This document shows, one piece after another, positions 1-64,000 of a DNA stretch of 64,000 bases. The notes beneath the pieces were generated by a model. It was not told the DNA's origin. It did not search any database and saw nothing but the letters and a program-made list of their open reading frames with translations. Source of the stretch: Mobula hypostoma (lineage: Eukaryota); assembly GCF_963921235.1 (NCBI RefSeq), contig NC_086108.1:92320001-92384000 (forward strand). The letters are read 5' to 3'. Both the position numbers and the translations under genes were made by a program. Every line of letters starts with the position of its first letter. Within the stretch, counting starts at the first letter, position 1.

Positions 1-225
1 CCCCCCTTGACCGTATAGGTTTCCTCCAGGTGCTCCAGTTTCCTCCCACACTCCAAATTTGTATGTATTAGGGTTAGTGAGTTGTGGGCATGCTATGTTG
101 GCACTGGGAAGTGTGGCAACACCTGCAACCTGCTCAGCTCAATGTTTGCTCACTTGATTTGATGAAAAAAAAGCGCATTTCACTGTTTGTTTCAATGTGC
201 ATGTGACAAACAAAGCTAATCTTCA
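1..225 (+). mobile_element. V-SINE (HE1-like) fragment
   Basis: V-domain-like GGTTTCCTCCAGGTGCTCCAGTTTCCTCCCACA; homologous to copies at 29677 and 60148. Confidence 0.7.
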
Positions 226-243
226 CACAATGCTAATCATTCC

Positions 244-720
244 TTGAATGCAGCATCACAAGTAAACAGGCTGGGCAAAAAAAAAGTGTTTAGCATGTCG
301 CCCTTCATCAGTGATGGCACTGAGTACAGGAGCTGGGACTTGGTGTTCCAGTTGTACAAGTTGTTGGTGAGGTCGTACTGGGAGTATTGTGCAGGGTTAC
401 AGTTACTCTGTTGTAGGAAAGAAGTGGTTAAACTGGAACTAGTGCAGAAAAGATTTATGAGAACGTTGCCAGGTCTAGAGGGCCTGAGTAAAAGGAAGAA
501 CTGAGCCAAGCCAACTTGGAGCATACAAGAATAAGTGGTGATTTTATAGAAAGTTTATAAAATCATGAGGTGCATAGGTAGGAGAAGGGTAGGGACCAAA
601 ACAAGGGGGCATAGATTTAGGGTGAGAGAAGAGAAATTCAGAAGGGACCTGAGGGGCAACTTTTGCACGCAGAAGGTGGAATGAACTACCAGAACAAGTA
701 GTTGAGGTAGGTACAATAAT
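244..720 (+). mobile_element. Degenerate CR1 LINE 3' ORF2 fragment
   Basis: QLYKLLVRSYWEYC...KLELVQKRFMRTLPGLEGLS motif. Confidence 0.75.
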
Positions 721-769
721 ATTAAATACCTCTTAAATGTCTCTATGATATCTGACTCCACCATCACAC

Positions 770-1195
770 CTTAGAATGAGAATCAGAATAAGGTTCTATA
801 TCACTGGCGCCCATCATGAAATTTGATGTTTTGTAGCAGCAGTCCATTGCAATATATAATAAAAAATATAAATTACAATAAGACAGGTCCTCTAAAATAA
901 TAACACCAAGGGATTTCAAGTTGCTGACCACCCCCCCCCCCACCTCTGATCCTCCAATAACGACTGGTTCATGGACCTCTGGTTTCCTCCTCCTGAAGTC
1001 AATAATCAGCTCCTTGCTCTTGCTGATATTGAGTGAGAGGATGTTACTGTGGCACGACTCAGCCAGATTTTCAAGCTCCCTCCTATATGCTAACTCATCA
1101 CCACCTTTGATTCGGTCAGCAACAGTGGTGTCATCAGCAAACTGGAATATGGCACTGGAGCTGTGCTTAGCTACACAGTCATAAATGTAAAGCGA
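770..1195 (-). mobile_element. Rex1/Babar-type LINE fragment
   Basis: Antisense RT segment (FADDTTVADRI...ESAYRRELENL) and tail region shared with other copies in the window. Confidence 0.6.
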
Positions 1196-1950
1196 TTAGA
1201 TTATTATCAAAATGGGGAGAAGGTTCAAACGTCAGAGGTGCAGAGGGACTTGGGAGTCTTCGTACAAGACTCCCAGAAGGTTAATTTATAGGTTAAGTCT
1301 GTGGTAAAGAAGGCAAATGCAATGTTGGTATTTATTTCAAGGGGAATAGAAGGAGATAATTCTGAGCCTTTATAAGACACTAGTCAGGCTGCACCTGGAG
1401 TATTATCAACAGTTTTGGGCCCCATATCTCAGAAGAGATGTGTCATCTTTGGAGAGAGTCCAGAGGAGGTTCACGAGGATGATTCTAGGAATGAAGGGAT
1501 TAATATATAAGGAGCATTTGACAGCTTTGGGCCTGTACTCACTGGAATTTAGAAGAATGCAGGGGAATCTCATTGAAATCTACTGAATGTTGAAATGACT
1601 AGATAAGATGGATGTGGAGAGGATGTTTCCTATGGTGGGGGTGTGAAGAACTAGAGGGCACAGCCTCAAAATTGAGGGGCAACCTTATAGAATAGAGGTA
1701 AGGAGGAATTTTTTTAGCCAGAGAGTAGTGAGTCTATGGAATGTTCTGCCACAGACTGCAGTGGAGGCCAAGTCCGTAGGTATATTTAAGCTGGAAGTTG
1801 ATCGTTTCCTGATCAGTCAGGGCATTGAAAGATATGGCGGAAAGGCAGGTGTATGAGGTTGAGAGGGATCTGGGATCAGTAATGATGGAATGGTGGAGCA
1901 GACTCAGTGGGCTGAATGGCTTAATTCTGCTCCCATGTCTTATGGTCCTA
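1196..1950 (+). mobile_element. CR1 LINE 3' fragment
   Basis: Decayed QRDLGVFVQDS...TRGHSLKIEG coding sequence followed by the CR1 3' UTR hairpin and TCTTATGG tail. Confidence 0.85.
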
Positions 1951-2335
1951 TGGATTATTGACGAACGTCCAGCAGTTGTAAGTTGTCTAATTAATGACAA
2001 TATCAACCGCTTTCACTGGCAATGAGGAAGATCACAAACTGGTAGAACACTTGCTGTCATTTTGGACTTTTTGTGGGAGTGTCATGTTATGCTACTGATT
2101 TTTAGTCTAGTATGTGAAATCATTTACACTGAGATCTTACTGAAGGTGCCAGAGGCACAACTGAGTTCCTTCACACTACCTACTTCAGTAAATTTAAAAG
2201 ATTGAACTCTTAAAACAACTTGGTATATCAGAGATGCTGGGGTGCACCAAACCTGTGATGTGTAAATCGACGTAATGGAACTAGTGAAGAAGTATTAAAG
2301 GCTTGCATTTTTCATTTGAAGAAAACTGTAATTGA

Positions 2336-3020
2336 CAGACACAAGAGATTCTGCAGATGCTGGAAATCCATAGCAACATACACAAAATGCCGAAGGAACC
2401 TAGCAGGTCAAGCAGTATCCATGGAAGGGAATAAACAGTCAACGTTTTGGGACGAGACCCTTCATCAGGACTGAAAAAGAAGCCTCCTCTGCTGCCCCAA
2501 AGAGGCAACTCTTAGGTTGGAGGAACAACACCTCATATTCCCACTAGTCAGCTCCAACCTGACATTATGAACTTCGATTTCCCTAACTTCTGGTAATCTC
2601 TCCCACTTCCCCTTCTCTCTTTTTCCATTCTCCATTCTGGCTTCCTTCTTGCCCCTTCTTTTCTCCTCACTTGCCCATGACATATCTGGTGAATCTCCTC
2701 CTTCCCTTTCTCCTATGGTTCACTCTCCTCCCCTATCAGATTCCTTCTTCTTCAGCCTTTTTACCTCTTCCACCTATCACCTCCCAGCTTCTTACTTCAT
2801 CTGACTTCCTCACTCACATACCTTCCGCTCTCACATACCACCTGCCAGTTTGAACACCTTCCCCTCCCCGACCTTCTTATTCCGACTTCCATCCCCTTCC
2901 TTTCCATTCTTGCTGAAGGGTCTCGGCTGGAAACGTTGACTGTTTATTCCTCTCCATAGAGGTTGCCTGACGTGCTGAGTTCCTCCAGTATTTTGTGTGA
3001 GCTGCCCTGGCTTTGACGGG
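2336..3020. mobile_element. Penelope-like element, inverted (fold-back) terminal fragments
   Basis: Minus-strand terminus 2336-2480 abuts a plus-strand GIY-YIG C-terminal remnant (LRLEEQHLIF), pyrimidine-rich UTR and terminus; decayed hammerhead motifs in both. Confidence 0.8.
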
Positions 3021-4001
3021 ATTCTTCTCAAATGAACAGTACCTAGAAGCATTCCAACAAATCTGTGTTGTTTGTTTTGTATATTTTAATACATCTGATT
3101 GATCATCACCTCAGTATCTGCAGCAAAATAAGTTATTGACATTGGTAGTAGAGCAGCTGGAATACTATGCAAATATTCCTTTGGTGTTTATCCAGCATTT
3201 GACACCAGACGTTTGTCCCTCACGGAACAAAGGATTGTAGGAGCTGTTCTGCATGAAAGAATTCAGGCAAAGGTTAACCATAGCAGCTGCCATCCTATAG
3301 CTCTCCTTTGGAATTGGAATTGGTTTATTGTTATCACATGTACTGAAGTGTCTTGCATACTGTTCATACAGACCAAATCATTACACAGTGCATTGAGGTA
3401 AAACAATGACAGAATGCAGAATGAAGTGCAACAGTCCAGCAAAAGTGTAATCCAGATCAACAATAAAATGCAAGGTCGTAATGGGTAGATTATGAGGTCA
3501 CAAATCCATCTTATTGTAGTAGAGAACCATTCAATAGTCTTAAGACAGCAAGATAGAAGCTGTCCTTGAACCTGGAGGTACATGATCTCAGGCTTTTGTA
3601 ACTTCTACCCAGTGGAAGAGGTGAGAAGAGGAGATGTTCACGGAGGGTGACTTTGATTATGCTGGCTGCTTTACTGATGCCTGAGAATATAGCATACACA
3701 AAGATCTAAAGAGAGGGTCACTCAACATCAGACTTCAAAACCTCCCCTCATACTCACGGTTCTGCTTAGCCTGCAGGAAGCTAATTTGCTTTTCCAGATT
3801 TCAAAGCGTCTTGTCACAGGAACACCGTGACTATTTTATGATGGCCCAGACCCATTAATCATAAAGTTCCCTCATTCTTTAAGGTCTATTTGGGAACTCA
3901 ATCTTTTCATAGAGTGGCTGGTGGATTTAATCAGAAAGATATGTGTTTCCCATGAGTAGGAACTTGCTCTCCAAGTTCTTATAACAATAAAAATTGCTCA
4001 T

Positions 4002-4360
4002 TATGTGCCATGTCATATGACGTAGGCGATCATGGTCTTTCCATGACCACGATTGCTCTTGGCAATTTTTTCTACAGAAGTAGTTTGCCATTGCCTTCTT
4101 CTGGGCAGTGTCTTCACAAGGTGGGTGACCTCAACCATTATCAATTCTCTTCCGAGATTGTCTGCCTGGCATCAGTGGTCGCATAAACAGGTCCTGTGAT
4201 AAGCACATATGACCTTCCGCCACCTGCTCCATGGCTTTACCTGACCCTAATTAGGGGGCTAAGTAGGGGCAACACCTTGCCCAGGGGTGACCTGCAGGCT
4301 AGTGGAGGGAAGGAGCGCCTTACTCCTCCTTTGGTAGAGACCGATCTCCACCCCACCACA
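4002..4360 (-). mobile_element. SINE-like repeat with RTE/Bov-A-like motif
   Basis: Reverse complement contains CCCAGAAGAAGGCAATGGCAAAC; homologous to 25015-25303, 23225-23370, 27340-27425 and 41330-41408. Confidence 0.55.
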
Positions 4361-5416
4361 CTAGCGATCTTAATACACCTGCTATAAGTGAACGAGTTTT
4401 GGGTGATGAAAGACATATAAGATTTTTAAAAATACAAACAACATTTAAATCAAATTATTTCAAATTACGAATGCTGAAAGACATTGAAATGTAAACTGCA
4501 GATACTGGAAATCTGAAATAAAAGCTGAAGTTGCTGGAAACACTATCCAGGTCGGGCAGCATCTGTGGAAAAGAAACGTTTTATTTCTGAGGTCCTTTGA
4601 ACTTAATGAAAGTTTCCGGGCTGGAAACTTTAATTCTGGTTTTCTTTCCAATGATAGCCAGCCTTTAATATAGTTAGATCCTAACTTAATTCATCTCTTT
4701 GTTGTTGCCACATAATGCTACTAGTATTGATCTAAATATTCCAAATTAAGAAATGATGAATGTGCATTTGAAATTCCTGAACACATTTACAGCTGACAAG
4801 TGATTATAGTTGCTTTAAAACTGGGGACACTCAGATACAAAAACACATCCACTTAAGCAAAAGCTTATTTTTGTCCGCCCACTTTTCAACAAATAACTCC
4901 CACACAGAATGAACATCAATAAAAGGGCAGTCAGTGTGTTTTATGGTCATTGGTGATACATAAAGGAAATGAAGGCTATTGCAACTGAGCCAGCATTTAG
5001 CAATTTTTTATGATGAATTAAAATATTTCTATTAACATTAAATTTGCAAGGATTAGCCTTCTTTGCTGTAATGCATTGTCAGTGAAAAAAATAAAGCAAC
5101 CAACTAAAACTGCCAATTTAAAAACTCATACACCATGATAAAATATCAGGGGAGTGAAACATTTCATAAATCACTTCTATTTTAGAGCAAACTATATCAG
5201 ACCGTTTCGCATTCAGTTTCAGTGCTGGCTAAAGCACTTCAAGGTTCAAAGTTCAAAATATATTTATTATCAAAGTATGCATGCTATATACAGCCTTGAG
5301 ATTTGTTACCCTATAGGCAGCCACAAATCAAAGAGACCCAATATAACCCATTAAAAAAGAACACCATCAAACAGCCAATGTGCGATAAAAAAGAACAAAT
5401 ATTGTAAACAATAAAA

Positions 5417-6040
5417 AGGCGGGAGGAGTAAGAGCAGCACACCGTGCGCGCGCAGCCTTCCAGTGAAAATGCTATCGTATCCGTTAAATAGGGGTTGTGG
5501 ACAATTCTGATTTGATGGAGACAGACATGAAAGCACAGAGGAACATCTGGAGAAATTTCTGAAATACCAGTTTGCTGCTGCTGTTACTGGGCAATCAAGA
5601 ATCTTCCGGAGGGAAGGCCTCAAAATCCCCGGCTTTGCCTGCTGCTGGCGACTGAGATTGAGGTCGAATCGTTCGGATAGAGATGGCGCTCGGTACTCGG
5701 TGTCGGAGGGCTGATCAGAGCTCGAAGTTTTCGGATGACTCAGAGTCGGACTGTGGTCGGGCATGGCAGGGAGAGTTTTCTTCCTTCTCCCGTCTGCATG
5801 AGATGTGGGACGTTTGAGAGACTGAACTTTTTACTCCGCTCATGGACTGTTCTTCTTCAAGTTATGGTATTGTTGCACTGTTGTAACTATATGTTATAAT
5901 TCTGTGGTTTTGTTAGTTTTTTCAGTCTTGGTCTGTCCTGTGTTTTGTGATATCACACCAGAGGAAATATTGTATCATTTCTTAATGCATGTATTACTAA
6001 ATGACAATAAAAGAGGACTGTGTCTTCATAATCTAATCTA
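5417..6040 (+). mobile_element. CpG-rich non-autonomous retroelement nested in an older antisense repeat (5243-6585)
   Basis: CpG-rich 5' half, AATAAA and (TAATC)n tail; the flanks resume a single older repeat. Confidence 0.5.
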
Positions 6041-7193
6041 AGTAAGAAAACAGCATTCAGAACTGAAGTTCATGAAAGTGAGTTCACGAAGCCAGTTCAT
6101 TGCTGCAGCCAGTCCAGGAGCCCATTAGTTGCAGGTGAAATCCTCAGTTCAGAGCAGAGTCAAGAAAACCTCAATGAGCAGCGAGCTGAACATCTGCCCC
6201 TCCCTCGCTTCTGGTCCTGCCACCCCAACCTTTTCAATCCGGTCTGGCAGCTAAGTCGACCAAACATCAGCTCGTCCCCTGCTTTCGGGCACGGGGCTCC
6301 TCCGCTTCAACTTTGCCTCGCTTCAGATCTGCCTCCTCGAGTCGGTTCCAGCCTCATCCCAAGCTCTCGAGCCCAGGCCAAGCAGCCTCCTGCTCCTCCA
6401 AGACTTCAGTTCAGTTCACACTACAAAAATGCCAGGTTGTACAGGCTGAACTCCAAAAGGGAAGTTAGACGCCATTGATTGCAGTGATCGTTGCCCAGAA
6501 AAAGTGTGATTAATAAAGTAGTTAGTAGTTTTGTTTGTTGCTGGTAAGGCGTCGCTGTATTTCACCAGCGCTATCTCTTCCGGTCTCCTCTTAATTCATC
6601 CTATTGAACACCATGCTAGAAGATAAACTCTTTCCTACTGAATCCTGACGTAGTCAATTTCTGATCTAAGCTCAACAATTAAACTACAAAAAGCCAACAT
6701 CTAGACTAAAATGTTCCTTAATTGTCTGGTATTTAATGCTCAACAGATTAAGAGCAATCAATGCCCAGTCACATTTTATTTAAAATCTACAACACATCTT
6801 GAAGTCTAATCACTTTTGTGTTAAAAGCATCTTTGTTGTGCTCTTTTTGTTTAGATTGTACCGCTAAATAAATGATGAAATGAGGTGTGATACAGAAATC
6901 AGAAAATTATCTATTTTTATCCAAGTGCATTATGTCCCAGACAATGTTAAAATGCAAGTATTTTTAACATAAAATTTTAGTTTTTTTTCCATTTTAAGTA
7001 TTTCTTACATTTATAATGCAGTGAAATATTTTAAGACATTGTTGAGCCTGACATATTTTTTGACTGAGTATTGGCCCCTTGTTTACTGTGTTGAAAAGTT
7101 GAGCATTAATCAATTGCTGTTCTTTATTGAATGGCTTGTCATATGAAGAGCATCTGATGGGTTTGGACCCACATTCACTAGAATTCAGAAGAA

Positions 7194-7785
7194 TTGTACA
7201 AGGCCTTGGTGAGACCACACCTGGAGTATTGTGTGCAGTTTTGGTCCCCTAATCTGAGGAAAGACATCCTTGCCATAGAGGGAGTACAAAGAAGGTTCAC
7301 CAGATTGATTCCTGGGATGGCAGGACTTTCATATGATGAAAGACTGGACCGACTAGGCTTATACTCGTTGGAATTTAGAAGATTGAGGGGAGATCTTATT
7401 GAAACGTATAAAATCCTAAAGGGATTGGACAGGCTAGATGCAGGAAGATTGTTCCCAATGTTGGGGAAGTCCAGAACGAGGGGTCACAGTTTGAGGATAA
7501 AGGGGAAACCTTTTAGGACCGAGATTAGGAAAAACTTCTTCACATAGAGAGTGGTGAATCTGTGGAATTCTCTGCCACAGGAAACAGTTGAGGCCAGTTC
7601 ATTGGCTATATTTAAGAGGGAGTTAGATATAGCCCTTGTGGCTAAAGGGATCAGGGGGTATGGAGGGAAGGCTGGTACAGGGTTCTGAGTTGGATGAGCA
7701 GCCATGAACATACTGAATGGTGGTGCAGGCTCGAAGGGCTGAATGGCCTACTCCTGCACCTATTTTCTATGTTTCTATGTTTCTA
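7194..7785 (+). mobile_element. Young 5'-truncated CR1
   Basis: LYKALVRPHLEYCVQFWSPNLRKD ORF, GGTGCAGG...CCTGCACC hairpin, (TTTCTATG)n tail; nearly identical to 10658-11245. Confidence 0.93.
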
Positions 7786-8003
7786 ATGAAGGGAGACATC
7801 CTTGAAACCTATTGAATGGTGAAAGACCTTGATAGTGTGGATGTGGAGAGGTTGTTTCCTATGGTGGGAGAGTCTAAGACCAGAGGACACAGCCTCAAAG
7901 TAGAGGGGCATCCTTTTAGAATGGAGATGAGAAGGAATTTCTTTAGCCAGAGAATGGTAAATCTGTGGAATTCTTTGCCACAGGCAGCTGTAGAGACCAA
8001 GTC

Positions 8004-8114
8004 TTTTGGCGCAGGCGTGACCTGTACAAAAAGGACGGGTTACACTTGAATCCTAGGGGGACCAATATCCTGGCGGGGAGATTAGCGGGGGCTACTGAGG
8101 TGACTTTAAACTAG
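8004..8114 (+). pseudogene. CR1 ORF1 C-terminal remnant (SGNH esterase-like)
   Basis: FWRRRDLYKKDGLHLNPRGTNILAGRLAGATEVTLN*; DGLHL is the SGNH block V DxxH motif. Confidence 0.85.
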
Positions 8115-11100
8115 GATGGTTGGGGGGTGGGAATCAAATTAAAGAGGCTAGGCGTGAGGAGGTTAGTTCACAACAGAGGGATGGGAACCAGTGCAGAGAG
8201 ACAGAGGGGTGTAAAGTGAGCGTAGAAGCAAAAAGTACAAAGGAGAAAAGTAAAAGTGGCAGGCCGACAAATCCAGGGCAAGCATTGAAAAGGGCCACTT
8301 TTCAACATAATTGTACAAGGGCTAAGAGAGTTGTAAAAGAGCGCCTGAAGGCTTTATGTGTCAATGCAAGGAGCATTCGTAATAAGGTGGATGAATTGAG
8401 AGTGCAGATTGTTATTAATGATTATGATATAGTTGGGATCACAGAGACATGGCTCCAGGGTGACCAGGGATGGGAGCTCAACGTTCAGGGATATTCAATA
8501 TTCAGGAGGGATAGACATGAAGGAAGGGGAGGTGGGGTGGCGTTGCTGGTTAAAGAAGAGATTAACGCAATAGAAAGGAAGGACATAAGCCGGGAAGATG
8601 TGGAATCGATATGGGTAGAGCTGCGTAACACTAAGGGGCAGAAGACGCTGGTGGGAGTTGTGTACAGGCCACCTAACAGTAGTAGTGAGGTCGGAGATGG
8701 TATTGAACAGGAAATTAGAAATGTGTGCAATAAAGGAACAGCAGTTATAATGGGTGACTTCAATCTACATGTAGACTGGGTGAACCAAATTGGTAAAGGT
8801 GCTGAGGAAGAGGATTTCTTGGAATGTATGCGGGATGGTTTTTTGAACCAACATGTCGAGGAACCAGCTAGAGAGCAGGCTATTCTGGACTGGGTTTTGA
8901 GCAATGAGGAAGGGTTAATTAGCGATCTTGTCGTGAGAGGCCCCTTGGGTAAGAGTGACCATAATATGGTGGAATTCTTCATTAAGATGGAGAGTGACAT
9001 AGTTAATTCAGAAACAAAGGTTCTGAACTTAAAGAGGGGTAACTTTGAAGGTATGAGACGTGAATTAGCTAAGATAGACTGGCAAATGACACTTAAAGGA
9101 TTGACGGTGGATATGCAATGGCAAGCATTTATAGGTTGCATGGATGAACTACAACAATTGTTCATCCCAGTTTGGCAAAAGAATAAATCAAGGAAGGTAG
9201 TGCACCCGTGGCTGACAAGAGAAATTAGGGATAGTATCAATTCCAAAGAAGTAGCATACAAATTAGCCAGAGAAAGTGGCTCACCTGAGGACTGGGAGAA
9301 ATTCAGAGTTCAGCAGAGGAGGACAAAGGGCTTAATTAGGAAGGGGAAAAAAGATTATGAGAGAAACTGGCAGAGAACATAAAAACGGACTGTAAAAGCT
9401 TTTATAGATATGTAAAAAGGAAAAGACTGGTAAAGACAAATGTAGGTCCCCTGCAGACAGAAACAGGTGAATTGATTATGGGGAGCAAGGACATGGCAGA
9501 TCAATTGAATAATTACTTTGGTTCTGTCTTCACTAAGGAGGACATAAATAATCTTCCAGAAATAGTAAGGGACAGAGGGTCCAGTGAGATGGAGGAACTG
9601 AGTGAAATACATGTTAGTAGGGAAGTGGTGTTAGGTAAATTGAAGGGATTGAAGGCAGATAAATCCCCAGGGCCAGATGGTCTGCATCCTAGAGTGCTTA
9701 AGGAAGTAGCCCAAGAAATAGTGGATGCATTAGCGATAATTTTTCAAAACTCGTTAGATTCTGGACTAGTTCCTGAGGATTGGAGGGTGGCTAATGTAAC
9801 CCCAATTTTTAAAAAAGGAGGGAGAGAGAAACCGGGGAATTATAGACCGGTTAGCCTAACGTCGGTGATGGGGAAACTGCTGGAGTCAGTTATCAAGGAT
9901 GTGATAACAGCACATTTGGAAAGCGGAGAAATGATCGGACAAAGTCAGCATGGATTTGTGAAAGAAAAATCATGTCTGACGAATCTCATAGAATTTTTTG
10001 AGTATGTAACTAGTAGAGTGGATAGGGGAGAACCACTGGATGTGGTATATTTGGATTTTCAAAAGGCTTTTGACAAGGTCCCACACAGGAGATTAGTGTG
10101 CAAACTTAAAGCACACGGTATTGGGGGTAAGGTATTGGTGTGGGTGGAGAATTAGTTAGCAGACAGGAAGCAAAGAATGGGAATAAACGGGACCTTTTCA
10201 GAATGGCAGGCGGTGACTAGTGGGGTACCGCAAGGCTCAGTGCTGGGACCCCAGTTGTTTACAATATATATTAATGACTTGGATGAGGGAATTAAAGGCA
10301 GCATCTCCAAGTTTGCGGATGACACGAAGCTGGGCGGCAGTGTTAGCAGTGAGGAGGATGCTAAGAGGATGCAGGGTGACTTGGATAGGTTGGGTGAGTG
10401 GGCAAACTCATGGCAGATGCAATTTAATGTGGATAAATGTGAAGTTATCCACTTTGGTGGCAAAAATAGGAAAACAGATTATTATCTGAATGGTGGCCGA
10501 TTAGGAAAAGGGGAGGTGCAACGAGACCTGGGTGTCATTATACACCAGTCATTGAAAGTGGGCATGCAGGTACAGCAGGCAGTGAAAAAGGCGAATGGTA
10601 TGCTGGCACTTATAGCGAGAGGATTCGAGTACAGGAGCAGGGAGGTACTACTGCAGTTGTACAAGGCCTTGGTGAGACCACACCTGGAGTATTGTGTGCA
10701 GTTTTGGTCCCCTAATCTGAGGAAAGACATCTTTGCCATAGAGGGAGTACAAAGAAGGTTCACCAGATTGATTCCTGGCATGGCAGGACTTTCATATGAA
10801 GAAAGACTGGATGAACTGGGCTTGTACTCGTTGGAATTTAGAAGATTGAGGGGGGATCTGATTGAAACGTATAAGATCCTAAAGGGATTGGACAGGCTAG
10901 ATGCAGGAAGATTGTTCCCGATGTTGGGGAAGTCCAGAACGAGGGGTCACAGTTTGAGGATAGAGGGGAAGCCTTTTAGGACCGAGATTAGGAAAAACTT
11001 CTTCACACAGAGAGTGGTGAATCTGTGGAATTCTCTGCCACAGCAAACTGTTGAGGCCAGTTCATTGGCTATGTTTAAGAGGGAGTTAGATATGGCCCTT

Positions 11101-11151
11101 GTGGCTACAGGGGTCAGGGGGTATGGAGGGAAGGCTGGGGCGGGGTTCTGA
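8105..11151 (+). pseudogene. CR1 ORF2 (APE endonuclease + reverse transcriptase) with one frameshift and one nonsense codon
   Basis: NARS, ITETW, YRPP, GDFN and SDH (EN); YRPVSLTS, DFQKAFDKV, GVPQGSVLGP and KFADDTK (RT). 1-nt deletion at ~9365; TAG at 10153-10155 where the family has Trp. Confidence 0.93.
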
Positions 11152-11681
11152 GTTGGATGATCAGCCATGATCATAATAAATGGCGGTGCAGGCTCGAAGG
11201 GCCGAATGGCCTACTCCTGCACCAATTTTCTATGTTTCTATGTTTATGTATATTTAAGGCAGAGGTTGATATTTTCTTGATTGGTCAGGGCATGAAGGTG
11301 TACGGGGAGAAGGCAGGAGATTGGGGCTGAGTGGAAAATTAGATCAGACATAATGAAATGTCGGAGCAGACTCGATGGGCCAAATGGCCTAATCCTGCTC
11401 CTATATCTTATGGTCTTATATTTGCTCCAGATGGGATCCTTGCAGCCTGTTATCCAATAAGTTTGGCCTAACAATGCTTTCACAACTACTAACAAAATGC
11501 TAAAAGTGGTTAGAAACCACTTCAGCCAGTGGCAAGCTGGAACCAAGGCATGGAAACACTCACTACCAGGCTCAACAATAGATTCTATCCCGTCTTTATA
11601 AGATCATTGAACAGATCCTCTTATACAATAAAAACGAACTCTTAATTTCTCAATCTACCTCACCATGTCTTTTGCACCTTA

Positions 11682-12265
11682 TTTGTCTTCCTGTACTGCA
11701 TTGTGTCTGTAACTGTGACACTCTATTCTGCACTCTGTCATTTGTCTACCTGCACTGCATTGTGTCTGTATCTGTGACACTCTATCCTGCACTCTGTCAT
11801 TTGTCTACCTGCACTGCATTGTGTCTGTATCTGTGACACTCTATCCTGCACTCTGTCATTTGTCTACCTGCACTGCATTGTGCCTGTAACTATGACACTC
11901 TATTCTGCACTCTGTCATTTGTCTACCTGCACTGCATTGTGTCTGTAACTGTGACACTCTATTCTGCACTCTGTCATTTGTCTACCTGCACTGCATTGTG
12001 TCTGTATCCGTGACACTCTATCCTGCACTCTGTCATTTGTCTACCTGCACTGCATTGTGCCTGTAACTATGACACTCTATTCTGCACTCTGTCATTTGTC
12101 TACCTGCACTGCATTGTGTCTGTATCTGTGACACTCTATCCTGCACTCTGTCATTTGTCTACCTGCACTGCATTGTGCCTGTAACTATGACACTCTATTC
12201 TGCACTCTGTCATTTGTCTACCCGCACTGCATTGTGTCTGTATCTGTGACTCTGCATTCTGCATT
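11682..12265 (+). repeat. 59-bp minisatellite, ~10 copies
   Basis: Unit TTTGTCTACCTGCACTGCATTGTGTCTGTAACTGTGACACTCTATTCTGCACTCTGTCA starting at 11682, 11741, 11800 ... 12213. Confidence 0.95.
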
Positions 12266-12289
12266 CTATTCTTGTTTTTCCCTTTGCAA

Positions 12290-12910
12290 CAAGGCTAAGG
12301 ACTTGATTGCGCACTTTAGGAGGATGGGAGAGCACATACAAGTCCTCGTGGAAGGATCAGCAGTGGAAAAGGTGACCAGCTTTAAGTTCCTGTTGTCAAT
12401 ATCTGAAGGAGGATCTATCCTGGTCCCAACACATTGATGCAGTCACAAAGAAGGCACACAAGGCATTACTTTGATAGAAGTTTGAGGAGATTTGGTATGT
12501 CACCAATGACTTGCAAATTTATATAGATGTACAATTGACATCAACTGATCTATCAGGGCACAAGCCTCCACACCATTGAGAACTTCTTCAAGAGGTGGTG
12601 CCTCAAAAAGGAGGCAGCAATCATTATCATTAAGGACCCTCTACAACAGGACGTGCCTCTTCACATCACTACCATGAGGGAGGAGGTACAGGAGACTGAA
12701 GAACCAGATTCAAAGTCTCAGAAACAGCTCATTCCCCTCCACCAGTGGATGTCTGAACAGTCCATAAACACTACCTTGTTACTCATTATTTTACACCAAA
12801 TTTATTAATATTGTAAGTTTTAGTAATTTAAGTCTTTGCTCTGTAATCTACCACAAAGCAACAAATCTCACATTGTGTAAGACGGTGATAATAAACATGA
12901 TTCTGATTCT
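12290..12910 (+). mobile_element. Decayed Rex1/Babar-type LINE 3' fragment
   Basis: VEGSAVEKVTSFKFL motif; AATAAA and (TTCTGA)n tail. Confidence 0.65.
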
Positions 12911-13029
12911 GCACTATCTTGATGGATGGAATCCATATTGGTGGTTTGGAATGATTTGGGTGACAAATAAAGCTAAGATTTTCACTGCATCTCAATACAT
13001 GTACCAATAAATGAGCATTAGGGAAGTAT

Positions 13030-13625
13030 CACACACATAAAATGCCGGAGGAACTCAGCAAGTCAGGCAGCATCTATGGAAAGGAACAGTTGATGGTTAG
13101 GGACAGAACCCTTCATCAGGACTGGAAAGGAAGGGGGAAGAAGCCATATGAAGGTGAGGAAAGGGGAAGGAGTACAAGCTGGAAGATGACAGGTGAAGCC
13201 AGGTGAGGGGGAAGGTAGGTGGGTTGGGGAGGGAGGATGAAGTGAGAAGCTGGGAGGTGACAAGTGGAAAAGGTAGAGGGCTGAAGAAGAAGGAATCTGT
13301 TAGGAGAGGAGAGAGCATCACAGGAGACAGGGAAGGAGGAGAGGGTGGTGATAGACAGGTGAAGAAAAGAGGGGAGCCAGAATGGGGAATGGAAAAGGAG
13401 AGAAGGGGGAGAAATTACTGAAAGTTGAAGAAATCAATTTTCATGCCATCAGGTTGGAGGCTATCCAAACAGAAAATGAGCTATTGCTCCTCCAACCTGA
13501 GAGTGGCCTTATCGTGGCGATAGAGGAGGCCATGGACCAACATGTCTGAATGGAAATGGGTAGTGGAATTAAAATTGTTGGCCACTGGAAAATCCTCCCT
13601 GTTGAGGATGGAGTGATGGTGCTTC
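13030..13625 (-). mobile_element. Penelope-like element 3' fragment
   Basis: Antisense GIY-YIG C-terminus (LRLEEQ..FCLDSLQPDGM), purine-rich UTR on + and terminus with decayed hammerhead. Confidence 0.8.
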
Positions 13626-13861
13626 ACTTCAGCACACAAAAAAATAGAACAAAGGACTCAAAATTTGGTACTTGCAGTCCATAACTCAAATCCATGATTA
13701 TTTAGAAACCAGAGTGGGCCATTAAGCCTTTGTAGCTATCCTACCATTCAACCAAATGATGTTTGATCTGTATTTTTGCCCTATTGGTTCTATTATTAGA
13801 TAAATAAAAAGTATTTCTTAAATAAAATGCTCCTTCGGGTTATCTCGCTGGGGGGAGGGGT

Positions 13862-14430
13862 GGTATAAGGCTTTATAAGACACCAGTCAGGCCACACTTG
13901 GATTATTGCCAACAGTTTTGGGCCTCATATCTCAGAAGGATGTGTTGTCATCAGAGAGAGTCTAAAGGAGGTTCATGAGGATGATTCTGAGAATGAAGGG
14001 GTTAACATATGAGGAGCATTTGGCAGCTTTGGGCCTGTACTCACTGGAATTTAGAAGAATGCAGGGGAATCTCATTGAATCCTACTGAATGTGGAAAGGA
14101 CTAGATGGGGTGGATGTAGAGAGGATATTTCCTATGGTCTATGGTGGGGGTGTGAAGAACTAGAGGACATAGCCTCATAACTGAGGGGGTATCTTTTAGA
14201 ACAGAGGTATCTAAGGAGGAATTTTTTTAGCCAGAGAGTAGTGAATCTATGGAATACTCTGCCACAGACTGAAGTGGAGGCCAAGTCCTTGGGTATATTT
14301 AACGCAAAGGATACGGTGAGAAGGTAGGTGTATGGGGTTGAGTGGGATCTGGGATCAGCCATGATGGAATGGTACAGCAAACTCAATGGGCTCAATGGCC
14401 TAATTCTGCTCCTATGTCTCATGGTCTTAG
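13862..14430 (+). mobile_element. CR1 LINE 3' fragment
   Basis: Same subfamily as 1196-1950. Confidence 0.85.
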
Positions 14431-14431
14431 A

Positions 14432-14965
14432 GTAGTAGGGTTAAGTTTCCACTCCTATTAAATGCCCCCAATGATGTGCGTCTCGAATAGCCTCTGACAA
14501 CGAGTCCAGCTTTGGCCTTCATATGTGCCTTAGCTACTAAGTCCAGCAAAACTGTTTCTACTGACAGGAGAAGGGGTAAAGGTGGGTTACTGATGCCTTA
14601 AATCTAGTCACTTTGGGTAGATGGGGTTCCTCAGCCGTGGTTGGCAGCTCATCTCGAAGAAGGTAAACTGTGATCTCAGACCTCTGCTGCCTTGTAGCTA
14701 TACTCACTCATGGAGAAGGCTTCAGGAGTAAACTCCAAAAAAAAATACAGTGCTGGAGTTTCTAAGGCAGTCCTAGGTTGAGTTTAACCCTGATTAGTAG
14801 TGTCACTGGTGCCAAACTGTATCAGTGTCTGCCATTCATTTGGATACATTGGCTGCGTGGAGAGGGGTGGCTGCTGCATAGGCAACAGCTTACACTCCAT
14901 ATCGTACTGCCTTGGCCTTTGTATTGTTTTGCGTATACATAGATAGCTAGGCTACAACATCCGAC
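14432..14965 (+). mobile_element. Probable RTE-related 5' region or non-autonomous repeat
   Basis: GGCAGCTCATCTCGAAGAAGGTAAACTGTGATCTCAGACC resembles RTE 5' UTR motifs; family assignment uncertain. Confidence 0.35.
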
Positions 14966-16518
14966 CAATGGAGATCCTCATGTAAATAAAAATTACCAAT
15001 TTTAAAAATATAATTTTTATTTTTATTCCCAGACATTTGAGGGAGAATGTTGCAGATTTCCACTTTGAGTGAAGAATTATGTTCTGACCACAACCCAAAG
15101 GGCCTATTTCTAATTTACTGATGACGTTCCCTCGTTCTGAACTTAACCCATCAGAAAGAAGAGCTTCTTTCCCTAAGGTAGACAGAGAGTAAAATTTCAG
15201 CTCCTATCTTTCACAACTGCCATTGCAAATGTAACTGTGGAGTAAATGGAGAATAGATTTTAAAGCAAACATCAATTGCATACAGATTGCAAAGGACATT
15301 GGTTATCAATGTAAGATTCTATACAGATTGAGAATAGCCGGCCAAATGGGATACTAATAGTTGAAAGGCAATCAGTTCCTGACCCTACACCGTAGACCTA
15401 ATTATTTTGTTGCTAGTCCACCAGCTTGGTTAAAGGCAGGAAATGATGTTGATAACAGTGTGGAGAGAGATGAAGGAATATTGTTGACAGTTCATAATAT
15501 AGAACTGAGGGGTTTTGGAAGTACTGCAATCCTCTACAAATCAGTCGATGTACAATATCACCATATTATTTTGCTTGCATTTCACAATTTGCATACAAAT
15601 GAATTATCCTGCGGGCATAACCGACTTTAGCTCTTGCAACAGAAATTATTAAATGCAGTTTTAAAAACTAATTATATGTAATGGTTTGCATTTATTGTGA
15701 CTGTCAAAAATATGAATTTGGATATTAAGTCCTAAGCACATGTTGTCCAAGACAATAAAAAATTAAATTAAAAATAATTTGCTGGAGATGTTTGACAATA
15801 CAGTATAGGCCTGATTTGTGAGAATTAAATCTTACCTTGAGGTCTAAAAGTAATATTCTAGCCTTATCTCAATGGCACTGCAATAGGATTACTTCAACAA
15901 TGATCCTTAAAGAAAAGAAGTACATTGTATGACCATGGGCATGTTCTAGTAATGATTTTGTTAAATCCCTTCTTGTCAAAGATTGCTACACAGTTATTGA
16001 ATTGAGATTTGTCCTCCTGATGTTTCACTCTCTCTGGCCTGCTGGATAGGAACATTTCATGCTGAAAAGAAGCCCAGCCTAAGCCGATACAAGCATACAG
16101 CGAAGATAACAAATTGTAAAAATCCCTTTCCAAGTACAAAGTGATCAAGTGGATTCATAATAAATCATCATTGCCTGAGAACAGGTATCTCCACAGTCCA
16201 ACCTCTTACCAAACCTGTTTTTCCCTCTTTGAATTCAAAACTTTCAAAATAGGGAAGGTGTAGCTAATTTTCTTTTTTAGAATATAATAATGTTTCACTA
16301 AGCTAATAAAATACTTCCAAATTTTTGAGCCTGCTTATTCCTTTCTCGAAGGTGCTGCAAACTGTGTCCATTGTCTCTGGATTGTGCCAGCCTTGGCTTG
16401 AACCCAAGCCATTCAATGTTGAGTTGTGTTGTCAAATTTATAAATATTACAGTTGTGACTATCGATAATGTCCATTGTTCAACACAAACCTAAAGTATAA
16501 AATATAGGAGGCAACCTA

Positions 16519-17085
16519 CACTTAGTGGCCACTTTATTAGATACCTCCGGTACCTAATAAAATTACAATAGAATGTACGCTCATGGTCTTCTGCTGCTGT
16601 AGCCTATCCACTTCAAGTTTCAATGTGTCGCACATTCAGAGATGCTCTTCTGCACGCCACTGTGCAATGGGTGGTTATCTGACCCACTGTCACCTTCCAT
16701 CAGCTTGAACTAGTCTGGCCATTCACCTCTAACCTCTCTCTTTAATAAGGTATTTTCACCCACAGAACTGCTGCTCATTGGATGTTTTTTGCTTTTCACA
16801 CTGTTCTCTGTAAACTCTAGAGACTGTCATGTGTGAAAATCCCAGGAGATCAGCTGCTTCTCAGATACTCAAACCGCCACATCTGGCACCAACAATCATC
16901 CCACGGTCAAAGTCATTTAGATCACATTTCTTCCCCATTCTGTTGATTGGTCTGAAAAACAACTGAACCACTTGACCATGCCTGAATCCTTTTATTCAAT
17001 GAGTTGCTGCTACATGATTAGCCGATCGGCTATTTACAATTACAAGCTGGTGTACAGGCGTACCTAATAAAGTGGTCACTGAGTC
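16519..17085. mobile_element. Tc1/mariner non-autonomous element (MITE)
   Basis: 26-bp TIRs CACTTAGTGGCCACTTTATTAGATAC and GTACCTAATAAAGTGGTCACTGAGTC (22/26 match), with TA on both sides. Confidence 0.85.
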
Positions 17086-20000
17086 TATATGGAGAATGAA
17101 GTTGATCCTTGATCTTTGATATGCCAGGTTAGCCTGACTTCTATCCCACCACCCCTGAAAGACGAAAGCTGGAAGAGTCCCCCAAAAGGCTGATGAGGCT
17201 ACCAATAGTTGAAAGTTTAATCATTGAGACTTACTGAATTTTGTTTTTTTGGATGGCATTGAGGGATATGGAATCAAGGCAAGTGAATGGACTAAAATTA
17301 TCAACCAGCCAATGATCTAATTGAATAGCTGAACAGACTAGAGGGACTGAATTCTTCTGCAGTTTCAGTAAATGGTGAAAATGGGCCACATATTGCAAAC
17401 AGGGGAGCTAAACATTCAGGAGCAGATGGCCAGAGACGTACTTCATTTTCTGTGTGAAGAAGAAAAGGTGCTTTGATGGATACTGTCGAAGGAAGTTTTA
17501 TAGTAATATGAAGTCACAAATTGTTGAATCAGGTGCCACAAATTATTTTAATGGGAAATTAAACAATGGTTCAAAAAGCAAAGGCATCATTTATCAGTGA
17601 AGCCTTTATTTAATGTCCTATCCAAAGATTGTCATCTCTGACATCACTACAGTTCTTGTATTATAACTGTGGTGTCTGCTAAGATTATATGAATTTTTAA
17701 TGTGGAAAATCCAGACTGAAGATTAATGGGATTTTTTCAGTTCTGGGGAAAGTTATATATATTTACTATGTTGTTGGAATGAAAATTAAATGTTATAATC
17801 CTCGTTGAGGCTTGTAATTTTCTGTTCATTCCCTCCAGTTCCTTGTTCATAGTTCAAGATTTAAAAATAAATCTTCTTACATATACATTATCCACAACTT
17901 TGAACACTTCAAAGACCTGAATCATATCATATCTCAAACAAGTCAAATTCTTTCAACTTCACCATAACATCCTCATTACTATTCCCTCATCTATCTACAA
18001 TCTTCAATGTCCTTTTGAAGGTAAGGTGCCCAAAACTGCAATCAGTATTTCAAATATGACCTAACTAATGAATTGTACAGCACTTAAATAATCCACTCTG
18101 GCCTAATTTTACATGTTTCATCATATTCACCAGTGCTTAATTAAGCTTCAAAGTCACCATTGCCAAAATGAGAAATGAAGATCTGATCAATTTCTTCAGC
18201 ACTGGTAATGAGTAAGTTTGTGTGCTTGATGGAATAAATAGGGCACAGCATCATTCAGATACTGGAAACTAACATGTCAGTAACATGTAGGGAGTTACAT
18301 CGAGACCATCGGAGTCCATCACAGGCAAAGCAGTCCCCACCTTTGAGCACATCTTCAAGGACTATCCATCGTCAAGGACTCCCACCATCCAGGCCAGGCT
18401 CTCTTCTCACTGCTGTCATTGGGAAGGAGGTACAGCAGCCTTAGGTCCCACATCTCCAGTTTTTACCCTTCAACCATCAGGCTCCTGAACCAGCATGGGT
18501 AATTTCACTCACATTGATTCCACAATCTATGGACTCACTTTCAAGGACTCTACAACTCATGTTCTCAGTTTTATTTATTTCATTTATATTTTGTGTTTGC
18601 AGAGTTTGTCTTCTTTTTCTACATTGGTCTTTATTTGTGTGTAGTTTTTAATTGATTCTATTGTATTTCTTTGTTCTAAAGGTTCAAGAGGTTCAAAGAT
18701 TCATTTTATTGTCAAAGTATGTATGTACAATACAACTCTGATATTCATCTTCTCCAGATAGCCATGAAATACAGAAAATAAACAACAGGAGCCATTGAAA
18801 GAAAAAGACATTAACACCCTCCCTACTCAAAAGGAAAAAAGAAACAAAACTCACAAACCTCAAACCCCCAAACCCCCAACCTCTTGTAAAAAAAAGTGAT
18901 AATAACATCAAACTCCCAATCCCCACCCTCACAAAATCCAGTGACAATAATGTCAAACCACCAACCCCCTCCCTTGCAAAAGAACAGTGACAATAGCATC
19001 AACCCACCATCCCCCCTCTCTTGCAAAAAAACTGTGACAAAACTGTGAATATCTACAGGAAAATGAATCTTAGGGTAGTGTACGATGACGTAGCAGGGCA
19101 TTACCAACAAACAGGTGATTGAAACAGTAAATGCTGGAGTCAGGCTACATCTGTGAAAAGAGGCACAGAGCTAAAATTTCAGGTCAAGATACCGTCATAA
19201 AAACTAATAATTACAGAGCCTGGAACACTCCATCTAGTTGAAGCAGGAATTCTTTCAAATTAGGGAACTATACCTGGTGCTCATGATGAGGGGTAACCAA
19301 CATAAATTGGGGACACATTGCATAAAACCATTCAATCTAAAAGAGCAATCTTCAGTTTCTATCTGCTCTAATGTCACTTCAATGCTCCATCCCACTCCCA
19401 TAATCACCTCTCTATCTTTGACCTCCAACCTAATGAAATCAAACACAGGCTAAAGGAACAACACCTTATCTCTATCATTCCTCTGGGATCAGCACTGATT
19501 TAAATAAATTTAGATAAGGTACCTTTCCAGTTGTGTCAGGACTAGCTAATTATGGTGTAAAAATTGGGTGTACATAAGGCTGATGTTGATAGGTTCTTGA
19601 TTAGAAAGGTGTCAAAGGTTAGAGAGAAAAGGCAGGAGAATGGGGTTGAGAGGGATAATAAGTCAGCTTGATGGAATGGTGGAGCAGACTCGATGGGCTG
19701 GATGGCCTCATTCTGCTCCTATGTCTTATGTCTTATTTTAGGGGTGTCTGATCGCTTGTCGAGTGTCCATGGGAATGGGAGCACAACTGCCATAACCTAT
19801 CAAGTCGATGACCTATCACGGGCCTTGCCTGTTTCTCTCTGTGTGGATGCAGTCTGACCAAGTGAAAGTTTCCCACCTTCTGTTTTGTTTCAGGTCTCCA
19901 ACATCAGCAGTTTTATTGTTCTTTAATCCCTGGCCCAGTTTGAAAGTAATTCTGTATTTCTTTATCCACAGGATTTTCCCAGAATTCTCCTTTATTTTAG

Positions 20001-23000
20001 ATTTCCAGTGCTTGCTGTGAACGCTATCTCATGCTTTCAATATACTTCTTTGCCTTTTGTTTCTCTCTTTATATTCCCACTATTTACACTGCAGCCAGGC
20101 AGATTGGTTTCCTTCAACCTCTGCCAATCAACCCCAAGTTTTGCTGTCGATTGTCCTTTATTTTATTTTTATCTTTTATTTAGAAATACAGTGCTGAATA
20201 GGCTCTTCCGGCCCAAGAAGTTGTACCACCCAGCAACCCATCTATTTCACCCTAGCCTAATCACAGGACAATTTACAATGACCAATTAACCTAACCGCTA
20301 CATCTTTGGACTGTGGGCGGAAACACATGTGGTGGTCACGGGAAAAACTTAAAAACTCCTTATAGACAGCACCAGAACTGGACTCTGAACTCTGACACCT
20401 TGAGCTGAAATCACACTACTACTATGATATCTCCACCCGTCATAGATATTTCCCATCCCGTTCTTTGCAATTTAAGATATGTTTGTTGTTCCACTAATTT
20501 TTTCCAGTTCAGATGAAAGGTCATCAATTTTGAAACAATAGCTCTTTATTTTTCTCCATAGATGCTACCTGAGTGGCTGAGTATTTTGAGTGATTCGAAA
20601 AAACAACAGATTCTGCAGCTGCTGGAAATCCAGAGGAACACACATATAATACTGGAGAAACTCAGCAGGTCAGGCAGCATCTACGGAGAGGCAATTTCTG
20701 TTTTCATTCATGATTAGGGAACAGTGTTTTATGGAACTGGAGGGTAAAGAAATATAAAACTAACACTGTCATTGCTCCAAAACTGCAGTGCAAAAGCAAA
20801 TTCCACCAAGCAGAATTGTTGCTCTTCATGTCATCTTTAAGCTTATTTTAGATTTAGAGAACTATTCACATATGTCCTTGAAAAGGTCAGTTCAGACTGG
20901 CACCATCAGATAAAGCGTTTAGTTGCTAATCTAACTAGGCTTGTTTTCTTGGAGAAAAACGAGACTTAATAAGGGACGTTGTAAGAATAGATAGTTGAAA
21001 ACTACTCACCACAGCAGAGATATCTAAAAATAGGTTTAGAGTAACAGGAGAACTGAGGAGAATTATTTTTTTCACCAAGAAGGTTCTGGAGTTTGGAATT
21101 CTCAGCCCAAATTTGTTGTAAAAGTCAGTTTTCTCACAACATTAAAGGGGTTCTAGACTAGCACTTAAATCACCAGTGCTGGTAAATGGAATTGATATAG
21201 ATGGATACTTGAAAGTCGCTATGGTTACGAATGGCTGAAGACCCTGTATGATTCTGTGCCTCAATGCCTCAATCCTCAATTGGTGATTGATACCAAAACA
21301 GTAAGACAGATTTTTAGATGAAAGGTAACCATTTCAAGAGTTAAATATGTATACTGTCTAGATAAAAATACTTAAACCTATTGAAGAGATAAATCAAAAC
21401 ATTTATCTACCCAAATAATTAATTTTATATATAAATAAAAATCTGAAAACTCTACCTTTTCTGAATTTTCTACGCTGTGGACTACCAGTAGAATATTAGT
21501 ATGTAGCAAGTCAGCAGGCATTTACTTTACTAAAAATAGCTCAAGTATGACTTGAATCAAATGGTGGGCATCACTACAGGAATGTGTTTCATTTTTTTTT
21601 CTCTTATAATTAAGACATTATGCTTCCCAGTGAATGAGGTAAGGATCTTTGGCCTAATATGCCATTTTTGACTCTAGGCATGGGACACATCAGACGTGGA
21701 AATCCTCTGTTACATCAGTACGATTAGAGATCGTGCCTTTTCACACACTATCAGACACTATCAATCAGATCCAGGCAATCACATCACTCGCACGTTTGCA
21801 CTTTCACACAATAGCAGCTGTGGTCACACTGTCATCGAGGAGAGGATAAATGTGAGCAATTAATCATTCCCCAGATAAAAATTACTTAGGCCAACTTTAG
21901 TAAGTAATATGATAATCAACCAATTAACAATCCTAAGAGTAGCATGAGTTACACAGCCTCACAGACAATGTCAAATCATCCATGAGTATCTCCTTAACAT
22001 GGTCACAAATTATGGATTCCAACCTCCAACTAAATATGAGCGATTCAAATGCAGCCTTCCAGGGAAAGATAAAAATTTAGGCAATATAAGCAAAAAGCAA
22101 TATGAGCAATTCATTCAGATAGCCAGCCAAGCCCTACAAATTATTATGTTTGTGTTACATACAAACTAGGTACAGCAGTAAGTCACTCAGCCCCATCACC
22201 TGCTACACAATTTAATAAGATCCTGGCTGATCAGATTGTAACCTCAAATCAGCACCAGTGACCTTTCACCTCAGGTTTTCATCTCTGCCTTAAAGATATA
22301 TGAAGATGCTGTTTCCACCTCCCTTTGCGAAAGCGAATTCTGAAGATTCACAACATTCAGAGAAAAAGTTTTGCATCGTCTGGGCAAATCAAATACTGCC
22401 ATGATGATTGTATGCTCTAGTATCAATTGTTATGTGACAATAAGGTTTAAAGTATAAAGTCCTTTAAGTAGTGGCCCCTGATTATAGATTCTCTCATAAG
22501 AGGACGTGTCCTCTTCATATCTTCCTTGTCAAAAATTCCTCAGGATCTTATATACTTCAGGTAAGTCCAGCTCACTCTTCTAAATGGCAGATAAAATTCT
22601 AAATAGATAAACTCTAAATAAAAGCCAAGTTTGTCCACAGTTTCCTTTTAAGACAATTTGTACAATCCAGGGTAACACACACAAAATGCTGGAGGATCTC
22701 AGCAGGTCAAACATCACCTTTGGAAAGGAATAAAGAGACAATGTTTCAGGCCAAGATCCTTCATCGGGACTGCTGAGTTCCTCCAGCATTTTGTGTGTGT
22801 TACTCTGGATTTCCAGCTTCTGCCGAATCTCTTGTGTGGATGACATACATCCAGATCTCAGTCTAGGAAACCTTCCGGAACATTTCAAAGCAATAACATG
22901 CTTCCTATACTGCATGCTGTACTCTAGATGTGGTCTCACTAATGCCCTATATAACTTAAATAGAAACTCACTAGATTTGTATTCACCTCCCCTTGCAATA

Positions 23001-23811
23001 AGCAAAGACATTTAATAGCTTTCTTAATTACATGCTGTAACTAAATAATAATGCTTATTGAATCAAGCACTGAGACCTGCAGATGCTGCTGTAACTGAGC
23101 TCTGCAATCTGTCACATAATAAGTTTTTTTGATTTTCCTGACAACATAGATAATTTCACATTTTGCAACATTATACTAATTGATGGACCTTTGCCCCTCA
23201 TTTAACAGATCCATATCCCTTTCTGGCCAGACACTGCCCAGAAGAAGGCAATGGCAAACCACTTCTGTTGAAAAATTTGCCAAGAACAATCATAGAGATA
23301 GGACCATGATCACCCACATCATACAACACGGCACACAATGATGATGTCATACGTCACAGCACATAATGATGACAGTGATCCTTTTCACAACTTATTTTCT
23401 GACCTACCTTTGTGTCATCACCAAATTTAGGAACAATACCTTCAGTCCCTTCATCCCACTCCTTCAGAGAAATTAGGAAAAATTCTAATCCCTGCAGTCT
23501 ACCACTCTAATTGGTAGCTAGTTCATTATTGTCACATGTACAATGTCTCGGCCTGAAGCATTCCTCTCCATAGATGCTGCCTGACCTGCTGAGTTCCAGC
23601 ATTTTGGTGTGGGTTGCTCTGGACTTCCAGCATCTACAGAGTCTCTTGTGTTTAATGTAATTCTGTTTTATTTTCATTTTGCCTTCACTTTGTTTCTCTT
23701 TTGCGGTTAACACAAAGTGGAGCCCATCAGAAAGCAGACATCAACTTTGGATTAGACTCTAAGCACATACACTTTATCATTGTAATAGCAAAAGGGAGAT
23801 TTTATATGACA

Positions 23812-24893
23812 TATAGACCAGAAGACCAGAAGATTTGGCCCATCAAGTCTGCTCCGCCATTCAATCATGGGCTGATCCGGTCACCCCCACTCCCCTGTCT
23901 TCTCCCCATACTATTTGATGCCCTGGCTAATCAAGAACCTAGCTATCTCTGCCTTAAATATACCCAATGACTTGGAATCCATAGCCGCTCATGGCAACAC
24001 AGATTTACCACCCTCTGACTAAAGTAATTTCTTCTCATCTCAGTACTAAATGGACATCCTTCAATTCTGAAGTCACGCCCTTTTGTCCTAGAATCCCCTA
24101 CCATGGGAAATAACTTTGCCATATCTAATCTGTTCAGGCCTTTTAACATTCGGGATATTTCTATGAGATCCCCCTCATTCTCCTGAACTCCGGGGAATAC
24201 AGCCCAAGAGCTGCCAGACGTTCCTCATATGGTAACCCTTTCATTCCTGGAATTATTCTCGTGAATCTTCTCTGAACCCTCTCCAATGTCAGTATATCCC
24301 TTATAAGGATATAAGTATATAAGGAGCCCAAAACTGCACACAATACTCCAAGTGTGGTCTCGCGAGTGCCTTATAGAGCCTCAACATCACATCCCTTCTC
24401 TTATATTCTAAACCTCTAGAAATGAATGCCAACATTGCATTTGCCTTCTTCACAACCAACTCATCCTGGAGGTTAACCTTTAGGGTATCTTGCACAAGGA
24501 CTCCCAAGTCCCTTTGCATCTATGCATTTTGAATTCTATCCCATCTATATAATAGTCTGCCTGTTTATTTCTTGCACTAAAGTGCATGATCATACACTTT
24601 CCAACATTGTATTTCATTTGCCACTTCTTTGCCTATTCCCCTAAACTATCTAATTCTCTCTGTAGGTTCTCTGTTTCCTCAACACTATCCGCTCCTTCAC
24701 CTATCTTTGTATCATTGGCAAACTTAGCCACAAATCCATTAATACTGTAGTCCAAATCATTCACATACATCGTAAAAAGCAGTGGTCCCAATACCAGCCC
24801 CTGTGGAACTCCACTGGTAACCGGCAGCCAGCCAGAATAGGATCCCTTTATTCCCACTCTCCATTTTCTGCCGACCAGCCAACTCTCCACCAT
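23812..24893 (-). mobile_element. CR1 LINE 3' fragment (RT C-terminus and UTR)
   Basis: GVPQGLVLGPLLF...KFANDTK and LYKALARPHLEYC; same subfamily as 31154-33620. Confidence 0.9.
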
Positions 24894-25014
24894 GATAGTA
24901 ACGATTAAAAATAACAGCATTATTATTGTTTTAATTTAATGGGATTTCTTACTTTAATTTATTTGAAATTTCCCTCAAATTATATTTATTGTTTGTATAC
25001 TGTACTTAAAGGTT

Positions 25015-25303
25015 TGGTGGCGGGGTGGAGATAAATCCCTACCAAAGGAGGTGTAAAGTGCTCCTTTCCTCCGCTAGCTTGCAGGTCACCCTTGGACAAG
25101 GTTTAGCATCTGCTTATACCCCCTCCCACCCCGAACAGGGTCAAGAGAAGTCATGGAAGCAGGTGGTGAGTGGTTGTATGAGCAGCTGGTGTAAATCACA
25201 AGGCCAGGTTATGCGACTACTGACACCAGGCAGATAATCTCTGAAGACTATTGATAATACTGGGGGTCACCTGTCTTGCAAGAGCACTGCCCAGAAGAAG
25301 GCA
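25015..25303 (+). mobile_element. SINE-like repeat (family of 4002-4360)
   Basis: Reverse-complement homology to 4090-4360. Confidence 0.55.
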
Positions 25304-27340
25304 TGAGCAAACATAAAGTGCAAAGGAGAGGCAAGAGTAGATATTGGACTACTGGAAAACAATGCTGGAGAGGTAGTATTGGGGGACAACGAAATGGCAG
25401 CGAAATATTTTGCATCAATCTTCACTGTGGAAGACACCAGCAGTATGGTGGAAGTTCCAGGTGTCAGGAGCCATGAAGTGTGTAATGTTACCGTAACTAG
25501 AGAGAAGGCTCTTCGGAAACTGAAAGGTCTGAAGGTGGATAAGTCATCTGGACCGGATAGGATACATCCCAGAGTTCTGAAAAAGGTAGCTGAAGAGATT
25601 TTTTAAATTCATTTACGGGATGTGCACATCGCCAGCTAAGCCAGAATTTATTGCCCATCTCTAGCTGCCCTTGAGAAGGTGGTGATGAGCTGCCTTCTTG
25701 ATCAGCTGTAGGTACACCCTCAGTGCTGTTAGGGATGGAATTCCATGATTTTGACCCAGCAACAATGAAGGAATGGGGATATGTTTCCAGGTCAGGATGG
25801 TGAGTGATTCCACAAGTCAGGATTGTGGAGGCATTAGTGATGATCTTTCAAGAAACACTAGATTAAGGAATGGTTCTGGAAGACTGGAAAATTGCAAATG
25901 TCACTCCACTCATCAAGAAGGGAGTCAGAAAAAAGGAAACTATAAGCCAGTTAGTTTGACCTCAGTGGTTGGAAAGATGCTGGAGTCAATTACTATTGAT
26001 GAGGTCTCAGGGTACTTGGAGGCACATGATAAAATGGGCTGTAGTCAGCATAGTTTCCTCAAGGGAAAATCTTGCCTGCCAAATCTGTTTGAATTCTCTG
26101 AAGAAATAACAAGCAGGATAGACAAAGGAGAATCAGTTGATGTTGTGTATTTGGATTTTCAGAAGGCCTTTGACAAGGTACCACATATGAGGCTGCTTAA
26201 CAAGCTTCGAGCCCGTGGTATTACAGGAAAGTTTCTAGCATCGCTAAAGCAGTGGCTGCTTGACAGGAAGCAAAAAGTGGAAATAAAGGGAGCTTTTTCT
26301 GGTTGGCTGCCAGTGACTAGTGGTGTTCCACAGGGGTCTGTGTTGGGACCGATTCTTTTTACACTTATGTCTATGATTTGGTGATGGAATAAATGGTTTT
26401 CTTGCAAAGTTTGCAGATGATATGAAGATAGGACGAGTGGCAAGTAGTTTTGAGGAAATAGAAAGGCTACAGAAGGACTTAGACAGATTAGGAGAATGGG
26501 CAATGAAATGGCAGATGGAATCTAGTGTCAGGAAGTGTATGGTCATGCATTTTGGTAGAAGAAATGAAAGGGTTGACTATTTTCTAGATGAAGAGAAAAT
26601 ACAAAATTCTGAGGTGCAAAAGGATTTGGGAGTCCTTATGCAAGATTCCCTAAAAGTTAATTTGCAGGTTGAGTCTGTGGTGAGGAAGATAAATGCAACG
26701 TTAGCATTCATTTCAAGAGGACTAGAATTTAAAAGCAAGGATGTAATGTCGAAACTTTATAAAGCACTGGTGAGGCCTCACTTAGAGTATAGTGAGCAGT
26801 TTAAGACCACATATCTTAGAAAGGATGTGCCGAAACTGGAGAGGGTTCAAAGGGGGTACACAAAAATGATTCCAGAATTGAATGGTTTGTCACATGAAGA
26901 GCATTTGATAGCTCTGGGCCGGTACTCGCTGGAATTCAGAAGAATGCGGGATGACCTTATTAATACCTATCAAATTGTCAAAGGCCTTGATAAAGAGAAT
27001 GTGGAGAGGATGTTTCCTATGGTGGAAGAGACTAAGACCAGAGGACACAGCCTCAGAGTAGAGGGGCTTCCTTTTAGAATGGAGATGAGGAATCTCTTTA
27101 GCCAGAGAGTGGTGAATCTGTGCAATTCTTTGCCACCGGCAGCTGTGGAGGCCAAGTCTGTATGTATATTTAAGGCAGAGGTTGATAGTTTCTTGATTGG
27201 TCAGGGCATGAAGGGATAGGAGATGAAGGCAGGAGATTGGGACTGAGAGGAAAATTGGATCTGCCATGATGAAATGGCAGAGTTGACTCGATGGGCCAGA
27301 TGGTCTAATTCTGTTCCTATACCTTATGGTCTTATGGTCT
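25304..27340 (+). mobile_element. CR1 LINE RT and 3' UTR, interrupted at 25601-25820 by another repeat
   Basis: RT motifs in ORFs 25379, 25773 and 26422; GATT duplicated either side of the insert (25597-25600 and 25821-25824). Confidence 0.9.
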
Positions 27341-28007
27341 AAACCACTTCTGTAGAAAAACTTGTCAAGAACAGTCATGGTCATGGAAAGACCACAATCA
27401 CCTACATCATATGACACAGCACATATCAAATGAATAATTAGAAGTAGTAGTGAAACTAACTGAACATTTGGAAGATACGTGGACATATTATTAGCACTAG
27501 GTGTGGAATAAACACTGATGAGAATATTCAGTAGAGGCATACACCACAATTCATCATTTAGGCTGTAACTTTTGACATTCTTTCCCTAAAGCTTGGTGCC
27601 AGTAATGGGTACTAAGAAATGTCCCTCCCACCAGGCCTTGGACCTGCTACATGAAACTGCTTAAAGTTTGCAACCTTGGTTGGACCAGAAGTTGAAATGT
27701 CCCACTGCCACAAATAGTCAGCTCTGTCCATTGTTTGAGCTTGACTTGTATCATTAGTGTGGAACAGAACAGCAGTAATTCTGTTCTGCAATCAAGTTGT
27801 GCTAACTCTTATCTGAGGAGCATATGGTGCTGATATTGGGTGCTCAGGGAGTGGAAGGCTACACTTTTGTGACCCAGAAACAACACATGGTCTGGAAAAG
27901 CAACTTTAAAGCAATTTATCAGCAGAGCACTCTCCACCAGGCTGACTTGTTGTAGCAGATCCAGATCGAGATGTACACGATCAGTTAAATTATAACCCTC
28001 ACTCCTT

Positions 28008-28690
28008 AGACCATAACACATAGGAACAGAATTAGGCTATTTGGCCCATCAAGTCTTCTCCACCATTCTTTTCCTTCACTGAAATACTGCTACATCAGAC
28101 TTTACTTTCTCCCTATCAAATTTCAAGTTGAACTCAATCATAATGTGATCACTGTCTCCTAAGAGTTCCTTTACCTTAAGCTCCCTACTCACCTTCGATT
28201 CATTACAAAGCACCTAATACAGATTAGCTGATCCCCTAGTAGGCTCAATGACAAGCTGCTCTAAAAAGCCATACTATAGGCATTCAACAAACTCACTTTC
28301 TTGAGATCCATTTCCAACCTAATTTTCCCAATCGACATGCACGTTGAAACCACCCATGACTATCATAACATTTCCCTTTTGAGACGCATTTTCTATTTCC
28401 CACTGCAATCTGTAGTCCACCTCTCAGCTACTGTATGGAGGCCTGCACATAACCACCATCAGGGTCCTTTTACCCTTGCACTTTCTTAATTCAACCTACA
28501 AGGATTCATCTTCCGATCCTATGTCACATCTTTCTACTGATTTGATGTCACTCTTTACCGGTAGAGCCACCCCAGCCCCTCTACCTACCATCCTATCCCT
28601 CCATTACTACGTGTAACCTTGGACGTTCAGCTCCCAACTACAACCATCCTTCAGCCATGATGGCCATCAGACCTGACAATCTTTAATAGT
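28008..28690 (-). mobile_element. CR1 remnant: 3' tail joined to endonuclease-domain sequence
   Basis: 28008-28068 is the CR1 3' end; 28080-28690 is homologous to the EN region at 33250-33620 and continues further 5'. Confidence 0.65.
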
Positions 28691-29676
28691 GCAATTGTTC
28701 TTAGCACTATACCATCTACAATCTATCAGCAATTCTAGGTTTATCAATTATTATGTTAAAATATAAACATTCACTAAAGACTTTTTTTTTAGCTGTAAAA
28801 GTAAATGTCTTCTTCCCAAAATTAATTCATGAAGGAAAGGCACCTCTAGTACATTTATTATCAAAGTACATATACTGTATGTCACCACGTATACCCTGAA
28901 ATTAATTTTCTAGCAGGCATTCACAGTGGAATATTCACAATTTGAAGAGTATCACACCAACAATCATGACACAAAGAGTGCAGATACTGGAACCCTCTGG
29001 CATTCCTTCTATAAGGATAAGGTTCAAAGATGAAGTTTATTGGTCAAGTGTGCATAGAAATATCAAAACATGCAGCAAAATGCATCATTGGTGTCAAATG
29101 ACATCAGTGAGCAGCCTGCAAGTATCGCCCCTATTCCAGTGCCAACACAGCATGCCCACAACTTATGGTAAATGAGAGGAAACAAGAGCACCCAGGGGAA
29201 ACCCATGCGGTCATGGGGAGAACGGCAGAGCAATAGGCACTAAGGAATATCGCTCCCACCGAGCATTCGACTTGTTGCAAAGAAACTGCTTGATGTTTGT
29301 GACCTTGCTAGTTTCAGAAATTAAAGAGGCACACTGCCAGAAAGTGCCATATATTCTCACTGGACCAGACAGTCAGAATCTTTCTCCTGGGGAAGAAATG
29401 CCAAGCACTAGAGGACATGCTTATAAGGTGAGAAGGGAGGTAATTAAAGGAGATGTTTTAGGCAAGATTTTCATACAGACTGTGGTAGATGCCTGGATCA
29501 GAGTCCCAGAAATAGTGATGAAAACAGCTATGATAGTGGCATTTAAGAGGCATTTTGATAGATACATGAATATAGAAACATAGAAAAAACATACAGCCCA
29601 GTATGTAAGAAATGGAGGGATATGGATCATGCATAGGCAAATGAGATTTAGTTTAATCTGACATCATATTCTGCAC

Positions 29677-29990
29677 AGGGTAGCATGGTAGCATAGCAGT
29701 TAGCAAAGCTTTATAGCACCAGGAATCTCGGTTCTGTTCCTGCCGCTGTCTGTAAGGAATTTGTTTGTTCTCTCCATGGCCATGTGGGTTTCCTCCAGGT
29801 GCTCTGGTTTCCTCCCACATTCCAAAGACATACAAGTTAGGGTTAGTAAGTTGTGGGCGTGCTATGTTGGCATAGTGATACTTGCAGGCTACCCCCAGCA
29901 TATCCGTGGACTGTGTTGGTCGCTGACACAAACAACGCGTTTCACTTTATGGTTCAATGTTTGTATGTACAAATAAATTCGTCTTTAAAT
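29677..29990 (+). mobile_element. V-SINE (tRNA-derived head and V domain)
   Basis: A-box-like TAGCAGTTAG, B-box-like GGTTCTGTTCC, GTGGGTTTCCTCCAGGTGCTCTGGTTTCCTCCCACA. Confidence 0.75.
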
Positions 29991-30474
29991 CTCTTTAATT
30001 TCAGACATGGTGGGGCATTTCCTGAGCTGTACTACGCACTGTGACACATAAACAGAAAACAATAGAAGTAATCATCTCGTCAGACAGTATCTGTGAAGGA
30101 GAAACCAACTCAGCATTTTAGATTGATGATCTTTCATTGGTACTAGGAAAACCAATATGGCGAATAAAGTCAATCCTTGGTCCTTGAAACAAAGTTGGAA
30201 CAACAATCAGTCTTGATTGGCTACAATCCCACATTACCAAAGAGCTGTTGGGTCAACTAACTAAATGTCAATACTTTAAAAACCTAAGCAATTAGACTTT
30301 GCTATTCCTTGGCTTGCAATCGTGAATTAACAAATAGTTGAAGCTAACAAATTCGACAAAGAAGTCCGTCTATTACTGACTGTATTACAGTACACACTTG
30401 ACCATACCAGCTTTGAGGGCTTAGACACTCTGATATTCCAGAATATGGCTAGCTGGTGCAGCCTCTTTAAAGAT

Positions 30475-33400
30475 TAAGACCATAATACCACAAAGTACAG
30501 GAGCAGGAGTAGGCCATTCAGCCCATCGAGACTACACCATTCAATCATAGAAACATAGAAACATAGAAACTAGGTACAGGAGTAGGCCATTCAGCCCTTT
30601 GAGCCTGCACCGCCATTCAGTATGATCATGGCTGATCATCCAACTCAGAACCCTGCACCAGCCTTCCCTCCATACCCCCTGATCCCTTTAGCCACAAGGG
30701 CCATATCTAACTCCCTCTTAAATATAGCCAATGAACTGGCCTCAACTGTTTCCTGTGGCAGAGAATTCCACAGATTCACCACTCTCTGTGTGAAGAAGTT
30801 TTTCCTAATCTCAGTCCTAAAAGGCTTCCCCTTTATCCTCAAACTGTGACCCCTCATTCTGGACTTCCCCAACATCGGGAACAATCTTCCTGCATCTAGC
30901 CTGTCCAATCCCTTTAGGATTTTATACGTTTTAATCAGATCCCCCCTCAATCTTCTAAATTCCAATGAGTATAAGCCTAGTTCATCCAGTCTTTCATCAT
31001 ATGAAAATCCTGCCATCCCAGGAATCAATCTGGTGAACCTTCTTTGTACTCTCCCTATGGCAAGGATGTCTTTCCTCAGATTAGGGGACCAAAACTGCAC
31101 ACAATACTCCAGGTGTGGTCTCACCAAGGCCTTGTACAACTGTAGTAGTACAGTCATAGGCTGATCTTCCAGTCATCCATACTCCCCTGTCTTCTCCCCA
31201 TACCATTTGATGCCATGACTAATCTAGAACCTATCTCTGCCTTAAATGCACAATGACTTGGCCTCCACACCCACTCGTAGCACAAATTCCACAGATCTAC
31301 CACCCTCTGAATAAAGTAATTTCTCCACATCTCTGTTTTAAATGGACGTCCTTCAATCCTGAAGTTGTGCCCTCTTGTCTTAGACTCTCCTACCATGGGA
31401 AATAACTTTTCCATATCTAATTTGCTCAGGCCTTTTAACATTCGGAATGTTCCTATGAGATCCCCCCCCCCCCCCCATTCTCCTGACCTCCAGGGAATAC
31501 AGCCCAAGAGCTGCCTGACGTTCCTCATACGGTAACCCTTTCATTCCTGGAATCATTCTCGTGAATCTTCTCTGAACCCTCTCCAATGTCAGTGTATCCT
31601 TTCTGAAATAAGGAGCCCAAAACTGCACACAATACTCCAAGTGTGGTCTCATGAGTGCCTTATAGAGCCTCAACATCACATCCCTTCTCTTATATTCTAT
31701 ACCTCTGGAAATGAATGCCAGCATTGCATTCGCCTTCTTCACCACTAACTCAACCTGGAGGTTAACCTTTAGGATATCTTGCATGAGGACTCCCAAGTCC
31801 CTTTGCATCTCTGTATTTTGAATTCTCTCCCCATCTAAGTAATAGTCTGCCCGTTTATTTCTTCCACTAAAGTGCATGACGATACACTTTCATTTGTATT
31901 TCATTTGCCTCTTCTTTGCCCATTCCCCTAAACTATCTAAGTCTCTCTGCAGGCTCTCTGTTTCCTCAAAACTACCCGTTCCTCCACCTATCTTTGTATC
32001 ATCGCCAAATTTAGCCACAAATCAATTAATCCCATATTTCAGTTCATTGCATACATCATAAAAATCAGCGGTCCCAACACCGACCCCTGTGGAACTCCAC
32101 TGGTAACTGGCAGCCAGCCAGAATAGGATCCCTTTATTCCCACTCTCTGTTTTCTGCCGATCAGCCAATGCTCCACCCATGCTAGTAACTTATCTGTAAT
32201 TCCATGGGTTCTTATCTTGCTAAGCAGCCTAATGTGTGGCACCTTGTCAAAGGCCTTCTGAAAATCCAAGTACACCACGACTACTGCATCTCCTTTGTTC
32301 ATCCTGCTTGTAATTTCCTCAAAGAATTGCAGTAGGTTAGTCAGGCAGGATTTTCCTTTCAGGAAACTATACAGACTTTGGCCTATCTTGTCATGTGCAT
32401 GCAGGTATTCCATAATCGCATCCCTAACAATCGATTCTAACAACTTCCCAACCATTGATGTCAGGCTAACAGGTCTATAGTTTCCTTTCTGCTATCTCCC
32501 ACCCTTCTTAAATAGTCGAGTAACATTTGCAATTTTCCAGTCATCCGGTACAATGCCAGAATCTATTGATTCTTGAAAGATCATTGTTAATGCCTCCACA
32601 ATCTCTCCAGCTACTTCCTTCAGAACCCAAGGGTGCATTCCTTCACAACCAGGAGACTTATCCACCCTCATACCATTAGGCTTCCTGTGCAATTTCTCAG
32701 TCGTAATTTTCACTGAACATACTTCACTTCCCTGACACTCTTGAATGTCCAGTATACTGCAGATGTCTTCCACTGTGAAGACTGATGCAAAACACACATT
32801 CAGTTCTTCTGCCATTTCTGTGTCTCTCATTACAATATCTTCCATGTCATTTTCTATTGGTCCTATTATCTACCCTCAATTGTCTTTTACACTTTATAAA
32901 ATTTCTTCTTTATATAAATAGTTTCTTTTCATAATTCATCTTTTCCTTCTTAAAGACCTCCTTAGTTTCCTTCTGCAAGTTTTTATAAGCTTCTCAATCC
33001 TCTATCTTCCTACTAGCTTTGGCTTCCTTGTATGCCCTCTGTTTTGCTTTTACTTTGGCTCTGACTTCACTTGTCAGCCATGGTAGCGTCCTTCTTCGAT
33101 TTGAAAATTTCTTCTTATTTGGAATATATCTGTCTTGCACTTCCCTCCTTTTTCGCAGAAACTCCAGCCATTGCTGCTCTGCTGTCCTTCCTGCCAGTGT
33201 CCCTCTCCAGTCAACCTTGGCCAGTTCCCCTCTCATGCCATTGTAATTTCCTTTATTCCACTGGAATACCGACACATTGGAATTTAGTTTCTCCTTCTCA
33301 AGTTTCAAAGTGAACTTGATCATATTGTGATCACTGTTCCCTTAGGGTTCCTTAACCTTAAGCTCTCTTATCACCTCCGGATCATTGCACAACACCCAAT

Positions 33401-33620
33401 CTGGTACAGCCGATCCCTAGTAGGCTCAAGAACAAGTTGTTCTAAAAAGCCATCCCTTCGACATTCTACAAATTCTCTCTCTTGAGGTCCAGTATCGGCC
33501 TGGTTTTCCCAATCTACTTTCATGTTAAAATCCCCAACGATTATCATGACACTGCCCTTCTGACACGCCTTTTCTATCTCCTGCTGTAATTTGTAATCCA
33601 TATCCCAGCTGCTGTTTTGA
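30475..33620 (-). mobile_element. Older CR1 LINE (partial EN, RT, UTR), multiply frameshifted
   Basis: IVGDFNMKVDW, DFQKAFDKVPH and GVPQGSVLGP in ORFs between 31380 and 33646. Confidence 0.92.
30551..31153 (-). mobile_element. Young 5'-truncated CR1 inserted in the 3' UTR of an older CR1
   Basis: Nearly identical to 10645-11245; (CATAGAAA)n tail on +; TCATAG duplicated at 30545-30550 and 31154-31159. Confidence 0.93.
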
Positions 33621-34274
33621 TTCAGGCCCACTGTGCTAATTGGCAATCACGCTTTAGCACCCGGATTTTAATATTTAAAGAGCACCTGAACTGAGAATCG
33701 GTGCACAATCATTAGCTCAACTTTAGTCAGTCTGCAATTGTGTTTTTTGAATTTCTGTCTTGTTCAGATTCTCGCCTAGTATTTAGTCAAGAACTCTGAT
33801 CTAGTATCAAAGTGGTTGTAGCTTATTTAATTCACAGTAATCTTGCCCTTTACCACCCACTACTCACCTACAAATGATTCACAAAGTACTGTGAGGACAA
33901 ATGCGTGGGGGTTGAATTAATACACCAGGGTTTTATCATAACATCACTAAGTTTGGCACTGTTCTGTCAGTACTTTTCATTTCTAAGACCGTTATGCTTG
34001 TTCAGGGCTGAGCAAAAATCTATCTGCATCAGGCAATGAAGACATTATTTTATTAAGGACTGTAGAAGTACAAGAAATTATTGCTTTATAAAAGGAATGT
34101 AAAGCATAACATTCTCAATAGGAAGTCCAAGGTTATGTCTTTGCAAAAGGTAAGTGCTGGAAAGGCTGTTTGATAGGATTCAGATTGAGTTTTGGTGAAC
34201 TGCATTTCAAGACTCCAAGGCCATGAACTGATTGTGTCTTCAACTGCTTCCTACAAACTAAGTAACGCCATATA

Positions 34275-35725
34275 TTCCATCTGGGTAGCATGAATATTGA
34301 TTTCTCCTTCCAGTAAAAAAAATCCCCCTGCCCCTTCCTCTATTCCCCTCTCTGACCTTTTACTTCTTCTCACCTACCTATCACTTCCCCCTGTGTCCCC
34401 TCCTCCTTCCCTTTCACCTGTGGTCCACTCTCCTCTCCTATCAGATTCCTTCTTCTCCAGCACTTTACCCTTCCCACCCACCTGGCTTCACCTATCACCA
34501 TCCAGCTAGCCTCCTTCCTCTCCCCCCACCTTTATATTCTAGTGTCTTCCCCCTTCCTTCTCAGTCCTAAAGGACGGTATTGGCCCAAAATGTCAAGTAT
34601 CTATTAATATCTATCGATTCTCCCTGAAGCTCAGAGACCTCGGCCATGAACCTGCCTTGTGCAGCTGGATCCTGGACTTCCTGTCAGATCACCAGCAGGT
34701 GGTAAGAGTGGGTTCCCTCACCTCCACCCCTCTGACTCTCAATACGGGAGCCCCTCAGGGCTGTGTTCTAAGCCCCCACCTTTACTTCCTGTATACCCAT
34801 GTCCCTGTCGCCACCCACAGCTATAATCTGCTAATTAAATTTGCCGACTGCACTACATTGATTGGCCTTATCTCAAACAATAACGAGGTGGCCTACAGGG
34901 AAGAAGTCATCTCTCTGACATAGTGGTGTCAAGAAAACAACCTCCCCCTCAATATCACAAAAACAAAGGAACTGGTTGTAGATTACAGGAGGAATGAGGA
35001 TGGGCTAATCCCTATTGACATCAATGGATCTGGGGTTGAGAGGGTAAACAGCTTTAACTCTTGACATCCACACCACCGAGGACCTAACATCGTCTGTACA
35101 CACCAGATGTGTGGTGCAAAAGGCACAACAGCGCCTCTTTCACCTCAGACGGTTGAGGACGTTTGGTATGGGCTCCCAAATCCTAGGAACTTTCTACAGG
35201 GGCACAACTGAGAGCATCCTGACTGGCTGCATCACTGCCCAGTATGGGAACTGTACCTCACTTATTTGCAGGACTGCAGAGAGTGGTGTGGACAGCCCAG
35301 TGCATCTGTAGTTGTGAACTTCCCATGATTCAGGACATTTACAAAGGCAGGTGTGTAAAAAGGGCCCTAGGATCACTGGCGACCTGAGTCACCCCAACCG
35401 CAGTCTATTCCAGCTGCTACCATCTGAGAAACAGTACTGCAGAATAAAAGCCAGGACAAACAGGCTCCTGGAACAGCTTCTTCCACCAGGACATCAGGCT
35501 GATTAACTCACGCTGATTTGAGTATATTCGATGTTACATCGACTGTTGTATTTATTATAAATAATTATAAATTACTATGATTGCACATTGCACATTTAGA
35601 CAGGGATGTAAGGTAAAGATTTTTACTCCTCATGTATGTGAAGGATGTAAGAAATAAAGTCAATTCAATATTCAATTCAATTCAATTCACCTGCTGAGTT
35701 CCTTCAGCATTTTGTGTGTGTTGCT
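34275..35725 (+). mobile_element. Penelope 3' fragment (34275-34627 and 35689-35725) split by a Rex1/Babar insertion
   Basis: Pyrimidine-rich UTR and decayed hammerhead; the terminus resumes CCTGCTGAGTTCC after the LINE tail. Confidence 0.7.
34628..35688 (+). mobile_element. Rex1/Babar LINE, 5'-truncated
   Basis: WILDFLSDHQQVVRVG...NTGAPQGCVLSP...KFAD; KAQQRLFHLRRL; (AATTC)n tail. Confidence 0.9.
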
Positions 35726-36552
35726 AAGTAAGGTAGTGTTTTTGTTTGTACTAAAGTTAAATAGAGAAGTATGTTTTCTCCCTTCACATACCATTGCTAC
35801 ATAAATAATCATAAATGCACGGTGCAGAGGTTACTTTTCAACTTTATCGGAGGTAATTGTCAGGAAAAATGATGCCACTGCATTTAAAAGCTTTTTATGT
35901 AGCTACAGTACACAATATTCATGTTTATTTATTGCTATGTGGTATGTGAATGGAGCACATCTACTTTTATTACGCCTGCCAGGTGAGAAAATCACTTCTC
36001 TCCTGGGTAAGAAAATCCTTTATTTATTTCCCTTTGAGAAACGGTCAACAAAACCTTGGTGTGCCAGCTTTGCCCAGTTTGCTGTCATAATCTGACCAAA
36101 AGCGCAGATGCTTTTTCACCCACTTCAACACTCTACCTACCATAACGTGACAGAAACACAGAGTGCCAGATGCATTCAGCAGGTCAAATTACATCCACAG
36201 CGAGTGAAACACAGTAAACAATTCACATTAAGGTCCCTTCAGCAGAACTCGAAAAATGAAAAATGGAAAAGTGTTGCAGAGGTAAGGGATTGAGAGGTAC
36301 AGGTAATGTCTATATCAGTGTGCAGACAAAAGTTATCAAGGTAACAATTACATAGAAATTCTCAAAACAAAGTTTGGCTCTAATTACAATAATGACATTT
36401 CCATCAATGCACAATTCCACAAGAGAGATATTATTAATCTTTTCTTCAATTAAACCTTTTCTACAAAGCACTTACATTACTATTTATGACTTCCTTCACA
36501 TACAGGAACTTACTACAGTATATCAAGTCATACACACTAGAGACCAACTAGC

Positions 36553-36789
36553 CATTTATTTAAGAACACACACAAAATGCTGGAGGAACTCAGCAGTGCA
36601 GGGAGGTATTTATGGAAAAGAATAAGCAGTCAACGTTTTGGGCCGAGACCCTTCCTCAGGACGTCAACTGCTTACTCTTTTCCGTAGGTGCTGCCTGGCC
36701 TGCTGAGTTCCTCCAGCATTTTGTGTGTGTTGCTTTGGATTTCCAGTTATCTGCAGGATTTCTCATGTTTGTAATCATTTCTTAAGAAC
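36553..36789. mobile_element. Miniature fold-back Penelope terminus
   Basis: Inverted ~70-bp arms around one hammerhead-like motif; degenerate flanking direct repeat CATTT(AT/C)TTAAGAAC. Confidence 0.8.
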
Positions 36790-37384
36790 TTTGATGGTAT
36801 CTTAAATCCTCAGAAAAAAAATCAAAATTGAAGAGACCAACATCACACACTACATGTGATCCGTGTCCAAGGTAACCGCTGCATAATTTTGATTAGGAAG
36901 TAGGTTTTACAGTCAGGTAATGCAGTTAATGTACATATATAAGAATGCAAAGAACAGCAGGGACAAACTAGTCTATCCTGACCAACGGCAGCCGTTAATG
37001 TGATATTTTCGTATGTAAGTTCATGCTTGCAGCAGGACTCCACTTCACACAAATCAAGGACCGCAGAGGTTCTGGTAATGATCAGATATTTGGCTGGCTC
37101 ACTGCCAAATACTTGCTAGGCTGCACCTGTTCTTCAGTCCCGCACACCAACAAGACTGAAGGAGGGTCTCGGCCCAGAATATCGACTGTTTGTTCATTTC
37201 CCTGGATGCTGCCTGGCCTGCTGAGTATCTCCAGTATTTAGTGTGTATTGCTTTGGAGTTCCAGCTTCTGCAGAATTTCTTGTGTTTAGGCTTCCTTAGT
37301 TTCATCATTTTTCTTTTCAACATTAAGAGCAACACTATAGAATCAATCTCACTCTTTGAAAATTATAGTCCTGAGTTTCAATGA

Positions 37385-38285
37385 GATTGAAAGAATAGAG
37401 AGAAAATTTACAAGGATTTGCTGGAACTTGAGGACCTCAGTTAAAGGGAAAGGTTGAATACGTTAGGACTTTATTACCTGGAGTGTAGAATGAGGGGAGA
37501 TTTGATAAAGATATACAAAATTATGAGGGGTATTAATAGGTAAATGCAAGTGGGCTTTTTCCACAGAGGTTGAGTAAGATCAGAACTAGAGGTCATAGGT
37601 TCAATTCAATTCAATTCAAGTTTAATTGTCATTTAACCATACACGAATATTCATAATACAGCCAAATGAGACAGGGTTACTACGGGGTCAAAGTGCAAAG
37701 ACACATTACCAACAGTCACACACAGTAAGCACACACAAGATCAAAATCACATAATAAGAGTCCCAAGGCCCACCCCCACCGCAACGCCACGGCTTGATGC
37801 ATACAAGTCAACAAACACATAGCATATCTACATAGTCCAGAACCACCTCCGCCCCAGCCCACTAATATCATCCGTCGACTGGCCCTGATGCCCTCTAGGC
37901 GACACCATAGCTTCCAGGCCCAGACCTCGCACATACAAGCACATATAGACTAGAATGTAAAAACACAACCAGGCATGTATATATGTACTTATATATATTT
38001 ATAGGCTAAGGGTGAAAGCTTAAATATTTAAGGAGAATATGAGGGGGAGCTTCTTCAGTCAGAAGGAGGAAAGAGTGTGGAATGAGCTGCCAGCGGAAAT
38101 GGTGGATGCAGGCTCGATTGCAACATGTAAGAGAAGCCTGGATAAGTACATGGATGGCAGGGGTATGGAGAGCTATGGTCCAGATGCAGGTGGATGGAAC
38201 TAGGCAGAATAATAGTTTGGCATGGATGAGATAGGCCAAAGGGGCTGTTTCTGTGCTGTGGTGTTCTATAACTCTATGACTCCAT
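37385..38285 (+). mobile_element. CR1 3' fragment interrupted at ~37600-38005 by an antisense repeat with (TTCAA)n tail
   Basis: AGAACTAGAGGTCATAGG at ~37583 resumes as ATAGGCTAAGGGTGAAAG at ~38001. Confidence 0.7.
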
Positions 38286-38533
38286 GATGTCCAAGAAGGA
38301 AAACAGAGACTTCAATCTGCATCAACCATTTCCCCTCATCTGGACCTTAGTCTTCAGGTTCAGGCTATCACATCATTGTAAAATCTTCTTAGCTAACAAT
38401 CTGGTCCATCACACAATGCAGTAGGTAACAAGATTCACTCTGATTAGTCACAGGTTTAACTCAGGGTCCAACTTCATATTACATCCTCAAATGAGTTACC
38501 AAATGGTATAATCACACTGACTGGATAGAATTA

Positions 38534-39290
38534 ACAGAATCAGAATCAGGTTTAATATCACCTGCGTATGTAGTGATCTGTTAGCATAGCGGCAGCAATA
38601 CACTGCAATACATGATAATATAGAAAAGAATAAGTAAATCAATTACAGCAAATATATATATATATAATAGTTAAAATTAAAACTAGTGCTAAAACAGGAA
38701 TAATATATTTTAAAAAGTGAGGTAGTGTTTATAGGGCTCAAATCTCCTCAAACTCCCAATAACGTATAGCTGCCGTCTTACCTTCTTCATAGCTGCATCA
38801 GTATGTTAGGACCATGGTAGATCCTCAGAGATCTTGACACCCAGGAACTTGAAATTACTCAGTCTCTCCACTTCTAATCCCTCTGAGGATTGGTTTATGT
38901 TCCCTCATCTTACCCTTCCTTAAGTCTACAATCAGCACCTTGGTCTTACTGACATTGAGTGCAAGGTTGTTGCTGCAGCACCACTCTACTAGCTGGTATA
39001 TCTCGCTCCTGTACGCCCTCTCAAGTCCATCTGAGATTCTATCAACATTGGTTGTATCATCAGCAAATTTATAGATGGTATTTTAAGCTATGCTTAGCAA
39101 CACAGTCATGGGTAAAGAGAGAGTAGAGCCGTGGGCTAAGCACACACCCCTGAGGTGTGCCAGTGTTGATCGTCAGCAAGGAGGAGACATTATCAGCAAT
39201 CCGCACAGATTGTGTCTTCTGGTTAAGAAGTTGAGGATCCAATTGCAAAGGGAGGTACAGAGTTCTAGGTTCTGCAGCTCATCGATCGGG
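38534..39290 (-). mobile_element. Rex1/Babar LINE fragment
   Basis: Antisense PQGCVLSP, KFADDT and FKFLGV motifs; (AGAATC)n tail on +. Confidence 0.8.
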
Positions 39291-39398
39291 AATGTAGCTT
39301 TTTACTGCCCAGATGCTATATCAGCCATTAATATCTGGTAAGTGTAAGTTGTTCTGTAGGTGAGTAACAGCACACATACCAGACATCATTAGCTGATC

Positions 39399-39532
39399 AT
39401 GAGGAATTCTGCAGATGCTGGAAATTCAAGCAACACACATCAAAGTTGCTGGTGAACGCAGCAGGCCAGGCAGCATCTCTAGGAAGAGGTACAGTCATCG
39501 TTTCGGGCCGAGACCCCTTCGTCAGGACACTT
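39399..39532 (-). mobile_element. 134-bp Penelope terminal insertion with 13-bp TSD
   Basis: TCATTAGCTGATC at 39386-39398 and 39533-39545; body nearly identical to 53331-53458. Confidence 0.88.
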
Positions 39533-39864
39533 TCATTAGCTGATCCCCAGTCAGAGTGGTCATTTCTAGCTTTGAAGTAAATCTAATTTCAAAATATGGA
39601 TCCATCTGAGGAACTTCACTACTCAAAGAACCAATGGGAATGTGTAAGGTCAGAAGACTATAAGACCTATGAGCAAAATTAGGTCATTCAGACTAGCCAT
39701 TTGATCATGACTGATTTATTTTCCCACTCAACCTCATTCTTCTGCCTTCTCTCCATAACCTTTGATGCCCTTACTAATCAAGAACCTGTCAACCTCCACT
39801 TTAAATATACCGAATGATTCCATAGCTATATGTGGGAATAAACTCTATAGATTCACCACCTTCT

Positions 39865-40750
39865 GTTCAAAATTCAAAATAAATTTATTGTCAAAGTACA
39901 TATACGTCACCATATACAACACTGAGAGTCATTTTCTTGCAGGCATACACAGTAAATCCAAGAAACACAATAGAATCAATGAAAGACTGCACCCAACAGG
40001 ATAAACAAACAACTGATGTGCAAAAGACAACAAACTGCATATAGAAAAGAAAAAATAACAATAATAATAAGTAAATAAGCAATAAATATCAAGAACATGA
40101 GACGAAGAGTCCTTGAAAGTGAGCCCATTGGTTGTGGGAACAGTTCGGTGTTGGGCGAGTGAAGTTGACCCCTCTGCTTCAAAAGCCTGATGGTTGAGGA
40201 GCAACAACAATTCCTGAACCTGGTGATGTGAGTCCTTAGTTTCCTGCACCTTCTTCCTGATGGCAGAAATGTGAAGAAATTGTGGCTTACATTCTAGGGG
40301 TCCCTGATGATGGAAGCGGTTTTCCTGCGATAGCACTCCATATAGATGTTCCCAATGTTGGGGAGGGCACAACCTGTGATGGACTAGACCATATTCTCTA
40401 TATTCTGTATGATTTTCTGTTCAAGGGAATTGGTGTTTCCATACCGGGCCATGATAAACCAATCAATACATTCTCCACCACACATCTATGGAAGTCTGTC
40501 AAAGTTTTAGATGTCTTGCCAAATCTTTGCAAGCTTTTAAGGAAGTAGAGGCGCTGCTGTGCTTTCTTTGTGATGGCAAGTATGTGCTAGGCACAGGAAA
40601 AATCCTCTGAAATGATAACACTGAGGAATTTAATATTGCAGACCCTCTCCACCTCTGATCCACCGATGAGAGCTGGCCCATGGACCTCCAGTTTTCTACT
40701 CCTGTAGTGAGTAATCAGCTCCTTGGTCTTGCTGACATTGAGTGAGAGGG
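39865..40750 (-). mobile_element. Rex1/Babar-type LINE 3' fragment adjoining a CR1 3' end (39655-39864)
   Basis: Homologous to 900-1040 and to other copies of this 3' UTR. Confidence 0.7.
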
Positions 40751-41408
40751 GATAGCTTCACTCAACTTCACTTGCCCCATCACTGAACTGATTCCACAAC
40801 CTATGGACTCACCATTAAGGACTCTTCACCTCATGTTCTTGATATTTATTGCTTGTTTATTTACTATTATTATTTCTTTTTTTTTCTTTTGTATTTGCAC
40901 AATTTGTTGTCTTTTGCACACAGGTTGTCCACCCTGTGGGTGCAGTCTTTCACTGATTTTGTTCTGGTTATTGGATTTATTGAGTACCGTTCATTCAATT
41001 ATGCTGGCTGCTTTACTGAGGCCCAAGAATATAGCTTACAGAAAGATCTAAAGAGAGGGCCACTCAACAGCTGACTTCAACACCTTTTCTCACACTCATG
41101 GTTCTTCTAGAACTGCAGGAAGCTAACTTGCACTTTATTTCTCCAGATGTCAAAGCATCTTGTCACAGGAACACCATGACTATTTTATGATGGGCCCAGA
41201 TCTATTAATCATAAAGTTTCTTAAATTCTCTAAGATATCTTTTCTTAGAGTGACTGATGGATTTAGCGAGAAAGATTTGCGTTTCCCAGAACTTGCTCTC
41301 CAAATTCTTGTAACAATGAAAATTATTCGTATTTGCCGCATCACATGACATGGATGATCAAGGTCTTTCCATAACCATGATTGTTCTTGGCAAATTTTTC
41401 TACGGAAG

Positions 41409-41913
41409 GCAGCATCCTGGTAAATCTCCTCTTTATCCTTTCCAATGCTTCCACATCCTTCCTATAGTGAGGTGACCAGAGCTGGACACAGTACTCCAAG
41501 TGTGGCCTAACAAGAGTTTTATAGAGCTGCATCATTACACCGTGCCTCTTAAACTCTGTCCTTCGACTTATGAAAGCTAACACTCCATAAGCTTTCTTAA
41601 CTACCCTATCTACTTTCAGGGATCTGTGGACATGTACCCCCAGATCCCTCTGCTCCTCCACACTACCAAGTACCCTGCCATTTACTTTGTACTCTGCCTT
41701 GGAGTTTGTCCTTCCAAAGTGCACCACCTCACACTTCTCCAGGTTGAACTCCATCTGCCATTTCTCAGCCCACTTCTGCATCCTATCAATGTCTCTCTGC
41801 AATCTTCGACAATCCTCTACACTATCTACAACACCACCAACCTTTGTGTCATCTGCAAACTTGCCAACCCACCCTTCTACCCCCACATCCAGGTCGTTAA
41901 TAAAAATCACGAA
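41409..41913 (-). mobile_element. CR1 RT fragment (different subfamily)
   Basis: FINDLDVGVEGWVGKFADDTKVGG...LYKTLVRPHLEYC. Confidence 0.9.
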
Positions 41914-42746
41914 AAGTTATGAATGCTTCATCTTGGCCTCTTGCACTCACAATGGTCCAATGGTTCAATTTAATATCAGAGAATGTGTACAGAATGCAAC
42001 CTGAAATCCTTGCTCTTTGCAGACATCCACAAAACAAGAAAAAATGCCAAAGGATGAATGACAGAAAATGTTAGAACCCCAAATTGCCCCCGCCCCACAT
42101 ATCAAACAGCAACAAAAGCATCAACTCTCCCCTCCCCCCACTTGCTCCTGCAAAAGCATCAGCCCCCACCACCCACCGTGCAATCAACAGCAAAGCCCCC
42201 CAGAGACCATGAACTAGAGAAAATCAAAAACTACTGTCCATCCCAACACATTGACATCTCAGACAGGCTCTCCCTTTCACTAGCGAGAGAAAGAGAGATC
42301 GCTCCTACAACAGATGAGCGGGAGACAAATCACCATTATTGACAGAGCGTTTGTTCTTGGAGTGACCTCCACTTCCCGTTGGCTGTATAATTTCCCACCA
42401 CCACCTGTATCTAGATGTGGCAGAGCATTGATTTGATCTGCTGGCTGTGAAATAGTTTAGCTGCTGTTATCACACTCTTAAACAGAGCTTTTATATAAGA
42501 TGAACTATTGACTTCACAATCTAACTTGTTATGATCTTGCACTTTGTAATTTACCTCCACTTTCTCTGTAGTTGTTACACTTTATTCTGCAATGTTATTG
42601 TTTTACCTTCAATGCACTGTGTAATGATTTTGATCTGTATGAACAGTAAACAAGACAAGCTTTTCACTGTATCTTGGTACATATGACAATAATAAACTAA
42701 TTCCAATATCCTATCTATTGCATGTTCTTTTTGCTAATTAGCACCT

Positions 42747-43535
42747 AGAGTCATACAAACATACAGCACTACAGCACAGAAACAGGTCCTGTGACCTACC
42801 TAGTCCTTGCAGAATGTTATTCTGCCTAGTCCCATTAATCCACACCTGGACCATTGCCCTCCCATCCATATATTTATCCAAACTTCTTCTCTTAAGTGGT
42901 ACAATCGAACCCACACGCACCACTTCCGCTGGCACCTCAGTACACACTAGCGCCACCTTCTAAATGATGAAGTTCCCACTCAGGTTCCTCTTAAATATTT
43001 CACCTTTCAACCTTAACCTACAGTGTTAACCATACTATTTCTGGTCTCACCCATCCTCTGTGAGAAAAGCCCACATGCATTAACCCTATTTATAGCGCTC
43101 ATAATTTTATATACCTGTATAAAGTCACCCCCCCCCCAATTCTCCTACGCTCCATGGAAAATAAATCCTAACCTATTCAACCTTTCCTTATAACTCAGGT
43201 CCTTATAAATTTTATCTGCACTTTTTCAACCTTACTGATATCTTTCCTGTACATAGGTGACCAGAACTGCATACAATACTCCAAATATATGGCCAACATA
43301 TAATACAACTTCAACATAACATCCAACTCCTGTACTGAGTACCTTGATTTATGAAAGCAGATGCTCCAAAATCTCTCTTTACCTGTGACACCAACATCAA
43401 GGAATTACGGACCTGTATTCCCAGATCCCTTTGTACTACCACACTCCTCAGTGCCCTACTGCTCACAGTGCAAGTCCGACCCTGGTTTGTCCTCCCAAAG
43501 TGGAACACTTCACGCTTGTCAGCATTAAATTTCAC
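42747..43535 (-). mobile_element. Decayed CR1 3' fragment
   Basis: FNADKREVFHFGRTNQ...QRDLGIQV motif and UTR. Confidence 0.75.
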
Positions 43536-44944
43536 ACATGGTGTTTCGGTTTGCTAACACTTCATCAGATTTAGGTCCCAATGAAGGGTCTTGGCCCGAA
43601 ATGCCAAGTGTTTACTCTTTTCCATAAAAGCTGCCTGGCCTGCTGAGTTTCTCCAGTATTTTGTGTGTGTTGCTCAGAGTTAAGGTTATAATGTCTCATA
43701 TTGCTCCCAAGAAGATCTTCTCCGCCCCTCATTGAACCCGGGCCTTGAGAGTAATGGCAGAATGAAAGATATGCTGCACAACAACTCACTTTCTAAGATA
43801 GATAATGGTATTTAATTAACCCAAAATTTCTTATTACTGGTTAATTGATTTCAGCATGTAACTGTAAATGTAACAAATTCATTTGACCAAAGTTGGATCA
43901 GGCTGTCAATGAATTTGCACTCTCAATGATTAATTCATTTCCATCAGCATTTAGTGTCTTTGTATTCAGTCTAGTCTCTCCCACTGGTTGAAGTCCATGT
44001 GCTTTCCAAATCTCGCATGGAACCAAATGCCAAATCCTAAATGAAAGGAACTGTTAAACTTTTGAAGCATTCTCAGCATAAATGAGAATGAAGCCAAATG
44101 AGTATCAAGAGCAGAGTGTAAAACAGATTAAAAATAAATGGCACATTTTTACAAAGTTCAGACAATCACACATAGAATACCAGATCCAGTCTTTGGTGCT
44201 ATATTGTGAAAAGGAGATTGAAGCCATTGTGTGGATTAGCACGGAGGATGTCAAAGATTACAAATATAGCTACGGGAAAAAAATTAGTTACTTTAGTCCA
44301 AAAAGACTAATAATTGATTTAATGAATGGTATTTACCTCTCCACAATGAAATTATACTTTGCCTCAGCCTGTTAGCCATGAGGATTGCACCAAAAGCTGT
44401 TGTGAATCAAGCATCCAGAGGACACAGAGACATTGCAACCGGGAGTAAAATCCAAAACTGCATACCTCTTAAACCAGACTGTTGAATCATTCCTGATGTG
44501 TTACTGTGGTTCTGCATTATGGATTAGACTACTGAATTTATGGACTGTGGACTTTTTCAGACTTACGGTTTTTATATTTGATGTTTTTCGTCCATTCTTT
44601 TCTGGCTTGTTTTATGAGGGGAGGGGTTTGGGGGTTGATGTTCTTGTTCCATTTTGTGTGGGGGAGGAGGATTTTGGGGTCGATGTTCTTATTCCGTTTT
44701 ATTCCGTGATGTTCGGGTGTTGATGATCGGGATGCTGTTCATTTTTGTGCGGGGGCGTGTGGGTTTGATGCTCCTCTCTGAATGACTTTCATGTTCTTTG
44801 TTTCATGGCTATCAGAAGACGAATCTCAGAGTTGTATATGGATACATACTTTGATAATAAACGAACATTTGAACCTTTGAACTTGGACAGGCTTTGAAAT
44901 AGACAGTGACGCCTAAAATACTGAATTCAGTGTCAAATCAGATA

Positions 44945-45465
44945 CAGTAATGCTCAGGCATTATAAGGTATTGGTCACACCAAACTTGGAGTATTGTGAA
45001 CAGTTTTGGGCCGCTTATCTAACAAAGGATGTGCTGGTATTGGAGATGGTCTGGAGGAGGTTCACAAGAATAATTCCAGGAATGAAAGGATTTACATACG
45101 AGGAGTGTTTGATGGTTCTGGACTTGTACTCACTTAAGTTTAGAAGATTAGGAGGGGCAATCTCATTGAAATCTATCGAATATTGAAAAGCCTAGATAGC
45201 GTGGATGTGGAAAGGATGTTTCCTATAGTGGGGGAGTGTAGCACCAGAGGGCACAGCCTATGGAATTCATTGCCACAGGCAGCTGTGAAGGCCAAGTCAT
45301 TAAAGCAGAGGTTGAAAGGTTCCAGATTAGTAAGAGTGTCAAAGATTATGGGGAGAAGGATAGACATTGGGGTTGAGAGGGACAATAAATTAGCCATGAA
45401 GGAATGGCAGAGTGGACTTAATGGGCCGAATGGCCTAATTTTGCTCCTATGTCTTATCGTCTTAT
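44945..45465 (+). mobile_element. CR1 3' fragment
   Basis: YKVLVTPNLEYCEQFW and 3' hairpin. Confidence 0.8.
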
Positions 45466-46129
45466 TGAAATTGCGGAGGTAGGAAATTTTTTTTTAAACT
45501 TTGTGTTTGGAGGAAAGTATAGAGGAGATAGCAGAGGTCGTTTTTGTTACACAAAAAGTGGTGGTGGTGAAGGCAGATACATTACAGGCCACTAACAGAC
45601 TCTTAGGTAGGCACATGGATGATAGAAAAATGGAGGGCTATGTGGGAGAGAAGGGTTAGGTTGGTCTTAGAGTAGATTAAAAGGTCAGCACAACCTCTTG
45701 TGTGCCGAATAAGCTGTTCTGTGCTGTACCGTTCTGTGTTCTATACATGTTCAGCGATATGTGTGAGCTGGCAAAAAATTATTGTCTAATTTGCGCATAA
45801 GAACAAATAGCATCTTTTCTTATTATCTGTAAATTATTCTTTAAACATTATGATGGGTTTTGATTGACTGAATTATGCTATCTGATGCCAATGGTTCCCA
45901 TAGGAATCACCATCTTGCCAGCCACGCAAAGCAGCTCACTCTAGACTTCCGAGCAAGCACAGTGAAAGGTGGAAGTTCAAAACAAGCAGGTCATGTGACA
46001 ACCCACCTGACTGCTCGACGGTGCAGCTAAACCCGCAGCAAGAATGTGATTAACCCATGGTAACCAAATACCGTCGCACACGGATATGGAGGCATTTGGT
46101 TGTGATGGGCGAATTGCACTCTTGCTACA

Positions 46130-46590
46130 GATGTAGCAAGATTCTTGCCAAAGTCATTGTCCAACAGATTGCAGATGCTGTCGATGTGCGCTTGTGGAAG
46201 GAGCAAGATGGCTTCAGGAAAAACAGAGGCTGTGTTGACCAGACCTTCACGCTGCATAACATCATAGAGCAGTGCACCGAGTGGCAGGGACAAATGTACG
46301 TAAATTTTGTGGACTATGAAAAGGCTTTTGATAACATCCAAACAGAGAGCCTCTGGCAAATTCTCAGATCATAAGGGAGCCCTTCCAAAATTGACCAGTT
46401 TATCCAGAGTTTCTTTGTAATTTTATCTGCACAGTTGGGGACTGCAATTTTAGCTTTGAAGTCAAGACAAGAGTCAGGCAAAGCTGTGTAATGTCAGCGA
46501 TATTGTTTAATCTGGTGATTAACTGGGTTATGAGGAAAACAACAAAAGATAAGCAGAGAAACATTAGGTGGACTCTACTCCCTACTTAAG
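46130..46590 (+). mobile_element. RTE-clade LINE RT fragment
   Basis: SKILAKVI...EQDGFRKNRGCVDQTFTLHNIIEQCTEWQ...YVNFVDYEKAFD. Confidence 0.85.
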
Positions 46591-47199
46591 TCAGGCAGCA
46601 GCTATCGACGCTTTGGGCCGAGACCACTTTTTCAGATCCTGATAAAGGGTCTCAGTTCGAAATGTTGACCGTTTATTCCTTTCAATAGATGCTGCCTGTC
46701 CTGCTGAGTTCCTCCAGCATTTCGTATGCGTTACTCAGAGACCAGATGTAATTTCTTTACACACAAATTACTGGAGCAAGGAATGCTTTGACACGCATTT
46801 GAAATGGAACCAATCACCAGTATAGATTTTCAAAAGAAAAATGGGCTGCTGGTGAGCCACTTATTAAGACGATGATACAGGGCTACAGGGAGGTGGGAGG
46901 GCAGTGACAGTGGTGTTGGATATTATTGGTGAAGAGGATATAATGGGTCAGACAACAGCCTTCTGTGCTGAAAAAGTCTCAGCTCTTATCTGCCCCCATT
47001 AATGAAACTTTATTTCCCCAAGTCTGAAGGATGGCTGCAGCTACACAAGGTGCTGGGGGTATGACATTGTATCAAATCAGAATTGACACAGAGGCTAGGA
47101 ATTAGATAAGCATGATTTAGGGGATGGCTGATAAGACAAGAATATAAACTTACATCATTCAACCTGATGGTTAAAAACTTCGCAAGAGCAAAAGGTACA

Positions 47200-47550
47200 A
47201 TTGATGGGCATTTCACCATCCAAATAAATGTTATTTACACAAGGATAAAACTTCATAAAACTGCAGGTCAGAAAGCTTAGGGAATTGAGCCTTGGAGATT
47301 AGCAGAATACTGAGTACAGACAAGATATGTCCACAGGAAAAATGATGAGGGACAAACTAGTAGTGGGATTTAGTGACATTTCAACTGCAGCTAGAAAAAA
47401 TGCTAACTAATGTGACTGTGGACAGAAAACTTCCATTACACTGATGAACACTGGACCAAAGTCATCAGTATTTAGAGGCATACAGTACAGAAGTAGACTC
47501 TTTGGCCAACAGTGTACAAGGTAAGTGTGCCATGGGGAAAAGTTACTTAC
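47200..47550 (+). mobile_element. Decayed Ty3/Gypsy gag remnant
   Basis: NVIYTRIKLH (47228) and KMMRDKLVVGFSD (47339) resemble Gypsy gag NVIYER.KF and EMIRDRLVVGI.D; multiple frameshifts. Confidence 0.5.
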
Positions 47551-47624
47551 AGTACCACACAGATATAAAAGGTCTCCAGGAATAGAAATCACAGTCACAA
47601 ACCTTCTCTCAGAACTGCAACCCA

Positions 47625-48020
47625 ATAATGAGGGGGGACCTCACTGAAACCTATTGAACATTGAAAGGCCTATACAACATGGACGTGCAGAGGACGTTCC
47701 CTCCGGTTGGACAGTCTAGGACCAGAGGGCACAGTCTTCGAACGGAAGGATGTCCCTTTAGAACAGAGATGAGGATGAATTTGTTTAGCCAGAGGATGGT
47801 GACTCTGTGGATTTCATTGTCACAGATGGCTATGGAGGCCAAATCATTGGAGATATTTAAAAAGGGTATTGATAGGTCCTTATTTGGTAATAGCAGCAAA
47901 GGGTACGGGGAGAAGGCAGAAGAATGAGGTTGAGAGGGGTAATTCAGCCATGATGGAATGGCAGAGTAGGCCTGATGGACTAAATGGCCTTATTCTGCTC
48001 CTACATCTTATTGTCTTATG
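47625..48020 (+). mobile_element. CR1 3' fragment
   Basis: SRTRGHSLRTEGCPFRTEMR and UTR. Confidence 0.8.
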
Positions 48021-50749
48021 ATCAAAGGAAGAGGGAAGAAAATTATCTGCCCCATTGGGCCTCTGGCTACTTTGAAAGACTCATCCATTTCAGCCCATTC
48101 CCTCACCTTCTCATCACAGCACTGCAAATGTTTCCTAATCGACTAACTATTCAATTTCTCCTTGAAGGCCACAACTGAATCTGTTTCCACTCTGGTAACG
48201 CACTGCAGACCAGATAACTCAAAGCTCCAAGTACATTTATTATCGAAGTATGTATGCCATAAACAACCCTACGATTTGTCTTCTCCACAGGCAGCCACGA
48301 AATAAGGAGACACCGTGGAACCCTTTCCAAAGAATCATCAAACACCCAACACGCAAAGAAGGAACAAATCGCACTAACGGCAAAAAAATGAGCAAAAAGC
48401 ACGGAATATAAAAGATTCAACCACAGAGTCATTGAAACAGTTCAGTTCAGTTGAGTATGGCACTGTGTTGTTTGCTGACTGTATGCTGCAGAGGCAGCCC
48501 ATCCCAAACAAAATCGCAAAAAATAGCAACAAATAGGAGTAACACACATAAAAGTTGCTGGTGGAACACAGCAGGCCAGGCAGCATCTATTGGAAGAGGT
48601 ACAGTCGACGTTTCGGGCCGAGACCCTTGGTAACCAGAAACACATAGAACATGACCTGCAGAGAGTCCAATCACAAACCATGCCAATTAAACCTTGCCCA
48701 AGACCCAAGACTCCGGCACCATCCTCCAGGAACACTGAGCAAAGAGAGACCGGTCAAACACAGGCCCCTTCCTCGTAACAGCAGCCAGTGAGAGGGAGAG
48801 ACCATTCAAACTCAGGCAAATGCCGCTGAGCACCTGCTCGACTTCTGCTCTCATCCTCGTTGATTTCAATCTTGCTCGACACATTGATCAGCACAGCTGG
48901 TGAGAAACGTAGTCAATCGTGGGCTCGCGGCCCATCCCCAGGCTGCACACTCTACTCAAAACCTCACCGAACTCCCTTGGACACAGCAAGGCACCAGATT
49001 ACTCAGTCGGCCCGCAAACACACCATCAAAATGTAAATCACAGGTTCCAATAGTAGCAGAATCGTATTTCAAAGAAGAAGAAGTAATTTTGTGAACTGTC
49101 TGAAGGATGTCGTCTTTGGTCGTGTTGTTCACTGGCACCATCTTCTTCCAGTAATCACTCACTGTGTCAATTTCTACTTTGTCTCCAACATTTTTGCCAG
49201 TCACCTTAAATCTATGCTTTTCTGCTGCTGGCTATAATTTCGCAGTTTTTACTCCATTGAAACCATTCGAGGTACATAATTTCCAATTAAATGCTTCTTG
49301 GGTCCCTCACCTGGGAAAAGCACCCAAAGTTTCTCATATCTGTCCATATAACTCAGGCATTTACCCCTGGATCATAGAACATAGAATGCCACAGCATAGA
49401 CCAGGCTCTTCAGCCCATGCTGTTGTACTGACCTTTTAACCTACTCAGTGATCAATTCTTCCCTCCCACATCGTCCTCCATTCTATCATCCATCTGCCTA
49501 TCTAGGTTCCGAGGTTCAATTCAACTAAATTCCGACTACAGCCTCTTTAATCTTTGTCTATCTTCCTAAAATACATACTTAACAGTCCATTCAAGATCAA
49601 TTAATGTTTAAGAGGCTGCCCTTGCTTTTGAACCATACCCATTTACAAGGTTAGGAGCCTGGGTACTCTTTTCAACAGCCTTCACTGTGTCACCTGAGAA
49701 GCTGAGTAAGAGTATGTGGGCAATTTTTCTGCCCTTAATTCTTATGTTCCTGCAACTATCCTCCTCTGGACTCACCACACCATTGTCTCTACACTGTAAT
49801 CCTCAATGAAGATGTGTCTCCAGGCATCTCAGCACATCTATTCCCAGTCCATCCGCTCGTACTAAGTTGCCAGAAACAATATTTATTGCTCCTGTCTCTC
49901 TCTCCTCATGCCATCCCTTAAAGCAGAACATTTTGAATTACATTTCTAAGGATACAAAACAAATGAAAAAAATAATCTTGAAACTGTCAGTACAATTCTT
50001 GCACTACAACTTTCAGCAGTAAAGCAAAGGAACAGGTGTTCACTGTGCTCTTTTTCAGATAATTTCTTCACCATATTCCTCAGATATATTAATGATTTGG
50101 AAGAGAACACAGATGTCATGATTAGTAAGCTTGCAGTGAACACCAAAAGTGGTTGCATAGTGGACAGGGAAGAAGGTTGCCTAGGGTTACAACAGGATCA
50201 GGGATCAACTAAAACAGTGGGCAAGGGAATGGCCAACAGACTGGAAAGTGAAGTGGTGCATTTTGGGAAGTTTAATCATGGTGTTGTAACGTGAACAAAG
50301 TCACTGGAGAGATACTGAAGCCAATGGATGCAGGAGTGTTATAATCAACAAAAATAAGCAATAGGCATTATATTGAGACACTCTTGGAGGAGGAGGCCTC
50401 CCAACCCAATATTACACGACATTTTATATGCTAAAGATCAAAAGTAACAGCAGGACAATCCTATAGTTACAATGTATCTACAATGCTTCCTTTGAATTAC
50501 ATATAGTTTTTACACGCCTCCTTCTTCGCACCCACACTCCAGACACCCAAAATGAACGTTAATCAGCACTGTCTGGTTTGCATCAACTACAGTCCATGGC
50601 TCCAGGAAAACTATTGTTCAGGGCTATTGCTGTTATTGGCTGAGGCATTGTGTATAGGAGTTGGGATGTCATGATGTATGGATTGTTGGTTAGGTCACAC
50701 TGCGAGTATTGTGTACAGCTTTCATCACCATGTTAGAGGGGAAGTTCAG

Positions 50750-51140
50750 AAGGACATAAAACCATCAGGCATTGAAGCAGCATTAGACCACTGGGCCCAC
50801 TGAGTTTGCTTCTCCACTTAATCATGGCTGATTTATTTTCCCTCTCAACGCCATTTTCCTGCCTTCTCCCTGTAACTTTTGACGCACCTACTAATCAAGA
50901 ACCTATCAACCTCCACTTTAAATATACCCAATGACTTGCCTCCACAGATCCACCACCATCTAACTAAAGAAATTCTTCCTCATTTCTGTTCTAAAGGGAT
51001 AACCTTCTGTTTTGAGGCTGTGCCCTCTGGTCCTAGGCTCTCCCACTATTGGAAACAACCTTTCCATGTCCACTATATATAAGCCTTTTAATATTCAGTA
51101 GGTTTCAATGAAATCACCCCTCATTCTTCTAAACTCCAGT
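50750..51140 (-). mobile_element. CR1 3' fragment
   Basis: Antisense RTRGHSLKTEG segment and UTR. Confidence 0.75.
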
Positions 51141-51369
51141 AGGTAAGGATGGGCCAAACAGAAGCAAATGGGATTAGCTTCAAAAGGCATCTTGGTTAGC
51201 ATGAATGAGTTGAGCCAAAGGGCCTGTATCTAAGCTGTATGAGTTTGAGTCAAGATCTCCAGTGTGGAACTGCAGCCACAGCAAATCAGTGCTTAATTCC
51301 CCAGGTGAAAGATCTCCTGAATGGCTCCTGTATTAAGTGAGCCAACAGCAGGTCAATATTCCATTTCAT

Positions 51370-51446
51370 CAAGGGTTCCAACCTAGGGACATGGACCCCA
51401 CAGCTAATGGTCAGGCTCATTGGCATAAAAAAGGTTAGGACCCCTG
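51370..51446. mobile_element. Tiny hAT-type MITE
   Basis: Ends CAAGGGTTCCAACCT ... AGGTTAGGACCCCTG; flanks CATTTCAT and CATTAGAT (6/8, 8-bp TSD-like). Confidence 0.5.
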
Positions 51447-51834
51447 CATTAGATCTATCATACCAAGGCCATTGACAATACAGAAGCATACCATCACAAT
51501 GCAAAAGGGAGATCTCAGCTTGAACCTCTACAACTATGAACAAGCATATCTCAGTGTTTATGTTGACAAACTGCAGATGCTGGAAATCCAAGCAACACAC
51601 ACAAAAGGTCTGAGGAACTCAGCAGGCCAGGCAGCATCTATAGAAAAAAAGAACAGTTGACGTTTTGGCAGGACATTTATGTTGACATTTCTTTTAGAGG
51701 AAAGCAGTGATTGTATGTCAATTTGTACCAATTTGCCTTTATAATCCATGATCTAAAATACACTTTATTTAGACTTTTAAATCCCTAGATGTCAGAATCA
51801 ACCCAGCCCTTTCAAAGGTATGAAATGTCAAAAC

Positions 51835-51965
51835 CTGCTTGGATGGCTTTCCCTGCCACCTTCCATTGTCCAGTATGACCCGGAATATTTTCCCCCATCT
51901 GCCTGGATAGCTTTCCCTGCCATCTTCCATTGTCCAGTATGACCTGGAATATTTTTCCCCAGCTG
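51835..51965 (+). repeat. 64-bp tandem duplication (2 copies)
   Basis: CTGCTTGGATGGCTTTCCCTGCCACCTTCCATTGTCCAGTATGACC... repeated at 51899. Confidence 0.9.
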
Positions 51966-54150
51966 ATCCTGGCTGGAAAATTTGGACTTCTGGTGAAGTT
52001 ACAACATTAAACAAAAGCAGGTAACTGTGCTGCTTATGGGTACAGGAGCAGACCGTTTGGCCCCAAAGGACTGTACGCCATTCAAATTTCAATGTAAATT
52101 TATTATCCAAGTTTGTATATGTCACCATTTACTACCTTGGGATTCACCTCCTTGCAGGCATTCACAATAGAACAAAGAAATACAATAGATTTAATGAAAA
52201 GCTACACAAAAAATTGACAACTAACGTGTTAAGACAAACTGTTCAGATACAACATTTTTAAAAATCATAATAAATAAATAATACTGAAAACTTTAGTTGT
52301 AGATTCCTCAAAAGTGAGCCCATGGGTAGTGGAATCAGTTCAGAGTTGAGGTGAGTGAAGCTATCCATGCTGGTTCAGGAGCCTAATGGTTGAAGGTAAC
52401 AACGGTTACTGAATCTGGTGGTATGGGACCTAAGGCTCCTGTACCTCCTTCCTGATGACAACAGCAAGAAGAGAGCATGGCCTGGATGGTGGGCGTCCTT
52501 GATGGTGGATGCTGCTTCCCTGTGCCAGTGTTCCCTGTAGATGTGCTCAATGGTGAGCTCATTGAGATTGCACCTGACCTATCCCCTAACTTCACTCGAC
52601 CTTATCCCAAAGTACACTTGATTGGTTAAAAACATATTGCACCTCTCTCAGATTTTAGATTAATACTGACCTAACGTCAACTGTCATTTACAAATAAGAA
52701 TTTCAGTTTCTCCCACACTTTTGATTCCTTATTTCTCTCCAAACTGTTGGGATCATATTGAATGTCCAAGTTGGGGTGAATGGCTTCTTTTCACGCTGGG
52801 TGACTCTAAATTGTGTATTGATTTAAACAGTTCTTGTCCATGAGTTTCAAAATTAATTTTGCATTACCAACAATAAAGTTCCAATTGGGATTTGCCTCTC
52901 AGTCAAATGGAGACTACTATTTCAACATACTTCATTTTAAATATTTTTCTGAATATCTGGAAATTTCTCAGCATTTGATTCCAATGAATTTGCATTCCCT
53001 TACATGTTTCTCAAGTCAGAATTTTCTTTTTTATTATTATCTAGATACCTGCAGCACAGAATATCAGTTCTTCAAGCCACACCACTAAGCATTCCTCAAT
53101 TTAACCCTAGCCCAATCAGCAGACAATTTACAATGACCAAATAACCTACTAACCAGTATGTCTTTGGACTACGGAAGGAAACTGGAGCACCCAGAGAAAG
53201 CACACAGGCTCGTGGGGAGGACGTACAAACTCCGAACTGAACTCCGAACTCCAACGCCCCAAGTTGTAATAGTGTCGCGCTAACTGTTACACTACTGTGG
53301 CAAACCAATGTCATGCAGACAACGCAAACACGAGGAATTCTGCAGATGCTGGAAATTCAAGCAAAACACATCAAAGTTGCTGGTGAACGCAGCAGGCCAG
53401 GCAGCATCTCTAGGAAGAGGTACGGTCGACGTTTCGGGCCGAGACCCTTTGTCAGGACTAACCGAAGGAAGAGTTAGTAAGAGATCTGAAAGTGGGAGGG
53501 GAAGGGGTAGATCCAAAATGATAGGAGAAGACAGGGGAGGGGGGGGATGGAGCCAAGAGCTGGACAGGAGATTGGCAAAAGGGATATGAGAGGATCATGG
53601 GACAGGAGGCCCAGGGAGAAGAAAAAGGAGGAGGGGGGAAAAAAAGCCCCAGACGATGGGCAAGGGGTATAGTCAGAGGGACAGAGGGAGAAAAAGGAGA
53701 GAGAGAGAAAGAATGTGTGTATATAAATAAATAACGGATGGGGTACAAGGGGAAGATGGGGCATTAGCGGAAGTTCATGCCATCAGGTTAGAGGCTACCC
53801 AGACGGAATATAAGGTGTTGTTCCTCCAACCTGAGTGTGGCTTCATCTTTACAGTAGAGGAGGCCGTGGATAGACATATCAGAATGGGAATGGGATGTGG
53901 AATTAAAATGTGTGGCCACTGGGAGATCCTGCTTTCTCTGGCGGACAGAGCGTAGGTGTTCAGCAAAACAATCTCCCAGTCTGCGTCGGGTCTCGCCAAT
54001 ATATAGGCCACATCGGGAGCACTGTATTCAGTATATCACCCCAGCCGACTCACAGGTGAAGTGTCACCTCACCTGGGAGGACTGTCTGGGTCCCTGAATG
54101 GTGGTAAGAGAGGAAGTGTAAGGGCATGTGTAGCACATGTTCCACTTACA

Positions 54151-54600
54151 TCCCCCCCATCCCTCCCCACTGATCTCCCTCCTGGCACTTATCCTTGTAA
54201 GCGGAACGAGTGCTACACATGCCCTTACACTTCCTCTCTTACCACCATTCAGGGCCCCAGACAGTCCTTCCAGGTGAGGCGACACTTCACCTGTGAGTCG
54301 GCTGGGGTGATATACTGCGTCCGGTGCTCCCGATGTGGCCTTTTATATATTGGCGAGACCCGACGCAGACTGGGAGACCGCTTTGCTGAACACCTACGCT
54401 CTGTCTGCCAGAGAAAGCAGGATCTCCCAGTGGCCACACATTTTAATTCCACATCCCATTCCCATTCTGACATGTCTATCCACGGCCTCCTCTACTGTAA
54501 AGATGAAGCCACACACAGGTTGGAGGAACAACACCTTGTATTCCGTCTGGGTAGCCTCCAACCTGATGGCATGAACATCGACTTCTCTAACTTCCGCTAA
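54151..54600 (+). pseudogene. Penelope ORF C-terminus: Cys-rich linker and GIY-YIG endonuclease (5'-truncated)
   Basis: CKRNECYTC...GVIYCVRCSRCGLLYIGETRRRLGDRFAEH...VATHFN...LEEQHLVFRLGSLQPDGMN. Confidence 0.9.
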
Positions 54601-54895
54601 TGCCCCACCTCCCCCTCGTACCCCATCTGTTACTTATTTTTATACACACATTCTTTCTCTCTCCTTTCTCTCCCTCTGTCCCTCTAACTATACCCCTTGC
54701 CCATCCTCTGGGTTTTCCCCCCCTCCCCCTTTTCCTTCTCCCTGGGCCTCCCGTCCCATGATCCTCTCATATCCCTTTTGCCAATCACCTGTCCAGCTCC
54801 CGGCTCCATCCCTCCCCCTCCTGTCTTCTCCTATCATTTTGGATCTCCCCCTCCCCCTCCCACTTTCAAATCTCTTACCAGCTCTTCCTTCAGTT

Positions 54896-54931
54896 AGTCC
54901 TGACGAAGGGTCTCGGCCCGAAACGTCGACC
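54896..54931 (+). ncRNA. Minimal type I hammerhead ribozyme motif
   Basis: aGUC-CUGACGA-aGGG(ucucgg)CCC-GAAAC-GUC/GAC: both core boxes, stem II, palindromic ACGU stem III, GUC triplet and stem I GUC:GAC. Confidence 0.8.
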
Positions 54932-56168
54932 GTACCTCTTCCTAGAGATGCTGCCTGGCCTGCTGCGTTCACCAGCAACTTTGATGTGTGTTGTCATGCA
55001 GACAATCCTCCATGTAAATAACTCAGCTGAGAACTGAAAAAAATCACTCAGCAAGGTAACCAAGGTGAGAAATAGAACTCACAGTGTAATAGATGTCTAC
55101 TGCTGTCTTTATTTTCTTCTTCATAAGATGCAATTGAGACAACAGCCAAAGTATCTATATCAATACTGATAAGTGAGAAATGTTTCTGAGAAGTGGCTAA
55201 GATGGCATAACTCCATCTGCTCGTGTTCAATCAACTGCTTCAAGTACTGTCTGTGTGGAGTTTGCACATTCTATCATGACAGCGCAGGTTTGCTCCAGGT
55301 GCTCTAGGCTTCCCCAACATCCCAAAGACCTGTGTGTTGGTAGATTATCTGGCCATTATAAATTGTCTCTCATGTAGGTTGATGGTAGAATCTGCGGATA
55401 ATTGCTGGGAATGTAAGGCGAATATAAAATGATACCAGTGTAAATGAGTGCTTGAGGATTGGCATGAATTTGGTGGGCCAGAGGTCTATATGACTCCATG
55501 GTTTATCCACCTACCTTTACTCTCTGACACTCAATGGCCCATTGGCTCACAAAACAAATTAATACTCCTACACTTTCCTGTCAGAGGAAATCTTTGCTTA
55601 ATGCTATTTTATCCTAGAACTAGAGTCAACCAGGTTCACCCTGAAGAGGAGGCTGGTGAGAGTGAGGCAGAGTAAAGTTCAAAGTTCAAAGTAAATTTAT
55701 TATCAGAGTAGTATATGTCACCATATACTACTGTGAGATTCAATTTCTTGCAGGCAATCACAAAAAAAAATGACTGCAAGTAAGTGAATCTCAGAGTAGA
55801 GTTAAACAGCGGTAGTCCATCCTTGAACCATCTTGAAGCTTTGACCTCTGGCTAATGGCCACAAAATAGTTCCCTTATGCTATTTTCCCAGACTCAGTTC
55901 CAGCACCAACCCTGACTTTGTTACAATCATTTTTCACAAAACACGGTCAGCTTTCCCTTGCTAATTTTGGACCACCGCAGTTAAAGGTATAATGCCATTG
56001 ATCTAATGGTTCACATATTGTCAAGCTGTTTGCTGTGCACGTGATAACTAACTAGTCTGCAAGAAAATGTTATATCTATTTTCAATAATTCAACATTAAA
56101 AATTATTCTGTAAATATCAATTCAATGTAGATTATAGATCTGCTTATACAAATAGCATTTTAACTCCA

Positions 56169-56282
56169 TTTATTTTATTAATAGACAAGGAAAATAGACT
56201 AGTTGACAGATTTCTTAATATTTCTTGGAGAGATTTATACTAGAGTTTATGCCCACACGTCATTGACTTCAGTCAGTTTATT
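56169..56282 (-). terminator. Candidate RWDD3 polyadenylation signals
   Basis: AATAAA on the minus strand at 56277-56282, 56174-56179 and 56169-56174, 100-220 nt after the stop codon. Confidence 0.5.
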
Positions 56283-56384
56283 ACTAAACCGACTGAAGCG
56301 GAGTCTTGCTCAATTCCTTGTTTTCTGCACTAAGTCAGTGGCCATGGTCTTATTTTCTTCTTTCCATCCAGGTTAAAGGAACCT

Positions 56385-56490
56385 TTAGAACCGTACAAAC
56401 TTGTCATAGAGGTCAGATAAACCCAGAGCCTCAAATTCTTGGTGTAACTCACACCCCGATGTAAATTCTTTCACAGAAAAGCTTGTAAGC
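56385..56490 (-). CDS. RWDD3: RWDD3 coding exon 4 (terminal)
   Basis: Acceptor tccattttAG. Encodes (R)LTSFSVKEFTSGCELHQEFEALGLSDLYDKFVRF*, similar to human [32 protein letters not shown]. Total CDS 780 nt, 259 aa. Confidence 0.92.
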
Positions 56491-56601
56491 CTAAAATGGA
56501 AATAGATTATTTTTAAATCAATAACTTTCACGCAATATTCAGATTGAACCTATTAATCTGTTCTGACACTCCAGAATGCGATGTCCATTGATGGGTTTTA
56601 C

Positions 56602-56717
56602 CTAACGTGCTCTGCTTGAAGTTTTTCTTCATAAAGAACACTGATCATCTTTTCTTTGCATCTTTTTCCACTGGAATCCACATCCACCTTGGTGGTTTTC
56701 TGAAGAACAAGATACTC
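56602..56717 (-). CDS. RWDD3: RWDD3 coding exon 3
   Basis: Encodes [38 protein letters not shown](R); human [30 protein letters not shown] acceptor at 56719-56718, donor AG|GTAAAA, phases consistent. Confidence 0.95.
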
Positions 56718-57415
56718 CTTCCATTTTAAAAACAAAATAAAAACATAAGTTAAGTTACAAAGCAGAAGGCAGAGATAGCATTTCAGCTATGTAATTTTAA
56801 AAACAGCTGATAGTGAATTTTCTCAACTCTTGGCCTTTGCTAGATCATTTTTAACAGTAAGGCTATTTCAAAGGAATTTAATGTAACAGAGCACCACATT
56901 GATCTGCAGAGTATACACTCATCTCCAACAGATGTATTAGCATCAAATTCAGAATGGCAGGCAGAAATAAACTGCAATGTTCCAAATAATTCAACAACTT
57001 TATCATGTGCTGACATCAAGCTTGGTACTGATTGTGCTGATCTTGGCTGGGTTGGTACAAGGGCAACAAGTAATTCCGACACCTTCAGATTTGCCGAAAG
57101 GATTTGTTATCATGTGCAACTTCTTGAAGTCCCGGTGTCAGGGAAATACAGAACCCAGACTTATCTCAACACGAGTTTTACAGAGAATCCAGTAGCAAGG
57201 AAACACCACCCTCTGGGCCTCACCTGCTTTCACCTGCCATGTGCCAACTGGTACTCCTTCCCCTCCCCCCCACCTTCTTATTCTGGCATTTGCAGAATCT
57301 TTTGTGTTTGCCCTTTGGGACTGCCTGATTGTGAATATTGGCAAGTAAAGGAATGTAGCATGACTGAAACGAAGGTGTATATCACATCACATCACTGAGA
57401 ATGAAACAATAATAC

Positions 57416-57900
57416 CTTGATATCTTTTCTCTCCCCTTGCAGAAGAATTAGTATGAGTTTGCCCATGAACATCAGCCTTCCTGTGAGTCTTAGGTCAGAA
57501 GTCCATTTTTCTATGCTCCTAATGTACTTTGCTTTGGCTCTCATGTGATCTAAATGCAAAAGAGCCATCCACGTGCCGTCGCCTGCATTACCCTGGTTCC
57601 GCTGGTTGTCACCTTCATCAGCCTTGCCTGCTGTTGGTTGGCCCAGGCTGTTCTCAAAGTTCTGTTGTAGCCACATCATTAGCTCATAAACCATGGGCTG
57701 GGAAAGAAGAGTCATTGCATACTGCTGCAAGTCCCATTTCAAATCAGAGCACTGTTCACGGCTGAGTTGATCTGAGCTGATGGAGACATCTGGCAGGCAG
57801 TTCGGGTAGCCAGGGGGCAACTGAAAGGTAACCTTCAACTGGATTTTCCTTGCCTGGCGTTCATAGGTCTCACCGATTTGGAAAGTAATCCCTTCAGATT
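57416..57900 (-). CDS. RWDD3: RWDD3 coding exon 2 (RWD domain)
   Basis: Acceptor tgtattgcAG. Encodes ESEGITFQIG...FQLPPGYPNCLPDVSISSDQLSREQC...PMVYELMMWLQQN...LLHLDHMRAKAKYIRSIEKWTSDLRLTGRLMFMGKLILILLQGERKDIK, matching vertebrate RWDD3. Donor AAG|GTATT. Confidence 0.96.
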
Positions 57901-58169
57901 CTGCAATACATTGGACAAATTACAAAGTTAGCACTGATTTCATAAAGTTAGCATTCTTTTGTGAAATTTTCCCACAAAGATATGAATGTTTCTCAAAATA
58001 AAAAAAGGCCAGGACTTCACAGACATAAACAATCATTACAGTTGTCAGAAATATGACTTCTAATATAACTGAGTGCAGTACTCCCATCAATACCAGGTCA
58101 CGTATGCATCTTCCCTCTCACATACACTACAGAAGACCATAAAGACGGAAACAAATACAACTTTTTAAT

Positions 58170-58800
58170 AAACACAAGAGATCCCGCAGATGCTGGAAAT
58201 TTAGAGCAAGACATGCAAAATGCTGGAGGAACTATTTTTCCATTCCTCGTTCTGACCGTTCCTTACCCCTTTTTTCCTCACTTGTCCATCACCTCCCACT
58301 AGTACCCCTCCCCCTTGCTTTTCTCCCATGGTGTTATCCGCTCCAGTCCGATTCCTTTTTTTCCCCCTGTCGTTTACCTCCTCCGCCTATCATTCCCAAG
58401 CTTCTCAGTTCACCCACCTCCCTCCCCACTCACTTGGCTTCAGCTGTCACTTGCCAGCACTTACAACCTTCCCCTTCCCTGCTTTATTATTCTGGCTTCT
58501 TACCCCATGCTTTCCGTCTTGACGAAGGGTCGCTGCCTGAAACGTCGACTGTTTATTCCTCTCCATAGATGCTGCCTGACCTGCTGAATTCCTCCAGCAT
58601 TTTGTGTGGGTTATTCCGGATTTCCAGCATCTGCAGAATCTAAGCACAAGAAAGTCTGCAGATGCAGGAAATCCAAAGCAAAACACAAAAAAATGCTGGA
58701 GAAACTCAGCAGGTCAGGCAGCATCTATGGAAATTAATAAACAGTCGACGTTTCTTTGGGACTGAAAAGGAAGGTGGTGGGAGGGGAAGGAGGCTGTTTA
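58170..58800. mobile_element. Alternating-orientation Penelope terminal fragments in RWDD3 intron 1
   Basis: Minus 58170-58232, plus 58235-58640, minus 58644-58800; a further fold-back at 59585-59770. Confidence 0.75.
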
Positions 58801-60147
58801 GAAGGTGATAAGGGAGAGTACGTGGTCAAAGAGTCGAAGGGCAGCAGAGATCATAGAGGAAGAGCAGTTGAGAGAGGGTTTCACCTAACTCCCATTGAAG
58901 AGAAGACTTAAGATCTGCAGAATCACTTGTGTTTATGAACAGTCTTCCTAGTGTCTTAGCTAACACTCAGCACTTGGCCAACATCTTCAGAAGCAATTAA
59001 TTTCTAATATTTGGAGGAGTCAGTTTTGCTTCAGATCTGAAATGCACTGTATTGCATTCTGTCATTAAAGGATCGGCCCAGCTGGATTTTGTTCTCAAGC
59101 CTAATGAATGTGACCACCCACCTCCCGCTCAAGAGATAAAAAAAATAAGGGTGACATTTATTGGATTTAAATTTCTAAATGTGGCAGCTTGGTCTGAGGA
59201 CTTTGCAATTCCACCTACGACCTAATGCATCTCCTGTCATAGAGCACGACACCACAGATGCAGGCAGTTCAGCTCGTCTAGTCCGTGCCAAACTCCTATT
59301 CTGCCTTGTCCCATCAAATCGCACCTGGACCATAGGCCTTCACCGCCCCACCCCATCCATGTACATATCCAAACTTCTCTTACATGCTGCTGCCTTAGGT
59401 GTCGCTCAACTTCCTTGCTAAATGCTATCCACCTGGTAATGTCCTGGCCTATAGCACTGGTGTAGCAGCAGGACAAGACTACTAACAGAGAGGAATATGA
59501 ACAAACCCCATGACAGCAGCTACAGGATTTAAATTCAAGTAAATATCTAAATCAGATAATTAGCAGTTCATTTTAATTAGTAACTCACACAAAATGCTGG
59601 AGGAACTCAGGCAGCATCTGTGGAGAGGAATAAAAAAAATGATGTTTCAGGCAGGTGCCTCTCAGCTTGAAATGTGGGCTCTTTATCCCCTCCATAGATG
59701 CTGCCTGACCTGACCCCAGTATTTTGTGTGTGTTTCTCTGGATTTCCAGTATCTGCAGAATCTCTTGTATCTGTTCTACTAATGTCCTACAGGGAAGGAA
59801 ATCTTTAACCCACCTAAATTGAGACTACATTACACCTCCAGACCACTTCACTACCTTCATGAAATGTATGTACCAGTAAGGAATAAACAGTGAACATCAG
59901 TGTGCTTGCGGACTTCATGGTTGATAAAATTAATTCCTAAAATAAATATCAACAATGCACATTCCTCATCTGTGTTGCAGCCCAGAATTTGAAAGCTACA
60001 GATCTTGGAGTGAACCCTCCTTGAGCCTCAAACCCCACACAAAGAAGAACCCGAACTCTACTCTCTCTCTGCACACTAGCTCCCAGTGCAAATGGGACTA
60101 GTTCAGATCCGCATCTTGATCAGCATGGACCGGTCGAGCTGAAGAAA

Positions 60148-60375
60148 GGGGCACGGTAACGTAGTGGTTAGTATAAATAGCGCTTTATGGCAGCCAGCTG
60201 TTACGATCAGGTTCAAATCCCGCCGCTGACTGGAAAGGATTTTTACGCTTTCCCCGTGACCGTGTAGGATTCCTCCCACATTCTGAAGTCGTACAGTTAG
60301 GGTTGGTTAGTTAGTTGAGGGTATGCTATGTGGGCGCTGGAAAGCATAGTGACAGTTCCAGACTGTCCAGTACAA
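60148..60375 (+). mobile_element. V-SINE with tRNA-like head
   Basis: A box TAGTGGTTAG, B box GGTTCAAATCC, body like 29677-29990. Confidence 0.7.
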
Positions 60376-60519
60376 TCCCCGCGGATTATCTTTCTGAGTC
60401 TGTGTGGCTCCATCCCTCAAGGTGACGATTGCTCCTTGCGGTCGGAGACGTCCAACCCTCCCCTTGGACTCAAACTCAAGTTTGCAACCGGGAGGAGGAT
60501 TACCCCAGGTCCTTACCCT

Positions 60520-60945
60520 TGTTGGTCGGGGCCCGGCGCCCTCCCGCACTAACCCCCACCCAGCTGGGCTTTAACATCGCTGGAAGTGACAAGCCCTAGC
60601 AGCAGTATTCAATACAAGGATCCAGTGGCCCGCCTGGGCCCTTCAGCCTCAGCTCCTGGGTGAGGTGGCACCCCCTTGGGTTTTGGCTCCAAGCAGCGGC
60701 GCCGGGCGGGTACCGGGGAAGGGGGTGGTAGGAGCCTGCAGCCCCCTCACCTGAATGGGAGAGGAGTTGGAAGTCACTGCCGTAAATGACCTGGAGGGCG
60801 GCCGTCTCTTCCTGAGCGGCCATAGCGGGACGGGGCGGGGACCGGGCCGCGGGCCGGGGCCGGAGCGCTCTTCCGCTGCTCGGCGCCTGCAAGGCTCGGG
60901 GAGCGCTGCCTGGAACGGCTGCAGTGCCGACTGTCGGTGAGAGAG
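60520..60945 (-). promoter_or_regulatory. CpG-island promoter / first exon region of RWDD3
   Basis: Sharp GC- and CpG-rich block in an otherwise CpG-poor window, with an Sp1-type GGGGCGGGG at 60832-60840 beside the start codon. Confidence 0.75.
60751..60823 (-). CDS. RWDD3: RWDD3 (RWD domain-containing protein 3 / RSUME) coding exon 1
   Basis: ATG at 60823 encodes MAAQEETAALQVIYGSDFQLLSHS, like the RWD N-terminus (human MAEPVQEELSVLAAIF...VLSRS). Ends at a CAG|GTGAG donor, phase 1, inside a CpG-rich region. Confidence 0.88.
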
Positions 60946-61039
60946 GGAGACAGGGTGAACTGTTCCAACAGCACTGAAAAGATTTTGACGCTGAACAGAC
61001 TTTGCAAACAAGAATATTTGTAGGTATTAAATCTACAAG

Positions 61040-61480
61040 GAGTACCGTTCTAGGACAGCAGCATGCATCAAGTATCCCCACCATCTCGCTGCTGCCGTCA
61101 GGAAGAAGGTACACGAGCCTCACGACCCATACCGCCAGCCTCGGGAACAGATATGCCCCCTCAACCATCAGGCTCTTGAACCGGGAGGATAACTTCATCC
61201 AACTGTATTCACCTCAGTACTGAACTGCTCCCACAATCTATGGACTCAATTTCAAGGACCTTTTATCTCACGTTCTCGATATTCATTGCTTATTTATTAT
61301 TATTCTTTTTGTTTGCAGTTTGTTGCCTTTTGCACATAGATTGTCTGTCTTGTGTCTGATTTTTCTTTGGTTCTACTGTGTTTCTTTGTAGTATTTACTA
61401 CTAAAATCTGTAAGAAAATGAATCTCGGGGTAGTAAATGGTGACATATATGTACTTTGATAATAAATTTACTCTGAATTT
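61040..61480 (+). mobile_element. Rex1/Babar-type LINE 3' end
   Basis: LLPSGRRYTSL..HTASLGNRYAPSTIRLLN and the shared 3' UTR. Confidence 0.75.
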
Positions 61481-62366
61481 TTAAAAAGGGATTTGGTATG
61501 ACCTATTCCTCCTCTTGCAGCAACCAACATTGTTTATACAAAGGCTTGAGTTCACCAAAATCAGTGCCAGGTGCTTTACAACGGTATGAACCCATTGAAT
61601 GTCATATTAGAGGAGATGCCCAGAAAGTTTCTTCAGATTAGCTTGGCCAAAAGATTTTAGGATGATTTTCAAAAATAAAGGAGAAACAAAGAGGTTTATT
61701 GTATTTCTTTAAACTACAAAAGGGGGGCAACTTCAAGTTCAAGTTCATTGTTCTGTGCCTACATACAGTACACAGTATAAATTACAGACATGAGTTAACA
61801 TAAACATGTAGTAGCAAAGAGCATTGCTGTTTGTTGTGTCCTTTTAAATGACTTAATATGGTAAGTATCTGCAGCATATAAAATGACTCGATGCACTCAG
61901 TAGTCATACTGAATTGCTAATCAGAGCTCCACTGCTGTATATCTGGGTTGTCATGCACATAGTGCCTTTAATAGTTCTCTTTAGGTAGGAGAACTTCAGT
62001 TAGACCAAGAAAGTATACAACAATGGATAGTCCAATTGTATCTGAGCCAATTGCCATGATGCTGAACTTCCATGGAGTACTCTGAAATACTCTCAGGTGG
62101 GACATAAAACATACAACATGATTATTTTGAGGACCAATGAAATCATTGAGCTGAAATAATAATTCCCTTCCTCTGTCAGACCCGCTGGGCAGCTTCAGTG
62201 CTTTATTTCAGATTTCCAACATCTCCAGTATTTCGGTTCCATCTTGGCTTGGTTATGTTTTTGACTAAGTTGATTTTTTTTCACCATCAGCACAGTTGCA
62301 CTCAAGACTACGTGTTCAGCCCTGCTCTACTTGTCTTATACTTATGTTGACTGTCAGACTAAGTCA

Positions 62367-62809
62367 TGTGGGGCTTAGTTTACTTATTAGTTGAAAGCCG
62401 CTTCCATCATGCCGGTCATCGAATAGCCCGTTTGAAGGATGCACAGCTCTTTCCCATTGGTTGCCTTATGTGCCACGGCACCGGTGTCTGGTTTCAAGCA
62501 CCTCAGGGGTGTAAGAATAGCGCATGCAGGAGGCTCAGACTTTCTCCTTTTGTCTCCAGGGCCTCTTCACACAGCGAGATGATCGCGACCAGTGCTGAAG
62601 AACTGTGGGAAAGTATGCTCCAGACTCGCACTCTCAGCTAAGTACCTCCCTGCTGAATGTGTAGTTGTGTAACTTGTGGAGACTTGGATGTTTGGTCGAA
62701 TGTTTTACTGTTTATAAATAAGTGATTAATTCATATTCAGTGTCTCTGTCTCACACTCCAACCCCAGCTCCCAAATGAATAGACTCGTATCTGCCTCTCC
62801 CGGGCTACA
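62367..62809 (+). mobile_element. Possible solo LTR
   Basis: TGTGGGGC...GGGCTACA termini, CpG-enriched, with TATA- and polyA-like motifs; no TSD seen. Confidence 0.35.
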
Positions 62810-62964
62810 CTTTATCATGACCCAAGCCAACTTTTCAATATGTTCTACGAGCTGGAGGAGTGGCTTAACAAAAACCAATTAGAAGTGTGAAGAGAGAAAC
62901 ACCTGCCACATGAAACAACAACAGCCAAACCAGAGAACCTGCTTCCACGTTACACTCCAGCAAC

Positions 62965-63925
62965 ATATTTACTTTTGCTGATGACACTACTGTTGGTAGC
63001 CGAAATAAAGATCGTGACAAATTGGTATATAGGAGAGAGATTGAAAATCTGGTTGAATGGTGCCACAACAATACCCTCTCAGTCAACATCACCAACACCA
63101 GAGCTCATTACTTACTACATGAGGAAGAAATCGAGGGGTCTTTTGCCAGTCCTCATTAGGGAATAGGAGATGGAGAGGGTCTGTATCTTGGTATTATCAC
63201 ATCAGAGAGCTGCTCTCGGACCAGCATGTAAGTGCCATTTCGAAGAAGCCAAACTAGCACCTCTACTTCCTTAGAAGTTGGCGCAGATTCAGCGTGTCAT
63301 CTAACATTCTGACAAACTTCGATAGATGCCCAGTGCAGATTCTCTGACTGGCTGCATCACAGCCCAATATGGAAAACACCAATGCCCAAGAATTGAAAAG
63401 CCTACAAAAAGCGGTGGACACAGCCCAGTTCTCCCCACTGTTGAGCACATTTACAAGGAACACTATTACAAGAAAGCAACGTCCGCCATCAAGGAATCAC
63501 ACCAGCCAGGCTTTGCTCTCTTCTTGCTGCTGGCATTGGGAAGAAGGTGTAGGAGCTGTAGGTCCCACGACCACCAGGTCCAGGAACAGTTATTACCATT
63601 ACTTCACCTCCAGGCTCCTGAACCAGCATGGAGAACTTCACTCACCTCAACACTGAACTGATCACTGAACACAACCTGTGGAGTCACTTTCAAGGACTCT
63701 CCAACTCATGTTCTCTATTATTTATTTATTTATTTATTTGCTTTACTATTATTATTATTATTTTGTATTAGCACAACTTGTTTTTTTTGCACATTGGTTG
63801 TTTGTCAGTCTTCGTTTACGGGAAGCTTTTGATTGATTCCATTGTATTTCTTTGTTCTATTGTGAATGCCTGCAAGAAAATGAATTTTAGGGTATTATAT
63901 GGTGACATACTTTGACAATATATTT
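62965..63925 (+). mobile_element. Rex1/Babar LINE fragment
   Basis: FADDTTVG...YRREIENLVEWCHNN, LTGCITAQYG and 3' UTR. Confidence 0.82.
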
Positions 63926-64000
63926 ATTCTGGCCAACATTTACTCCTCAACCAACATCTGTGGAAAGCAGAATAATCTGGCCAGTCTGTAGTATTTGTAG

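Follow-up and report, generated by a model that had tools for sequence, protein, structure and literature searches.

The window, i.e., the whole 64,000-nt stretch of Mobula hypostoma DNA analysed here, carries a retrotransposon copy whose two open reading frames meet at a short overlap. The features of this copy and of its junction are the following.

8002..11245, + strand: inactive CR1 LINE copy, 5'-truncated and from an abundant family, with 98.6% identity to the intact copy L136 over 3,257 nt
8002..8114, + strand: 3' end of ORF1 (SGNH/GDSL esterase with the DGLH block, ending in ...EVTLN and stop; PF13472 on the intact ORF1, match to the ZfL2-1 esterase 4c1b with E 1.4e-28)
8096..8098, + strand: TGA that bounds the -1 frame on its upstream side; only the non-start codons GGT and GAC separate it from the heptamer
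8105..8111, + strand: candidate slippery heptamer U_UUA_AAC in ORF1 phase
8112..8114, + strand: ORF1 stop adjoining the heptamer (TAG in the window copy; TAG in 8 and TAA in 6 of 14 family representatives)
8105..8362, + strand: AUG-free linker of 86 codons in the -1 frame, rich in Lys, Arg, and Ser (GTG at 8216-8218, where the sister family has ATG)
8116..8142, + strand: short ATG-initiated ORF of 8 codons in the +1 frame, outside the ORF2 frame
8122..8131, + strand: G tract, candidate stimulator; its five Gs (8122-8126) occupy +10 to +14 counted from the heptamer end, and NN-RGG usually comes next
8174..8188, + strand: remnant of the sister family's G tract, moved 54 nt downstream through recombination and with its run of Gs interrupted (CAG AGG GAT against CAG GGG GAT)
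8363..8962, + strand: APE endonuclease domain of ORF2 (NARS, ITETW, GDFN, SDHN), with the first in-frame ATG (8750) inside the domain
8963..11151, + strand: remainder of ORF2 with the reverse transcriptase, broken in this copy, natural stop at 11149-11151
11152..11245, + strand: 3' UTR without poly(A), ending in 8-bp repeats (TTTCTATG twice at 11227-11242)

The window copy begins at about 8002, retains only the last ~37 codons of ORF1, and has an ORF2 interrupted twice, by the loss of 1 nt near 9365 and by an early TAG at 10153-10155. It is dead and its useful translation is excluded; its value is that it preserves the signal of its family. The family is abundant, with 778 first-look candidates found genome-wide by a 201-nt junction query, and its intact copies L136 and L137 have an ORF1 open over 341 codons and a -1 frame open over 1,015 codons. 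The element shows the features of vertebrate CR1 with an esterase ORF1: a Cys/zinc finger, a coiled coil, and an SGNH esterase in the intact ORF1 of family copy L002, an ORF2 with domain matches to PF03372/PF14529 (APE endonuclease) and PF00078 (reverse transcriptase), and short tandem repeats at the 3' end. CR1 elements characteristically end in such repeats and have no poly(A). The nearest named protein match of the element is a Mobula protein (95%), and the named matches of the endonuclease (EN) region come from rays, frog, crane, and anole. The finger/coiled-coil/esterase ORF1, the APE plus reverse transcriptase ORF2, and the 8-bp 3' repeats are shared with the canonical vertebrate CR1 (subgroup 7, ORF1 type IVB) as described in parts of PMC4120745 and PMC13343379, and the ORF1 end of the ray family is the same as in rows labelled CR1 in the portion of PMC13343379 covered. 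The family is a recombinant, being 72% identical to its sister family in ORF1 against 92% in EN, and the sister family was the donor of its ORF2.

Rechecking on the sequence upheld all coordinates of the sequence-only reading, which had drawn attention to the junction. ORF1 ends with ACT TTA AAC TAG at 8103-8114, which places the TTTAAAC heptamer (8105-8111) in ORF1 phase, and ORF2 lies in the -1 frame, bounded upstream by the TGA at 8096-8098 and open over 8099-9382, so that the two ORFs overlap by 16 nt. The ATG at 8116 is indeed outside the ORF2 frame, being in the +1 frame and closed after 8 codons by TAA 8140-8142; the G-rich run lies at 8118-8131, and the first in-frame ATG of ORF2, at 8750, is inside the endonuclease and past the NARS motif (8363), as had been claimed. 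The 10-mer at the junction occurs once in the 64-kb window against 0.57 occurrences expected; since this alone is not beyond chance, the case rests on phase, position, and conservation. TTTAAAC is the only in-phase X_XXY_YYZ heptamer of the intact ORF1 of L136 and is absent from the 2,940 nt of its ORF2 body. At base 8115 the window copy has a private G where the remaining 29 of the 30 family loci carry A, thus the reading after a shift would be LEW in the family copies and LGW in the window copy. The junction combines several marks of programmed -1 ribosomal frameshifting (PRF): X_XXY_YYZ in the phase of the zero frame, a second ORF that continues in the -1 frame without a stop from the heptamer on, and nucleotide conservation beyond coding need.

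Constancy of the heptamer and its phase, on which the earlier interpretation depended, was borne out, as no variation was detected among the families examined. The tallied loci were chosen by ORF1 protein similarity and anchored by an ORF1 profile from which the last nine codons had been left out, and the tallies were matched to groups by the order of the query groups. The exact heptamer was present in 16/20, 19/20, and 7/8 ray loci retrieved with three queries and in all 20 loci of further stretches, six of which repeat earlier loci. Even an old, decayed ray family with many stops retained it in 10 of 20 loci, with one mismatch in 7 more. Among 31 bird-type metagenome loci fetched, nine reach the ORF1 end and seven of these have the exact heptamer, while one carries a mismatch and in another a deletion has shifted the heptamer. 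A distant MAG-borne element, whose ORF2 is 37-43% identical to the ray ORF2, has it in both copies reaching the ORF1 end (3 fetched). Wherever the linker is unbroken, EN is in the -1 frame. The same junction appears in consensus rows for alligator, crocodile, bowfin, bullfrog, chimaera, coelacanth, sawfish, stingray, catshark, and dogfish in the part of the PMC13343379 supplement covered, i.e., the first 400 nt of each row; these rows were found through the motif itself, and some motif matches were unrelated 5' UTR or L2. One row found by a neutral term in that part, the low-confidence published gecko consensus EubMac_CR1-1, does not contain the exact heptamer. The junction is a family- and clade-wide signal extending from rays to birds.

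The conservation concerns nucleotides as well as amino acids. Across 14 family representatives, Leu is always encoded by TTA, Asn always by AAC, and the preceding base is always T, although the residue before Leu can be Thr, Gly, Asp, Ala, Cys, Ser, or Tyr; among other conserved degenerate ORF1 columns, a single codon was kept in only 1/14. The chance of these junction codons is ~0.008 per independent lineage (TTA for 21/203 Leu, AAC for 23/68 Asn, third-position T at 0.24). The families share ancestry and the representatives were picked after their junctions had been seen, so it is the blind locus tallies that carry weight. At the protein level, 84 of the 94 ORF1 homologues reaching the end (of 121) and 87 of 104 (of 115) finish in Leu-Asn, and their hosts include sharks, rays, coelacanth, frogs, turtles, squamates, and birds; in two of these proteins Glu before Leu makes T at the first heptamer position impossible. 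The residue at -3 is incompatible with a T-ending codon in 2/84 proteins versus 36/84 at -4 and -5, a test weakened by the similarly low values at -6 and -7 (3/84 and 4/84).

Downstream of the heptamer, the positions +10 to +14 are G in 15, 15, 14, 15, and 14 of 15 representatives. The G tract is also present in the MAG-borne element and, in the part of the PMC13343379 supplement covered, in the alligator row and one crocodile row, and several other consensus rows of that part lack the 10-nt spacing. In the ORF2 frame, two of the five Gs fall on third codon positions, where the encoded residue is Gln, Lys, Leu, Arg, Ser, or Gly. In one case, that of the relic displaced by recombination, the G tract has decayed with the loss of one G. 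Nested folds gave no stable local hairpin after the heptamer (z +0.68), 60-nt folds in 15 representatives ranged from z -1.4 to +0.7, and one 100-nt fold reached -2.7. No canonical stem-loop 5-9 nt downstream was detected by nested folds and a duplex scan, nor did the duplex scan of ten near-full-length elements find a shared long-range partner for the G tract. A quadruplex, which had been proposed as one possible stimulator, was not supported as a general feature: the prediction holds for 5 of 14 representatives, and neither the bird-type ones nor the MAG-borne element are among them. Given that these folds and the duplex scan gave neither a canonical 3' stem-loop or pseudoknot nor a shared long-range partner, the efficiency of frameshifting could be low. 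The layout left is a short linear motif after a fixed 10-nt spacer, with no stable local fold.

Many viruses fuse two proteins by a -1 ribosome slip. The proposal that programmed -1 frameshifting produces an esterase-EN-RT fusion came through the refutation tests that were run, and we infer the slip itself from these comparisons; we consider it very probable that the ORF1-ORF2 fusion is made by programmed -1 frameshifting at U_UUA_AAC. A fraction of ribosomes would slip back by one nucleotide at the heptamer and read CUA in place of the stop, yielding one ORF1-linker-endonuclease-reverse transcriptase protein of ~1,320 residues. Most ribosomes would stop and release ORF1p, and its ratio to the polymerase could in this way be set as for Gag and Gag-Pol. 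The fusion would presumably stay uncleaved because the element has no protease. Slow termination at the adjacent stop may help the slip, and the G tract is a putative binding site for a protein, either a host G-run binder or ORF1p, that would block the mRNA entry channel.

The closest parallels come from viruses. The CR1 junction shares U_UUA_AAC with coronavirus -1 PRF, and the -1 overlap with both coronavirus PRF and the gag-pol of retroviruses and LTR elements, and a structural protein would likewise be fused to a polymerase at a controlled ratio. It differs from canonical -1 PRF, in which the downstream structure follows after 5-9 nt (PMC7618472, in part), in that nested folds and the duplex scan found no stem-loop or pseudoknot at this distance, the stop adjoins the heptamer, there is no protease, and the host element is a non-LTR one. 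The -2/-1 frameshift in nsp2 of PRRSV depends on a C-rich motif bound by nsp1beta and PCBP, a protein complex acting as a roadblock, and has a spacer of 10 nt, spacers of 9-11 nt being functional (PMC4937337, in part). CR1 resembles this system in lacking an obvious structure and in having a short linear motif after a 10-nt spacer; it is unlike PRRSV in that the motif is G-rich, the heptamer is canonical, and the trans-acting protein is hypothetical. By this analogy, and as a speculative step, we tentatively favour a protein on the G tract as the stimulator. Stop-driven pausing alone seems a rather unlikely stimulator, pairing with a distant or second RNA quite an unlikely one, and a quadruplex equally improbable. 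Mammalian L1 and Bombyx SART1 resemble CR1 in being bicistronic LINE RNAs that need a low level of ORF2, yet neither makes a fusion: in L1, a spacer and unconventional initiation are involved (PMC5009743, in part), and in SART1 the ORFs are coupled through UAAUG (PMC2699510, in part). The Dictyostelium TRE5-A is a non-LTR element with overlapping ORFs like CR1 (PMC5633606), but a slippery site was not confirmed for it, the word "frameshift" being absent from the portion of that paper covered. The Drosophila HeT-A is a non-LTR element with a frameshift within gag, and differs in having no reverse transcriptase (PMC5009743, in part).

CR1 is abundant in reptiles and cartilaginous fish. It is also the dominant interspersed repeat of birds and makes up 11.8% of chicken model chromosomes (PMC11835228, in part). 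The route by which CR1 obtains ORF2p appears to be undescribed. ORF2 translation is not addressed in the portions of PMC4120745 and PMC13343379 covered, "frameshift" being absent from both main texts and "slippery" and "overlap" from that of PMC13343379 as well; "CR1" is absent from PMC5009743 in the portion searched. In the literature searched, PMC4255032 and PMC3905857 included in part, there was no report of frameshifting in CR1; the older CR1 papers (1997 turtle/chicken, Kapitonov and Jurka 2003, Kojima 2005) and the Repbase notes lie outside this scope and may mention an overlap or frameshift. To judge from its sequence, the CR1 junction most likely serves a programmed -1 frameshift that has so far gone undescribed, and its 3' element is unusual in being free of structure. 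The signal is compact, being composed of heptamer, stop, 7 nt, and five Gs. If this is correct, the CR1 reverse transcriptase would be tethered to a membrane-associating esterase, the annotated starts of CR1 ORF2 would be wrong, and CR1 may be open to the host controls that act on viral frameshifting. To our knowledge, LINEs investigated to date rely on reinitiation and keep their two proteins separate.

The position of ORF2 start codons bears directly on such a reinitiation. The window copy did not lose an early AUG, the loss of which would have weakened the frameshift reading, as the first Met of the intact L136 and L137 is at codon 215 and their EN motif at codon 86. An in-frame ATG precedes the EN motif in 1 of 30 family loci, a second counted Met lying after a stop in a broken copy; these loci were picked by junction similarity and hence are no test of the heptamer. 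Across the clade, the expected lack of an early AUG was not borne out, since 9 of 13 representatives, including all 5 bird-type ones, have one before EN (at codons 3, 3, 4, 4, 4, 8, 22, 38, and 59), and in the remaining four, three from rays plus the MAG-borne one, the EN motif is not preceded by any Met. An in-frame AUG of the SART1 type, overlapping or beside the ORF1 stop, is absent from the family of the window copy. Elsewhere it does occur, as UAAUG in ray family 5 and bird locus L044 and as an AUG 5 nt after the stop in three bird loci. ORF2 could instead be expressed by termination-reinitiation, AUG-independently in the manner of L1 in families like that of the window copy (e.g., at GTG 8216 or TTG 8120) and at a nearby AUG in others, with the heptamer, stop, and G tract serving as a reinitiation signal or frameshifting as a minor side route. 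AUG-independent initiation has been described for L1 ORF2 (PMC5009743, in part) and UAAUG is used by SART1 (PMC2699510, in part), near-cognate codons are present in the linker, and the in-frame AUG located 3-4 codons into ORF2 in 5 of 13 representatives, two of them as UAAUG, would allow it. Reinitiation gives no reason, however, for fixed nucleotides that fit X_XXY_YYZ in the phase of ORF1, for an ORF2 that invariably lies in the -1 frame and has no stop from the heptamer onward, for an AUG that wanders between codons 3 and 59 or is absent, or for distant ORF1 ends that can be read as other slippery heptamers. The AUG is not universal either way, and it moves or vanishes while the heptamer stays. 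We regard reinitiation in place of the frameshift as very unlikely, and it may coexist with the frameshift in some lineages.

Two other readings of the junction do without ribosome slippage. ORF2 might be translated from a separate RNA, spliced or internally started. TTTAAA resembles a TATA variant, CTAG resembles the consensus of a 3' splice site (here CTAG/G), and G runs are known as splicing elements, so that the G run would belong to a promoter or to splicing. Against this, the TAA stop in 6 of 14 representatives removes the AG of the acceptor, a transcript starting after the stop would have no in-frame AUG before EN in 4 of 13 families, and neither promoter nor splice signals need a codon phase; on these three grounds the splice-acceptor and TATA-like readings were rejected, and a separate RNA is highly improbable. 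There was also no joint at the junction in contigs of four runs, which are presumed to be RNA but may be DNA and can show neither transcription nor the absence of a joint. Alternatively, the motif could have no role in recoding and be kept solely for the sake of the proteins, ORF1p requiring Leu-Asn at its C-terminus and ORF2p requiring Gly-x-Gly; Leu-Asn is indeed almost invariant in the protein. This explanation is barely tenable: the synonymous positions are fixed at the junction and variable at other conserved codons, which largely refutes it, the displaced Gly-x-Gly relic was mutated to Arg in a family that later amplified, and the families without an AUG would still need a start for ORF2.

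The frameshift reading may extend beyond CR1, as the ends of distant esterase ORF1 proteins would match the other three classic slippery heptamers. From the best 150 representatives at 50% clustering, 122 had a normal tail and 84 remained after dereplication; the search profile was rich in Leu-Asn (LN) (26/28). The last tripeptide can be encoded by X_XXY_YYZ in 47 of the 84 tails versus 3.6% of internal tripeptides, the final classes being LN in 34, GN in 10, KN in 2, and KK in 1. Off the end, GF occurs one residue earlier in 3 tails, 6 tails have KN at a distance of 10-11 residues from the stop, and 16 of the 84 tails have no compatible tripeptide. The residue preceding GN (11/11), KN (8/8), and GF (4/4) is in every case compatible with the base required, and the heptamers predicted for these classes are GGGAAAC, AAAAAAC, and GGGTTTT, respectively, with ORF2 in the -1 frame. 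A frameshift site would be expected to switch among precisely these words, which the other explanations do not predict, and we infer it with caution since the profile was LN-rich and the GN, KN, and GF classes are known from protein alone. We hypothesize, as a doubtful possibility, that esterase-type LINEs across animals make a Gag-Pol-like fusion via a -1 frameshift whose site has changed between the four classic slippery heptamers, and that in the CR1 branch it could be driven by a protein on the five-G tract 10 nt downstream and not by an RNA fold, which would be a natural, ancient, non-viral instance of frameshifting stimulated by a protein and open to regulation by the host or the element. 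Viral contigs provided no DNA of the GN, KN, or GF class, and the GN-type protein P0360 used as a query retrieved only LN-type elements, which came from its own genome and from two MAGs; a search of 400 further genomes added none. An invertebrate origin of the distant proteins is suggested only by one tubeworm-named relative (P0152).

The CR1 family to which the copy in the window belongs is, judged from sequence comparison, a recombinant in which its own ORF1 and ORF1-ORF2 junction have been fused to the ORF2 of a sister family. When window positions 8105-8218 were compared with the sister-family loci L127 and L128, the recombination breakpoint fell within the linker that precedes the endonuclease, and the junction region was found to be duplicated by the recombination. 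Codon by codon comparison of the ORF1 end in 14 family representatives showed that the intact ones terminate in TAG or TAA and none in TGA, a codon that would likewise give Leu when read in the -1 frame.

The distant esterase ORF1 proteins P0159, P0204 and their relatives carry an SH3 domain N-terminal of the esterase and end in YLN, and their closest named relative is a tubeworm protein; the esterase-bearing CR1-like ORF1 is described in a passage of PMC4120745 as exclusive to vertebrates. Proteins P0399, P0423, P0433, P0449 and others have S/T-K-N at the usual position and the stop 10-12 codons further on, which suggests a slippery site without an adjoining stop. In the set P0037, P0101 and P0484-P0490 there are E-L-N ends, and frog proteins show a VKL reading; at the protein level both would fit a G_UUA_AAC variant. 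This variant is a known viral heptamer.

Animal LINE sequence was also detected inside bacterial MAG contigs in GTDB (L142, L143), and the CR1 proteins P0023 and P0481 are recorded at NCBI as Pseudomonas and Carnobacterium; both are likely host contamination.

Further CR1 3' fragments are stacked immediately 5' of the copy and occur elsewhere in the window, which also contains two other features:

7194-7786, 7849-7999 and 30548-31151: short CR1 3' fragments, of the same family (94.6%, 95%) and of another CR1 family
11681-12267: minisatellite in which a 59-bp unit is repeated 9.9 times with 93% matches
54007-54600: frame of 197 codons whose GIY-YIG match is weak and stays under the Pfam cut-off, possibly a Penelope-like fragment

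The 5' UTR of L136, an intact copy of the window family, contains a 22-nt motif in duplicate with a TTTAAAA box inside, an arrangement that looks like tandem promoter monomers.

Follow-up and report, generated by a model that had tools for sequence, protein, structure and literature searches.

A head-to-head Penelope-like element insertion downstream of RWDD3 in the ray Mobula hypostoma, likely copied in one event from two related templates

The analysis covered a window of 64,000 nucleotides of Mobula hypostoma (GCF_963921235.1, NC_086108.1:92,320,001-92,384,000, forward strand), and all coordinates given here are positions within it. On its minus strand lies RWDD3, identified by a match to the RWD domain and by two out of two PDB matches being RWD domain-containing protein 3. 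The adjacent segment 53309-55005 is a real structure, namely a dead Penelope-like element (PLE) insertion of an ordinary kind in the ray genome, to which no function was assigned (Table 1). In particular, one 14-bp target-site duplication (TSD) encloses two 5′-truncated PLE copies with their 3′ ends facing outward, so that an inverted truncated copy adjoins the 5′ end of the other, as is typical of PLEs. A direct partial tandem (pseudo-LTR) was not found in this copy, nor is it expected with both copies so short, since it applies to full-length insertions. Furthermore, four more outward-facing PLE pairs, all older, were present in the same window.

The inverted arms described in an earlier note on this DNA were recovered by aligning them to each other. 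However, the 45 bp between them, which the note had taken for a spacer, turned out to be element sequence belonging to the right copy: they translate in frame and align with the RT-EN linker of ray PLE proteins, and the right copy therefore reaches 45 nt further 5′ than the left one. The perfect 14-bp TSD was confirmed as two identical 14-mers, a match with a chance expectation of ~1e-5 (60x60 start positions). As matches of family contigs extend into the repeat by 2 nt on either side (53321 and 54993), the TSD of 14 bp carries a 2-nt ambiguity at both borders.

Table 1. Features of the PLE insertion and of the neighbouring RWDD3 gene (positions within the window)
Feature	Position	Strand	Basis
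Left TSD copy; final 2 nt shared with the tail end of the element	53309..53322	.	100% identity; loose ends at 53321
Tail, 41 nt, one-sided: unpaired 3′ extension of left copy, between two presumed RT start sites	53323..53363	-	Alignment
Left arm: 5′-truncated PLE copy (part of EN, 3′ UTR, terminal repeat); three stops in frame, deletions of 3 and 15 nt	53364..54150	-	Arm alignment, translation
Candidate minimal hammerhead motif of left arm, with G8-to-A change in catalytic core	53424..53459	-	By eye against PMC4209133
Unpaired 5′ overhang of right copy: in-frame RT-EN linker; loop of predicted hairpin	54151..54195	+	Family contig loose ends at 54149, 54151
Open frame without start: CX4CxxC linker and GIY-YIG endonuclease, two cysteines between VIY and YIG	54151..54600	+	
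Right arm: 5′-truncated PLE copy, stops at inner 3′ end, without tail	54196..54991	+	Repeat search, alignment
Candidate minimal hammerhead motif of right arm, core intact; allele common to both arms disrupts fourth pair of stem I	54896..54931	+	By eye against PMC4209133
Right TSD copy; opening 2 nt shared with the continuation of the element	54992..55005	.	Loose ends at 54993
RWDD3 downstream region, four AATAAA hexamers (56277, 56169, 55696, 55108)	55108..56282	-	
RWDD3 last coding exon, stop at 56385-56387	56385..56490	-	
RWDD3 penultimate exon, upper boundary approximate; followed by GT-AG intron 56491-56601	56602..56715	-	
RWDD3 RWD-domain exon, boundaries approximate	57413..57900	-	

The GIY-YIG frame reported earlier for the right arm was indeed open, up to a stop at 54598-54600. 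Its match to the Pfam GIY-YIG family was weak (E 5e-4, below the curated cut-off), and it displays the pattern VIY-CxxC-xx-C...YIG with histidines downstream, that is, the CCHH motif of endonuclease-bearing PLEs, which is defined together with the CX2-5CxxC linker in PMC8557442 (excerpt). Upstream of GIY-YIG, a CX4CxxC linker, characteristic of Neptune/Nematis, was found both in this frame and in the ray proteins. The element does not fit the strict Penelope/Poseidon clade, which lacks the CX2-5CxxC linker present here; the linker motif, rather than any database name, points to a putative placement in Neptune/Nematis. The reverse transcriptase (RT) is absent from the truncated copy, while relatives (64-94% identity) extend upstream into a YIDD-type motif, and protein P0012 carries PF00078. 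The PLE proteins of rays and sharks, including P0001 of Mobula hypostoma (94%), P0002 of Hypanus sabinus (90%) and P0006 of Rhincodon typus (64%), share linker and endonuclease sequence with the right-arm frame and represent the same or sister families; these records are unnamed host annotations containing RT-thumb sequence, unlike the right-arm fragment. The latter, having neither start nor reverse transcriptase and showing private amino-acid changes, is no working gene.

The tail, overlooked in the earlier note, is present on the left copy only and was counted as the one-end PLE tail (30-40 nt), as defined in PMC8557442 and PMC11167929 (excerpts). It was also found in other copies of the window, e.g. 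at 39398-39528. Moreover, the candidate hammerhead motifs were readable by eye against PMC4209133, including the core, the extra base before stem II, the G10.1-C11.1 pair and the palindromic helix III. A search of Rfam over the window gave 0 matches at the gathering score and no hammerhead match, and 3 out of 3 terminal-repeat pieces folded as monomers no better than their shuffles, a poor monomer fold being unsurprising in a motif active as a dimer.

In L1 twin priming, both target ends prime within one TSD, mostly on non-overlapping parts of one RNA. An L1-type twin-primed inversion was rejected here, since each arm spans all 777 aligned positions and the element's 3′ 790 nt are thus present twice. 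The combination of inverted truncated copy, tail and target duplication is instead the published signature of endonuclease-bearing PLEs, and the layout is already known. The canonical unit comprises an inverted 5′-truncated copy joined at the 5′ end, a 30-40-nt tail at one end and a hammerhead in the terminal repeat (PMC8557442, excerpt), and in Adineta vaga both Pen2a_Av and the scaffold-304 Pen2 derivative have one TSD of 8-10 bp around the whole unit (PMC3846280, excerpt). The ray insertion shares with the canonical unit the inverted truncated copy, the one-sided tail, the single TSD and, putatively, the hammerhead motif, but differs in that both copies are ~0.83 kb long, with no full ORF and no direct partial tandem, the TSD is 14 bp, the tail is 41 nt and the arms are 5.4% apart.

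This divergence corresponds to 42 substitutions in 777 aligned columns, 18 of them in the 387 coding columns, in agreement with the ~15-20 coding substitutions estimated earlier by eye. The 15-nt and 3-nt deletions noted at that time in the left arm were likewise found, the left arm having gaps of 3, 15 and 1 nt and the right arm gaps of 4, 4 and 2 nt. All three in-frame stops and both coding deletions lie in the left arm. Overall, derived changes were assigned to the left arm at 23 sites and to the right arm at 7 (p=0.005), with 12 of the 42 sites unpolarised, and A/T lies on the left arm at 26 of 32 transitions (p=0.0005); however, the arms being inverted, a strand-biased mutation process alone would skew this transition count. 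The skew persisted when clusters were collapsed (19 vs. 7, p=0.029) and when five calls depending on one outgroup protein were left out (18 vs. 7, p=0.043), but was not significant for transversions alone (7 vs. 1, p=0.07), for the coding part alone (12 vs. 5, p=0.14) or for polarity taken from read frequencies alone (8 vs. 4, p=0.39; 40 of 247 variant rows listed), and it would vanish if all 12 unpolarised sites were right-derived (23 vs. 19, p=0.64). The flanks differ by 1.7-1.8% between organisms A and B, and the right-arm divergence (0.9-2.4%) fits an age near the split of these two, while that of the left arm (3.0-4.5%) does not. Differences diagnostic of subfamilies were also considered, since alleles at 54378 and 54381, one per arm, dominate organism D, and were discarded as being within chance by a rough estimate.

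Both outer junctions were present in public contigs of organism A from run X1, a DNA run possibly of the assembly's own sample, and run X5, from a different sample and study. The right junction was also found in organism B, a related species, for which the contigs listed included none at the left junction. In organism D, almost no cover was obtained at 55092-55235 and the left contig ends at 53140. The empty site (53322 joined to 55006) was absent among the 15 of 2,964 joints listed, and gaps in coverage prove nothing in this respect. A fold-back chimera of the assembly is extremely unlikely: assemblers are known to struggle with inverted PLE units (PMC8557442, excerpt) and none of the 32 of 402,409 contig pieces listed spans the central junction or the whole element, but the arms differ by 5.4% and six gaps, unlike a fold-back read, and in contigs from two samples of organism A either flank continues into the element in the orientation of the assembly, with 0-4 differences. 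The family is abundant, as indicated by 340,778 X1 contigs aligned to the window, which is not a copy number. Exact-pattern scans of metagenome and viral contigs gave 0 matches, and none of the 107 pattern matches from a protein scan of metagenome contigs was confirmed.

The insertion as one event, as the earlier note had proposed, was supported by the one TSD around both arms, the one-sided tail, the 2-nt microhomology at either end and a pair of rare alleles carried by both arms, at 53424/54931 (~2% of the X1 family depth) and 54109/54237 (~10%). Two sequential insertions, with an older left copy having its own TSD and a younger right copy landing exactly at its 5′ junction, would explain why the arms are unequally decayed, and a PLE nuclease can cut inside its own terminal repeat (PMC11167929, excerpt). 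Nevertheless, they would require a hit precisely between the 5′ end and the TSD, where no extra duplication was found (54150/54151), and a second template carrying the same two rare alleles; moreover, outward-facing pairs recur four more times in the window, and this course of events is thus very unlikely.

As the arms share two rare alleles and yet the left one is more decayed, a single insertion from two related but non-identical templates appears likely. Overall, a probability of about 0.6 was given to the reading, likely but not proven, that an abundant endonuclease-bearing PLE of Neptune/Nematis type inserted in a single event from two such templates. The earlier suggestion of two transcripts thus receives moderate support from the unequal decay, but not from the cleanest subsets, which were not significant. 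The shared rare alleles fit one template, or gene conversion between the arms, equally with two sister templates. With one template, the two arms would go back to the same RNA sequence, unless one of them was formed when the first cDNA folded back or primed itself; the 42 differences would all postdate the insertion, their uneven distribution being due to chance, methylation or strand-biased mutation. Besides the shared alleles and the non-significant subsets, this agrees with the intact 14-bp TSD, to be expected with a probability of 0.46 at 2.7% decay per copy, with the two 5′ ends being only 45 nt apart in the element, and with the self-priming proposed for PLE inverted junctions (PMC3846280, excerpt). 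It is nonetheless an unlikely origin given the overall skew, with both coding deletions, 3/3 stops and 7/8 polarised transversions on the left; furthermore, a simple fold-back gives no left-only tail unless the first product was longer, and a palindrome at the junction was not found. Conversion after a single event, with the right arm overwritten by a younger copy or patches homogenised between the arms, would account for the right arm's greater similarity to the family majority and its higher G+C (53.5% vs. 51.0%) and CpG (26 vs. 19), and for both shared rare alleles sitting in long identical stretches. However, the longest identical run between the arms (84 nt) is within chance (p=0.18) and was rejected as a sign of conversion, and an outside donor would have to carry the same two rare alleles ~700 nt apart, which makes conversion quite improbable.

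How PLEs make inverted pairs is still described as undefined in PMC8557442 (excerpt). In the case of the Poseidon element of Anolis carolinensis (PAc), the purified protein, a predicted dimer, cuts and extends both strands in vitro; reverse transcription starts at two internal sites bracketing the tail, their spacing giving the tail, and the ribozyme is dispensable for insertion (PMC11167929, excerpt). Priming from either end of a staggered cut, as the earlier note had envisaged, is consistent with these in vitro data, and for the ray locus we infer it only. PAc belongs to Penelope/Poseidon, without the CX2-5CxxC linker of the ray element, and its start sites are not homologous to the cut DNA (PMC11167929, excerpt), in contrast to the 2-nt microhomology at each end in the ray. 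Under the preferred reading of one event and two templates, the GIY-YIG nuclease of the element would nick both strands ~14 nt apart, and each free 3′ end would pair by 2 nt with element RNA and be extended, one from the inner and the other from the outer start site. Both cDNAs would end after ~830-840 nt, and a head-to-head junction between them would form with 0-2 nt of microhomology. With less certainty, the left template may have been an already decayed copy from the same small sub-lineage, and the templates may have been a pair of units within a single tandem transcript or two separate RNAs bound by a dimeric protein.

Regarding the neighbouring gene, the polyadenylation signals of RWDD3 had been placed ~1.2 kb from the insertion; two hexamers do lie 1272 and 1164 nt away, but two others are nearer (691 and 103 nt). 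Transcripts of RWDD3, if running through, must fold into a predicted hairpin of ~770 bp with ten helices of at least 30 bp. Three plant-miRNA Rfam matches below the gathering score reflect this hairpin only. X5 contigs were found over either flank and across the two outer junctions, and X5 is probably an RNA run, as it appears to contain spliced RWDD3 mRNA. Such cover is a weak hint of the read-through hairpin proposed earlier, whose fold would be certain upon transcription, but not of its strand or of a single spanning transcript, as the contigs carry no strand and include no single spanning molecule. The lack of X5 cover at 56676-56800, which includes intron sequence, was not counted as evidence, as the filter may cause such holes. 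The changes tallied in X5 (A>G 11, T>C 20) equalled those in the DNA run X1 (12 and 20), being dominated by other copies of the family, from which contigs of the arms are indistinguishable, and are uninformative on editing at 53309-55005.

The single locus matters little, being one of very many copies with a published layout, and its value is that of a data point; arms sharing rare alleles but unequally decayed, if pooled over thousands of ray insertions, would separate one-template from two-template models. In a literature search covering few subscription papers, no report was found on the template number in inverted PLE pairs or on PLE-derived dsRNA in rays, and nothing on inverted insertions was found in the excerpt of bioRxiv 10.64898/2026.07.22.740005. 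As a speculative and rather doubtful extension, every head-to-head PLE insertion might come from two RNA templates (one possibly dead, in trans), ray units might be a standing source of long, near-perfect dsRNA under host read-through, and the RWDD3 hairpin might be edited or diced and have been tolerated since before the two ray species split. Inverted Alu pairs in 3′ UTRs form ADAR substrates and arise by separate insertions; if the read-through is true, ray PLE pairs would be their counterpart as endogenous double-stranded RNA. In transgenic flies, siRNAs map to the inverted regions of Drosophila Penelope inverted-repeat copies (PMC3681739, excerpt); long inverted repeats made by Penelope insertion can yield dsRNA, as the ray pair might, while in the ray, a vertebrate, the driver would be host read-through.

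The two Penelope-like element (PLE) copies beside RWDD3 were enclosed by an exact 14-mer direct repeat (53309-53322 and 54992-55005), such pairs near both element ends having a chance expectation of ~1e-5, and the perfect 14-bp TSD described in the earlier note was thus found. The arms (53364-54150 on the minus strand and 54196-54991 on the plus strand) differed by 42 substitutions in 777 aligned columns and by six gaps, 32 of the substitutions being transitions; the coding part held 18 substitutions in 387 columns, within the 15-20 previously counted by eye. The 45-bp spacer of the earlier note was not sustained, since 54151-54195 aligned with ray PLE proteins and translated in frame with the right arm, so that the right copy is 841 nt long. 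The left copy had 828 nt, counting a 41-nt extension (53323-53363) absent from the right one. Compared with the window, family contigs of the runs stopped matching at 53321 and 54993, so that 2 nt at each end of the duplication could equally belong to the element. Around the central junction they broke at 54149 and 54151, which makes a microhomology of 0-2 nt possible. The structure is real, and nothing sets it apart from the ordinary insertions that endonuclease-bearing PLEs make, here in the genome of a ray.

Among 32 protein matches, the best two of the right-arm peptide were an unnamed Mobula hypostoma protein (P0001, 94% identity) and a Hypanus sabinus protein (90%). The right-arm open frame, with neither a start nor an RT, carried CX4CxxC and, downstream of it, a GIY-YIG nuclease (weak Pfam match) whose half-motifs have two cysteines between them; the left arm had three in-frame stops. 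Since, according to PMC8557442, a linker of the CX2-5CxxC type is a mark of the Neptune and Nematis clades that Penelope/Poseidon lacks, the label 'Penelope' used before is correct in the wide sense only. A minimal hammerhead motif, matching the description in PMC4209133, was located at the end of each arm, with a G8-to-A core change in the left one, while Rfam detected neither motif. In addition, stem I of the hammerhead has its fourth pair disrupted by a rare allele that the two arms share. Insertion occurred despite these alterations, which agrees with the in vitro finding that the ribozyme is not needed (PMC11167929). Element sequence also appeared inside the ray gene models P0004, P0005, P0026 and P0120, which bear the names of host genes (divergent protein kinase domain 1C, mucin-2, chitinase domain-containing 1 and SRP14); these models may thus have been annotated from exonised copies or from read-through.

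Four public sequencing runs were compared as contigs. Those of X1 (organism A, DNA by guess and possibly the assembly's own sample) covered 53157-53346 and 54969-55700 with 0 differences and reached 24 and 23 element-specific bases past the duplication, which is below the 31-letter rule but at the place where contigs end when they run into a repeat. The contigs of X5 (organism A, a different sample and study) reached 28 and 27 bases into the element. Moreover, an X9 contig from organism B (54969-55702) showed 13 differences, so that the right junction is older than the split of A and B, whose flanks diverged by 1.7-1.8%. Among the 32 pieces listed of 402,409, neither the left junction in organism B, nor the junctions in organism D (6.4% diverged), nor the central junction, nor an empty site was seen.

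The architecture is already known. In published descriptions, a PLE 5' end is often adjoined by an inverted 5'-truncated copy and a tail of 30-40 bp often occurs at one end only (PMC8557442), inverted units have surrounding duplications of 8-10 bp (PMC3846280), and inverted pLTRs and 3' extensions are curation features (PMC8969392). Six other window regions with older relatives were checked for inverted pairs, four of which had outward-facing pairs and one no pair at threshold. A further copy at 58642 adjoined the 58179-58641 pair tail to tail. Two short single copies with tails were also present: one of the same young family (39386-39545; 131 nt, 95% to the left arm), with an exact 13-bp duplication around it and its 5' end at the hammerhead motif, and one older relative (51557-51687) with an exact 12-bp duplication. 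Decayed LINE fragments (8099-11148, 24636-27216, 32042-33646, 35048-35308, 41344-41916 and 46054-46371) gave Pfam matches to endonuclease, RT or ALKBH8_N-like, and in the 111 of 128 long frames scanned no host-gene domain other than RWD was found, bar a weak zinc-finger match (5314-5583).

Positions of inverted pairs, hammerhead motifs and X5 contig cover in the window
Feature	Position	Remark
Outward-facing pair	2364-3014	older relatives
Outward-facing pair	36565-36731	older relatives
Outward-facing pair	58179-58641	older relatives
Outward-facing pair	59579-59737	older relatives
Inward-facing (tail-to-tail) pair	20553-20689	old terminal fragments; rarer orientation
Hammerhead motif, right arm	54896-54931	
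Hammerhead motif, left arm	53424-53459	
X5 contig cover	55681-56494	mean word depth 26, not expression level
X5 contig cover	54965-55702	mean word depth 11, not expression level
X5 contig cover	52500-53350	mean word depth 15, not expression level

Both arms had C at 54931 / G at 53424, where ~98% of the X1 family depth has another base, and T at 54237 / A at 54109, where ~90% differs. These two shared rare alleles, together with the single duplication, connect both arms with a single source lineage and make sequential insertion unlikely, in agreement with the one insertion event proposed earlier. Polarity was assigned at 30 of the 42 substitutions from read frequencies (12 sites, on the basis of 40 of 247 variant rows listed), ray proteins, two other copies in the window and the P0001 read-through tail, the other 12 having no direction. 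Derived changes at the 30 polarised sites numbered 23 in the left arm and 7 in the right (p=0.005), a skew that persisted when the five sites polarised by P0001 alone were left out (p=0.043) and when clustered changes were collapsed (p=0.029). Furthermore, of the 32 transitions, 26 had A or T in the left arm (p=0.0005). This argues for two related but non-identical templates, with a probability of roughly 0.6, and the earlier suggestion of two transcripts is favoured to that extent. Identical templates that decayed unevenly after insertion are a less likely source of the skew, with which the non-significant subsets agree, namely polarity by read frequency alone (8 vs. 4, left vs. right, p=0.39), the coding part alone (12 vs. 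5, p=0.14) and CpG losses (10 vs. 3, p=0.09). Setting all 12 undirected sites as right-derived also removed the skew (p=0.64), and strand-biased mutation could skew the transitions because the arms lie on opposite strands. However, not only is the whole set left-heavy, but transversions lean the same way as transitions (7 vs. 1, p=0.07).

In PMC11167929, a PLE protein cuts and extends both strands and starts at two internal sites flanking the tail, a dimer being predicted. A comparable course may be proposed for the element, in which nicks staggered by ~14 nt would have left free 3' ends, each pairing with element RNA over 2 nt. RT would have started at the inner site on the right and at the outer site on the left, the latter giving the left copy its tail, and both cDNAs would have stopped in the RT-EN linker region before being joined. 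Either a single RNA carrying tandem units or a dimer with two RNAs bound would be compatible with this course. The element is unlike the product of L1 twin priming, whose two parts are different segments of a single RNA. Among the papers listed in a literature search, there was no test of template number in inverted PLE pairs and no report of PLE-derived dsRNA in rays. The value of the element is modest and comes from two questions, namely different RNAs for the arms, which is likely, and RWDD3 transcripts through the element, for which there is a weak hint.

RWDD3 lies on the minus strand. Its stop codon is at 56385-56387, and between there and the element stand four AATAAA hexamers. Contigs of X5 (RNA by guess) broke at 56494 and 56630, the exact points where spliced and unspliced last-intron paths part and rejoin in 31-letter words, and bin depths required an extra junction piece at ~40-fold, while the DNA run X1 was unbroken across this intron; we therefore infer that X5 holds spliced RWDD3 mRNA. 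The 111-nt intron (56491-56601) appeared both spliced (~40-fold) and unspliced (27-fold) in X5, and its retention is possible. The X5 cover fits transcription beyond all four hexamers and out of the far side of the element, a weak hint from one run with strandless contigs and no single molecule across the element; given the unspliced intron, pre-mRNA or DNA carry-over could also be its source. If transcribed, 1,669 nt in the RWDD3 sense are predicted to fold with 770 pairs (-1,574 kcal/mol) and ten helices of at least 30 bp, so the long dsRNA hairpin anticipated earlier is upheld as a predicted fold, with read-through only hinted at. A published study reportedly treats RNA editing across animals. 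Penelope inverted repeats are able to give siRNA in Drosophila (PMC3681739). Finally, the AATAAA at 55696 derives from a high-copy repeat fragment (55693-55799), within which two small adjacent inverted repeats were found.
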